From positions 1,178,001 through 1,242,000 of the forward strand of contig CM035353.1 in the NCBI GenBank assembly GCA_020137815.1: a DNA stretch of 64,000 nt. The letters run 5' to 3'. Within the stretch, counting starts at the first letter, position 1. Each line of letters starts with the position of its first letter. The stretch is from Hormiphora californensis (taxonomy: Eukaryota; Animalia; Ctenophora). The translations under genes were made by a program, and so were the position numbers. The notes beneath the pieces were generated by a model that was not told the origin of the DNA, did no database searches, and saw only the letters and a program-made list of their open reading frames with translations. Below, in pieces: positions 1 to 64,000 of this stretch.

Positions 1-303
1 GGTAAATATAATTTTATGAAGGAGTAAAATTATGTTTTATGAAGGAGTAAATTCGTATGCATTGTTTTGAGTTTCCATACAATAATATTCATTCCGTTTG
101 ACCGCTACTTGTGTGGTGGGTTAGAAATGTATAATATGGGGAAAAATGTTTAAACAGTCGTGCCTGAACCTTAGGTTCAGGCACGAATTTTCCCCTATAG
201 TCTTTCCATCGAAAGTTCGTATTTTGAAAACTTATTGATCAATCAACTAATTGCGATGAATAACGATTAAATGATTAACTAATTAACTAATTAATTTATT
301 CAG

Positions 304-3300
304 GAGTGAGGTTGAGGAGGGATTGAAAAGGTTTGGTATTTCAACAAATGAAGATGACATTGATCTGCTTTTTGATATAACTGATAACGATAACGATGGA
401 CTTATTACACAAACAGGTAACAAACACACACACAAACACAAACACAAACACAAACACAAACACAAACACAAACACAAACACAAACACAGGAAAATAGTCG
501 AATGGTTGATTGGTTGAACCAGATAAGACCCCAGCTTTCAGAATTAAGTGCGGGAACTAAGTAAAACTCAACCTCATGGTTTTAACTCAGTATCACGACT
601 TTTTTCCTTCAATAAAAACAACTTAAAACTACACGTATTATATATTGCAATGTCAACGTATTATGTACTGCAATGTAAACTAATTCTTCAACATATCAAC
701 CCAAACTTCAAAAATACCTTTCCCCTCCTTCTGCTCCTCCCTCTCCGTCTCCTTACCCTTGCAATGCTTCCTCCATAACCTAGCTGCGACAGTAAACTTC
801 TTACTGGCCTTTTTACAGTGATCGTTATTAACCCTCCTCCGCAAGCATTCCTCCTGAAACCTTTTCTTCAGACGAGAACAATCACACTCGGACTTTTTAG
901 CCCTCAACTCTGTCTTCATAGCAGACTTTAACTTCTCACATGATGTGTCATCCTTCTCCTTATCAACTGAGCCAAGGGAAGCGGTGACGAGAAGCAGTAG
1001 CAACACAATCCTTGTGTATATTATCATACTCACATCACATCATATCACAGCTAATGTCAATACATCTAGAGAGAGGTAGAAGACAGTTAGAAGACAAATA
1101 TTAGAGAGTAACAAAATGAGAGTCATATTAGTGTACTAGTACAATGTACTTGTACAATGTATTATTGTACTAGTATAACAATGTAACACAGTGTACTAGT
1201 ATAACAATGTAACACAATGTACTGGGCAATGTATTATTGTACTAGTATAACAATGTAACACAGTGTACTAGTATAACAATGTAACACAATGTACTAGTAG
1301 TTAATACCAAGATGATGATACCAACAAATGTATAAGCCCCGCAACTAAGAGTCAATACAGTTTGAACCGGAGCAGCAAGTGATTGTATCGCAATTGTATC
1401 AAAATCAAGGGTACAACATATATACTAGTCCCCAGAAGAAAAGTCTCCAATAATAGTTTCACTTACCCAGGCCACGTACGGCTGCAGTTTCCCCAATCAC
1501 ACACCACAAGGAGGACCACTGAACGATCATATCACTGACCAGTGACCACACTGAGGGAAAGAGTCACAATGGGGGGGGGGGGAAACCTCAGGTTAAGGCC
1601 ACGGCTATTTTCCACTGAGATCTCAGGTCTCCATGCAGCTGACATCCACTCCCTGTTTTAGGAATCACCGAGTACGAGAGATCACGTACTGGGGGAGAGT
1701 CACACACCACGTTGTTCATTGATTACACCATTCCATTATACTGACACCCCTTTTTTGTGTAGAGTTTAAGAACCTATTATTTGATGCTGGACCTCCTGAC
1801 GCTGATGCGAGTTTTAAAGGACAGATTGAGAACGCTGTAAGTAGTACCTAGAATGTAATAGAATGTAAGGAGTAGAATGAATTTGTGTCCGATAGTACAA
1901 ACAAAACCAGATCACCATGTTCAAAAGTTTCTCCTTTTGTGGTATGCACAGTCGGACCCTGATCTACCGGAACCCCGATTTACCGGGAGGATAAACTTCG
2001 GTAATATGGTAGTTCTGGGCTGAACATTTTCGACCGCTTTAAAGCGCTTTAAAGCGTTTGAGAAAGCGCTTTATAGCGCTATAAAGCGCTTTAAAGCGGT
2101 ACCGCTTTAAAGCGCACCGCTTTAAAGCGCTTTTAAAGCGCTAAAAGCGCTTTAAAGCGATTCTTGTAACGATTTAAAGCGCTTTCGAAAGCGCTATAAA
2201 GCGCTTTCGCAAGCGCTTTAAAGCGCTACTGTACGATTTAAAGCGCTTTAAAGCGCTATAAAGCGCTAAAAGCGCTTTAAAGCGCTATAAAGCGTTCTTA
2301 AAAGCGCTTTATAGCGCTTTTTAAAGCGTTTTTAAAGCGCTTTAAAGCGCTTTATTTTTGGATTTTGAACAAAAAAAGCGCTTTAAAGCGGTAGCGCTTT
2401 AAAGCGCTTGCGAAAGCGCTTTCGAAAGCGCTTTAAATCGTTACAAGAATCGCTTTAAAGCGCTTTTAGCGCTTTAAAAAGTTTATCCTTTTGTGGTATG
2501 CACAGTCGGACCCTGATCTACCGGAACCCCGATTTACCGGGAGGATAAACTTCGGTAATATGGTAGTTCTGGGCTGAACATTTTCGACCGCTTTAAAGCG
2601 CTTTAAAGCGTTTGAGAAAGCGCTTTATAGCGCTATAAAGCGCTTTAAAGCGGTACCGCTTTAAAGCGCACCGCTTTAAAGCGCTTTTAAAGCGCTAAAA
2701 GCGCTTTAAAGCGATTCTTGTAACGATTTAAAGCGCTTTCGAAAGCGCTATAAAGCGCTTTCGCAAGCGCTTTAAAGCGCTACTGTACGATTTAAAGCGC
2801 TTTAAAGCGCTATAAAGCGCTAAAAGCGCTTTAAAGCGCTATAAAGCGTTCTTAAAAGCGCTTTATAGCGCTTTTTAAAGCGCTTTTAAAGCGCTTTAAA
2901 GCGCTTTATTTTTGGATTTTGAACAAAAAAAGCGCTTTAAAGCGGTAGCGCTTTAAAGCGCTTTCGAAAGCGCTTTAAATCGAGGAAGTAATTTTGATAT
3001 CTCCTTCTGGTGATCAACACACACACACGCCCTCCGTACAACGGTTATATAGGGGAATCTCACACACACACGGGCAGATCTCGGTCAAGGAGAGATTAAT
3101 TGATTATTCAGAATAAAGAGATCTGAGCAAGAATTAAATAGGGAAGAAAATCGAAAAATACTGGGTTCGACCGGGAATTGAACCAGGGACCTCCAGAGAG
3201 ACGCGCTCGATGCTCTACCACTGAGCTACCGAACCCCTGTACAGATCGCATTTCTTCAACACTATATTCAAGCACATGCCCTTAGATAGACACCATGTGA

Positions 3301-5307
3301 TAGAGGAAGTAATTTTGATATCTCCTTCTGGTGATCAACACACACACACGCCCTCCGTACAACGGTTATATAGGGGAATCTCACACACACACGGGCAGAT
3401 CTCGGTCAAGGAGAGATTAATTGATTATTCAGAATAAAGAGATCTGAGCAAGAATTAAATAGGGAAGAAAATCGAAAAATACTGGGTTCGACCGGGAATT
3501 GAACCAGGGACCTCCAGAGAGACGCGCTCGATGCTCTACCACTGAGCTACCGAACCCCTGTACAGATCGCATTTCTTCAACACTATATTCAAGCACATGC
3601 CCTTAGATAGACACCATGTGATAGAGGAAGTAATTTTGATATCTCCTTCTGGTGATCAACACACACACACGCCCTCCGTACAACGGTTATATAGGGGAAT
3701 CTCACACACACACGGGCAGATCTCGGTCAAGGAGAGATTAATTGATTATTCAGAATAAAGAGATCTGAGCAAGAATTAAATAGGGAAGAAAATCTGGAGG
3801 TCCCTGGTTCAATTCCCGGTCGAACCCAGTATTTTTCGATTTTCTTCCCTATTTAATTCTTGCTCAGATCTCTTTATTCTGAATAATCAATTAATCTCTC
3901 CTTGACCGAGATCTGCCCGTGTGTGTGTGAGATTCCCCTATATAACCGTTGTACGGAGGGCGTGTGTGTGTGTTGATCACCAGAAGGAGATATCAAAATT
4001 ACTTCCTCTATCACATGGTGTCTATCTAAGGGCATGTGCTTGAATATAGTGTTGAAGAAATGCGATCTGTACAGGGGTTCGGTAGCTCAGTGGTAGAGCA
4101 TCGAGCGCGTCTCTCTGGAGGTCCCTGGTTCAATTCCCGGTCGAACCCAGTATTTTTCGATTTTCTTCCCTATTTAATTCTTGCTCAGATCTCTTTATTC
4201 TGAATAATCAATTAATCTCTCCTTGACCGAGATCTGCCCGTGTGTGTGTGAGATTCCCCTATATAACCGTTGTACGGAGGGCGTGTGTGTGTGTTGATCA
4301 CCAGAAGGAGATATCAAAATTACTTCCTCTATCACATGGTGTCTATCTAAGGGCATGTGCTTGAATATAGTGTTGAAGAAATGCGATCTGTACAGGGGTT
4401 CGGTAGCTCAGTGGTAGAGCATCGAGCGCGTCTCTCTGGAGGTCCCTGGTTCAATTCCCGGTCGAACCCAGTATTTTTCGATTTTCTTCCCTATTTAATT
4501 CTTGCTCAGATCTCTTTATTCTGAATAATCAATTAATCTCTCCTTGACCGAGATCTGCCCGTGTGTGTGTGAGATTCCCCTATATAACCGTTGTACGGAG
4601 GGCGTGTGTGTGTGTTGATCACCAGAAGGAGATATCAAAATTACTTCCTCTATCACATGGTGTCTATCTAAGGGCATGTGCTTGAATATAGTGTTGAAGA
4701 AATGCGATCTGTACAGGGGTTCGGTAGCTCAGTGGTAGAGCATCGAGCGCGTCTCTCTGGAGGTCCCTGGTTCAATTCCCGGTCGAACCCAGTATTTTTC
4801 GATTTTCTTCCCTATTTAATTCTTGCTCAGATCGCTTTAAATCGTTACAAGAATCGCTTTAAAGCGCTTTTAGCGCTTTAAAAGCGCTTTAAAGCGGTGC
4901 GCTTTAAAGCGGTACCGCTTTAAAGCGCTTTATAGCGCTATAAAGCGCTTTCTCAAACGCTTTAAAGCGCTTTAAAGCGGTCGAAAATGTTCAGCCCAGA
5001 ACTACCATATTACCTACCATATTACCGGGAGGATAAACCCCGATTTACTGGGAGGATAAACTTCCCCCGATATAGGATTTGGATAGTTTTTGACCCCGAT
5101 CATATACCGGGCAAAACCCTTTCCCCGAGTATCCCGGTAAATCGGGGTCCGACTGCAGTATAACGTCATAAAATGACCAAGGCACATTAATATTATCTCA
5201 TTCCTCTGCAGAGTGCGGCAGTAAACAGCTCTCAAAACTTCACACCCTCCAGAAGACCCGCATCTAACAAATTCATCAGGACAACTTATACTCCTGGAAT
5301 TACCTAG
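304..5307 (+). CDS. EF-hand calcium-binding protein, 3' part (upstream exons outside the window)
   Basis: Phase-consistent GT-AG exons 304-416, 1763-1836 and 5212-5307 (TAG). They read ...EEGLKRFGISTNEDDIDLLFDITDNDNDGLITQTEFKNLLF..., with EF loop DNDNDGLITQTE split across the first intron. The terminal exon recurs at 7022-7117. Confidence 0.75.
680..1027 (-). CDS. Secreted, basic, six-cysteine small protein nested antisense in the EF-hand gene intron
   Basis: ATG at 1027; signal-like MIIYTRIVLLLLLVTASLG; 6 Cys; Lys/Arg-rich; 115 aa. Putative 5'UTR intron 1066-1466 (GTAAGT donor, [18 protein letters not shown]). Confidence 0.7.
   Translation of the reverse strand: MIIYTRIVLLLLLVTASLGSVDKEKDDTSCEKLKSAMKTELRAKKSECDCSRLKKRFQEECLRRRVNNDHCKKASKKFTVAARLWRKHCKGKETEREEQKEGKGIFEVWVDMLKN
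2983..4832. repeat. Inverted multimer of 321-bp tRNA-like units
   Basis: Period 321 (2982/3303/3624). About 2.5 units on minus (2983-3794), then about 3.2 on plus (3795-4832). CGCTTTAAATCG flanks both sides. The plus block recurs at 5620-6645. Confidence 0.9.
4076..4148 (+). ncRNA. tRNA-like Pol III cassette (pseudo-tRNA/SINE head), one of 8 identical full copies
   Basis: Acceptor stem GGTTCGG/TCGAACC; A box TAGCTCAGTGG; B box GGTTCAATTCC; TTTTT just downstream. Anticodon arm is aberrant (18 nt, no U33 or purine 37). Other copies: 3163-3235 and 3484-3556 (-); 4397-4469, 4718-4790, 5889-5961, 6210-6282, 6531-6603 (+). Confidence 0.75.
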
Positions 5308-5619
5308 CATTAGTTACCATGGCAACCAAATGAGTTACCAATTGTCAAAAACTAAAGTTACATAGATGGATGGAAACAAAAACAACGTATGATATATCAG
5401 ATAAATTCCAGCTGGTGTACTGTATTTCAGTGAATTCAGTGGATTAATATAACTTTTGTGTGAAATGCAGAACCCTTCTTTTTTAATGCAAAAGTTTAGT
5501 AAAGTGACAGCTGAAATCTGAATCTGACAGAAAATATTTTAATTGTATTTATCTGTGAATATTTGTTTTAAAACGTGTAAATTACAATTCTTAATGTTTT
5601 CAAAGATTCTAAATTATTT

Positions 5620-7424
5620 GTTCAATTCCCGGTCGAACCCAGTATTTTTCGATTTTCTTCCCTATTTAATTCTTGCTCAGATCTCTTTATTCTGAATAAT
5701 CAATTAATCTCTCCTTGACCGAGATCTGCCCGTGTGTGTGTGAGATTCCCCTATATAACCGTTGTACGGAGGGCGTGTGTGTGTGTTGATCACCAGAAGG
5801 AGATATCAAAATTACTTCCTCTATCACATGGTGTCTATCTAAGGGCATGTGCTTGAATATAGTGTTGAAGAAATGCGATCTGTACAGGGGTTCGGTAGCT
5901 CAGTGGTAGAGCATCGAGCGCGTCTCTCTGGAGGTCCCTGGTTCAATTCCCGGTCGAACCCAGTATTTTTCGATTTTCTTCCCTATTTAATTCTTGCTCA
6001 GATCTCTTTATTCTGAATAATCAATTAATCTCTCCTTGACCGAGATCTGCCCGTGTGTGTGTGAGATTCCCCTATATAACCGTTGTACGGAGGGCGTGTG
6101 TGTGTGTTGATCACCAGAAGGAGATATCAAAATTACTTCCTCTATCACATGGTGTCTATCTAAGGGCATGTGCTTGAATATAGTGTTGAAGAAATGCGAT
6201 CTGTACAGGGGTTCGGTAGCTCAGTGGTAGAGCATCGAGCGCGTCTCTCTGGAGGTCCCTGGTTCAATTCCCGGTCGAACCCAGTATTTTTCGATTTTCT
6301 TCCCTATTTAATTCTTGCTCAGATCTCTTTATTCTGAATAATCAATTAATCTCTCCTTGACCGAGATCTGCCCGTGTGTGTGTGAGATTCCCCTATATAA
6401 CCGTTGTACGGAGGGCGTGTGTGTGTGTTGATCACCAGAAGGAGATATCAAAATTACTTCCTCTATCACATGGTGTCTATCTAAGGGCATGTGCTTGAAT
6501 ATAGTGTTGAAGAAATGCGATCTGTACAGGGGTTCGGTAGCTCAGTGGTAGAGCATCGAGCGCGTCTCTCTGGAGGTCCCTGGTTCAATTCCCGGTCGAA
6601 CCCAGTATTTTTCGATTTTCTTCCCTATTTAATTCTTGCTCAGATCGCTTTAAATCGTTACAAGAATCGCTTTAAAGCGCTTTTAGCGCTTTAAAAGCGC
6701 TTTAAAGCGGTGCGCTTTAAAGCGGTACCGCTTTAAAGCGCTTTATAGCGCTATAAAGCGCTTTCTCAAACGCTTTAAAGCGCTTTAAAGCGGTCGAAAA
6801 TGTTCAGCCCAGAACTACCATATTACCTACCATATTACCGGGAGGATAAACCCCGATTTACCGGGAGGATAAACTTCCCCCGATATAGGATTTGGATAGT
6901 TTTTGACCCCGATTTACCGGGCAAAACCCTTTCCCCGAGTATCCCGGTAAACCGGGGTCCGACTGCAGTATAACGTCATAAAATGACCAAGGCACATTAA
7001 AATCATCTTATTCCTCTGCAGAGTGCGGCAGTCAACAGTTCTCAAAACTTCACACCCTCCAGAAGACCCGCATCTAACAAATTCATCAGGACAACTTATA
7101 CTCCTGGAATTACCTAGCATTAGTTACCATGGCAACCAAGTGAGTTACCAATTGTCAAAAACTAAAGTTACCACAGATGGGATGAAAACAAAAACAACGT
7201 ATGATATATTAGATAAACTCCAGCTGGTGTACTGTATTTCAGTGGATTATATATAACTTTTATGTGAAATGTGCAGAATCTTTCTTTTTTAATGCAAAAG
7301 TTAAGTAAAGTGACAGCTGAAAGTGACTCTGACAGAGAATATTTTAATTGTATTTATCTGTGAATATTTGTTTTAAAACTTGTAAATTACAATTCTTAAT
7401 GTTTTCAAAGATTTTAAATTATTT
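5620..7424 (+). repeat. 1.8-kb tandem duplicate of 3807-5619
   Basis: Offset 1813. The array part is identical; the flanking exon and 3'UTR differ by scattered substitutions and indels. Confidence 0.85.
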
Positions 7425-7484
7425 AAGTTCTATTTAAAACTAAGTTTCTGTTTATTCTTGTTAAAATGTCTTGCTGCAAAGTTA

Positions 7485-10400
7485 TTAATGTATATCCTGC
7501 ATTAGGTTCTTCTTCATACTTTGTAGTTCTTCTCCTCTTTTCAACAGGTTGGGTAGTGAAGCATTGAACTTGAATTTGTTCCCCTTGCTTTTATCCTGGG
7601 TAATATTAGTAATGTTAATTAATAATATAATGTTTAAAAAATGATATAATCAAGTTTAAGTTAGTAATACATACTAACACGGCCGCTTGCAGTCAGAATA
7701 CGGTAATGGAAAACGGAGACTAGTGTCTGACGGTGTATAAGGTCTAAATGAGGCACGGAGCTTTTCTGAATCAGCTTTTCAAGACGAATTCAACGCAACC
7801 GGAATTAGCTTTCTATCTTATCGGGAAGGTTCGGTTCACTCACGCTCATTTTTAGTCATTTTTGCCGCGCGAGCCAATCAGAGGCCAGAATTTCGAAATC
7901 CAGCCCTCTGATTGGCTCGCGCGGCTAAAAATGAAAAAAGTGAACCACACCTTCCCGATAAGATAGAAAGCTAATTCCGGTTGCGTTGGATTCGTCTTGA
8001 AAAGCTGATTCAGAAAAACTCCGTGCCTCATTTGGACCTTATACACCGTCAGACACTAACGGAGACACTGTATGAAGGCGCGCAACCAAGGCCAATCGGC
8101 GCGTTAGTACGTGCTGACAAAAAGTACTTTTAACAGATTGTTGACAAAAGCCCTTGCGCGTTACGCAAATTCCGCGCAGATTACTGTATTTTGTATTACC
8201 GTATTCTGACTGCAAGCAGCACTGTAACATTGATTTTGATGCTGTAATTCAAAAAGGGAAAAACAGTCGTGCTTGAACCTTAGTTCCAGGCTACGACTAT
8301 TGTCCACTGAGACCTGAGATTTTAGGTTTCAGTGACGGCTATTGACTTAAATCTCAGGGAATAGCCGTCACTGAAACCTGAGATCTCAGGTCTCAGTGGA
8401 AAATAGCCGTTGCCTGAAACTCAGGTTCAGGTACGACCAATTTCCCCAAAAGCTGCTAATATTGTAAAGTGCTTGATGAAAAAAGAAGTGATGCAGTTGT
8501 AAAACAACACTTGTGACCCCCCAAAAAGTGCTTGTATCATGGTCAACTCACGGGTTTCAGATTCCTCAGAACAGTCCCAGACTGAATGGCACCCACTAAG
8601 CCATCGATCAGAGTTTCAGTTTCCCGTTTTATGAAGGAGCGCTTTTGTTTTGCTGTCACCTTGTCCGGCAGTGGGGACTCTGCAATGGAAATAAAGGGTT
8701 ACATCAATGCAATTAAAATGTTTGTACAATAACTTAAGTCCTCTATAATAAAATACCCGGCCAGCCAAGTGAGGGCTGTTTGGTTTTCCTTTGATTTAGC
8801 GCGTTGATAAGTAACAATGCCCGGCTTTATAAAGTATTGCTTTCACTGAAATGAAATAAAACAGGCCGATTTTCACACTACTGGTTAATGGTAATTTTTG
8901 AATGAATTTCAACGATTCAGTCGCCATATTTCTTTGTGAATATTTTCAGTCCCCATTATACTAGTAGCAACTAGGTGTGCGAAAAACGAGGGCCATCTGG
9001 CAGAACCGGGTGGGTTTGCTATCACTAGCAAATGCTTGAATCTTGAATCCCTGTGGAGTAAGTACTTTTGGAAAAGGAAAAAGGGGTAGGTGCAGGGATT
9101 CGAGGACGGAGGGGAAGATAAAATGTATATGGGAGAAAAATATTGAAAAATGTATACCTCCCTACGCTATTTAACATACACGTGGTGCTTGTAGCGGAGG
9201 TACGGTAATGACAGTGGTGCTTGTAGTGGAGATACGGTAATACGGTAGTGGTGCTTGTCGCGGAGATACGGTAATAGCGGATACCGTAATGGCGCGGACT
9301 TGCAGCACGTCATAGCGCATTGATTAGCCACGCTTGTGCGTCTTCTTACCGTTTTTCACACCAGAACTGTTTTAGAGGAGTAGAGTGAGAGAGATATAGA
9401 AAAGAATGGAGAGACATCGGGGAGTGAGAGAGATATAGAAAAGAATGGAGAGACATCGGGGAATGAGAGAGATGTAGAAAAGAATGGAGAGACATCGGGG
9501 AGTGAGAGATATAGAAAAGAATAGATAGACATCGGGGAGAAAAAATAGATCATTTGAGAACTCCCCAAGCGGATAGAGATAGGTTAGCCAAGCGCAGAGA
9601 GGTAGGTTAGCCACGCGAGTAAGAGACATGGGGAATACTATTAAAAAGAAAGAGAACACGGAGAGCTAGCTCAAACTTTGCTAGAGGGAGTCAAGGCACG
9701 GCTAATGTCTCGAGGACAAGGACATTTACCCATTTGGGAGAGAAACATAGAAAATATAGAGTGAGAGCTGCATCTAACTTGGCTAACAGATCGCGTGACT
9801 TTATTCTCAACTATCTCGTGACTGTTGCGTTTGACCTGCCAAGAATGAGGTGCTTCTTGATTTTCATATCATTGCTGGCCCTGTCTCCTGCGACAGAAGG
9901 TAAGAACACAATTATTGGCACATAAAGGCAGTCATTAGCTACGGCTAACTAATTGGATTTATTTTAATTCTTAAGGGTGATTATTTAGTAATCTAAAGTA
10001 GTTTGAAAGTTTCAAACTTTTCAACACTACTTTAAACAAATTAATTTGAGCACTGATGAGCGGAATGTTACATTCTGTGAAACATATGTTTGCGTAAATC
10101 TCCGTGTTTCATTTCTACTAATACAGCGCCCGTGACAAGGTTGAGCACTTTCGGTGGCAAGCGCAACTTCATACTATATTTATAATTAAGTATAAAACCC
10201 ACGGCTATTATTATAATCCACTGCTGCGAATAGTAAACGAAAAATAATGATATTTCAGTGTGGAGTCCAGTTGTACGTAAAACTAAGATCCCATTTGATC
10301 TGGAGAGCACCCCTCTTCAAATCAAAACGGACTCTCCTGCTGGGAGTATGGACATGATCTGGGTGAATACATTCACTGCAGATGGCAGTTCCATTGGATG

Positions 10401-13400
10401 GGTGGGGGTGAGGTTCACCTCACCTTTCCAATACATCATCGGCTACTGTACCAGTTCATTGACCTCCCTCCCAGTACAACCACCAGAGGGAGTGGACAAG
10501 ATGTGGACAATTCGAAAGACGGCTACCAACCTTACCATAGAGTGCAACGGGGTGGAGGTACTGAACTACCAGTTCAGTAACAGTAGTGATACTGATAACT
10601 GTGTACCCAAGTGGGGAGGAGATGTAGTGGTGAAAATAGAATTTGACCCCTTCTCGGACAAGGCATCAGACAGCTACCGTGCTGCAGGTAATGAAGGAAT
10701 GATTAACAGTCATCACTATCCTGCCGGCAAGAAGCGCCAGGTGGCGACTGCGACAAACCATAGCCAATCTGACGAGTGACGATGGTCGATGGTGCGCTCA
10801 ACACGTGGCGCTAACTTGGCGCTACAATAACGCTATGAACCCCGATAGCTGTATTATCAGTCGTTTGAAGATTTTACGCGCCCATTATAACTGCGTTGGG
10901 AACAGCCAACTTCATAACGCGCCAAGCTACAAACGTTCATAGTACATATTATATTTCAGTATGGAATCCGGTTATGCATGACACTGACATCCCATTTGAT
11001 CTGGAGAACACCCCTCTTCAAATCAAAACCAACTCACCAACTGGGAGTGGGGAGTGGATCTGGGTGAATACATACACTGCAGATGGGACTGAGATTGGAG
11101 GGGTGGGGGTGCAGTTCACCTCACCTTTCCAATACATCATCGGCTACTGCACCAATCAACTGCAACTCCCAGTGCAACCAGGAGATGAAGTGGACAAGAT
11201 TTGGACAATTGGAAAGAACACCACCTCCCTCAGGATAGAGTGTAATGGGCTGGAGGTTCTAAACTACCAGTTCAGTGACAGTAGTGATACTAACTGTGTA
11301 GAACAGTGGGGAGGAGATGTGGAGAAGATAGAATTTTCCTCCTCCTCTGACACCGCATCAGAGAGCTACCAAGAAGCAGGTAATGAGGGACTAGGGAGTG
11401 ATTAACAGTTATCACTATAATACGCTGACTGAGTAACCCAATACTTATATATAGTCCCTGGAAAATGACTAAGGCGGTTCGTTATGCGCGTTACCGGTAG
11501 TTTCAGGAGCATATCAAGTAGGAAACGCGAGTTACAAGTGATTCCATGCTTCCACTGTGTGCGGCTGAGTTGGTTTTAGATGTTGGGACACCTTAGGCGG
11601 ACCAAATTTGCAAAAATAGCAGGAACAATTGCGCGGTGGGCACTGGGCACCTTGAACCGCCTTAGTCATTTTCCAGGGACTATAATCAATTTTCAACCAC
11701 AATTTGCGCCAGTTGGCGCCAGACCATGGCCAAATTTGGCGATAGTGCGAAAACTTCTATATTTGTATCCCCATCGGATAAGTATCGGATAATTGTTTAT
11801 GAGCCGCATGATAAAAGTTTATTGGGATGATATCTCCTTCCGGCTTGATCAATCAGGGACAAAATGAAATTACGGTGTTTTATTAAACTTAATAAAACAC
11901 CGTAATTTCATTTTGTCCCTGATTGATCAAGCCGGAAGGAGATATCATCCCAACAAACTTGTATCCCCATTGATACTATAATAATGGTGTAATGTTTCAG
12001 CTTGGAGTCCAGTAAAACGTAAAAATGACATTCCATTTGATCTGGAGAGCACACCTCTTCAAATCAAAACAGATTCCAAGAGTCAGGACAGGATCTTGGT
12101 GGAATTATTCACTGCAGATGATAGTTACATTGGATCAGTGAGGGTGAGGTTCACCTCAACTATGAAATACGACATCTTCCCCTGCACCGGATCATCGACC
12201 TCCCTCCCAGTACAACCACAACAGGAAGTGGACAAGATTTGGACAATTAGAAAAAATACCACCACCCTCATTATAGAGTGTAATGGGGTGGAGGTTCTGA
12301 ACTACCAGTTCAATGACAGTAGTAACAATTACTGTGTACCCAGGTGGGGAGGAGATGTAGTGGAGAAGATAGCATTTCACCCCTATGACACCGCATCAGA
12401 CAGCTACCGTGCTGCAGGTAATGAAGAAAGAGTGATTAGCAGTTATCACTACGCTGAGTAATTCAGAGTTGCACTGCTCTATTATACTTATGGTGATGTT
12501 ATGTACAATATTAAATGTATACTGTGGTGATCTCACAAGTGGTATTCAGGTATTAAATTGACTAATCGATATTACATCCACTCTATCCATCAGTGTGCCC
12601 CGGGTTTACTGTGGATGGATCAGTGCAAGGAAGTTGGAACGACACAGATCCAGGACAGACAGTGACCATCAACTGTCAGAAGAAGCATGTTCTAGACGGT
12701 ATCTCTGAGAGGACCTGTAACACTGATGGAGTGCAGTGGGATAGTGAAGTTCCTATCTGCAGGAAAGTTCGTAAGTTTCGATGGGTAATATAATAGGGGT
12801 GATTGGTAATTTTATCCTTTAATTTTACCCGTGCAAAACCACGTATTACTGAAAAAGATGGGGAACTTTTTCAGTGATAGGTTTACTCACTGGAAAATAT
12901 GAAAAGTTGTATTTAGAAAGGGGCGAGCTGGAAATTCGAAATCTCGAGTTTCCGCACTCCAGGGGGGAACGACCAGAGATGAAATTGCATTGTGCATGTC
13001 ATAAAGTTGGTTTGTTGTTTATATGTTATAGTATGCGATGTTTTTATTTTTTGTACTGTACTGTTTTGTGCTGCAGAACTGGACTGAGAAACTAAACCAG
13101 ACTGTGTTCCAAAATTCCGGTAAGCAATGCCACTTGATATACACTCCAAGCCGATTGAGGGAAAACAGTCGTGCCTGAACCTCAGTTTTAGGCCACGGCT
13201 ATTTTCCACTGAGACCTGAGATCTCAGATTTCAGGCTGTTTTCCCCCAATGTACTTTTCTATGGGAGGGAACTCCAGCGGCTGAAGTATACATTTGATGC
13301 CCTACTAGAACAGAGCATTGCCATTGCTTATCTGGCGGACCCAGACCCCGTGTTGACTCGGATTGGTGCCGCTAGATAGGCCATATCTCCACCCACCCCT

Positions 13401-15959
13401 CGACCCCACCCCACCCGCCTCCCCATCCAGTATCCACCTCCCCCGCCTCACCCGTCCCAAAGTAGAACCCAGACACCGTGTTGACTCGGATTGGTGCCGC
13501 TAGATAGGCCATATTTTACAATGCGGTTAATAACTGCCGGTTATTTTTCGCGGTTTGGCGTTGTTGAGTCGACTCCTTACTCAGCAAGTTTGGCGCGATT
13601 TCCGTAGCAATGATCTCGCCATCAACAAATCAAACTTTTGACTTTTAAAGTTTCACCCTTTTTATTTGAGAGTGTGATGTTTGACAGCAAACCCCCTGCT
13701 GTCATATAGGTTTAGTTTCCCCCCTGTCCATTCATCTGTACCTTTATTCAGAAAACTAATTGAAAGATATAATTGAAGACGCGGGCCCGGGTCCGGTACA
13801 AACTATATAGAACACCAATATTTGCCCTAAATACAATCTCTGCTGCTGAATTGACTATCAACAATCTAAATACAATCTAAATACAATCTAAATACATTGT
13901 CTCTGACTTACTTCGGGTATCTTTGAGAATTCCCGCCTTTTTGAACTGCAACTCTTGTTCACTGAGCGGTTGCGTTCCCTTATCTGTCTCGGGTAATTCA
14001 GCCGACTCCTGTAATCGGGGGGAAATAGCTGAAATCACAGGGAAAATAGCTGAAATCCCAGGGAAAATAGCTGAAATCACTATAGATATATAGAGATCTC
14101 AGGTCTCAGGGGAAATAACCGGACCGTGACCTGAACCTGAGATTCAGGCACGACTGTTTTCTACCAATTGGGGGAGGGATCGTTTGAGATAACAAAACCA
14201 AATCTGGTTAAAGTCGAATTTACAAAGGGTATATTGGAACTACATTGGAACTGCAAATTTGACCCACAGTATAGGCTAAATAATGTTAATATATCCAGAT
14301 AAACTGAAAACATCAGTCAGACTATAACATTTAAAGTGAGAGTGGACCGAATCAGAATTGGACAAATTTGTTGTAGGTAGTAGAGATTAGCTTTCTGAGC
14401 ATTTTGCGTTTTTGCCGCTCAAAATCTCGACCCACCCATCACTGAGATATTTTTGTTATGTTGGGAGAATTCCTGCTGGATCAGTATTTATCAAACAGGA
14501 TAGAAACAATCCTTGTGTTTTACTAACATATTCTTTAAATTCTTAATATTCTGGCTTGCATTGCCCTGCTTCTGTGCATGGACATGTCAACCTCACTGCT
14601 TATATTCATAATGTGTTAGTAAAAAACCACGATTGTTTCTATTCTGTTTTATACATACTGATTAAACAGGAGTTCTCCCAACATAACAAAAATATCTCAG
14701 TGATGAGTTGGTCGATTTTGAGCGGCAAAAACGCAAAATGCTCAGAAAGCTAATCTCTACTACCTACAACAAACTTGTCCAATTCTGATTCGGTCCACTC
14801 TCACAGCTATACCTATCAACCCACCGTATTATAAAGCACCCCCCTGCTGATATTTCCCGCAGTCTACTATGGTATATCAGATAATTCCCTCCCTCTACTA
14901 GCCGGGGTTATTTATATTATAGTTGTCTATGTTACCTGGGGTATATTATATAGTTGTCTATGTTACCTGGGGTATATTATATAGTTGTCTATGTTACCTG
15001 GGGTATATTATATAGTTGTCTGTGTTACCTGGGGTATATTATATAGTTGTCTATGTTACCTGGGGTATATTATATAGTTGTCTGTGTTACCTGGGGTATA
15101 TTATATAGTTGTCTATGTTACCTGGGGTATATTATATAGTTGTCTATGTTACCTGGGGTATATTATATAGTTGTCTATGTTACCTGGGGTATATTATATA
15201 GTTGTCTATGTTACCTGGGGTATATTATATAGTTGTCTATGTAACCTGGGGTATATTATATAGTTGTCTATGTTACCTGGGGTATATTATATAGTTGTCT
15301 ATGTTACCTGGGGTACAATCCCGTCTTGATGTGGCTTAACTTTGTGCTCCAATCTCTTAACATAGCTTCTCAAACTGTTCCTGACACCACTCAACCTGAA
15401 TATAAGAAGAGCTAATTAGCAATTACTAATTAATTAAGAGCTAATTAGCAATTATCAATTAATTCAGAGCTAATTAGCAATTATCAATTAATTAAGAGCT
15501 AATTAGCAATTACTAATTAATTAAGAGCTAATTAGCAATTATCAATTAATTCAGAGCTAATTAGCAATTATCAATTAATTCAGAGCTAATTAGCAATTAT
15601 CAATTAATTAAGAGCTAATTAGCAATTATTAATTAATTAGCTAGTGATTTGTGAGATAAACTGAAGAGAGAAATTAGATCCAGCACAACGATCTCGTTAC
15701 TCATAACTGTTCCAGTCACGGAGCTAGGCGCGAGAGAATCAATCTCGAGGGTGGGGTGGTCACACAAGTTACCACACAAGTTACCGCACAAGTGGTCACA
15801 CAAGTTACCACACAAGTTACCTCTCTCCCAGATTTTTCTCGTGAAGTAGCCGTGGTTCAGGGTAGTGCTCGCTACTCAGATCCTGGTTACCATGGTTACT
15901 CAGATCAGGTCCGTGGAACCTCCGGAACGAACGGGTAGTGGTGTTCGGGGGGTCAGGGG
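7485..15959 (-). CDS. 3' exon chain of a protein with a C-terminal WH2/DAD-like motif (5' end unresolved)
   Basis: Five phase-matched GT-AG exons: 15959-15821, 15395-15308, 14008-13912, 8679-8552, 7595-7485 (TAA). Contains TLIDGLVGAIQSGTVLRNLKP. Confidence 0.65.
7721..8058. mobile_element. hAT-type MITE
   Basis: ~110-bp TIRs TAGTGTCTGACGG...; perfect 8-bp TSD ACGGAGAC (7713-7720, 8059-8066). Nested in an outer element with GCTTGCAGTCAGAATACGGTAAT inverted repeats (~7680-8224). Confidence 0.85.
8256..8447. mobile_element. Abundant MITE family (GGGAAAACAGTCGTGCCTGAACC termini)
   Basis: Inverted termini. Related copies at ~150-195, 1580-1630, 13158-13247, 14095-14165, 24300-24398, 34478-34710, 39080-39111 and 58782-58909. 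Confidence 0.75.
9845..12770 (+). CDS. Secreted protein: signal peptide + 3 x ~140-aa unrecognised module + Sushi/CCP domain
   Basis: Exons 9845-9899 (MRCFLIFISLLALSPATE), 10259-10687, 10960-11379, 12001-12417 and 12594-12770, all with phase-1 introns. The last exon has the CCP pattern CP...TINC..HVLDG..ERTC...W...PIC. Possible terminal exon from 13077 (QLD*). Confidence 0.85.
10044..10099 (+). ncRNA. Type I minimal hammerhead ribozyme
   Basis: Stem I atttgaGCA/TGCgtaaat; core CTGATGA (10053-10059); stem II GCGGAATG-TTA-CATTCTGT; GAAA; palindromic stem III ACATATGT; GUU triplet ending 10090. Confidence 0.75.
11812..11962. repeat. Near-perfect ~150-bp palindrome (foldback/MITE remnant)
   Basis: Arms of ~70 bp centred on ~11888 (...ttattaa ac ttaataa...). 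Confidence 0.8.
14336..14804. mobile_element. MITE with ~200-bp TIRs (possibly Kolobok-type)
   Basis: GTGAGAGTGGACCGAATCAGAATTGGACAA and its reverse complement; TTAA just upstream of the left end. Confidence 0.7.
14905..15315. repeat. 31-bp minisatellite containing a splice donor
   Basis: About 13 copies; minus-strand unit CCCCAG|GTAACATAGACAACTATATAATATA. Confidence 0.9.
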
Positions 15960-16455
15960 CTGAGAGAAGGGGGAGGGGTTAGATTATGAATTAGAGGGTA
16001 GTGGTATTTAGGGGGGAGGGGGTCAGGGGCTGAGAGATGAGGGGGGTAAGATTATGAATTAGAGGGTAGTGGTATTTAGGGGGGAGGGGGTCAGGGGCTG
16101 AGAGATGAGGGAGGGTTAGAATATGAATTAGCGGGTAGTGGTATTTAGGGGGGAGGGGGTCAGGGGCTGAGAGAAGAGGGAGGGTTAGAATATGAATTAG
16201 CGGGTAGTGGTATTTAGGGGGGAGGGGGTCAGGGGCTGAGAGATGAGGGAGGGTTAGAATATGAATTAGCGGGTAGTGGTATTTAGGGGGGAGGGGGTCA
16301 GGGGCTGAGAGATGAGGGAGGGTTAGAATATGAATTAGCGGGTAGTGGTATTTAGGGGGGAGGGGGTCAGGGGCTGAGAGAAGAGGGAGGGTTAGAGTAT
16401 GAATTAGCGGGTAGTGGTATTTAGGGGGAGGGGGTCAGGGGCTGAGAGATGAGGG
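15935..16455. repeat. ~69-bp minisatellite containing a splice acceptor
   Basis: 7-8 copies; the minus-strand unit has CTAAC branch site, pyrimidine tract and CAG|CCCCTGACC. Confidence 0.9.
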
Positions 16456-16604
16456 GGAGACGGGCGATCTATTTGGGCCCCCGTAATCCGCTGCCTATGA
16501 GTGAGGGAGTTCATAGTTGGTGTTTGGGAGGTCCAGAACAGTGAAGGAGGGGTTAGAAGCCGAGGTAGATTATTGCTGGTACGATCATTTTCAATATCTC
16601 TCTC

Positions 16605-19086
16605 CCCTAGTAAACACGTCGCGTCGGTAAGTTGCATTTACCGCTCGGTAAGTGTCGGTATACCGAAGCTTACCGAGCGGATAAATGCAACTTACCGACG
16701 CGCGGCGCTATTTACCGACGGTTTACCGAGCCGGTAAATACAACTTTTTGTCACACGCAAATCTGAGATTTGATGTTTTGGTCCAAAAGTTGTTAAAACT
16801 CGTCACAAACTTGTTTATACATATAACTTGCTTATATTACACTAGAAAGCCCATTGAAGTCCTGCAACAGCCCCCCACCCGTCTCTATGCCCCCCTCCCC
16901 CACTCTTCGTCTCTTATGTCGGGGTAAAGAATACGGAGGTCGGAGGTTGGTAGTGGTAGAGCGCCATGGTGAGAAACATCAAGGGAAATCTCGCTGAATA
17001 ACATGTAGAATCAGGTGATAATTAAGATCCGTAGAATTGTAGCTGTGTAGAGAATCAACGGGGTACGTAGGTAGAAAGGCTTTGGCAATCATGGCGGGCG
17101 GCGGCCCCAGCAGTAGATCCCAAAACACCACAGGAACAGCACAGGAACACGCAACAAACAACAAAAAACATGCACGTGCAGTATCCCCCCTCCAATACCC
17201 CTCCCAAGCCACCTCCTTGGCAACCCCCTCTATTTGCACGTGGGATACTACATACTCATCCTCACCACGCCACGCATTTGCAAATTATAATAAGGACTAG
17301 AAAGCCCATTGAAGTCCTACAACACACCTCCCCCCCCACCCGTCTCTATGCCCCCCTCCCCCACTCTTCGTCTCTCCATGTCGGGGTAAAGAATACGGAG
17401 GTTGGTAGTGGTAGAGCGCTGGTGATAAACATCAAGGGAAATCCCGCTGAATAACATGTAGAATTAGGTGATAAAGATCCATAGAATTGTAGCAGTGTAG
17501 AGAATCAACGGGGTACGTAGCTTTGGCTATCATGGCGGCCCAACAGTAGATCCCAAAACACCACAGGAACAATACAGGAACACGCAAGAAACAACAAACA
17601 ACATGCACGTGCAGTATCCCCCCTCCAATACCCCTCCCAGGGCACCTCCTTGGCAACCCCCCACCATTTGCACGTGATGATAGGTCATCACTACTCCTCA
17701 CCACGCCACGCATTTGTACTTTATAATAAGGACTAGAGAGCCCAGGCAAAAGAACAAAAAACTCTCACACCCTATTGACTCCTCTCAATCCCGATCCCTG
17801 GCTCATGCCTACTTTGCTCCCTACGGCGCCGCTTCGCGGCACCTCCGGTCGCGAGATCATACTCCATCCCTCTTCCCCCTGTTGACTACCCTCAGTCCTC
17901 ACCCCTCTTATCCCTATTGATTCCCCTCGGTCCCTATTGAATCATATCTTCCCCTATTCACTCCATCTCACCCTCAATTCAATCCCCTAACGCCATAATG
18001 AATACTCCCCTCACCCCTCTCTCAATCTGTGATCTGAAACAGTTCAGAACCCCACATTTTCCCTCATTTTTCACCATTTTCGCGATAACTCCGTCATTTC
18101 TCAACCAATTTCAAAAAACCAAGGCTTATTGGAAAGATCAACTCAACCTCTTTCCAAAGAGCCATGAATTTCCAACATTAGAAAACCTTTAAACACGCAC
18201 GTGCACTCCCCAAACCCCACCAAATACCCCTAACAACACGTCAATTTTCCACGTGCAAACCCCCTCTCCCCTCCTCCCCCAAATTTTGTCTTGCAAGGTT
18301 CTCTGCTTTATAATATAGACTAGAGAGCCCAGGCAAAAGAACAAAAAACTCTCACACCCTATTGAGTCCTCTCAATCCCGATCCCTGGCGCATGCTTACT
18401 GGATCATAATCTACGCCCCCTTCCCCCTGTTGACTCCCCTCAGTCCTCACCCCAGACCCCTCTTATCCCTATTGACTCCCCTCGGCCCCTATTGAATCAT
18501 ATCGTTCCCTATTCACTCCATCTCACCCTCTATTCACTCCCCTATAACACTCCCCTCACCCCTCTCTCAATCTGTGATCTGAAGCAGTTCAGAACCCCAC
18601 ATTTTCCCTCATTTTTCACCATTTCCCTCATAACTCGGTCGTTTCTCAACCGATTTCAAAATACCAAGGCTCATTAGAAAGATAATCTCAAGCTCTTTCA
18701 AATCAGCTATTATCCCCCAAATTTATAAAACCTTTACACACGCACGTGCACTCCCCAAACCCCCCACCAACCATCCCTAACAACACGTCAATTTTCCACG
18801 TGCAAACCCTAAAACCCCCCCAAAAACCAATTGTCTTGCAAGCATCTCTGCTTTATAATATAGATATCAATTCGCTACCGAAAAAAGATACCTTTTTTCA
18901 ACTCTTCCAACTTTTTGAACCAAAATAATAAATCTCAGATTTGCGTGTGACAAAAAGTTGCATTTACCGGCTCGGTAAACCGTCGGTAAATAGCGCCGCG
19001 CGTCGGTAAGTTGCTCGGTAAGCTTCGGTATACCGACACTTACCGAGCGGTAAATGCAATTTACCGACGCGACGTGTTTACTAGGG
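16605..19086. mobile_element. Non-autonomous TIR element (CCC termini, EnSpm/CACTA-like) with nested tandem ACTAG-starting elements
   Basis: CCCTAGTAAACACGTCGCGTCGGTAA... inverted over ~190 bp, with TC-rich flanks. Internal pairs 16841-17296/17297-17730 and 17731-18318/18319-18865; the latter pair ends CTGCTTTATAATATAGA (Helentron/HINE-like). Confidence 0.75.
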
Positions 19087-19459
19087 TCTCTCTTTCTATT
19101 TCTTACCTTTTGTCTTTTTGAATGGTTCTCTTCGGGATGTCTAAAGAAGGGAGGAAGGATGGATTTAGTTCAAAATACACAAGTTGATGAATTGGTACAT
19201 TGGTGGAAACAAAGAAAAAGTAATTTGTTGACCAATAAAATAGCAATAAAATACACGTTAAAACAGTCTTATTAATTTGTTACTATATCTTCACTGATCT
19301 CCTTCTCTACTTAGCATCATTAAAACTTTTCTCCCAGCGTGTCCCTATTGCGCCTCCAAGTCCCCACTTGTGCTTCTCTATACCATGGTTCCCATGGTTA
19401 CGCCCCCAGATTCTCCTGGTTCCCATGGTTACGCCCCCAGATTCTCCTGGTTCCCATGG

Positions 19460-22400
19460 TTACGCCCCTAAATTCTCCAGACTCTTCTTCACGTACTCCG
19501 GGTTATATTTATCCAACATTTCTGCCATGCTCAACCTCTCCATATCCTGCCCAAATCCACCACCACCACTAACATCCACACATACCTCACCCTCTCCATC
19601 TCCCACGCAAACTCTCTTATCGCTCTTGCTGCTGTATCCCGATGACCTCCCTGAGCTTCTCAGAGATTTTAGTGAGCGGCTCAGAGAACGGCTGAGTTTG
19701 GATTTTGAGTTCCTGAGAGCGCCCTTGAGAGCATGACCGTTTAGATATCCAGTAGAAGTTTGGCCTGGTTTCTTAGATAGATCATAGTCAAGGGAATTGG
19801 CTCGAGTTAGGTCGTTAAGTTTCTCAAGTTGCCGATTCAGTTCCCCAATGTCGGTCAAGGATCGTGATTTCTTGACCAGTTTCTGATCCGGGTCTAACCG
19901 GTCCAGTTTCTCCAGTAGCGATATCTTGTCCAGTAGGACACTATTTGTAGAGCCACGACGTGAACTCTTTCTACTCTCATCCCCACTTGAGATATAAGCA
20001 ACTCTTGTCGCATCAAACTTATCCTCCTCCTCAAAACCCTCGTCACCATGGTGATGGTTTAACTGTCGTCGAGCAAAGTTGGGGAAACTGTACTTGGGGC
20101 GTTTCTTGAGCATCCTCGTAAAGAAGCCGCCTTTTTTCTTGTGAGATTCCTGGGCCCTTTCCTCTTCTAGTTCATCTGAATCCATTAGGTCCTCTTTGGA
20201 GAGGTGTTGCTTCATAAACTCCATCTCACCGTGGAACTCTGCAACCGAACCAGTCTCACTCCTGTCATCACCATGGTTACCATGTCTGTTACCTTGGTAA
20301 CCATCAGCTAGTGTTTCATCAGCCTGGCTTACCCTCTCCATCTCCCGTTTTATCTTGTACGCGGAATCAAAGTGATCCTTCCAATCATCGTCCAACTTCT
20401 CTTTCGACCCTACGTGATCCCACAATGAGTGATCTCTGTGTTCAATCTTCCTCCTCAGGTCTGGGATCTCGGGTTGTTTTGTCATCAGAGACTCTGCGAT
20501 ACTCCTCTTGAACTTGGTAGATCCATTACGGAGCTGTCGGGCTATAGAACTTGCCAGACCTCCTGAGGATTTAGAGGCGTTGGATCGGTCACTCGCAAAC
20601 AGAGATCCACGGGAGTTGCGTCTACCGAATGATGGTTGCTCCTCTTCTTCCTCTTCTGATGACTCTGAAGAATCTGACGAATCTGAGTACCCGGCAGACT
20701 TCCTAGCGGGTGTTTTCTTCTTCTGGTTTCGTTTAGCTAGGTACTCCTTCACTTTCCTAAGAATGTACTCCTCATCAACCGAACTATCCCCCTCCGAACT
20801 ATCTGAAGAGGAAGAGGAGGAACTAGAGGAATCACTACTACTACTACTGCTGCTATCACTAGATGATGATGTACTATCATGTTGTGGAATAACTCTCCTC
20901 CGAGATTTTCCGTTCCTTGCCCACCAATCATCATCTGAGTGTGCTCCTTCATCAAAACCGAAACTCGGCCTACAGCCCTTCTTCTTTTCACTCATAGACC
21001 TCTTCAACTTGGGACCTGCCTTCCTCAGATCCCCCTTCAACAACTTCTTCTCTCTGATCGCCTCCTCTATCTCCCTCGCCAGCGCCCTCTTCAAATCAGT
21101 TACAGTCGGTTTGGAAATACTCCCACTCTTGCCCAGGATATCCCTTGTGAGCTGCCTTGTGTAATGTTCTATCTCATCATCTGTGTCATCGAACTCTACT
21201 TTCGGAGGGGGAACCTCGTGTAGATTTGGGTAGTAATTACTATCGTCACCAGTTGGATGAACTGCCTCACTCATCCTCCTTAGATTAGGGTACCTTACAT
21301 CCTCTATCCTCTCAGCAGCAGGACTTTCAGCTCGCTTAATAGCATCTGATACCTTCTCTCCCCGCTGTATTACCCCAAAACCAGGGTCAGCTAGAGCGGA
21401 GATATGATCTCCTTTCCTCAGGATCGGTATATCTTGAATACCAAGGTTTTCTTTGAACATTGACACTGTTTCAGAGTCTCCGTCTTTTGGGATAACAATA
21501 GAATGAGGATTATCGGCATCTTTTAGAATTGTATTGATGCTATCTCCTTTCTTTATCGCTGTCTCGTTGTCAGGGAGTCTGTTCACAGCGAACCTGACAG
21601 ATCTGTTGAGGGTAGAGTTCCGTTGCCGTAGCGACCCCCCTCCACCACCATGTCTCATACTACTTCTTTTGTAGCTCCTTCTCAAGGAATCATCTTCATT
21701 TCCAAGTGAGGGGTAAAGACTGACCTGCTCGATTGGGTGTTGGTCCAGTGCGTGTTGTGGAGTTCTCTCCATCTCCATGGTTACAGATGAGCGGATATCC
21801 GGGTTCCGTGCAGGTCTGTCAGTATCGTTCACAGAGAGAGGAGGGGGAGGGGCGGGACGGGTCTTGCCGTGACTGGATGGGGTTGACCCCATTGTTGGAA
21901 GTGGATCAGATGGGTTGCCTCCGCACCCACCTGGCTCACCCCTGGTAACAGGGCACCCTGTTTGGGCCACCTCTGGAACTACAGGGGCTGGTGGTTGTTG
22001 AGGGGGTGGTTGCATGTTGTACCCTCCAAAAGGTGGTGCACCAGCCATTCCTGGGTAGGGGAAGAAGGGTGGGTACCTGTTACCCGGGTACATCATTCCA
22101 GGGTACATCATGCCCGGGTACATGTGCGGGTACATGCCAGGACCTGCCTGGGGCATGCCAGGACCTGCCCCGGGCATGCCAGGACCTGCCTGGGGCATGC
22201 CACCCTGGTATGGATCATATTGTTGCTGCTGCATTTGAGGCTGAGGCTGGGCAGCAGGAGCAGGTTCTGACTCAGGTACAAACTCTGGGTAAATCTCGTT
22301 CCCAGTACCAGAGGCAGATGTTCCAGAGAGGGGGTTTCTATAACGACCAAACATTGCTTTAGCCTTCTCGAATTCTATATCAGGCACTGTATCACGACCT

Positions 22401-25400
22401 GGGGGCTGCCACTCCTTTCTCAATTGTGTGAGATCAGAAATACCTCCCGGAATCTCGCCTCCATTCGCCTGAAGAGGTCCAGCATTTGCATTTGGGTACA
22501 ATTTGTTCTTTTTGATGGACCTCACGTGCTCCTTTATCCTTCCGATTGTGTCACGTAGTGGTGACTTCCTTCTCGTTCCCTCACCCTCACTTTCACTCTC
22601 CTCTCTCTCCCTGATAAACTTGTCCCTCGCATCATGGTCTCCCTGGGCAACGGGTTTAGCAGTTCTCGGGGTAACAAGATTCTCATCGTTTGGGATGGGT
22701 CTGGAGAATCTGTGGTTGTACCACTCTTTGGTGTAGGGTAGCCCATCCAGTTCGCAGTCACCGCACCCTGCCCACTCCCTCTCCTCATCCCAAAACTCGT
22801 GTGCTTTTACTGAAATTAGGGAGAGAGGGTGTTACCATGGTGACAAGGGGGAGTCAAGTTGTAAGTGTCACTAAGTTGTAAGTCACTAAGTTGTAAGTCA
22901 CTAAGTTGTAAGTCACTAAGTTGTAAGTCACTACGTTGTAAGTCACTAAGTTGTAAGTCACTAAGTTGTAAGTCACTAAGTTGTAAGTCACTAAGTTGTA
23001 AGTGTCACTACGTTGTAAGTCACTACGTTGTAAGTGTCACTACGTTGTAAGTCACTACGTTGTAAGTCACTAAGTTGTAAGTCACTACGTTGTAAGTCAC
23101 TAAGTTGTAAGTCACTAAGTTGTAAGTCACTACGTTGTAAGTCACTAAGTTGTAAGTCACTACGTTGTAAGTCACTAAGTTGTAAGTCACTAAGTTGTAA
23201 GTCACTAAGTTGTGAGTCACTAAGTTGTAAGTCACTAAGTTGTAAGTCACTAAGTTGTAAATCACTAAGTTGGTAGTCACTAAGTTGTAAGTCACTACGT
23301 TGTAAATCACTAAGTTGTAAGTCACTACGTTGTAAGTTACTAAGTTGTAAGTCACGTACTGGGATATTTCTGTCGGATTATTACAAACTCCTTCACTTGA
23401 GATCCAATCACTGTCATAGTCATATCTAGTAGTAGCGTCTTGTTGTTCCGACTGTAATGTGAGAGTTATTCGATTAGTAACCATGGTTACAGTTGTTGGT
23501 CAGACTGATTTCAAATGAAATGTATGTCAGTATACGTGCTCATCAAGAGTACGATTTAAATCTTACGGTTGCTTTTTTCTCCTCCCTTCAGGTCTAGGTT
23601 ATACCAAACGCGGAAGGTAACTTTGTCCACGTGTGACACTCTACTAACCTGACTACTGAGTGCATCATTTTGTCCAGTTTGTATTTGTTGCACAGGTAGA
23701 TGAACATTTCCTTTATTGTAATGTGGGGACTCATCTCCATTACCACCTTGTTACCGACTGGCAGGTGACAGACAACCTTGATCGCCTAAAAGGGGGAGCG
23801 GTGACAAATTTAAATTTCCGAAAGAAAACGAAGCTTTTTATAGAAACTAAAGACTAAAGATTCTTACCGGTGGAATGGGTGGGCCCTTGTTGTGCACAAC
23901 CCATATTTCCTTAATCCCCAGATTACCAATGCTGCTGCTAACCGTGAAGTGTGGTGGTAGCGGGTTATACCTGAAAATATATAGGTGTTATGAAGCACTG
24001 AAATCTTGTCAGCACTATTCGATTTTATCAAAGCCCCGGAAGATTTGATATACATTTTGTAACAAGATAAAGACAGAACTCCAAAGTGAGCCATGTCAAT
24101 TTTTTTGTACCTGTTAGGTCTGATTTCGATCCAAGCGTTAGGGTTATCTACTTTAGGACTCTTTCTTATCGCTGCCAGGAGTTGACCCATAGTTGTCCGC
24201 TTATCCACCTTAACATAACATTTCCTCTCTTTGCCCCTCTGATCCGAGGGTAAGTGCACCTGCAAATTCATATTAGCTGCTGGATAGCTATTGCCTTAAA
24301 TTTCAGGGAATAGCCGTCACTGAAACCTGAGACTTCAGGTCTCAGTGGAAAATAGCCGTGCACTTGACCTGAGGTTCAGGCACGACTGTTTTCCCTCCAT
24401 TGACAGGTTTATACCTTGAGTTTGACTGCCTCCTCTGGTAGTCCCATCCTGGCCTCGTGGTCGGTGGGAAGATCAATTAGTTCTCTACCAGGTGCCTTCC
24501 TGATTATATCCCTTATATCGTCAAAAAACTGGAGGGAAGGTTTATTTATATTTCCTGCCATGTGCAGTTCATAATGCAGTTCAAAATGTTTAACTAGTAA
24601 GTAATAATGTCCAAAGAAGTTTTACTAACTCAGTTAGTAACTGTGTACATGGTTCACTATTCTACTAACTGCATTTACTGTGTACTAACCTGGTCGGCCA
24701 TCATCTTGGTTTTGAATCTGATTCCCATTGTCTCTTCGTACTGGTTGTCAACCTGATAGTACAGAGGAGGGTTAGGGTGGAGGTAGTAATGAAATGGCCG
24801 TTTTGGTTACGAAGTCACCCCTTTTGGCTTTTATTGCATACTCCGTCACCAATACTAACAGAGGGTGGAGGTGACATTGGCCAACATTGGCCTATAAACA
24901 CTTCAGCACCCCCTCAACATGTCATATAACGTACCATTTTAACAAATGTTTCCTGTCGAGACACCTTCAGGGAAGCCAACACTCTCATCTCTATCTTCAA
25001 CTTCTCATCTGGGGTAGGAGGAATTAGAAACTAATTGACATACCTACACAGTATAATCGCAGTTCCTCTAAAGACCTTGGCCCCGGTTCAGAGTTGTTGA
25101 GTAACTCAACAGGTTCGGAGAGAACAGTCAGTGAGACAAAAGCCCCTCCCTGCGCCCCTCCACCCCGCCATTCCCTCCCCGCCCCTCCACCCGCGGCCGG
25201 GTTTGAACAAAACAATTCACTAACCTTGATATGCCCATACTCGTTATAGATTCTCCTTCACCCCCACCCCGGAGCGCCCCTCCCCCTCCCTACTACACTA
25301 ACCTTGGTATGCCCACACTTGGTAGACCCCCTCCATCCCCTCCCTCCACTAACCTTGATAAGCCCACACTCGGTAGACCCCCCTCCACACCACCCCACCA

Positions 25401-25680
25401 CACCCCACCCGACCCCGCCCTCCCTAATGCACTAACCTTGATAAGCCCACACTCGGTAGACCCCCTCGTGTTTATTCTGCACCTTCACCAGCTGGATGGA
25501 TAAGAATGCACGTGCTAGAGGTAACCATTTCTTATCCTCTCTCTCAAACACAACGCCTGTGTACAAGCCCAAAACATGGGTCATTGTGTCACGGTGACTA
25601 GTCAATATTATAGCCCTCCTATTAAAGTAATGGGTTAGTAAACTGGTTGTCGGTTGCTTTGGTAACAATGAATTCTTCAT
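19460..25680 (-). CDS. EVH1/WH1 + two Cordon-bleu-type ubiquitin-like domains + long disordered Pro/Ser-rich region (~1440 aa)
   Basis: Phase-consistent exons 25680-25437, 25008-24935, 24752-24690, 24528-24415, 24259-24111, 23970-23868, 23785-23649, 23451-23360 and 22809-19460. EVH1-like VVFEREDKKWLP...YRVWA...GIRFKTKMMADQFFDDI. UBL-like LKVHLP...SIGNLGIKEIWV and IKVVCHLP...YLCNKYKLD. Start codon uncertain (25680, 25584 or upstream). Confidence 0.8.
22860..23355. repeat. 15-bp intronic minisatellite (GTCACTAAGTTGTAA)n
   Basis: Fills the 23359-22810 intron starting right at the donor. Confidence 0.95.
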
Positions 25681-26393
25681 TTTGGTGTAGCCACTAAAAC
25701 AAGAAATTGCCTTGCTCGACCCTGTTTTTCCACGCCCCGCACACGGAGAAACAAATGTAAAGGAGGATTATAACATAACAATACGTCAACACAGAAAGTT
25801 GAGTCTAAACAAGACACAGACAGCTGTAGTGTGTGTGTATGGAGAGGGCTTGTTGTGGGAGATTGTGTTAGCGTGTCTGGGGAAAAGTCTTCCGTGCTTC
25901 CCTCTATACTATCGAGTACAACAGCAGTTACCTAACTGCAGTATTCTCTCTCTCTCCCTCTTTTCCTTGTCCCCCTCCCCAGCAACTTACTAGACAAAAT
26001 AATCCAGGTTCATATCAGTTTCAACGACGGATCACGGATCGGTCATTTTCCCAGACTTCGGAGTCCAAGCGGCAATCATCCAGTACCCAGGGCCCTTTAT
26101 CCCTACACCCCTGCCAGTTCCCATAAGGAACCGACCGAATCAGGAAATACTGGTCCCTGATTGGCTGATAACCAGTCACGTGACCTAAATAACGAGTTCT
26201 GATTGGTTGTTTACTTGTACAATGTACTGTTTCGGTCGATTCCTGCCAGTACGCATGATTTGTGGATGGTGGTAGACCGCCAATTAAAATGGAGAAGGTT
26301 TACGAGATTCTTGTAAAATACTGTGTCACCAGTTGTCACAGTTGAAAAAACTCAGCTGCGGATCAGTGACTAGGTTGCTTTCTCTACTTAAAG

Positions 26394-27838
26394 TTGAAGT
26401 AAGAGTGGCGTGCCGTGTTTTCTCACAAAACTTAGTGGATGAACGGGGAGTACCACCAGGACCATTGGTACGGTATCGAAAATTTCCAATTCTGTCTCGT
26501 TCATTAGTTATGACGTAATATGTTCATTATTTAAACTTTTATAAAATTGCTCTTCAGAAAAATCTGTGCATTGTGGATTGAAATGGATGCTTGCATCGTG
26601 TTCAGCGTCAAAAAATAGCCGGGGTACCAAATTTTGGTGTCTCTACCTTGTCTGTGACGCGAGATATTGACAAATATCAAAAACGACCAAAGTGAGAGAA
26701 AGAGAGTTTGTTACTTTTGGGTGGCGCGCACAAACAACTAGCACCCAAAAATAACAAACTTTCTTTCTCCCATTTTGGTCGTTTTTGATAATTGTCGATA
26801 TCTCGCGTCACAGACAAGGTAGAGACACCAAAATTTGGTACCCCGGCTATTTTTTGACGCTGAACACGATGCAAGCATCCATTTCAATCCACAATGCACA
26901 GATTTTTCTGTAGAGCAATTTTATAAAAGTTGAAATAATGAACATAACGGGTGACAACTAAAAATCTGGACACTTTTCTGTGAGCTCTAGCGCCGTCCCC
27001 GTTTGAGATACAGCTTCAGGCCAGTGATAGAACGATTTTTCAGACAATTTTGAATCAGAATAACACAACGGGAAAGACTTCAAAGATCATTTTCATTGCG
27101 ATATCGCATCACTTCCTCGTACCCCACCAAAGCACGTATTACGTGAAATTTACACACTTTTCTAGCACCTCTAGCGCCTGTTCTTTTTGAGATTCAGCTT
27201 CGGGGCAGCGATAGAATGATTTTTCAGACAATTTTGAACGAAATTAACTTTGTTTCACACTCCGTTAATCTCAATTCTGATCACAGAATCATCTGAAACA
27301 AACCTTTCAATTCGTAGTTTACAGGTAATTTGAGAAATCGCCATTTTGACGATCTCTCGAAACATTTATGACGTGGAAAACCAACTTTCTGATGAGCTAA
27401 AATGTTGAAACTTGGCAGTAATGTTGGTTATGGCATGAACTACCAGACTTCCAATTTTGAGAATTCTATTTCATCGGGAAGGTTGTTTCTGATCACATAG
27501 AAATCTCAAATCTCCGTACTACATGCTTTGGTGGGTCAAGAGGAAATGATGCGATATGGCAATGAAAATAAACTTTTTAGTCTTTCCCGTTATGTTATTA
27601 TGATTCAAAATTGTCTGAAAATTCGTTTTATCACTGGCCCGAAGCTGTATCTCAAACGGGAGCGGCGCTAGAGCTCACAGAAAAATGTCCAGATTTTTAG
27701 TTGTCACTCGTTATTACGTCATAACTAATGAACGAGAAAGAATTGGAAATTTTCGATACCGTACCAATGGTCCTGGTGGTATTCCCCGTTCATCCACTAA
27801 GTTTTGTGAGAAAACACGGTGCGCCACTCTTACTTTGA
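26394..27838. mobile_element. Non-autonomous TIR element with internal palindromic duplications (possibly Kolobok-type)
   Basis: AAGTAAGAGTGGCG..TTTCTCACAAAACTTAGTGGATGAACGGGG inverted over ~125 bp. Internal inverted duplication ~26520-26945. Confidence 0.7.
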
Positions 27839-28371
27839 GGTCCTCAACTACTCTTGTGGTAGACCTTATAGACACAGCTGCATTACACCACATATGCTTC
27901 CCAGTTCCCCCTGCCCCCCCCCCCCCCCCTCGTGGCCTCGCCCTCGCCCCCCCCCCCCCTCGCCCCTCCCCCCCCCCCCTCAATACACCACTGTCTGATG
28001 ACTGAATAGTGGAAGGTGGTAGACCGTGGTATAGACACACACCTGGTACCCGTGCTGATGTACCACACGTCATGTTCACGATAGGACATTCGATACCCCT
28101 TATTACCTTTCTCTACCATCTTACCTGCGCTGTCATTGGCTGACGAAGGTCACACGTGATATAAATACTGGACTCTCATTGGCTGACGAAGGTCACACGT
28201 GATATAAATACTGGACTCTCATTGGATGGCGAAGGTCACGTGATATAAATTCTCATTGGATCGTGTAAAGTGAGGTTCCTGTGTTTTGATTGGTCCTTGT
28301 AGACCATGGGGAAGGATATGTCGTTCCTATTGGATTATTACTTCCTCATGTGACCTTCCCTCTATTAAATG

Positions 28372-28486
<115 letters not shown>

Positions 28487-29759
28487 GGGGGAGGAAGAAG
28501 AAAGAAAGGAGTGATACCCGATCTTACTAAGCTCACCCAGGTCGATCTCTTATATTTTCTAGTGTGTGTCTTTGAAAATCATTTTAGAAGTTACACGCTG
28601 ATCTTTTATGATTTTTTCCCTGCCTGCAGGTACCCGCCCATTTGCCGTTTCTTCGAGCCGAATCAATACCATTTTCGCAGCAAATCCGCTATGCAATAAT
28701 GTTTTGGGGAGAGAGGGAGTTCTCATAAAATAAATAAAAGCTAGGAGAGAATGTGCTGGGGAACTCCAGACCGCTTGACCCCCCCCCCCCCCGCCGCCCC
28801 CCCCCACCCCCCACGGCCCATATTTTATCTTCCTATCACAGTTTGTTTGAATATTGCCCGTTTCTAGCATAAAATGCAAGTCTCTCTAGCTCATTATTCC
28901 TCCGTCTTGTAAACACATGAAAACGTCCGCTCTAACTCTGAATTATCTTTTTGGTTTCAAATAACAGAGCTGCGTTTAAACTTCGTTATCTGCTTCATGA
29001 AAAACCCTCTTTTTATCTGCTTCATGAAAAACCCTTTGAACCCTTGAAAACCCCTTTTTTGTAAAATGAACTAGGTTTCCTGTTTGTATAAATTCCGGGC
29101 TAAAGCTCATCGAGTCTATTATAATGTATGCATGATGTGCTCGACTGGAATTAATTCTGCAGCATTTGATTGCATATCAAGTACTCTTGAAAGTGTGTAG
29201 AAATGTGTGTTCCACAATCATTTCCACGTAGCAGCTCATCATGTACTGTACATTGTACATTGCAGCTTTTAGCTCACAACTTATTATATAGACAATTTGA
29301 TTGAACTGAAAAGTTCGCTTTAACCATCTTCTATTGAATATATATATTATTAATATTCCACGGGTTTAGCCAACGCCTGCAGTTTAGCATCCAAGATAAT
29401 CCAGGGAAATTCAATCCTCATCTCCTTTCTCACTCTCATTATAAGCCCAAACTTGTCTCCCCTCACATCCCTTTATAATTCTCTCAGCTAGAATGAATAG
29501 TTGAGAAACTCTATATCAAGTTACACACGTAATAACGTTACTGCAGTGACTCTCACCACCTGTTGAGTCCTCAGACTTTGAAACGCTAACACTAGTTTTA
29601 AATTTCCTGCTTTGAACATACCAATTCATTTTAATTTTTAAGATTCATCGAAGATCTTTTTTATACAACAGCTGTCCTGTATCAATATAGATTGATACAA
29701 TGAAATAGTGTTTGTTTAGGACTGTAGACGACTCGGAGATTTATTTCAGGAAAGATAAT

Positions 29760-29836
29760 ACGGGACGGTTTCGACGTTTAATGTCATCATCAGCTCAAAT
29801 TAATTTGTTTAAAGTAGTGTTGAAAAGTTTGAAACT
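29760..29836 (-). ncRNA. Degenerate hammerhead ribozyme motif
   Basis: Minus strand reads gagCTGATGAtgacattaaacgtcGAAAccGTC. It shares ~43 bp of upstream sequence with the 10044 hammerhead, but stem I does not close well. Confidence 0.45.
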
Positions 29837-31814
29837 TATTGATTCAATATAGATTGGCTGGTTGTACATGGTGTAGAACTACACTTGTTTTGTGTTGACT
29901 GCCTCATCTTTCAAACTCTACTATTATTTTTCTGATCTCTCTCTCTCTCTCTCTCTCTCCCTATTCATGTTGTCTCCCTCCATCTCTCCTTATTCAAACT
30001 GTCTCCCTCCATCTCTCCCTCTCTGATCTCTCTCTCTCTCTCTCCTTATTCATACTGTCTCCCTCCAGGCTCTATCTCTCCCTATTCATATTGTCCCCCT
30101 CAGCCCTCCCTCTCTGATCCCTCTCTCTCTCTCTCTCTCTCCTTATTCATACTGTCTCCCTCCAAGCTCCATCCATCTCTATATCCTTCTCTATATCCTT
30201 CTCTCTTTCATTACTTGATCGAGTTGAATGTTGATACATAGCCGAGTCTGCAGACAATGTACACTATTATACACACACCCCCTCCCCCCACTTGGCAAAC
30301 ATTGTAACTTGGTTCCTCCCTTTTTTGTGTAGGCTGGCCACTTTGAACACCGTCAGTTTCCAGCTTTGAATTCTTTGTGTACATTTAGTTCTAAATACTA
30401 ATCATTTAGATAACATATTTACCTAGGTAACCTTGGTAACATAAACTCTTTCCTAATTCCTAGCAAGTCACTTCAAGACCTATAACACAGCTAAATGGAG
30501 CGTGGAACTGTTTTATGTGGAAGTATCTGTGGAATTGTGGGGATCATTGTCCTAGTTCTGATTTTCGTATTCCTGAGCGCCTTCAGCTACATTTGATTTT
30601 ATGAAGGAGCAATACGAACTTGTGGAAGCTTTGATCTGAGGACAATCAGAATTGTGTGGCGGAGGGTTGATTTGAACTCTCGAGGATGGGTAGACAGAAA
30701 TTAATGTCACAGAACAACGTGGCAGTGTATGTGCATGTTTTATCCATTTTAAATTGCCGGGTCAAGGACATGATAATTACATCTATACAAATTGGAACTC
30801 AGCAGCTTGTGCTACATTTTATAGATCTTATATTCAGCAGATATAATTCAGAAGTTACACGCCTATATAGCACTCTAGAATCCAGCTGTGTTGTTACCAA
30901 GATCCATGGATCTTGTGCACAGTTATAACACTATAGTGTATCCAGTCTCCAAACACCATCTAACTGACCATGACATACTAGAAAGAGTTTTTTAATTACA
31001 GAACTTATTGACGTCATATATTTTGTATGCTAAGACATTTCAATTATTATACTTTATCCCCCCTATATAAGATTTGTGTTCAGAATGAATTTCTTCAAAG
31101 AATTCCTCACATGTCTATTTTGAGCCCTCTTGAATATGTGTGGAGGAAGCGTTCAGACCCATTTTCAGACTGCATTTCTCTTTGCCTTGTTCGACAAAAC
31201 AAATTTCTCTTACCATAATTACAACATTAACATACATGACCATAACATAATTAGTTTTATTTTAGTGCTACAATCAACGCCACTAAAAGTTAGAAGAGTG
31301 TGGTAGAGAAGGAGCGAGAGAGAGGAGAAATCAGAAACGGTTATAATTTCTAAAAATTCAGTTCTAATGTTTTGGACGGTGACTGTCCTTGCTATTCTTG
31401 CCAGAAATTTTTATCAGAGTCAGCGAAAGTCAGAAAAGAGCCCTGGAAATTGAGTCAGATAATTCCACGAATTGTGTGCTTTTATGGAATTCTAAGAATC
31501 TCTGACTCCATTATCTGGCAGTTCTACTACGGATCCCTGATAGGTAGAACTGCCATGGAGCTCCATGGCAGTTCTACCTATCAGGGATCCGTAGTCCGCA
31601 GTTGTTTCTTGACTTCGTTGACATGGGTATTGGGTTCTAACCTCCCAGCTAGACACACAATTTGTTTCCGTGGAAGGCCAGAAACTGTATCCCCCCTGAC
31701 ACTACAACTATAATAACTCTCTCTTTCTCTCCATCTGTGACAGTCTGTGTGCGGCACCGTAATTGGCACTATGTTGCACCCCTGGATCCACTAATTTTCT
31801 GTGGGACTGCCGCT

Positions 31815-31816
<2 letters not shown>

Positions 31817-31854
<38 letters not shown>

Positions 31855-33076
31855 AAAAAAAAAAAAAAAAAAAAAGGGGGGGGAAAGGGGGAGGAGGGGA
31901 AAAAGAAGAGAGGAGAGAGAGAGAGAAGAGAGAGAGAGACGGGGAAAAAAATTTCCAAAAATTTTTTTTTTTTGGGGAAAACCCCCTTTTTTAAAAAAAA
32001 AATTTTTAAAAAGGGGGGGGGGAAAAAGGGGGGGGGGGAAAAAAAAAAAGGTTTTTTAAAAAAAAAAAAACCAAAAAACCCCTTTTTTTTTGGGGGGGGT
32101 TTTTTTTTTTTTAAAATTTTTTTTAAATTTTTAAACCCAAAATCCCAAAAATTTTTAAAAAGGGGAAAAATTTTTTTCCCCCCGGAAACCAAATTTTTTT
32201 GGGGAAAACCCCCCCCCAAAAAAAACCAAAAAAATTTTTTTTTTCCTTTTTTTTGGGGGGGCCAATTTTGTTTTCCCCCTTTTTTTTTTTTTGGGGGGGT
32301 TTTCCCCCCCAAAAAAAAAAAGGGGGGGGAAAGGGGAAAAAAAAACCCCCCCCAAAAAAAAAAAAAAGGGGGGGGGGGGGGGGGGGGAAAGGGGGGGGGT
32401 TTAAAGGGGGGGAAAAAAGGGGGGGGGGTTAAAGGGGAGGGGAGGAAAAAAGAGAGAGGGGGAGAGGAAAAGGGGGGGAAAAAAAAAGGGGGGGGGGAGG
32501 GGTGGGGGAAAAGGGGGGGGGGGGGGGGGGGAAAAAGAGAAAGGGGGAGAGTGGGGGAGGAAAAGGGGGAGAGGGGGAAAAGGGGGGGGGGGAAAAAAAA
32601 AAAAGGGGAGGGGAAAGGGGGGGGGGGGAAAAAAGGGGGGGGGGGGAGGGGGGGGAAAAGGGGGGGAAGGGGGGGGGGAAAAAGGGGGAAAAGGGGGGGG
32701 GGGAGGGGGGGGGGGGGGGGGGGGGGGGAAAAGGGGGGGGGGGGGGAGGAAAGGGGGGGGGGGGAGGGGGGGGGGGAAAAAGGGGGGGGGGAAAGGGGGG
32801 GGGGGGAAGGGGGAGAGAAAGGAAAAGGGGAAAAAAAAGGGGGGGGGGGGGTTTTTAAAAAAAAAAAAAAAAAAGGGGGAAAAAAAAGGGAAAAATTTTT
32901 TTTTTTTTAAAGGGGAAGGGGGGGAAAAAGGGGGGGGGAAAGGGGGGGGGAAGGGGGGGGGGGGGAAAAAAAAAAAAGGGGGGGGAGGGAAAAGGGGGGG
33001 GGGGGGGGGGGGGGAGGGGGGGGGGGAAAAAAAAAAATTTTTAAAAAAAATTTTTTTAAAGGGGGGGGGTTTTTGG

Positions 33077-33107
<31 letters not shown>

Positions 33108-33937
33108 TTTTAAAAAAAAAATTTTTTTGGGGGGGGGAAAAAAAACGGGGGCCAAAACCCCGGGGGGGGGGGGGGGGAAAAAAATTTTAAGGGGTTTTAA
33201 AAAATTTTTAAAAAAAAAAAAAAGGGGGGAAAAAAAAAAAAAAAGGGGGAAAATTTTTTAAAAATTTAAAAGGGGGGGGGGGGGGGGAAAAGGGGGGGGA
33301 AAAAAAAAAAAAGGGAAAATTTTGGGGGGGGGGGGGGGGGAAAAGGGGGGGGGAAAATTTTTTAAAAAAAGGGGAAAAAAAAAAAAAACCCCCCCGGAAT
33401 TTAAAAAAAAAGGGCGGGGTTTTGGGGGGGTGGAAAAATAAAAAAAAATTTTCCCCAAAAAAGGGGGGGGAAAAAAAAGGGGGGGGTTTTTGGGGGGGGG
33501 CCCCCCCGGGTTTTTTTAAAAAAAAATTCCCTTTTTTGTTTTTTTGGGGGGGGTTTTTTTAAAAAAGGGGGGAAAAAGGAAAAAAGGGGGAAAAAAAAAA
33601 AAGAAAATTGGGGGGAAAAACCCAAAAAAAAAAAAAAATTTTTTTTTTTTTTTTTTTTAAAAATTTTTTCCCCCCCCAAAAAAAGGAAAAAAAAAAATTT
33701 TTAAAAACCCCTTTTAAAAAATTTTTTTTAAAAAAAAAGGGGCCCCCAAAAATTTTGTTTTTTTAAAATTTTTTTTTTTTTTTTTTAAAAATTTTAAAAA
33801 AAACCCCCCCTTTTCCCCCCTGTTTCCCCCTTTTTTAAAAAAAGGGGAAAAAAATTTTTTATTCCCCAAAACCCTTTTTTCCCCCTTTTCCCCAAAAAAA
33901 AAAAAATTTTTTTTTTTTTTGGGTTTAAACCCCCCGG
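31817..33937. other. Homopolymer-run degraded sequence (probable sequencing/assembly artefact)
   Basis: Almost entirely runs of G, A, T and C, starting at a poly-G tract. The ORFs here are G/K/F/P-only. Confidence 0.9.
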
Positions 33938-34856
33938 GGAAGAAGCTGCGATGTATGAGCTTCAATTCCTAACATTATTGTCATATTGAGGCATGAAGCT
34001 GACGTTTTGCTTTTACTATCAAGAGTGCAGACTGCAATTAGCTTACAATTTCACTTATGACAATTGACATGAAGCTGCGATTATTGAGCTTCAATTCCTA
34101 CATTATGTCATATTGAGGACTGGGTAAAGTTGACAAGATGTTACTTTGAACAATTGTTTCAGCTCGATAACAGCTGTTGCAACTCGATAACCTGTTGCAA
34201 CAAGTGCCTTGTATAAAACACGAAGTCAACAAAGTGTGTTTGCAAACAGCTACTACGTACTACTACTAGTACTACGCCCTTGTTTTCTAGCGCTCAACAC
34301 TTCTATTCTCACTAGTGTTGGTTGTGTATTATATAACTGTGTGTTGCTAGCCCCCACCCCCACCCCTGGTTGTGTGTTGCTTGCCCCCCTGCAGTTGTGC
34401 ATTTTATACGGCTTCCTTTTGCTTGGTGCTTGCTTTAGTATAGCGGTACTACTGTTGACAGTGTTGTAGATTGAGATAACAGTCGTGACTGAACCTCAGG
34501 TCACGACTGTTTAGTAAACAGTCGTGACCTGAACAGTGTTTAGTAAACACTGTTTACCCCTGAGAGCTGAGATATCATCGCTATAATTATTGGCTATTCC
34601 CTGAAAATTTCCCTGAAATCTCAGGGAATAGCCGTCCCTGAACCCTGAGATCTCAGGTCTCAGGAGTAAATAGCCTGAACCTGAGGCTCAGGTACAACTG
34701 TTTCCCCCTTTTTGCGAAAACAGTGGGTACTGAACCTCAGGTCACAGTAGTTTGTCCTGAAACCTAAACAATAGCCACCACTAGGGTTAACATCACATCA
34801 CCTTTCCAGCTGTATTTAGACTTGAACAGGTTTCAGCTAGTCCCTGATCACGATTC

Positions 34857-35598
34857 TCCTTTCCAGAAATCCAGAATCTAAGGTCTCACACCCTTTCCAG
34901 AAATCCAGAATCTAAGGTCTCACACCCTTTCCAGAAATCCAGAATCTAAGGTCTCACACCCTTTCCAGAAATCCAGAATCTAAGGTCTCACACCCTTTCC
35001 TGAAATCCAGAATCTAAGGTCTCACACCCTTTCCAGAAATCCAGAATCTAAGGTCTCACACCCTTTCCAGAAATCCAGAATCTAAGGTCTCACACCCTTT
35101 CCTGAAATCCAGAATCTAAGGTCTCACACCCTTTCCTGAAATCCAGAATCTAAGGTCTCACACCCTTTCCAGAAATCCAGAATCTAAGGTCTCACACCCT
35201 TTCCAGAAATCCATAATCTAAGGTCTCACACCCTTTCCTGAAATCCAGAATCTAAGGTCTCACACCCTTTCCAGAAATCCAGAATCTAAGGTCTCACACC
35301 CTTTCCTGAAATCCAGAATCTAAGGTCTCACACCCTTTCCAGAAATCCAGAATCTAAGGTCTCACACCCTTTCCAGAAATCCAGAATCTAAGGTCTCACA
35401 CCCTTTCCTGAAATCCAGAATCTAAGGTCTCACACCCTTTCCTGAAATCCAGAATCTAAGGTCTCACACCCCTTTCCAGAAATCCAGAATCTAAGGTCTC
35501 ACACCCTTTCCTGAAATCCAGAATCTAAGGTCTCACACCCTTTCTAGAAATCCAGAATCTAAGGTCACCCACCCTTTCCAGAAATCCAGAATTTAAGG
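34857..35598. repeat. 34-bp minisatellite ending ~20 bp before a start codon
   Basis: About 22 copies of CTTTCCAGAAATCCAGAATCTAAGGTCTCACACC; each contains an acceptor-like ccctttccag (some ccctttcctg). Confidence 0.95.
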
Positions 35599-35617
35599 TT
35601 GCAATATAATTCTAGCC

Positions 35618-38600
35618 ATGCTTTTGAAGCTGATTGTATTGTTTTGTGTTGCTTTGGTTGGGATAGTAAATGGAATAACAAGATGTATACAAGGTAGGTC
35701 CTGATCACCAATCCTAGGAACCTAGGATCCTAATTATTCTCATTCTCAATTCTTTGAATGAGACACTTACCAAGTAGTTGACAGTTGATATCTCTCTCCT
35801 GTAATGCCATCACACCTCCCCTATAACATTATTATCCAGAGGGTCCAGGGTCCAGGGTCTCTATCTCTCTCTCTCCTGTAATGCCATCACACCTCCCCTA
35901 TAACATTATTATCCAGAGGGTCCAGGGTCCAGGGTCTCTATCTCTCTCTCTCCTGTAATGCCATCACACCTCCCCTATAACATTATTATCCAGAGGGTCC
36001 AGGGTTCTGGTGTGAGAGCTGTGACAACGCCCAATCGTGTGCCCCCGAGGTTGAGGGACTCCTTGATTTTTGTAGAAGAGAGCTTAACCAGCTCATGGAC
36101 TGCGAGGTAATGGTAGTTTCTCGTCCAATCAGAGCACGTCATTACTGTCACGTGATATCTCTCGTCCAATCAGAGCACGTCATTACTGTCACGTGATATC
36201 TCTCGTCCAATCAGAGCACGTCATTACTGTCACGTGATATCTCTCGTCCAATCAGAGCACGTCATTACTGTCACGTGATATCTCTCGTCCAATCAGAGCA
36301 CGTCATTACTGTCACGTGATATCTCTCGTCCAATCAGAGCACGTCATTACTGTCACGTGATATCTCTCGTCCAATCAGAGCACGTCATTACTGTCACGTG
36401 ATATCTCTCGTCCAATCACAGCACGTCATTACTGTCACGTGATATCTCTCGTCCAATCACAGCACGTCATTACTGTCACGTGATATCTCTCGTCCAATCA
36501 CAGCACGTCATTACTGTCACGTGATATCTCTCGTCCAATCAGAGCACGTCATTACTGTCACGTGATATCTCTCGTCCAATCACAGCACGTCATTACTGTC
36601 ACGTGATATCTCTCGTCCAATCAGAGCACGTCATTACTGTCACGTGATATCTCTCGTCCAATCACAGCACGTCATTACTGTCACGTGATATCTCTCGTCC
36701 AATCACAGCACGTCATTACTGTCACGTGATATCTCTCGTCCAATCACAGCACGTCATTACTGTCACGTGATATCTCTCGTCCAATCAGAGCACGTCATTA
36801 CTGTCACGTGATATCTCTCGTCCAATCAGAGCACGTCATTACTGTCACGTGATATCTCTCGTCCAATCACAGCACGTCATTACTGTCACGTGATATCTCT
36901 CGTCCAATCAGAGCACGTCATTACTGTCACGTGATATCTCTCGTCCAATCAGAGCACGTCATTACTGTCACGTGATATCTCTCTTCCAATCACAGCACTT
37001 CATTACTGTCACGTGATATCTCTCGTCCAATCACAGCACGTCATTACTGTCACGTGATATCTCTCGTCCAATCACAGCACGTCATTACTGTCACGTGATA
37101 TCTCTCGTCCAATCAGAGCACGTCATTACTGTCACGTGATATCTCTCTTCCAATCAGAGCACATCATTACTGTCACGTGATATCTCTCGTCCAATCAGAG
37201 CACGTCATTACTGTCACGTGATATCTCTCGTCCAATCAGAGCACGTCATTACTGTCACGTGATATCTCTCGTCCAATCACAGCACGTCATTACTGTCACG
37301 TGATATCTCTCTTCCAATCACAGCACGTTATTTCAGATTCCAGTGAATTACATGGGATACGCTGCTACAGCCAGCCCACTGAGAGAGGCCCGAAATGACC
37401 CAATAACAGATAAACGAGGAGGAGGGTTTGTTACTGAACCGTTCTTTCCTGGTGGTGAACCTTGGATGATGGACCAAGGTTTGTTTGTTTGTTTGATTGT
37501 CATAATAAATCAACCGGTTTGATTGTTTGTTTGTAATAATGGATTGACTAACGGGTAACAATTAGGGTTTGTTAAGTTGTTTTTTCGTTTCTTTTCCAGT
37601 GGTGGCCAATGCGTTCCGGTTCGTTTGTTTGATTGTTTGTTTAGAACGTCATATAATGAATCGCTCATCTTTACAGACCAGTTTGGAGGAGGGAATAATG
37701 ATAATGCCCACCATATTTCCTACGAAGATTACTACGTTAGCCTCCCCGATGGAATTGACCCAGCTCTCCTAAAAGGTAATAGTCGTCATGACAACTTCTA
37801 AAAGGTAATAATCTTCCAAGCGAAACATCAGTCTATCACTGTTGATATTTGTCGCGATATGATTAGTATCTGGAACTATGGTATCTAGGTGGTGGGGGGG
37901 GGGGGGGCTTTTTATGCCCCACACGGTATAAATCATTGTTTATTTTCCAATGCATTTTACCGATATATCCTGCCTTGTTTCATTTCACGGTTCACCGATA
38001 TATCCTGCTTATAGACGTTGAGTACAACACGGCACTACAGTGGGGATATACCGGGGAGGGGTTCGCTACAACGCAACCCCAGGTTGTAGTTACAGAGGGT
38101 GTTGGTGGTCAGGACTATCCAGCAACCTCCGAACCTCTTTACACCTCCAATATCCTCCAGGTAAATGAGAGAACTGATGTTATCAGAATTTCTGATTCAA
38201 ATAAGAGATCTATTGATCTCATCAGAACCTGAAATGTAATATCTCTAACTACCCCCTGACAGGGCGAAGAGATTGATCCCCCGACCATTACTCGACCTCT
38301 CTACAACATATCAGCATTTGTGGGGCAAGCAACAGTGCTCTCGTGTGTGGCAGAGAGTGAAACTGAACTCGGAGTCAGTATTGGTAAGAACCAGGAACCA
38401 ATCAGAACTCGTTATTTAGGTCACGTGACTGGTTATTAGCCAATCAGGAGTCAGTATTGGTAAGAATCAATATGTCGTGATTACTGTCAGTATTAGTAAG
38501 AATCAGATTAATATGTCGTGATTACTGTTAGTATAATTGGTAAGAATCAATATGAGATTATACAAGTTAACCCTTTGGGACAAATTGAACAAACAACGCC

Positions 38601-41600
38601 ACTACCATGGTTCCGAAGGGTTTATGCTTGATGAGTCAGAGCTAATTTTTTTAATAATAATAAATAAATAAATAAACACAATAATGCCACCCGAACACAA
38701 GAGCTAAAAGTTCATCCATCCGGGACACACATGTCACATGCACACACGTTTAGTCTCGTGGTGGACTCTAATTAGCAGGAACCGACCGAATCAGGAAATA
38801 CTGGTCCCTGATTGGCTGATAACCAGTCACGTGACCTAAATAACAAGTTCTGATTGGTTGTTTACTTGTGTCGGTCGGTTCCTGCTAATTAGGGCGTATG
38901 ACAAACTCATTATAATAACTGTGTTATATGTATCTTTCTACAGTGAAACTGGACCGAGAACCCAGAAAGTCGTGGAGGGTAAAGGACAGACAGGAGAGAC
39001 AGAGAAACAGGCCGATAAAACTGCTATCACTGCTTTCCTTACCAACGATCATCTTGATGAGGTAGGTGACATTGGAGGCTGAATCTGAGGTTCAGTCACG
39101 ACTGTTTTCCCATATAGTTTTATTTCAATTGGCTGAAAGGTATGGAGAGCTCGTCCATAATTTACAGGAAAACCATTGTCAATTATTTTAACGATCTTTC
39201 CTTATCATTAGATTGATGGTGGATGGTACGTGTGTATTGCAGTGAATGGAGGAGGAAGAATCCGTAGTCTCATGCACCTAGATATTACGACCTATGTGAA
39301 GGGGTGAGTGTACTTTATTGGGTGATTTCATCTCTTTCCGAGTGTTTGTTGACCAAGACGATGGTATATTTCTCTTGGGTTTTATTGAAAGCATGATCTG
39401 TATTCTAACCCCTCCTTCCTGCCTCTATATACAGATTGAGTGTGAAGGGCATCTGGCGTGTATTCCAAACTATGTAACAAACGACCAGCTGTAGGTGCCC
39501 TGACTGTGACGATACGTTGGGTGAGTATTATAATTATGTGTGTTTGTACAGTTGGAACCCACTGAAATTCCATTATGATTTCATTCCAGAAATTGTGTGT
39601 GGGAGCAACTGTAAGACCTACCAGAACGACTGTTGGCTGGATCGAGATAACTGCGTTGAAAAGACTAACATAGAGATGATGATCCATGCACCATGCCCTA
39701 GGGTTATACCTGTAAGTTTTCAAACGGACTTATAGCCACCATTTTAAGTTCTTAAATCCCTTGACCTCCGATTAATCCCCAATCCCTCCGATTAAATATC
39801 TTGATACCCGCGATTAAATTCAAATTCCTCCGAGTAAATCCCCAATTCCTCTCTATATTTCAGCCATTTTCACGGTTGAGCCGAGTGATATCGAAGCTGA
39901 AGAAGGACATCACGTGATATTGGAATGTCACGTGGTATCATTCCCTGTTGCTACCGTAAGTTCCTTTCTAGTAGTTATTGTTAGTGGTTTGACGGTATGG
40001 CATTTTGATTATATCATATTTTTCAAAATGAACAAACAAATATTATAATTCCTACTCCCTACTCCCTATTCCCTACTCCCTACTCCCTACTCCCTACTCC
40101 CTATTTCCAGGTGAATTGGTATAGGATAAACAAGATTACAGGGTCACCAGACCACATTGGGGAGGGGAACCAATACAGAGTTGACGAATGATTACACTGT
40201 CTCCGGAGATTACTATTGTACTGCCAGTATCTGCGAGGGAGGTAGGTAGCAGGAACCGACTGTAACAACTCGTTATTTAGGTCACGTGACTGGTTATCAG
40301 CCAATCAGGGACCAGTATTCCTGATTCGGTCGGTTCCTAGTAGATAGTTATTTTCCAACCAAAATATACCCTGATCTGTAATAAAAGAGCTCGTGAAATC
40401 TTTCTATTCTATTCTGGATTAGATGAATATTACTGAAATTAGTGTCTGAAATGATATCACAGGTGATGTAGTTCCCCCATTCTTCCAGGTCACCAGATAA
40501 AGTCCCGTGTGGCAAGGGTGGAAACGAATGAACACAATCTCTCGACAAAGAGGGATGAGATAAACTACAGGGTGTGCAGAGTGTTTGGGGATCCGCATAT
40601 CACTACATTTGATAAGATGAACTATGACTTCCCAGGTATGATTTTATAATCTCATGTCACTACTTCCTCTCTGAATGATCGCATAGTTTAACAATTTGTT
40701 AGCAGCATGGAAGTAAGAAGTTGTTGCATTAAACAGTTACACACTGGAATCTGCCATCAGGCCTGGAATCTGCCATCAGGCCTGATGGTCGATTCCAGGC
40801 GTATCAGGATCCATTTTTGTAACTGGGCCCTTATAATTGGTTTTCAATATTTCAACTTTCAGGGGAGTGTTCCTACATTTTGAATGGATTGCGACCTGGC
40901 AAGTTGGTCGGTGTATGGACGATTCGCTAACTGCTCCGGAGAGGGAAATAGAGGTAACAAAATATGCAGCTTGACTAATTTGGATTACTGAATAAGCTTC
41001 CAATATATTAGAACAAATTGCATGACCTATCCCTTCTGTATAATTATTCGTAGTATAACTAGGTTTATTTATCTTGTCGATCAGAGCTCTGCATTTTAAT
41101 AAATCGATATCCCTCATGAAGGAAACTTCATTATTCCTTGGTTGACTTTGAATAAAACAAACTAACACCCGCATAACAACGAAGTGATCGCCTCATAATT
41201 TCTCTTACCCCCTCCGCCCCACCGCCCCAACCGCCCCCACCGCCTCCACCAAGCCCCTCCCCCCCCCGTTCCGGCCACTAAAAAACACTTTATTTCCTGT
41301 CTAGGTTCCTGTTTAGAGTCAGTGACAGTGATAGCTGGTTCCACCGCCATAGAACTTCAGAGGGGCTGGGCAATAAACCATCAAGGTGTCAAGATTGATT
41401 TCTTTGAAACGCAGCAGCACGAGGTAATATGACGTGCTTCACCTGTTACAAAGCCTGACAGTGCCGCACTAAAGTTTCAAATTGTATCAATCTGGAAATA
41501 ACGGGGATCAGATATAACTTGCCCCTCACTTCTTAATTAATTGATTAATATTCCCTGCAGGTGCCTTTCTTCCACTTTGATCTGGATGAGAACCTAAACC

Positions 41601-43444
41601 TTCATGTGACATTGGAGAATGGAGTTGTAGTCATCTGGGATGGTCTATACAGTGTTCAGGTAAATCAATCAAAAAAAGTTAAAACTGGAAATTTATAAAA
41701 ACATAAAGAGCTGATAATAGGGATATCATTTTGGGTGAGTGCTGGGGTTCTTGGTCCAGGTGAGTAAAGCTCGTGATGTGCTGCATTACAATATTACATG
41801 TGTTACATTCCCTCTCCCTCAGATAAAACTACCGGAAGGTGACACGACCAACTACTGTGGGCTCTGTGGAAATGGTGATGGGAAGAGTGAAGATGATATG
41901 ATGTCTTCCAACGTGTATTTTAGAGGAAACCCAGGATTTATAGATGATAACAGTTTGGGAGCTTATGCTAACAGCTGGGCAATTGATCCGTGAGTTTTTG
42001 TCATATCTAGATCCTGTGGGTGGTGGTTTATAGACTGAGGTTGGGGTGGATAGATCTCACCCACTATATTGTACCCATGTATGTGCATTATAGTCTGATT
42101 TTAAATAACTGTCGTTTTTTAGAGTTTTCAAATTTCTTTAAATGACCAAAAGTCCGGTTCCTGATGAGATAGAGACTTGAAATTGGAGGTACCGAAGATC
42201 TTGCTAAGTTCTTCTGAACCTCCAAATTTCAAGTCTCTATCTTATCAGGAATCTGAGATATGACACATTTTGTTATTTCAGGGGTGCGACAGTTTCAAAA
42301 AATCCGTGGATTGTATAATGTCGCGACATTATACAGTAAACTGCAAATCTCTAACACTGTACTCATCTCTCTCAGGTATGGTCAATGTCCCGAATGGCAG
42401 TCTCTGTCAGTGGAGAGCTCGAGGTGTAGTGAGACGGAAAGAGAGGAAAGGAGGGAGAGATGTGGTAATATGTTCTCCATCCAGCAATTGCACCGTGCCA
42501 CGGTTCAAAAGAGGTAAGTACCACGTGCAAATTACACACGTGCATTACCGCGGTATTCAAAAGAGGAACCAACTACAAAACAATCATAAACCATATGGGT
42601 CTTCTTTTAGTTTCCATTTGATATCAAAATTACACACACATCAAAACATCGAATTATCAAAAACCCACAAATTATCTACCCCCTCTCCCCCGCAGGTGGA
42701 CGTGTCATGGTATATAGAGGCTTGCGTTACAGATAGTTGTGTAATGGCACAGTGGAAGGGAAGGCATGATCCTGCATGTGGAGTTTTGTCTGCCTACACT
42801 GCAGCGTGCCGGGCCGTGGACGTTTACATCTTAGGTATAATACTCTTTATAGCATCCAAATTTATTGGGTGTTGGGTGTGTTTTTGGTGGAGGAAGTTTT
42901 AGGCTTGCAAAATTAAGTTGTAGTCCATGTGAATCGACTTAAAATTATAATCAGGTTGTAATAATACTGCAAGGGAACCTTCTGTTTGACGTAACACAAA
43001 ACCTAAAATATCACCTTATAAAGAAACTTTATCCTAGTTCGGCATTATGTCATTTGTATTTTAAGTAAATTTATTAAAGCTTTAATAAACTTACTTAAAA
43101 TACATATGACATAATGCAGAATTGAACTTGGACAAAGTTTCCCACGCGATAAGACGTGTATTAGATCACGCCTTATTTAAAAAGACCTAAACTTTCTAGC
43201 CTAATTAATAAATTAACAGTCATACTCATAGTCATGATTTTATCCCTTAAGTCATCCCTTAGGTCATACAACCAATAGTCAATACAACCAATAGTCAATA
43301 CTACCAATAGTCAATACAACTCACCTTCACTTTCCATTTTCAGACGCACACTGGCGGAGTGACGTTGGATGCCCCAACATGAAGGAACACCAGGACTTTG
43401 TAATCACCACAGGGTGCCCCAAAACAACAAACCTCCTTGGATAA
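35618..43444 (+). CDS. Secreted mosaic protein: signal peptide - saposin A-type - Ig - follistatin/Kazal - Ig - VWD - C8
   Basis: Exons 35618-35693, 35994-36106, 37337-37478, 37677-37775, 38015-38160, 38263-38373, 38567-38634, 38944-39061, 39212-39303, 39436-39520, 39590-39711, 39864-39955, 40111-40241, 40463-40634, 40863-40952, 41305-41423, 41561-41659, 41823-41989, 42376-42512, 42696-42834, 43344-43444. Motifs GPGFWC..C..A..C, DGGWYVC, VCGSNCKTYQNDC, SGDYYC, CRVFGDPHITTFD, CGLCGN, YIEACVTDSC. About 7 small frameshifts must be assumed. Confidence 0.85.
36119..37327. repeat. 41-bp intronic minisatellite (CCAAT + CACGTG)
   Basis: About 29 copies of TCGTCCAATCAGAGCACGTCATTACTGTCACGTGATATCTC filling intron 2. 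Confidence 0.95.
38776..38884. mobile_element. 109-bp hAT-type MITE
   Basis: TIR CAGGAACCGACCGA; 8-bp TSD CTAATTAG. Relatives at ~26127-26245, 38392-38450, 40250-40338 and 59911-59985. Confidence 0.85.
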
Positions 43445-44068
43445 CAATGTATATAATATGTTAATGTATATTGTACATAATGTATATATAATGTATAAAA
43501 TTAGAGAGCTAAATTACAGAGATCGATATTACTTTAAACAAAGATCTGTCAGGATTGACCTGCAGTACTGATTGTCTCGCGCAGACGTATATTACAACTA
43601 CAGTTAACTGTGGACAAGGTGAAGGGAAGTAATTTTGATATCTCCTTCTGTACAACAAGGTGTTTGGAATATTTGCAGGAGTCAAAAGAGTTGTGAAACT
43701 ATATCAAATGAATGGAGACACATTTGACTAGCTATATTTTGCCATCCCCCATAGGAATTTCGCGCGGAGGAACCTGCATTCTCCAGCCTTTTCGGCACGC
43801 GAATGAAGGTGATTATCCAAGAAAAAACTAGCTAAATTCTTGGAGAAAACAGGCATTCACGCAGCAGACCGCGCGCGCGATTGATGTTATAGTGAGTGCT
43901 AACGGTGTTTTCTCGATTCAGCAGGGTATTTGGGAGTCAATGCGCGCTACTGACATACACCATTTGTCGAGTCAGATCAGTGCAGCAGTGCAGCTGATTC
44001 AGTTGTTTCTCGAAATAACCTGGCTCACTTAAAATGATCGTTCTGAGGAATACATTCATTTTCACAAC

Positions 44069-44290
44069 TATAGTCGGATTTTAAATAACTGTTGTTTTTT
44101 AGAGTTTTCAAATTTCTTAAAATGACCATAACTCCGGTTCCTGATGAGAAAATTTAAGGACTTGGAATTTGGAGGTTACGAAGATCATGCTAAGTTTTTC
44201 GTAACCTCCAAAATTCAATTCTCTGTCTTAATCTCATCAGGAACCGGAGATTAATTTTGAGAAACGTCATTTATTTAAAATCCGACTATA
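44069..44290. mobile_element. MITE with TATAGTCGGATTTTAAATAA termini
   Basis: Self-inverted ends; relatives at ~42088-42290 and 55175-55371. Confidence 0.75.
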
Positions 44291-44589
44291 ACAACGTCAA
44301 GAAATAATAACGCATTTATATTGTTGTTCATAATAAATCTAGTAAAATCCACAAATAATAAAAAAGTAAAATCTCCCTGTCTCTTTCAATTTCATCTCCA
44401 TACTTGAAGCAATTAAATGATTTATCGGACTATAAAATTCTTGCAGCTATAATATATAATAGCTGAATAAATAAAAAGAAAAAAAAACCCCAAAAAAAAA
44501 AAAAACCCCCCCCCCCCCCTTTTTCTCTAAATTACTTTTTGTGGGATTTTTTTCCACTTTATGAAACCTTTTTTGGGGAGGGACCCCTC

Positions 44590-45888
44590 ACGTCCGGGGC
44601 GTCAATTTTAAACCGTTTTTCCCGGGCACCCCCACTAAAGTGTCAATGTAGTCCTTATCCAGGACACCTTCTTGCCCCTCAGCCTCCAGCCTCGCACGAT
44701 CACGTTTAGGGATATACTTCGGATCTGTATATATCGTCTTTGTCGCCTGTTCTTCTTGACTAAATCGATTATTTAGCCCCTCCCTGGAAAACAAGTCGCA
44801 TGTTTAGTTAACAAAATTGTTATTGCCAGGCTTGTTAAAATACAGTACACAGTCGGACCCCGATTTAACAAATAACAGCACCCTCGGGGTAACGAGTTTT
44901 GTCGTAAAAAGTGGGTCCGCTAAATAGGGGGAGAAAACCGGGGGGGGTAGAATCGGGGGGCCCACGTACTAGCATTTAATTTCAGGGAATGCCCCCCAAA
45001 AGGGGGTGAGGGTGGGGGAAGCCCCCCCCCCTCTCTCCCTCTCTCTCCCCCCCCCCCCCCCCTTTTTTTTTTTTTCCCCCCTTTTTTTTTTTTTTCCTCC
45101 TGCTCTTCCCTTTTCTCCTCTCCCCATTCCCCCTTCTTCTTATTTTCCCCTCTTTCCTTCCTTTTCCCCACCCCTCTCTTTTCTCTCTCTCTCTCTCTCG
45201 CTCTGTCTCTCCCTTTTTGTTTAAAATGTATCTTCTTACTTCAAAAATTCCGCCTTGGTGGCGGTGGTCTTGGACAAACCGCTCCCCCGGGCCCCATGGG
45301 TCTGGGGTCCTTTCCCAAACGTCCTCGGGAACCCCCCGAAAAAACCTTTATTCCCTATCCCTGGTCCTCTCCATCATTTCCCTCATAGCTGAAAAAGCAA
45401 ATTATTAGTAACTAACTTTGTATTAGTGTTACTGCTAAGGGGAAATTTTAAAAATGGGGGAAAATGTAAACCTCTAGTTTTTTCAAAGATCTGCAAAAAA
45501 TAGGGCGGCCCCCCAGCGTTTAGTTGCAGGTTTAAAGGGGGGACAAAATGCACATTAATGGGGGTTTCACACTGAAGGGTCGGCCCGTTTCATTATAGGC
45601 CAAAGAACAGCGTAAAAAATTTTATTATTTGCCCCCGAATTTTAGCCAAAAAATTGGGGGGGATTTGGGAAATTTAAAACTGGGATGGAAAATGGAAATT
45701 AAATATTCCATCATATCATTCCATCATATCAGATATGAACTGTGTGAGAGAGAGAGAAAAGAAGGGGGAGAGGAGAGAAAAAGAGAGAAGGGGAAGAGAT
45801 AGAAAAGAGAGAAGGGGAAAAGAGAAGGGGAGAAAGAGAGAGGGGGAGGGGAGAAAAAAGGGGAAAGGGGGAGAGAGAGAGGGGGAAG

Positions 45889-45927
<39 letters not shown>

Positions 45928-46689
45928 AAGGGAGAGAGGGGAGAGAGGAGAGGGAGAAGAAAGGGGAGAGGGGGAGAGAGAGAGAGAGGGGAGTGGGGTA
46001 ACCGTATACTACCCCAAAACCCAAAACCAAAAAAACAGACAGAGGGAAAAAGAGAGCGAGGAAAAAGGGGAGAGAGAGGGGAGGGGGAGAAGGGGAGGGT
46101 GAGAGAGAAAAAAAAGAGAAAAAGAGAGGAGATTTGAGAAGAATAGAGAGGGAGGGGGGGGGTTGGGACGGGGGAAAAGGATTAAAACTTGTTGACAAGT
46201 GTGTGTGGAAAAGGGAAATTCGAACATAATTTCCAGATGTTTGTGCGCTCGTGTGTCACTTTTCCATGGAACCGGGCTGTGCTAATATTCATGACAAATA
46301 CTTTGCAAGGCACCTTGCGGGAATCGGTGATGCAACTGGGTCAGGGGGGTCAAGGACGCACGATTAAATGTGAATATTGTATGCACAAAAAATAGTGACC
46401 CCACCCATGATGTAATTCAACTTACCCTTCACCTCCTTTTTTAGTCAAAAAATTTGTTGCCCCCGTTGCTTACCTTCGCGATAGCGGGAAAGAACGTTTT
46501 GTTCCTAAAAAGCGTTTTTCCTGTTTTCACAATTCGCCAGACTCGCAGTAAGTCTTGGGTTACTGTCTAAAAGATAAAAGGGGTTAGACAGAGAAAAAAG
46601 GGGCAGGTAAAAATTTTTGGGCCATGGAGTATTGGAGGGAAAAGACACAGGTTGGCCTCCAAAATGGTGGTCGTGACGTCTTCTCTCTC

Positions 46690-46786
<97 letters not shown>

Positions 46787-47690
46787 ATAATTTTCAATTC
46801 CTATTATGGATTTGTACTGCAATTAATTGTAAATTAAAGAGAAATTAAGGAATGAGGCATTCAAGTACCTGTGAAATATCAATATTTGGGCATGGCGACA
46901 AATTGGATGGTGTTGTTGGCCATTGTGGCCCTCCCGATGAGCCAGCTGTTCCAGTGCCCATACCATATCCAGATATACGGGAGGGGGTCACGGCTCCAAT
47001 GGTTAAAACAGCACTACCTCCAGCTGCTTTTTTACCTGTTCCGGTACCGGTACCGTTACCAGTTAAACTAGTTTCAGAACTATTAGTAACACCATTGGCC
47101 TCGTTTTGTAGCTGCTTGCATATCCTGCAGTGGGGTAAAATCTTATTATCAATCAGTTTATAAAAACTACCGCAAAAAAACATGTACCTATATGAATATC
47201 AAGAAATCTACCTAAGTTGGGCGAGGAATTTTCAGCGAGCATTGCTTACTGAGGACGGTTCGGGATGGCGTAACATAGTCTATCACGATATCTGTGTGTA
47301 TTTGTGTTTTCTAAAGAAATTATTAAATTATACTAACAACCCACCTTTTAAAGTATGTCTCGTTATATACTCCCTTGACGAAATCTACTCCCTGTAGCTT
47401 AACTAGGAGGTTATCCCCGAAACTATTACGTTCTGCAGCTACAAAAATGTTTGTTATGTTCTAACCCTCCTTTACATTTGTAACACAGTCTAGCTTATAG
47501 GCAACAAAAATGTATTTTAGTTGACTATTTTATATCTCCTGTCGAAACGATCTGAATTCTGAATTATAGGATTTGCTACTAATTGGCGCTTCAACTTACT
47601 TGAAATGAAGCCAACCACAACCGCCTTCCTTTTACCGTTCCTCAACTCCACTTCTTGACCGATATCCCACTAGTTGGAGGTTCATGATTC

Positions 47691-47744
<54 letters not shown>

Positions 47745-47884
47745 TTTATATAGTATCGCTCGAGCAATTGTACTATTGTACTAACCTTATCTTTTTTCAC
47801 CGCCTGGAAGGCGAAATCTCCCACCATGATATCATATCCTTTGGTCCACTGGACCACAGCAATCTTATTGACATTAGTCGACAT
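44590..47884 (-). CDS. Putative transposon accessory gene, possibly BEN-domain-like at the C-terminus (partly corrupted)
   Basis: Spliced start MSTNVNKIAVVQWTKG...KKDK|WDIGQEVELRNGKRKAVVVGFIS. Gly/Thr-rich exon ~47126-46868. Downstream RFSQEEQATKTI...VLDKDYIDTLV at 44600-44786. Linkage across the degraded 44.9-46.6 kb stretch is inferred. Confidence 0.4.
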
Positions 47885-47928
47885 GTTGCTAACTAATATG
47901 TTGCTAATTAATTAATATTTGGAATTAT

Positions 47929-47964
<36 letters not shown>

Positions 47965-48025
47965 TAACTAACAATAATTCCAAATATTAATTAATTAGGA
48001 ACATATTAGTTAGCAACATGTTAGT

Positions 48026-48169
<144 letters not shown>

Positions 48170-48380
48170 ACTGGGGAAGGTGTAATATATTGTAATAAAT
48201 GGGAGGTTGCTGAAGGTACGGGGGAACTGAGTAAAACACTAATACGCAACACGTCATGTAAAAACCAGATATAAAATGTAGAAAAAAACTCTCTCAATTT
48301 CTCTCCCTCTTTATCTCTTTTAAAGACTGTTTTATTTTATTGTTCAACTTTATATTTCTCCAACCAAAACAAACCAAATC

Positions 48381-51977
<3,597 letters not shown>

Positions 51978-52306
51978 AATTCTTAGCTAAGTGATAGTGG
52001 CTGGATGTTAATTGCATGTAAATTTAAAATATGTGACTGTTAGAATTTCTTACTCACTTGAGTGTGTAAGAAATTCTAACAGTCTATAAGAATCTTAGAA
52101 TATTGAAGTTTCACAGGACTTGTTCATGTTTCACCAACAGTGCTAAATTGGTATCCCGGGAGCCGGATAAAAAAGAGAAACAAGTTTATTATACAAATTT
52201 GCATTTCAGTTAAAATCAAGGTAAGTATATTACTTAATAAAATAAGTTTAGGTGATAAGCTTTCGTAGAGGAGCCATCCGATCTTCAGGGTTGAGCTCAA
52301 AGAAGT

Positions 52307-54242
52307 TTATCTGGTCCCCCGCTTGCACTTTAAAGTCTTTTTATGTGCCCAGCGGTTTTTGGCCTGGATAACCGCATTGCACGCATTACATTTTATCTGA
52401 AATGTAGGTCATGTTTAGGTATAATTAAGCTGCATCACCCTCAAGAAAAGGAAAAAGGTTCGGCTTGTTAGCTGTCTGGAGGTATTGAATAATTGTCTTA
52501 CCCATTTCTTTTTCCTAGCGGGTGGTGCCGGAGTTGCTGCTGAAGTTGGCGCGGGGACTACTGGTACAGTGGGGGATGGTACAGTGGGGGATAGTGGAGT
52601 GGGGGATAGTGGAGAGGGGGATAGTGGAGTGGGGGATAGTGGAGTGGGGGATAGTGGAGTGGGGGATAGTGGAGTGGGGGATAGTGGAATGGGGGATGGT
52701 ACAGTGGGGGATGGTACAGTGGGGGATAGTGGAGTGGGGGATAGTGGAGTGGGGGATAGTGGAGTGGGGGATGGTACAGTGCGGGATAGTGGAGTGGGGG
52801 ATAGTGGACGGGGGGATAGTGGAGTGGGGGATAGTGGAGTGGGGGATAGTGGAGTGGGGGATAGTGGAGTGGGGGATAGTGGAGTGGGGGATAGTGGAGT
52901 GGGGGATAGTGGAGTGGGGGATAGTGGAGTGGGGGATAGTTGAGTGGGGGATAGTGGAGTGGGGGATAGTGGAGTGGGGGATGGTACAGTGCGGGATAGT
53001 GGAGTGGGGGATGGTACAGTGGGGGATAGTAGAGTGGGGGATAGTGGACGGGGGGATACCGGTGTAGTAACATCCTCCGTGTTTATGTTTGTCAGTGGGC
53101 AGTTATCTTCATTATACTGCAGTACTGCTGCTACGGGTTGGCGCTGAAAGTGGAGGAGGTGTGTTGGATATTGAGGTGGATGAAGGATGATGAGACGTGA
53201 GTTAATTGAATTAGATATTTTGTAATATGAACTATAAATGGGTACTACTATTGGCGCCAATTGAGCCAGGGAGTCCTCCGTTATAGTGATCCAATAGGGA
53301 GTAGCAACTAATTAACATACCTCACTAACCAGTGGTGGGGTGCTACTCGGGCAGGGTTCTGTAGATGATGGAGGAGTGGCCGCGGCTATGCGCTCCATAA
53401 AGGACCTGTGATATTAAACATGATTAAAACTTGTGACCGTGTATACACAGCATCAATGCGTTATTTAAGAAGCTCATTGAATTCTAAATATAACAGCCAA
53501 CCAATTGCAATTTATACTGGTAGTTGTACACTTCAGGTCTGGCGCACCAGTTGTCGCCTCGGCGCCATATATTGCATTGCGCAATATAGGGTCCCTAAGA
53601 CGTGGCTCCCTACTCAAGAATCTTGAATCAATTGAATCTATCCATTACCCACCATCTGGTTTACCTATGTCTGAGACGATTTATTTGATTTCTTTGGGCG
53701 ACTGTGATCTGGGACGATTTATCCTCATTATAATGTAGTGCTGCTACGGGTTGGCGCTGCAAGTGGAGGAGGTATGTTACTATGTTGGATGAGGTGGATG
53801 AGGGATGATGAGGCCAATGCTCGATCATTTGTCTCCAATACTATTACATCCCTGAGCAATTGAGTGTGTGAGTAATCCAGGGAGTCCGCCGCTAGTGAAG
53901 ACCCCTGGCCCTAATTAACATACCTCACTAACCAGTGGTGGGGTGCTACTCGGGCAGGGTTCTGTAGATGATGGAGGAGTGGCCGCGGCTATGCGCTCCA
54001 TAAAGGACCTGTGATATTAAACATGATTAAAACTTGTGACCGTGTATACACAGCATCAATGCGTTATTTAAGAAGCTCATTGAATTCTAAATATAACAGC
54101 CAACCAATTGCAATTTATACTTGAATGAGAAGGGTCTTTTTGGTTCCGGGACCTCACATCTAGGCATATACCCATCGGCAACCATTTGATTTGTGGTTGC
54201 CTGGCCATATTTGAGCCTCATCCTCATGAATCTTTGTGACAT
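52307..54242 (-). CDS. Putative accessory gene: (SPTPL)n tract + C-terminal zinc-finger-like motif
   Basis: Spliced exons from MSQRFMRMRL (ATG ~54242). The 15-bp repeat exon ~53145-52502 ends ARKKKW and splices to IKCNACNAVIQAKNRWAHKKTLKC. Internal exon 53290-53517 is duplicated at 53908-54119. Confidence 0.55.
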
Positions 54243-54405
54243 CTAAAATAAAGATTTAGTGTTCATGTTTGTGTACATGCGTATGTGTAAGTGATAACCA
54301 TTGTAAAGGGTGTCCCAACAGAGGGCACGATAGATCTTCTATAACCCAAACCCCCTGCGTATATGGGCGATTGATTAACACCAATTATCTATACATTGGG
54401 TCCGA

Positions 54406-54485
54406 CCCTAACCCTAACCCTAACCCTAAACTAACCCCAACCCCAACCCCAACCCCAACCCTAACCCCCACCCTAACCCTAACCA
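54406..54485. repeat. Interstitial (CCCTAA/CCCCAA)n telomere-like tract
   Basis: About 13 degenerate hexamers. Confidence 0.85.
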
Positions 54486-57372
54486 TGTACCTTGCAAAGT
54501 GAAAACTACTTTCTGAAACACCATGTATTAAAAAGTAGAAAACAGTGCGAGACAATTGGGGGTTCCGGATCAGTATAAGTCACGTGACAGCTGGATACTT
54601 AGGCGTGGATTTGTAAAGATAATAATCTAGTTAGTAGATGATAATTCTAGATTGCCTTCTCGTGCAGCTGGTACAATCCATGATCATGATGGTATTATAC
54701 AACCTAAAGTCTCCCATCACTCAACAATACAAATCATCAACATCATCAGTTTGGGTAGTAGGGTGGGTTGGACGTTGGTGGGTCCGATCTTTTGGGCTGT
54801 ATAACGATGATTTCTGTTTTGTCTTTATCAGTGTTTACGACCAGACACCACAGCCTACACCACTCATGGATGTATTGAATTATTCATAGATCTTTGACCT
54901 TCCTCTTGTGTTCCAGTGACCTGTACCGAGCCATCTTCTGCAAACTTGTAAGTTTCGGTATCTTACGTCGCTTGGTAGATTACGATTAACAGATCTGAGA
55001 TGTATATGATAAACAAAAGTGGTGACAGTACCGCCACCTGTGATAGACCAATCAATATTGCTCAAACGGCAGAACGATAGTTTTGTCACTGGAACGTCAG
55101 ACTGTTTAGTATCTACTTGGCATGTAACTCTGAATGCTAAGGTGGGGGAGCAGTACAAATCAAATTCAAATCAATGTCGTTTCTCAAAAATAACAAAATT
55201 TGTCATATCTCAGGTTCCTGATAAGATAAGACTTGAAATTTATTGGTTCGAAAGAACTTAGCATGATCTTCGTAACCTCCAAATTTCAAGTCTCTACCTC
55301 ATCAGGAACCGGAGTTATGGTCATTTTAAGAAATTTGAAAACTAACACAGTTATTTAAAATCCGACTATAACTATGTTAAATGATCTCACGGTTGATTGA
55401 TAAATCTCGCGAAATACGTTTTCAGGAAAAAAAAACCGCGAGCCGAAAAAAAAATGAAACTTTTTTTGAAAATGAAATTTTCACTTCACGATTAAAAGGG
55501 TGAAATACCCAAGCGCGCCGCGCGATTTCTTTGCGCGTGCGAGTGGCCGCGCGAATGCCTGTTTTCTCCAGGTATTTAGCTAGTTTTTTCTTGGATAATC
55601 ACCTTCATTCGCGTGACGAAAAGGCTGGAGAATGCAGGTTCCTCCGCGCGAAATTCCCATAGGGGTCAGTAAGAGCCAGCCGGATCTCTCTTTTTTCACA
55701 ACTCACCTCCACTCAGAGCCTCTCTAGACGAGACGGGGTCTCGTGTGGGGCTACTGTGGGGGGCTCCTATGGGAGGCTCCTATAATAGTGGGTGGATACT
55801 CGTCTAGAGCTTCATTTCTACTCTAACAGCCTGTTAGAGTTTGAACCATTACAGCCTACTATGGGAGGCTCGTGCGGGGCTCGTCTGGGAATGATTTGGG
55901 CCCTCCTGTGGGGCTCCTGTGGTGGCTTTTGCGCGAGATCGTTGTCACGTGTGGACGAAATATGAAACGGGGACGTTGTGGAAGCCTTACATTCACACTT
56001 CACCCCCTGTTAACACGACCCATTATTTACCCCGGTATAATATTTCGTTCGTACGTGGCGGCGATCGCGTGCGGTGGCTGCTGTGGGGGCCTCATACGAC
56101 GGTCCGGGTCGTCTCTGGACGGGCCTCGTGTGGGGCTCCTATGGGAGGCTCCTATAGTGGCCAGTTACTCGTTTAGAGTGGTCTTGCTACCTACTATGGG
56201 GGCCTCCTATGGGGGCCTACTGTAGGGGCCTCGTGCGGGATTTTGTCTCGTCTAGAAAGGCTCTCACTCTCCACTCACTCTCATCATCGATGCCAGACCC
56301 ATTCTCAAGTTCCTTCACACCATTGACTTTCACGCACTTGAATTTTTGTGACTCTATTACTGACTCGACTGCACTTTTTTCTTTTACACTTCTCCTACTT
56401 ATTTTTCCAATCTTGTTATTTTCTTTGGTTCTACCCCAATACACCCTACCTTCCCATCCTCTCCTACCCTACCTTACTCCCTCCCCCCCCCCCCCCCCTT
56501 AGGCATATATATATATACATCTCGATGTTACATTATAAGGTCTTTCTCCTGTCCTGTACTCGTATATCTGTTCTTGCATCCCAACTCACAAGGAAATAGA
56601 AGCCATGATAAGATCCATCGCATCCTGGCTGCTATCTCCACGCCCGCCACCTTTCCTACCACCCAGGTTATGGTTCCCACAGCCCAAAATCTCCTGGTGG
56701 TTCTGTAATGCAGTGTTAACTGGAATGACAGCCATATCCCTCTACCACGATCAGCCAAGCACACACAGCTTCCACCCATTTAATATATTCATGAAAACTA
56801 TATCCACTCCGTTCACTTCCCTTTCCCATATACCTTACCCTCCAACTGTTACAGGAACTATGTCTTGACTTAACTACAACGGACGATAATCCTTCATACA
56901 TCCACCCTCCATTATAGCCATTCTGATCTCCCCGACTGTCCTCGAGTCATCATGGGGACCTCTCAGATCAGAAATGTGCTCCTCAACCTCTCTCTTCTAT
57001 TCTTCCCGATTCCCACTTCTTCCAAAATCCCTCCACGTCGGAGACACTTCAAGATCCGGCACGATACCCAGGACAGCGATGTCCCCCGCATCAGACTCTG
57101 TGTTCGGTACCAACAAGGGTACCACTGGGTATCGTGTATGTCGGTTGGAGTAAGACTGAGTTACTGGGGTCTCCCCTATATTTTCCATCAAGGCTAGCAT
57201 GAAAATACTATCAGAGTAGACCAAGATGAGGGGGAGAACTCAGTATCCCAGGTTCCTAAGACGTCTTTAACAAACAAACAAACAAACAAACACACACACA
57301 CACCCTTGTTCTGCCCTACTGCAGTGATACTTCATTTAGTCTTTTAGGTACTTTCAATCCGTGCCTCCCTGA

Positions 57373-58607
57373 TCCCTACTATAATATAAGCAACCGTAGG
57401 GACTGTAAAAATAACTTTCTGCGCCGAGCACACGTGATATGTGTACGCGTACGATGTGTGTACGCAGGTCGCAGCCATCAATTAAAATTGTCACAAAAGA
57501 TATGTCTCTTTACTGTTGAAATTCAACAGTAAAGAGACATATCTTTTGTGACAATTTTAATTGATGGCTGCGACCTGCGTACACATATCGTGCGTAGCAC
57601 ATATCGTAACTTGAAATTGTTTTTAACTGTTTTCCTCACATGCTAGCATATAGTATTTATTTGAAAACAAGAATTATTGCATTATGTATTCATAATGCGA
57701 TGTTTCCCTGTCCCAGATGGGTGTAAAATCGATGACTAAGCTTCAAATTCAGATTTTCCGATGAATTTTGCACTCTAAGAGCAATTTTTGGCTGATACGA
57801 TGTTAGTTGCTATGGTAACCAGGGTGGTTGCTATGGTAACCAAGGCAGTTGCTATGATAACCAAGACAGTTGCTTAGGAGACCCTAGTTGGTGACCAAGC
57901 GCTTCACCTTTACCCCCAGGCCTCAGTAATCTTAACACCAGTCACTTGCAATTATTGTGTGATAGTAGTTTCATGCTTGGAAGACTTGCTACCACGTCAT
58001 GGTACGGCTGTAGGGTACCCAAAGTGATTTCAGGTGAAAATAGGAAGTGATACGAGTGAGTAATTGCGCGCCACAATATGTGTCAATCATTTCCTTTGTT
58101 GCATCAACAAAGTGTGAGTTGAAAGATTTATGAAGGAGCAGACTTTGTTGCTATGTGTAACGGTGGACGGACGGACGGACGGACGGACGGACATTTTAGT
58201 TAACTACACAATCTGCTGATTTCTAAACCCTGAATGATCTTTTTAGCACGTGCGTGCTAAAAACATCATCCCGGGTGATTGCCTTCGGCAATCACCCGGG
58301 CAGGGAAATAATTTGGAGATGTCGCGTGATGGTCGTTCGTTCAGCGGTATCTAAGCGACAGACTGCTCCTTCATAAAACACTCTATAGGCCCAAAGCTGT
58401 AAAGCTGTTGCTCACACTTTTGGAACTTCCAGTGGAAGTTTGCTGATATTTTCGAATGAATTTTAATATGCCAGTCCCCATAGTTACCGATCCAGTTGCC
58501 ATGGCAACCGTGTTATTGATGTTGAAAGTGGCGAAAGGAACCACCCGGCGAAGCCGGGTGGGTTATCAAAAAGCTCTTACTTGAAGCGCACCCAATGGGT
58601 GCGCTAG
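57373..58607 (+). mobile_element. Non-autonomous Helitron
   Basis: A|TC...CTAG|T ends; subterminal hairpins CCACCCGGC-GAA-GCCGGGTGG and GCGCACCC-AAT-GGGTGCGC; internal palindrome ~57445-57605. Confidence 0.65.
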
Positions 58608-59523
58608 TTTATTTGAAAATATATTTTCAAATATACACTATAGTGTTTTCAATGTGTTACTTATCACTATAAGAACGTACCACATGTTCATGCATGTACA
58701 CATGTACACTTGTACATACATGTGGTACAGCATAACATGCCAAACATTTAAACGTCTTAGTTACAAAATATGAATATCATAGGGGGAAAACAGTCGTGCC
58801 TGAATTGCTTAGGTCTTAGTGGAAAACAGTCGTGCCTGAATTGCTTAGGTCTCAGTGGAAAACAGTTGTGCCTGAATTGCTTAGGTTCGAGGCACGACTG
58901 TTTTCCCCCATACTGTATCGTTAAATTAACAACTTAATTTATAATTTATCTTATAAAAAAGAAGATTGCATGACGTAATGGAACTTGCTTGCCTGATAGC
59001 ATCTATCTATCGTGCTGATATAGCATGTTTCGGTGCAGCTCTTATAAGCGGTGGTGTCAATACACTTTTAGATCTCAGACCATGCAGACTTGTTGATGCT
59101 TGTTATTAAGATTATCAGTGGGAACTATCTCTAACAGTGGTCCCATTGTGTTCGCAAAAACCGCTAGTTGTGTGCTGTGAGCAACTTTGTGAGCATTTCC
59201 AAGAACTTTTCGTTCGGAGAAAACTAGTGTCAATTTTGTACGTCTTTGCAGCTGCGCCGGTGCTGCGGTGCTTTATGATCATCGATGAGCATAAAGCACC
59301 GCAGCTAGATCTAGAATCATGCATGAGTTCATTTCCTTGTCAGTTGTCAGCAGCTACCTAGAATGATCAGCGATCCCAATATCATAACCCCAATATCATA
59401 ACCATGTCCCCAATATCATAACCCCAATATCATAACCCCAATATCATGTCCCCATTCCCCAATATCATAACCATGTCCTAGGGGCCATGTTTTTCTGTCG
59501 AAGTAGTAAATCAGTTTCCACCA

Positions 59524-60347
59524 ATGGGGAGCTGCAGAGTGAGGACCAGCACTGCGGAGAGGAGTGGGTACCGGGGTCTGTAGCTTACACTTTCCACATC
59601 AGAACCGGATTTGTGTACCCACAACTAGGTGCAACAAGGTAGGGGACGAGATAATTGACACGCGTTTTAGGGGGTAATCGCGTTTTATAGGGGGTCTGAG
59701 GGGGCTTTAATTTTGCAATCAATTTGTTTGCTCCTTCATAAAATATAATGTTGCTCCTTTAGAAAGTGGGACGATGGGACGATGGTGCTGGTAGTTAACC
59801 CGGGGAGTAAAGACAGTGAGTCCCAGGAGCTGAGAGTTAACAGGACCTTTCATAGAGATACAGAGTGGGCCACTATTGCTGATTTCTGGCTACCAGAACA
59901 CATCGGTAAGCAGGAACCAATCAGAGCTCGTTATTTAGGTCACGTGACTGATTATCAGCCAATCAGGGACCAGTATTTCCTGATTTCTGGCTACCAGAAC
60001 GTATCGGTAAGTTGCTCGACCCTGTTTAGTGTTAACTGTTAAGAGTGCGTTCTACCACCGTAGAAACGATGGTCGGTAAGGAAGCAATCTAAAATTTGAG
60101 GCTATAGCTGGCACGGCTTTGATAATGATATTCCTAGTTATTCTAATTGCTGTCTATAAAATTTGTCCAATATAACCCATACTACTATTCTTATCATGCT
60201 ATCATCCCTTGGATTTTATCTCGAATCTATATTTATAGGTGAGCCAAAGTTGCTGAAGATTCGTTTGGAGTCTCACAGGTTCGAGGTCATTAAAGAGGAG
60301 CTCTATGTAAAAGAGATATCTGTGCGATACAACCGAAAATCATACAG
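59524..60347 (+). CDS. N-terminal PLAT/LH2 domain of a lipoxygenase-like protein (continues downstream)
   Basis: Exons 59524-59638, 59763-59905, 60239-60347 read YTFHIRTG...LPEHIGEPKLLKIRLE...EELYVKEISV. One missing base is needed near the start. No catalytic domain is seen. Confidence 0.6.
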
Positions 60348-61854
60348 GTATACTAATATATCATAGCACTATTATATAGGTATATTACACTATATATTAT
60401 TATTATATATTATTATTATTATTATAATAACTAGTAAGCCCGCTCGCCCTACGGGCGAATGTCGGGGATGGTCAATGGTCATACAGTAAACTAAGCAAAT
60501 AGTGTAGTATTATTTGAAATTTTTTCCCTGCCCGGGTGGATGCCTTCGGCATTCACCCGGATGCCTTTTTACTTTGTAAAAAGGCATAGCAGGGTTAGAA
60601 TTCGAAAACGACATTTTGGTATACTAACTAATCGGTAGAGGGACATTTTTTGGTCACACTTTCGTTGCGAGGGGCAACCGTGCGGCGCGCGCGATTTGAA
60701 GTTTGCGGAGTAGAATACCGTAACTGCGGCCCGACAAACTATTGAAAATTTATGAGGCGTGCGCGGCTATAAACTGTAACGCGCGGCAAAATTTGTTTTA
60801 TAGAGAATTAAACGAGAATTAAACGAGAATTAAACAAATAAAGATCAAAATGGCACGTATACTAAACAGCCGCGCAACGTGCAAGTGCTCGCTGAGGGCC
60901 ACTTGTATAGTCTATCTCGGTTTAGGGCACGTTTGTGGTCTCCCATTTGCGTGTCTTTTGACGTAACGCTCTGAAACTTAAAATATACTATGTAACTTAA
61001 TTTAGAAGATGACCCCATAAAAGCTAAATGATTGAGCGAAAATCACTCTGACAACTTCAACACCGTAGGTGCTATCAAGAAGATTTTATGGGGTCATCGA
61101 GAAATAGTAGTTTTAGAGATGTCTAAAGTTTCACCTCGATTCTCCTTAAAACCACTGAGTAATTGAATTGTCTTGGTACTTGTCGTGCAGCGAGTGCTGG
61201 CGCTGTTTACTAGTCGTTTTAGATACCCCTTTCTTATAATCGCGCGCGTGCGGCAAAGTCTCTTAGTCTCGCGAAAGCTGTCTTTGACTACGGGGTCGAA
61301 CAAGATCGAACAAGGCAAAGTGAATGAAGGTCATGAAATCAATTGTTTCACCAACTCTGTGAGAATGGATTACTGGATTGGGTTGTTTGGAACTTATTTG
61401 GTAAAATGCTGAAAAAGTGTGCTTTGTATAGGTTAAAGGCAGGGTTGAATACAGGGGTGAGGAGGGAGGGAGGAGGTTTGAACAAAACAAAGTCTCGCAA
61501 TGAATGTTGGCAAAAATCAAATATCGGACAATGCAGTTTTGTTCAAACAGGGTTGAACTTGTTTTGTTAAAACCCGGGCGCGGGAGGGAGGGTCGAACAA
61601 GGCAAGGTTTGAACAAAATAAGGCCAAGAGGGAGAGAGATAAACAACTAATTTTCACTGCCCACTTTACTTGCCTGGCTAGACTGTGTTTCGGGCGCACT
61701 ACCCCCGAAACACAAATGTAAAGAACATAACAACACTTTTCACGGCAAATCAATTCATTCTTTTACCTAACCTGGATCATGGATGTAATGTAACAAAACA
61801 ACAGCTGCAAGGGTTACATATCCATCTATCTTTCTCTTTCTCTTTCCTCTCTCA

Positions 61855-61941
<87 letters not shown>

Positions 61942-62242
61942 CTCCTCCTCTCTCTCTCTCTCTCTCTCTCTTATCTATCAGCTATCTTTCTTTTCTCTCT
62001 AATTCTGCCTCTCGCTTCCTAAACATACATTTCTTTATCTATCCCATGTCCCCATTTGGAAAGTCCCCATTCTGATTTTAACCTGATACTAAACCCTACT
62101 TTCCTGTCAGGTATTGTTACCTTGTTTTGTTCAAATAAGGCAAGTCTTAAAACATCTTGCCCGAATCCTGGATGAAAAGATGAGGATTAGAAGATGCACT
62201 CTTCGTTATGACATAACTTATGTTCAGTTCAACAAGTTAGAA

Positions 62243-63799
62243 AATAAATGAATAATAAAGTTTCCACTGGCCGTGTCACAATGTCACAAAAGACATTACA
62301 CAACCCTCTCCTGTCTCCTGACCGGGCCAAGGGAGGAGGGTGGGGGTGAGGGAGACTATGTGGGAGGTTGGGGTAAGGGGGTTATGAGGTTCGAGCGAGA
62401 TTAGGGAGATTAGTAAGTTGAGAACATGAATCATGCTGCCAGACCAATCCCAAGGAACCGAAACAAACCCCGCAACACCAACCTCCACACCTAACAGCAA
62501 CCTCCCCACCTAACTACTTACAGCACCTAAACCTAACAGCGCCTTGCCTTGTTCGACCCTTCCTAAAATTTGTTTTGTTCAAACCTTTTGGGGAGGGAGG
62601 GTCGAACAAGGTAACTTAAAATAAGATAAAATAAAAACGGTTTGAACAAAACAACCAGCACTCACACCTAACGGGGTGAGGGGGTAACACCCTTGTTCCA
62701 TGGGCAGAATTACGCCGCAGAATTACGCCTTGTGTATACGTTGGGCCTGATAATAAAAGGCGTAATTCAGCCTAAATCTTGCCGAATTCTGCCCATGGAA
62801 CAAGGGTGTAAGGAGGGGATAAGAGAATGTGTGGGTTAGGATGGAGTGAGAGATTAGGTGGGGGTTATGAATTATGATGTATTTGGGAGGTTAGGTAGGT
62901 CGTGATGACCAAATATGGGCATATCACGTGATGGAGAGAGGGAGAAAGTGTGTGTATGTCTGTGTCTGTGTCTATGTGTGTGCACTGCACACACATACAC
63001 ACATACACACATACACACGCACATACACTGCACAGTACTGCACACTGTGCAGTGTATGTGCGTGTGTGAGACACGGTTTCACACGTGTGTGTGTACTGTG
63101 TGTAAATTTAATGTGCTTGTATTCAATAGATCCCCCGAACCACCAAAAAGAGTTGACCATTCAACTCCGTGGGGGGGGGGGGAGGTGTTATAATTGGGTC
63201 TAATTGATCCTAACAGGGTATTTCAGTGAATCGGCTTGGACACATGCTAGAAACCTAAATTGGTTCTCAAAATGCTCGTATTATGGCCTGAGGGGTGTCT
63301 AGTTGGGTCTGGGGCATCTAGCTAGATCTACTAATATATCTAGTAGGGTCTGAGGGGTACCTAGTAGGCTCTGAGAGGTATCTAAGGTGGTCTAAGGGGT
63401 ATTTAGCAGGGTCTGAGGCATTTGTTGAGGTCTGAGTGGTATCTTGCAGTGTCTGAAGGATCTCAGTTGAAACACCTTGTGGGGAGGGAGGGTCGAAACA
63501 AGGCAAGACACCCTGTTAGTGTTAGGATCAATTAGGCCAAATGATACACCCCCCACGGAGTTGAGTGGTAAACTCTTTTTTGGTGGTTCGGGAAACATAT
63601 TGGGACATTTTAGTGAAGGAATTAGCTTTCCCATATAAATTTCAATACTTCATGCACGATTTCCTAATCTTCCCCACTCCCTCCTAACCTTCAACAAAAT
63701 CCCCATCGCCCCCAACCTCCCGGTCAGGAGAGGGTTGTGAGAAAATGCTGCTGATTTTTACCATCTCACGACCAGTGGAAACTTTATTATTCATTTATT
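62243..63799. mobile_element. TIR-bounded composite element
   Basis: AATAAATGAATAATAAAGTTTCCACTGG at 62243 and its reverse complement ending 63799; further inverted internal matches. Confidence 0.6.
62688..62808. mobile_element. 121-bp MITE with TAA target duplication (PIF/Harbinger-like)
   Basis: TIR CACCCTTGTTCCATGGGCAGAATT with TAA on both sides. Confidence 0.75.
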
Positions 63800-64000
63800 G
63801 GGGGGGGGGGGGGGGGGGGGGGGGGGACACGTAACATGTAACGTGCACAAAAAGATTTCTGCACATGTAAAAAAGTGTAATAAAGTGTTACAAAATGTTA
63901 TAAAGTGTTACAAATTGTTACAAAATGTTATAAAGTGTTACAAATTGTTACAAAGTGATGCAAATTGTTACAAAATGTCACAAATTGTCACAAAATGTAC

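Follow-up and report, generated by a model that had tools for sequence, protein, structure and literature searches.

Background

Several described families resemble parts of the insertion reported here. Penelope-like elements (PLEs) form partial tandems with an adjacent inverted, 5'-truncated copy and a one-sided tail of 30-40 bp (PMC8557442), and a PLE studied in purified form was able to extend both strands, its start lying within a stem-loop and not relying on target homology (PMC11167929). Naiads lack canonical hammerheads and are found in ctenophores (PMC8557442), Beroe and Mnemiopsis among them (PMC8557442, PMC9940879). Non-autonomous Chlamys PLEs, such as MRC1, and Naiads share features with the 321-bp unit that we describe: non-coding sequence, multicopy head-to-tail insertion, an inverted 5'-truncated neighbour and the lack of a canonical hammerhead. 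The unit differs from them in that its flanking duplex encloses a tRNA-like module with Pol III signals, and the portions of these two descriptions on which we draw make no mention of a tRNA-derived passenger (PMC8557442, PMC9940879).

The schistosome families SM-alpha and Sj-alpha have tandem units of about 335 bp with a Pol III promoter, give multimeric transcripts and need the tandem arrangement for their propagation; SM-alpha contains an active hammerhead, whereas none was found in the 321-bp unit (PMC6765202, PMC8490949). The unit also differs from SM-alpha in its T5 run behind the tRNA and its end in a PLE-type stem-loop. Metazoan non-LTR retrozymes share with this locus tandem monomers of 150-450 bp, long target duplications and low GC, but they are defined by a type I hammerhead (none was found in the unit) and by circular RNA (PMC7229834). 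PolIII/TAN (newt), OAX/satellite I (Xenopus) and Rana/polIII are tRNA-related tandem units of 250-360 nt without a matching conventional SINE; they are described as tandem repeats, whereas here the whole array lies within a target duplication and includes an inversion (PMC10702118). The TSD-(SINE)n-TSD arrays of Scapharca broughtonii hold a tRNA-derived multimer in one duplication, and palindromic forms occur, but these are LINE-tailed SINEs, whereas the present array is tailless, has an internal end and shows PLE-type signatures (PMC11481361). Finally, L1 twin-primed inversions have, as here, outward 3' ends, and microhomology is found both at their inversion and where the internal primer anneals; here, in contrast, there is no poly(A) priming and the template would be multimeric and non-coding (PMC2912911).

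A preliminary description of this locus proposed that it may represent an undescribed class. This is too strong, since ribozyme-free PLE multimers (Chlamys/MRC1), Pol III multimers (SM-alpha) and TSD-(SINE)n-TSD arrays are already in print. In the open-licence literature we found no description of the 321-bp family or of a tRNA-containing PLE passenger.

Structure of the insertion

The window is the whole stretch of 64,000 nucleotides that was analysed; its source is a pleurobrachiid ctenophore. Unit coordinates are counted from window position 4075.

2971..2982, plus strand: target duplication, left copy, 10-12 bp, near-palindromic around TTTAAA
2982..3794, minus strand: left block, unit 85 to 255, 813 nt, 2.53 units
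3793..3794: junction of the inversion, where the blocks meet by their 5' ends with 2 nt of microhomology
3793..4833, plus strand: right block, unit 40 to 117, 1041 nt, 3.24 units
4833..4844, plus strand: target duplication, right copy, direct repeat of 2971-2982
2503..5155: the host, a foldback element whose inverted arms are long (794 bp once the insert is left out)
2429..2440, plus strand: empty target site, within the tandem duplicate (1920-2478) of the left part of the host
5620..7434, plus strand: second copy of 3807-5627, with a third array and a diverged flank

The direct repeat CGCTTTAAATCG (2971-2982 and 4833-4844) encloses 1,850 bp, or 5.76 units of 321 bp, and both blocks match the periodic unit with 0 mismatches. 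The duplication is given as 10-12 bp because one base at each end is common to the unit. The word CGCTTTAAATCG occurs 8 times in the window, 4 times per strand, because the host is an internally repeated palindrome, but it is single in two empty references, one being the tandem copy of the host (at 2429) and the other this host's own mirror arm. The host has high depth in each of the four DNA runs compared and, from its CAGT termini and flanks starting with TA, we take it to be Tc1/mariner-like.

Both blocks are copies of the tRNA-sense strand and run outward. A partial-tandem, multicopy head-to-tail arrangement (2.53 + 3.24 units) is combined with an inverted 5'-truncated copy adjoining the 5' end. 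The 3' end of the left block matches the target at 3 of 7 positions and coincides with a recurrent family end (unit 253-255), which suggests that its cDNA start was independent of homology. The 3' end of the right block, at unit 117, is the only one of the 321 unit positions that matches the target end at 6 or more of 7 bases. The two ends lie 138 nt apart in unit coordinates and there is no tail of 30-40 nt; an A-rich or simple-repeat 3' tail is lacking both at 2982 and at 43622.

The preliminary description is thus partly confirmed, in the assembly. About 5.7 identical units, the flanking direct repeat, the uninterrupted site near 2429 (now found in the mirror arm as well), a minus-strand left and a plus-strand right part with outward 3' ends (the inversion being placed at 3793/3794), microhomology at the right end and the lack of poly(A) were all recovered; its statement that neither end is a unit boundary fails for the left one, which is the recurrent family end.

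The insert is very young. The template must have supplied one unit join or more, since minimal arms could not yield bases 256-321 and 1-39, but the unit number could have grown in place after insertion. The third array (5620-6646), which had been missed, extends from unit 54 to 117 with the same right junction as the main insert, and 5620-7434 is probably the second allele, which the assembly would have placed in tandem with the first.

The tRNA-like module and predicted folding

4076..4148, plus strand: tRNA-like module, A and B boxes, degenerate anticodon arm
3163-3235 and 3484-3556 (minus strand), 4397-4469 and 4718-4790: further copies of the module
4153..4157, plus strand: T5 run, candidate Pol III terminator, inside the 3' arm of the flanking duplex
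4260..4266, plus strand: TATATAA with a (GT)n run on either side, a candidate for a second promoter that lies some 30 nt upstream from the end motif
4038..4184, plus strand: predicted RNA rod, unit 285-319 (4038-4072) pairing with unit 76-110 (4150-4184), tRNA-like module at its tip

The A box (unit 9-19), B box (53-63) and T5 run (79-83) were correctly recognised at the outset, and the T5 is soon followed by a T4 (87-90). ARAGORN calls Thr(CGT) in 8 places and the Rfam tRNA model scores 39.7 bits against a gathering threshold of 29. The anticodon arm had been called broken; it is indeed irregular, with three Watson-Crick pairs, one G-U pair and one mismatch in the stem and a non-canonical loop (CGCGTCT, without U33 and without a purine at 37), but it is degenerate rather than missing. 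The T stem has one mismatch. A functional tRNA gene array was rejected, since the canonical anticodon arm (U33, purine 37, 5-bp stem) is absent. With T5 and T4 right after the tRNA, the default Pol III product would be about 85 nt long, which argues against simple Pol III multimers. The RNA evidence is weak: run X18 contains 9 contigs of the unit at a low depth of 3-8, and run X22 contains none, which is not proof of absence.

The predicted flanking duplex under the tRNA-like part (35 columns) is stable on the sense strand only. The whole unit, linear or circular, folds no better than shuffled sequences (z about 0). An Rfam search of the unit to E=10 returned tRNA-type matches only and no catalogued ribozyme, and the CUGANGA and HDV L3/P3 patterns are absent from both of its strands, in agreement with the hammerhead-free unit first reported. 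Variant sites number 0/53 in unit 203-255, 0/35 in the 3' arm of the duplex and 13/92 in the middle, for segment limits set after the data had been seen.

An end motif shared with a second element

4299..4341, plus strand: end motif, unit 225-267, 43 nt
11763..11970: sister element, a 184-bp palindromic insertion (11775-11958) with a perfect 12-bp duplication and the end motif
43614..43662, minus strand: short solo copy, identical to unit 228-253 and with 3 nt more

The motif consists of a 5-bp stem, a loop of GAAGGA by 3 nt, a GATA:TATC stem and a 16-nt loop, inside which the recurrent family end falls. It is common to the 321-bp unit and to the unrelated sister element, with three compensatory pairs: in a comparison of only two sequences, 3/5 pairs of the lower stem differ on both sides. 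Within the window its descriptor finds 8 complete unit copies, the long arm of the sister, one loose match and nothing else, and in 28 metagenome loci two loose matches.

One arm of the sister element is 42 nt longer than the other and forms a one-sided tail; the main insert has no such tail. Its short end lies 11 nt past the shared core, equal to unit 253, and the local chance of its 12-bp duplication is 0.8%. The recurrent end (unit 253-255) is seen in the insert (2982) and in the solo copy at 43.6 kb, which is flanked by 8-bp direct repeats (43655-43662 and 43614-43621; local chance 2.5%). In run X7, 2 of the 8 listed pieces stop at 4648, within long contigs, and loose ends at 2982 occur in 3 contigs of X1 and in 1 of X5. 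At the level of sequence pattern, the ends fit an internal start that is fixed within a stem-loop and independent of homology to the target; the position of the end within the stem-loop, with the 3' half of the motif beyond it, points to internal initiation, and the motif is predicted to be a recognition or start site for a reverse transcriptase.

Two other readings of these ends were dropped. Dispersed contigs show an apparent second recurrent end (unit 116-119), which was set aside because one loose-end consensus there resembles a diverged continuation of the unit; the motif as a DNA-transposon (MITE) terminus was rejected on the unequal arms of the sister and the 3' half lying beyond the end.

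By eye and unscored, a similar layout, CACC..GATA-loop-TATC..GGTG, can be made out where the end of the Beroe Naiad consensus joins its start; it was not seen, by eye, at the Mnemiopsis Naiad end. The TGGTGG..CCCCG motif found near the start of many Naiads is absent from the unit (by eye), and the 13-nt core of the end motif is absent from the supplementary Naiad, Chlamys and Hydra sequences compared (PMC8557442).

Contigs and searches for copies

Among the contigs listed from X1, X4, X5 and X7, a kind of data that drops rare variants, none bridges 2982, 3794 or 4833, and the inversion joint is absent among the 3 joints listed in one contig set and the best 15 of 42 in another. Tandem unit joins are abundant (depth 4026 in X1, 1920 in X5), and the window-type base T4667 is found in X1 contigs (about 1076 of a depth of 145015). 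Runs X12-X17, X19 and X20, with a small share of words, were left out of the evidence, and contig depth summed over the unit was not read as copy number. Pattern scans found 0 other copies in viral contigs and 0 in prokaryote genomes, and none of 28 metagenome loci with a 19-mer matches the unit past 27 nt. Metagenome loci L004, L011 and L026, with a 24-nt likeness within another small repeat that lacks the stem-loop, were set aside as unrelated. A leader-plus-hammerhead element (10009-10082) was rejected as an evident partner, having nothing significant in common with the unit, and a 10-nt resemblance to the spliced leader, seen on the minus strand of the unit, was discarded. The window also contains garbled G-rich stretches at 32-34 kb.

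Discussion

We think that the insertion is probably a PLE passenger that is non-autonomous, contains a tRNA-like part and may depend on a Naiad; its copying, primed on both target strands, would have used a multimeric or circular RNA. The element would be a protein-free 321-nt passenger borrowing a PLE (possibly Naiad-type) reverse transcriptase/endonuclease from elsewhere in the genome, and its template RNA, a read-through multimer or a circle, would exceed one unit and bear the end motif. The enzyme would nick both strands of the AT-rich palindromic target, 10-12 nt apart. At the top-strand end, cDNA would start in the motif loop (unit 253-255) without use of target homology; the bottom-strand end would anneal at unit 117, where alone 6 of 7 bases match, and from there would also copy the sense strand. 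Both cDNAs would extend, for 2.5 and 3.2 units and then be joined via the 2-nt microhomology. A copy ending in the loop would lack the 3' half of the motif. Mobility would then be kept by tandem copies alone, and this would account for the arrays.

The interpretation first given to the locus is partly supported by this analysis. Target-primed reverse transcription fits every junction if a multi-unit template was primed on both strands, although T5 and T4 disfavour the Pol III multimers then envisaged. The Penelope-like lead is strengthened by the shared end motif and by a sister insertion with PLE signatures. The suggested search for an RT-encoding partner found none among 257 of the 288 window ORFs.

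There is a lesser possibility, to which we give limited credence, that the unit is a ribozyme-free retrozyme with the tRNA-like module as a processing mark and not merely a promoter. In every unit, host RNase P would cut where the tRNA has its 5' end. The monomer ends, kept within 2-3 nt of each other by the flanking duplex, would be ligated to a 321-nt circle, and a Naiad-type enzyme would copy this circle repeatedly, starting from both strands of the target; such a route would explain why units are perfectly identical within an insertion despite a polymorphic family. That the insert is instead a multimer of a tRNA-derived SINE, made by a LINE enzyme and inverted by L1-type twin priming, is unlikely. 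The tRNA-related A and B boxes agree with it, as do the microhomology at the internal primer and inversion and the block overlap of about 32 nt modulo 321, both of which fit twin priming (PMC2912911), and TSD-(SINE)n-TSD multimers are known from a bivalve (PMC11481361). However, such an element should not lack an A-rich or simple-repeat tail, nor carry internal terminators (T5 and T4), nor end recurrently within a stem-loop, and the sister element is a palindrome plus tail; trans-mobilised SINEs, moreover, are rarely inverted.

An origin at the DNA level, in which a foldback break was repaired by template switching from a tandem array or extrachromosomal DNA circle, is quite unlikely. The host is a long, cruciform-prone palindrome, two nearby duplications have microhomology-like joins (2474, 5620), and the abundance of tandem joins means that DNA donors exist; but repair does not readily account for a clean 10-12-bp duplication, for the same (sense) strand being copied at both ends, for a recurrent, structured left end without homology, or for the solo copy and sister element ending alike. 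We consider it very unlikely that the inverted block is an assembly or library artefact (palindrome chimera or haplotype switching), even with junctions absent from the listed contigs, a 1.7-kb near-perfect palindrome that is hard to sequence, the garbled stretches and a region (5620-7434) resembling a second allele in tandem. Each outer junction lies on one copy of the duplicated site and the two are opposite in orientation, which, provided that both are real, makes an inversion unavoidable; nor would an artefact pick the recurrent end and the best microhomology, and T4667 is present in X1 contigs. Most improbable of all is a short, roughly dimeric insertion enlarged in place by slippage or unequal exchange, with no movement of long concatemers: identical units in an unstable neighbourhood permit it, and unequal recombination has been proposed for SINE arrays, but the template must still cover at least one unit join and both arms of a very young insert would have to expand separately.

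If the PLE-passenger reading is true, tRNA-derived passengers are carried by Penelope-like enzymes and not by LINEs alone, and no hammerhead is involved. The end motif of 43 nt, preserved with compensatory pairs in two small elements that are unrelated, would then provide a minimal template signal, open to testing, for reverse transcriptases of a class about whose mechanism little is settled. It would also offer a possible path from a retroposon to a tRNA-type satellite. Under the RNase P and circle reading, the same motif would be the first defined cis signal for animal Naiad-type enzymes. A practical caution is that tRNA finders label the 321-bp units as Thr(CGT) genes.

Results and discussion

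Structure of the insert

The insert is an inverted array of the 321-bp tRNA-containing unit, which we number from position 4075, and it lies within a foldback element:

2503-5155: host foldback, 794 bp long when empty
3794 to 2982, minus strand: left block, unit 85 to unit 255
3793 to 4833, plus strand: right block, unit 40 to unit 117

Both blocks follow the 321-bp period with 0 mismatches, in agreement with the identical units, minus on the left and plus on the right, of a preliminary description made by a model from the sequence alone; they share 2 nt at the inversion point. The word CGCTTTAAATCG is present twice, with 1,850 bp of insert between the copies. Because the host foldback is rich in similar words, the duplication was compared with two empty references. 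In the tandem copy of the host, at 2429, and likewise in the mirror arm of this foldback, CGCTTTAAATCG is single. The target duplication, and the uninterrupted target proposed near 2429, are therefore upheld, except that the duplication is 10-12 bp long rather than 12 bp. The suggested microhomology at the right end is also confirmed, this being the sole unit position (of 321) with a 6/7 target match; at the left end, 3 of 7 letters match between target and RNA. The outer junctions are opposite in unit orientation, so that an inversion is forced, provided that both junctions are real.

The insert, with its inversion, is real in the assembly. Its three junctions are absent from the contig joints listed for public sequencing runs (3 joints for 2945-3302, 15 of 42 for 4512-5660) and from the contig pieces listed (24 of 1916 and 32 of 10159); since contigs lose rare variants, this absence neither supports nor contradicts the insert. 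The runs compared were X1, X5, X22 and X18 for 2945-3302, and X1, X4, X5 and X7 for 4512-5660.

The statement that neither end is a unit boundary is not confirmed for the left one, because unit 253-255 is an end of the family and is not peculiar to the present insert. The left block terminates there, as do an exact 26-nt solo copy (43625-43650), 2 of the 8 pieces listed for X7, and loose contig ends in X1 (n=3) and X5 (n=1). The solo copy is flanked by 8-bp direct repeats (chance 2.5% locally, 10% window-wide), and its 3 extra letters agree with variants seen in run contigs.

Organisation of the unit

The tRNA-like part scores 39.7 bits with Rfam, and ARAGORN assigns it to Thr(CGT). Canonical anticodon loops carry U33 and a purine at position 37, and this loop has neither; the anticodon arm described as broken is thus defective in its loop, within a module that still scores as a tRNA. 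The 45 nt on either side are predicted to pair at -26.1 kcal/mol (shuffles -13.1 +/- 2.8, 0/1000 as good), as a gapless duplex in which 30 of 61 columns are Watson-Crick pairs and 6 are G-U; six alternative registers give 13-20 pairs each, and the opposite strand just -14.5 kcal/mol. Unit 76-110 and 285-319 form 24 predicted pairs (probability at least 0.68), both with the monomer start set at unit 1 and with it set at 256. The fold energy of the whole unit is not better than that of shuffles. A ribozyme search of the unit found none, which bears out the reported lack of a hammerhead. T5 and T4 runs lie directly 3' of the tRNA-like part, and TATATAA, a candidate promoter, lies about 30 nt upstream of the end motif.

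This end motif recurs in a second insertion, a 184-bp palindrome (11775-11958) that has unit 220-242 in common, with a score that none of 100 shuffles reaches. A perfect 12-bp duplication flanks it (11763-11970 overall; local chance 0.8%), both its 3' ends point outward, its arms are unequal by 42 nt, and its short end is the equivalent of unit 253. The same fold is predicted in its long arm and in unit 225-267: a 5-bp stem, a GAAGGA by 3-nt loop, a GATA:TATC stem and a 16-17-nt loop. In the lower stem, 3 of 5 pairs are changed on both sides between the two. A descriptor of the motif matches, in the window, the 8 complete unit copies, the palindrome's long arm and 1 loose site; among 28 metagenome loci it matches 2 loose sites. 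We think that the putative enzyme which would move the unit probably carries this palindrome as a second passenger.

In the variant table for 2945-3302, 16 of 39 rows reach 4% in X1 or X5, 13 in unit 111-202 (92 nt) and 3 in the tRNA, with 0 in unit 203-255 (53 nt; Fisher p 0.002) and 0 in unit 76-110 (35 nt; p 0.02), the segment limits having been set after seeing the data. A small repeat in three metagenome loci (L004:2349-2527, L011:272-461, L026:4727-4905) shares 23/24 nt with unit 225-248, lacks the stem-loop and is probably unrelated.

The family in public runs

Parts of 2900-5700 are present in 20 of 22 listed runs, among which X1-X4 may come from the source sample. Coverage of the unit is deep in three samples, of which organism A accounts for two and organism B for one. 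Joins of the head-to-tail kind are plentiful, with depths of 4026 in X1 and 1920 in X5, against 96-490 for contigs of single-locus appearance, and diverged 70-110 nt pieces are embedded in long contigs of unrelated sequence. This is a polymorphic family, and the window units are identical to one another despite carrying minority bases at several sites (e.g. 4667, 4785). In X18, a DNase-treated metatranscriptome in which DNA carry-over is possible, 9 contigs match the unit, one of which (249 nt, depth 8) spans the T5 run and the unit join. X22 contigs gave 0 matches to 2945-3302.

Mechanism

According to passages of PMC8557442, insertions of Penelope-like elements (PLEs) show partial tandems and an adjoining inverted, 5'-truncated copy, with an optional 30-40-bp tail; non-autonomous Chlamys elements give head-to-tail insertions of multiple copies, and Naiads, which have no canonical hammerheads, are found in Beroe and Mnemiopsis. 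Excerpts of PMC11167929 describe a purified PLE protein that cuts and extends both target strands, starting within a stem-loop and with no need for target homology, and activity of MRC1 is on record in part of PMC9940879. What we see in the insert, in the solo copy and in the sister palindrome agrees with this behaviour, from which we infer a PLE-type enzyme. It would take a multi-unit or circular RNA of the unit as template, and we consider it reasonably probable that the insert was made in this way. The template must have crossed at least one unit join, because the minimal arms lack unit 256-321 and 1-39. That a tRNA-punctuated circular RNA was copied by rolling reverse transcription seems to us rather unlikely.

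By eye, the end/start join of a Beroe Naiad reads CACC, 6 nt, GATA, a 19-nt loop with the annotated end inside it, TATC, then GGTG; its 3' part is similar to the flanks of the tRNA module. This layout was seen in none of the 29 other Naiad end/start pairs listed. Several observations count against a PLE-type enzyme: the layout is missing from the Mnemiopsis Naiad end, the exact 13-nt core of the end motif is absent from the supplement of PMC8557442, and a motif common near Naiad starts is absent from the unit. Also against it, none of the 257 window ORFs examined, out of 288, gave a reverse transcriptase; the other 31 comprised array duplicates, one G-rich frame and frames that overlap the 19.5-22.8-kb ORF.

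The 321-bp element works like a non-autonomous PLE and is a candidate member of that class, with a putative partner enzyme; it does not belong to the conventional tailed SINEs. Tailless tRNA retrocopies have reportedly been observed in one study (PMC5322556). Lacking a hammerhead, the unit is a member neither of the retrozymes nor of SM-alpha, as these are presented in passages of PMC7229834 and of PMC6765202 and PMC8490949, respectively. Single features have precedents in portions of other papers: tRNA-related tandem units in PolIII/TAN, OAX and Rana/polIII (PMC10702118), TSD-(SINE)n-TSD arrays (PMC11481361) and twin priming (PMC2912911). A ctenophore family may be deposited in Repbase/Dfam.

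Neighbouring duplications and other features

The preliminary description overlooked that 3807-5627 recurs at 5620-7434, with 0 differences in the first 1,242 bp and 25 substitutions plus 7 gap events in the following 571 bp. In X4 the depth of the shared stretch (47.5) is about the sum of the two flank versions (29.3 and 19.2), the pattern expected of two alleles; in X1 the corresponding depths (101.7 and 37.9, against 255.9) do not sum in this way. Our reading is that 5620-7434 is probably a second allele that the assembly put in tandem, but it may be a genuine duplication. The local duplications 5620-7434 and 1920-2478 flank the insert, with periods of 1,813 bp and 554 bp and microhomology-like joins; in both cases the assembly may have joined haplotypes in tandem.

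Other features of the window are:

7721-8058 and 8250-8447: additional palindromic elements, similarity to the unit not significant
10008-10050: 43/44 letters of the spliced leader of the ctenophore Hormiphora californensis, as given in part of PMC8527503, which marks the window as eukaryotic and makes a pleurobrachiid comb jelly its most likely host
10008-10082 (+) and near 29793 (-): spliced-leader exon abutting a hammerhead core (CUGAUGA...GAAA); neither copy is similar to the unit
27389 (+), 42161 (+) and 55305 (-): further hammerhead-like cores, the last two in the same repeat family
10237-10779, 10869-11405 and 11985-12461: three tandem exons with related 150-180-aa repeats, no Pfam match
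12566-12790: Sushi-like exon following these
19460-22831 (-): 1,123-aa ORF without a Pfam match, with many stretches of low complexity
31800-33800 and 44470-46100: garbled, homopolymer-rich, with the appearance of unpolished assembly
50435-51346 (-): 304-aa frame amid microsatellites with a weak DUF1258 match (E 3.6e-4), perhaps a transposase remnant
39478-42899 (+): exons with Kazal, Ig, VWD and C8 domains, which suggests a mucin/VWF-like extracellular protein

Follow-up and report, generated by a model that had tools for sequence, protein, structure and literature searches.

We identified a nine-exon gene on the minus strand of a 64,000-nt stretch of the Hormiphora californensis genome (hereafter the window), whose predicted product very probably begins with an EVH1/WH1 domain, continues with two ubiquitin-like domains (UBL1 and UBL2), and ends in a long tail that is predicted to be disordered (Table 1). 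The gene is genuine. We lean towards the reading that its product is a WH2-less protein of the WH1-plus-cobl type, whose role would be that of a cortical adaptor and not of an actin nucleator. This architecture is not new to animals, since a protein containing WH1 and cobl domains has already been reported in Nematostella (Schultz and Terhoeven, 2013; PMC3849942); the original prediction had taken the arrangement to be one not known from other animals, and this precedent overturns it. The gene offers specialists in the evolution of actin regulators a useful correction; it is no new kind of system.

Table 1. Exons of the gene model, a candidate further exon, and conserved elements of the tail, in window positions.
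Feature	Window positions	Strand	Content and basis
Exon 1	25680-25437	-	Likely N-terminal half of EVH1/WH1, residues 33-81 from the ATG at 25584; W52-L-P-L
Exon 2	25008-24935	-	Likely EVH1 middle, with F103; from the spliced model
Exon 3	24752-24690	-	Likely last strand of EVH1; G116-x-x-F119-x5-A125
Exon 4	24528-24415	-	Likely C-terminal helix of EVH1, linker and start of UBL1
Exon 5	24259-24111	-	Putative N-terminal half of UBL1, from likeness to UBL2
Exon 6	23970-23868	-	Putative C-terminal half of UBL1 and proline linker; joined to exon 7 in an X1 contig
Exon 7	23785-23649	-	N-terminal half of UBL2; Pfam RBD and Cobl below cut-off, PDB 2DAJ, Atlas TUG-UBL1/RBD
Exon 8	23451-23360	-	C-terminal half of UBL2; spliced model and X1 contig
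Exon 9	22809-19460	-	3,350 nt; tail predicted to be disordered, first rich in Pro and Gly, later in Ser, interspersed with short conserved stretches
Candidate extra first coding exon	26013-25991	-	23 nt, with an ATG and a GTAAGT donor; in-phase acceptor at 25694
KRAP-like proline motif K641-T-R-P-A-P-P-P-P	21839-21865	-	Departs from the strict Cobl-like consensus
RVxF-type motif R728-S-V-R-F (728-732)	21590-21604	-	PP1-docking consensus; invariant in five of five sequences
Conserved block, residues 891-933	20987-21115	-	Predicted helix and basic tail; sole cryptic WH2-like candidate

Gene structure and splice junctions

The gene model consists of eight small exons (63-244 nt) and one large exon, and its spliced reading frame comprises 1,441 residues closed by a single terminal stop. 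All eight introns (82-550 nt) have GT-AG ends and are in phase, which matches the original description of eight small exons spliced onto the large one. The splice sites scored higher than every one of 100,000 sets of eight GT or AG sites drawn at random, a comparison that is circular because the sites had been picked partly on the features that were scored.

Further support for the junctions came from X1, a sequencing run of a diverged relative that we presume (as a guess) to be RNA; five X1 contigs align to the gene region, mostly at less than 90% identity. Introns 6, 7, and 8 are all absent from one of these contigs (689 nt), so three of the eight junctions are supported, in a relative; junction support in X1 is confined to these three, and introns 1-5 were placed from the sequence alone. 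Between its matched pieces this contig has 91 letters across intron 8, where 83 + 8 were predicted, and 20 across intron 7, where 20 were predicted; its loose end fits the final letters of exon 6 (24 identical out of 30), the next best place in the window (on the plus strand) reaching 18. Since the contig skips introns 7 and 8, UBL2 and the tail are contiguous in the relative. All 18 differences listed between this contig and the window, for positions away from the contig ends, fall at third codon positions, and 17 of them are silent. Intron 8 itself is nearly all a 15-bp tandem array (about 33 copies, window 22856-23355), and a 31-bp unit present three times at window 19386-19478 overlaps the stop codon of exon 9 and the 3′ flank.

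The translation start is uncertain, with Met33, Met1 (25680), and the upstream exon of Table 1 all candidates; the six ENA open reading frames (ORFs) homologous to exon 1 (see below) all start at Met33. Exon 1 closes with ∼22 nt that, together with the donor, are present four times on the minus strand at 25219-25458 (donors 25436, 25353, 25302, and 25224), where none is expected in 100 shuffles. A stop codon lies one codon past the first donor, so the later donor copies would be unproductive. Intron 1 also contains a possible 24-nt in-frame microexon (window 25044-25067, minus strand, with AG and GTATGT ends), which would insert eight residues into the EVH1 region; the model is complete without it. 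Just upstream of the gene, an X1 contig (1,374 nt, depth 50.9) matches 91 nt at window 26126-26216, a stretch with several CCAAT-like boxes; the contig represents either a neighboring transcript or a repeat.

The probable N-terminal EVH1 domain

EVH1/WH1 domains adopt a PH-like β-sandwich closed by a C-terminal helix. Our assignment of such a domain to exons 1-4, which we regard as very probably correct, draws on motif anchors and partly on general family patterns. The anchors W52-L-P-L (exon 1) and G116-I-R-F119-x5-A125 (exon 3) recur as in the EVH1 domain of SPRED1 (W31-L-P-L and G100-L-T-F103-x5-A109, as given by primers in PMC7437355), 64 residues apart here and 69 apart in SPRED1. When residues 33-140 were shuffled 200,000 times, a relaxed form of the anchor pair appeared twice and the strict pair never, for a pattern that was picked after the sequence had been seen; the relaxed pair is absent from all six raw frames of the window. 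In addition, F45, W52, and F103 stand at W-7, W, and W+51, which at the level of motifs is near the spacing of the groove residues of ENAH (Y16/W23/F77) and Homer1 (W24/F74) in PMC11237882; aromatics at a groove-like spacing are a feature in common with the group of Ena/VASP, Homer, and WASP EVH1 proteins.

Exons 1, 2, 3, and 4, scanned singly, had no match to Pfam WH1 (PF00568), and no EVH1 match was found in Pfam, PDB, Atlas, or NCBIfam with single-exon fragments of 21-111 residues (for NCBIfam, none of six sequences matched). Likewise, no PDB match was obtained for exons 1, 3, 5, and 6 or for alignments A2 and A4. AlphaFold2 folded exon 1 alone into one long helix (pLDDT 73.5, pTM 0.38), which is unlike EVH1; as a single sequence of 49 residues, half a domain, it makes a poor test. 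A crude propensity scan of the EVH1 region called several strands, and helices too. The EVH1-like domain of the original prediction thus has support from its anchors at the level of motifs, but not from a profile match or, for the exon 1 fragment, from the fold; the DKKWLP motif is present. The anchors that could be compared with published text are those of SPRED1 and not of Ena/VASP. Pfam found no EVH2, Homer coiled-coil, CRIB, or VCA match in the protein, in which it differs from Ena/VASP, Homer, and WASP, and no match for the Sprouty (SPR) domain, in which it differs from SPRED. A male-specific WH1 gene of Hydractinia (HyS0057.51) is annotated with WH1 only in PMC9926710, so we did not link it to the present gene.

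The probable ubiquitin-like domains

Exon 7, which encodes half a domain, matched Pfam RBD at an E-value of 8e-5 (22.9 bits against a cut-off of 25.7) and Pfam Cobl (PF09469) at 0.053 (14.3 bits, where the cut-off is 25). Its best match in the PDB (E-value 0.05) was 2DAJ, the structure of a cobl domain (PMC3849942). An Atlas cluster (TUG-UBL1 93%/RBD 32%, score 0.83) was taken as a lead only. Scanned singly, exons 5, 6, and 8 had no match in Pfam, and UBL1 (exons 5 and 6 alone) had none by profile or structure in Pfam and the PDB. UBL1 and UBL2 align with a score that was reached by 3 of 2,000 shuffles, and a profile built from both N-terminal halves again put 2DAJ first in the PDB, weakly (E-value 1.1). 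A ubiquitin fold is well supported for UBL2 and is likely for UBL1, the latter because of the similarity of UBL1 to UBL2; their type may be either cobl or generic RBD. The original claim of two Cobl-like domains is upheld to this extent: 2DAJ and the sub-cut-off RBD and Cobl matches speak for UBL2, and its likeness to UBL2 speaks for UBL1, but RBD outscores Cobl.

With RBD as the top Pfam family on exon 7, RBD also in the Atlas lead, and EVH1 anchors that match SPRED1, the protein could instead be an independently assembled small-GTPase effector scaffold, in which an EVH1 domain and two Ras-binding-type domains, unrelated to Cordon-bleu, would link an active GTPase of the Ras, Rap, or Rho family to an EVH1 partner and to PP1. 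Such combinations have parallels, for example Drosophila Still life, with EVH1 and RBD, and RGS12/14, with tandem RBDs. We nevertheless consider this origin doubtful: the only ubiquitin-fold match in the PDB is a cobl domain, and a cnidarian protein with WH1 plus cobl already exists. A SPRED-like version of the scaffold, bringing neurofibromin to Ras, is unlikely, because K51 and R118 stand (in an ungapped motif register) at the positions of SPRED1 G30 and T102, and in SPRED1 binding to NF1 is lost with T102R and greatly reduced with G30R (PMC7437355).

Relatives and conservation

We found four matches to exon 9 among 7,990 scored candidates: a Pleurobrachia bachei model (sb/3461328; EukProt EP00116, P0001), with 89-90% identity, and three unnamed ENA ORFs, with 37-41% identity. 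The P. bachei model is the closest named relative and the sole annotated gene model found; it covers exon 9 only, is itself unnamed, has no Pfam domain, and lacks the N-terminal domains. Models reduced in this way to the large last exon are one route by which such genes go unnoticed.

A HMMER search of 1.84 billion representatives for exon 1 returned four matches, two of them genuine and both exon-only ORFs; P0024 and P0025 are unrelated repeat proteins and were dropped. The exon-1 clusters comprise six ENA ORFs, each identical to residues 33-81 at 45-47 of 49 positions (92-96%), and all six diverge directly after the exon 1 donor. For two of these six ORFs, from distant relatives, an exon-9 ORF occurs on a contig of equal size (50,683 for P0029 and P0002; 156,939 for P0028 and P0012), which suggests that the two ORFs share a contig in each case; the other four exon-1 ORFs sit on contigs of 561-1,079 nt. 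Those exon-9 ORFs are only 42% identical to the tail of the window, against 92-96% for exon 1, so constraint is much stronger on exon 1. No spliced homologue of the N-terminus was found with exon 1 (34 candidates) or exon 7 (one candidate), none of which scored, or with HMMER over the 1.84 billion representatives. A metagenome scan with alignment A1 gave 97 pattern matches, of which one (L001) passed tblastn; at 31% identity over 70 residues, it was discarded because the likeness was confined to one motif and put down to chance.

The absence of the N-terminus from the P. bachei model and of any spliced N-terminal protein from the database searches, together with introns 1-5 that X1 contigs do not bridge and the helical single-sequence model of exon 1, would fit a mis-joined gene model, in which exons 1-4 either form a small gene of their own or do not encode EVH1, and the start of the UBL-plus-tail gene lies downstream of them. 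We hold this to be improbable, for exons 1-5 all keep an open, matching frame at distances of 140-428 nt, the homologous ORFs diverge at the same exon 1 donor, one EVH1 anchor lies in exon 1 and its partner in exon 3, and distant relatives have exon-1 and exon-9 ORFs on contigs of the same size.

The tail, predicted to be disordered, and its motifs

The tail has low predicted order: with an alignment of six sequences, AlphaFold2 gave the tail a mean pLDDT of 40, with 917 of 1,115 residues below 50 and isolated helices only. The tail disorder of the original prediction is accordingly also what the structure prediction returns, and the PGM/YPG repeats, the PAPPPP motif, and the Ser tracts it described are present in the model. 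Pfam has no family in the window tail at E-values up to 10, the four homologous tails have weak unrelated matches only, and a PDB search with alignment A1 returned a poly-Ser stretch only. Conserved or invariant blocks of exon 9 lie at residues 1226-1235, 831-836, 791-796, and 1423-1440; among the conserved blocks of this exon are a basic run of 10 residues and a C-terminal helical motif.

Motifs were counted in five tails (P0007 was excluded as a near copy of P0002). The strict KRAP consensus occurs in none of the five, and a looser motif, with a pattern that was derived from these same sequences, occurs in all; KRAP motifs bind syndapin (PMC8282341). The conservation of the RSVRF motif, one of four patterns tried, was matched by 27-40 of 1,000 column shuffles. 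RSVRF fits the RVxF consensus given in PMC4794898 and lacks the two leading basic residues of the stricter form, and the short consensus is found by chance in about 25% of proteins (same text). A literature search for a link between RVxF, COBL, and PP1 listed one paper, which looks unrelated.

All five tails are without a WH2 match in Pfam at E-values up to 10 and without a WH2-type pattern; direct actin nucleation is therefore unsupported, and the original description of the protein as an actin regulator is not sustained. Direct action on actin, with the block at residues 891-933 as a diverged WH2-like site and the polyproline feeding profilin-actin, has in its favor that this block is conserved and predicted to form a helix followed by basic residues, but it is very unlikely, given that the block is unmatched by Pfam WH2, that the model has only one PPPP run, and that the Nematostella protein is also without a predicted WH2.

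Relation to Cordon-bleu proteins and proposed role

The Nematostella cobl protein (GI:156394513) has an InterPro WH1 domain at residues 75-186 and no WH2 (PMC3849942). In the same study, HMM searches of the Trichoplax, Amphimedon, Hydra, Nematostella, and Mnemiopsis proteomes found cobl in Nematostella only, the cobl-plus-WH2 family was dated to the bilaterian root, and the WH1-plus-cobl protein was left as a lone and unexplained case. The product described here would share with it, going by the published description, a likely WH1 domain near the N-terminus, a putative cobl domain, and the lack of WH2, with both of our domain assignments below profile thresholds; it has two UBLs and a tail of 1,116 residues, and the Nematostella paper gives no cobl count, length, or tail motifs. 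Literature searches that took in few subscription papers and, in one case, the top 20 of 771 matches found no account of a ctenophore WH1-cobl form; passages of PMC7456537 and PMC4137706 have no bearing on the architecture.

Vertebrate Cobl, COBLL1, and the bilaterian homologues with a single WH2 (e.g., Drosophila “proximal to raf”) share with our protein a long proline-rich region, the ubiquitin-fold domain (UBL2 here best matches 2DAJ), and a K...APxPP motif resembling an SH3 ligand. In contrast, these proteins have one to three WH2 and no WH1, whereas the present protein likely has WH1 and has no WH2, and they carry three KRAP motifs (Kr+APxpP or KrRAPpPP), whereas here a single non-canonical one lies in the tail. 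Membership of the Cordon-bleu family is defined by at least one C-terminal WH2 (PMC3849942), which was not found here; the gene product is not Cobl or Cobl-like proper.

The adaptor role that we favor follows the apparent anatomy of the protein, in which a highly constrained domain, putatively for peptide binding, precedes a pair of interaction domains and a disordered tail that carries short motifs; neither a catalytic nor an actin-binding domain was detected. The EVH1 domain would dock on one fixed partner, a proposal based on the high identity of exon 1 relative to the tail. The tandem ubiquitin-fold pair may bring the protein to a small GTPase or a membrane; in vertebrate Cobl, membranes, calmodulin, and syndapin are all bound by the N-terminal region (PMC4559358). 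In the tail, the KRAP-like motif could recruit an SH3 protein and RSVRF could recruit PP1, and actin would be affected, if at all, only by way of the recruited partners. We infer all of these partner assignments.

If the gene is orthologous to that of Nematostella, it would turn the lone Nematostella case into a lineage and move the WH1-cobl pairing towards the animal root; the pairing would be older than thought, because the 2013 study found no cobl protein in Mnemiopsis. Ctenophores are possibly the sister group of all other animals (PMC10232365), and if they are, this arrangement would go back to the earliest animals. We advance, tentatively and as less probable than the adaptor role itself, that the ctenophore and Nematostella proteins are orthologues and that WH1 plus tandem cobl was the ancestral form of animal Cordon-bleu, which in the last common ancestor of animals would have been an adaptor recruiting PP1 and SH3 proteins, and that bilaterians lost WH1 and gained WH2. 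The bilaterian change would then have been one from an adaptor to an actin-binding protein, and ctenophores would suit tests of the ancestral function, for example in comb-row cilia; vertebrate Cobl is needed for motile cilia.

Other features of the window

On the plus strand at 10237-12461, the window contains three similar ORFs of 158-180 residues without a Pfam match, which are probably repeated exons of one gene. A C8 domain, of the type present in mucin-type proteins and von Willebrand factor, was found at 42264-42902 (plus strand, E-value 2e-7). At 50432-51346 on the minus strand is an ORF with a weak DUF1258 match (E-value 4e-4), presumably a transposase remnant, which it resembles. The stretch at 31791-33190 is of low complexity and very purine-rich, with runs of G and A, and may be a sequencing or assembly artefact.
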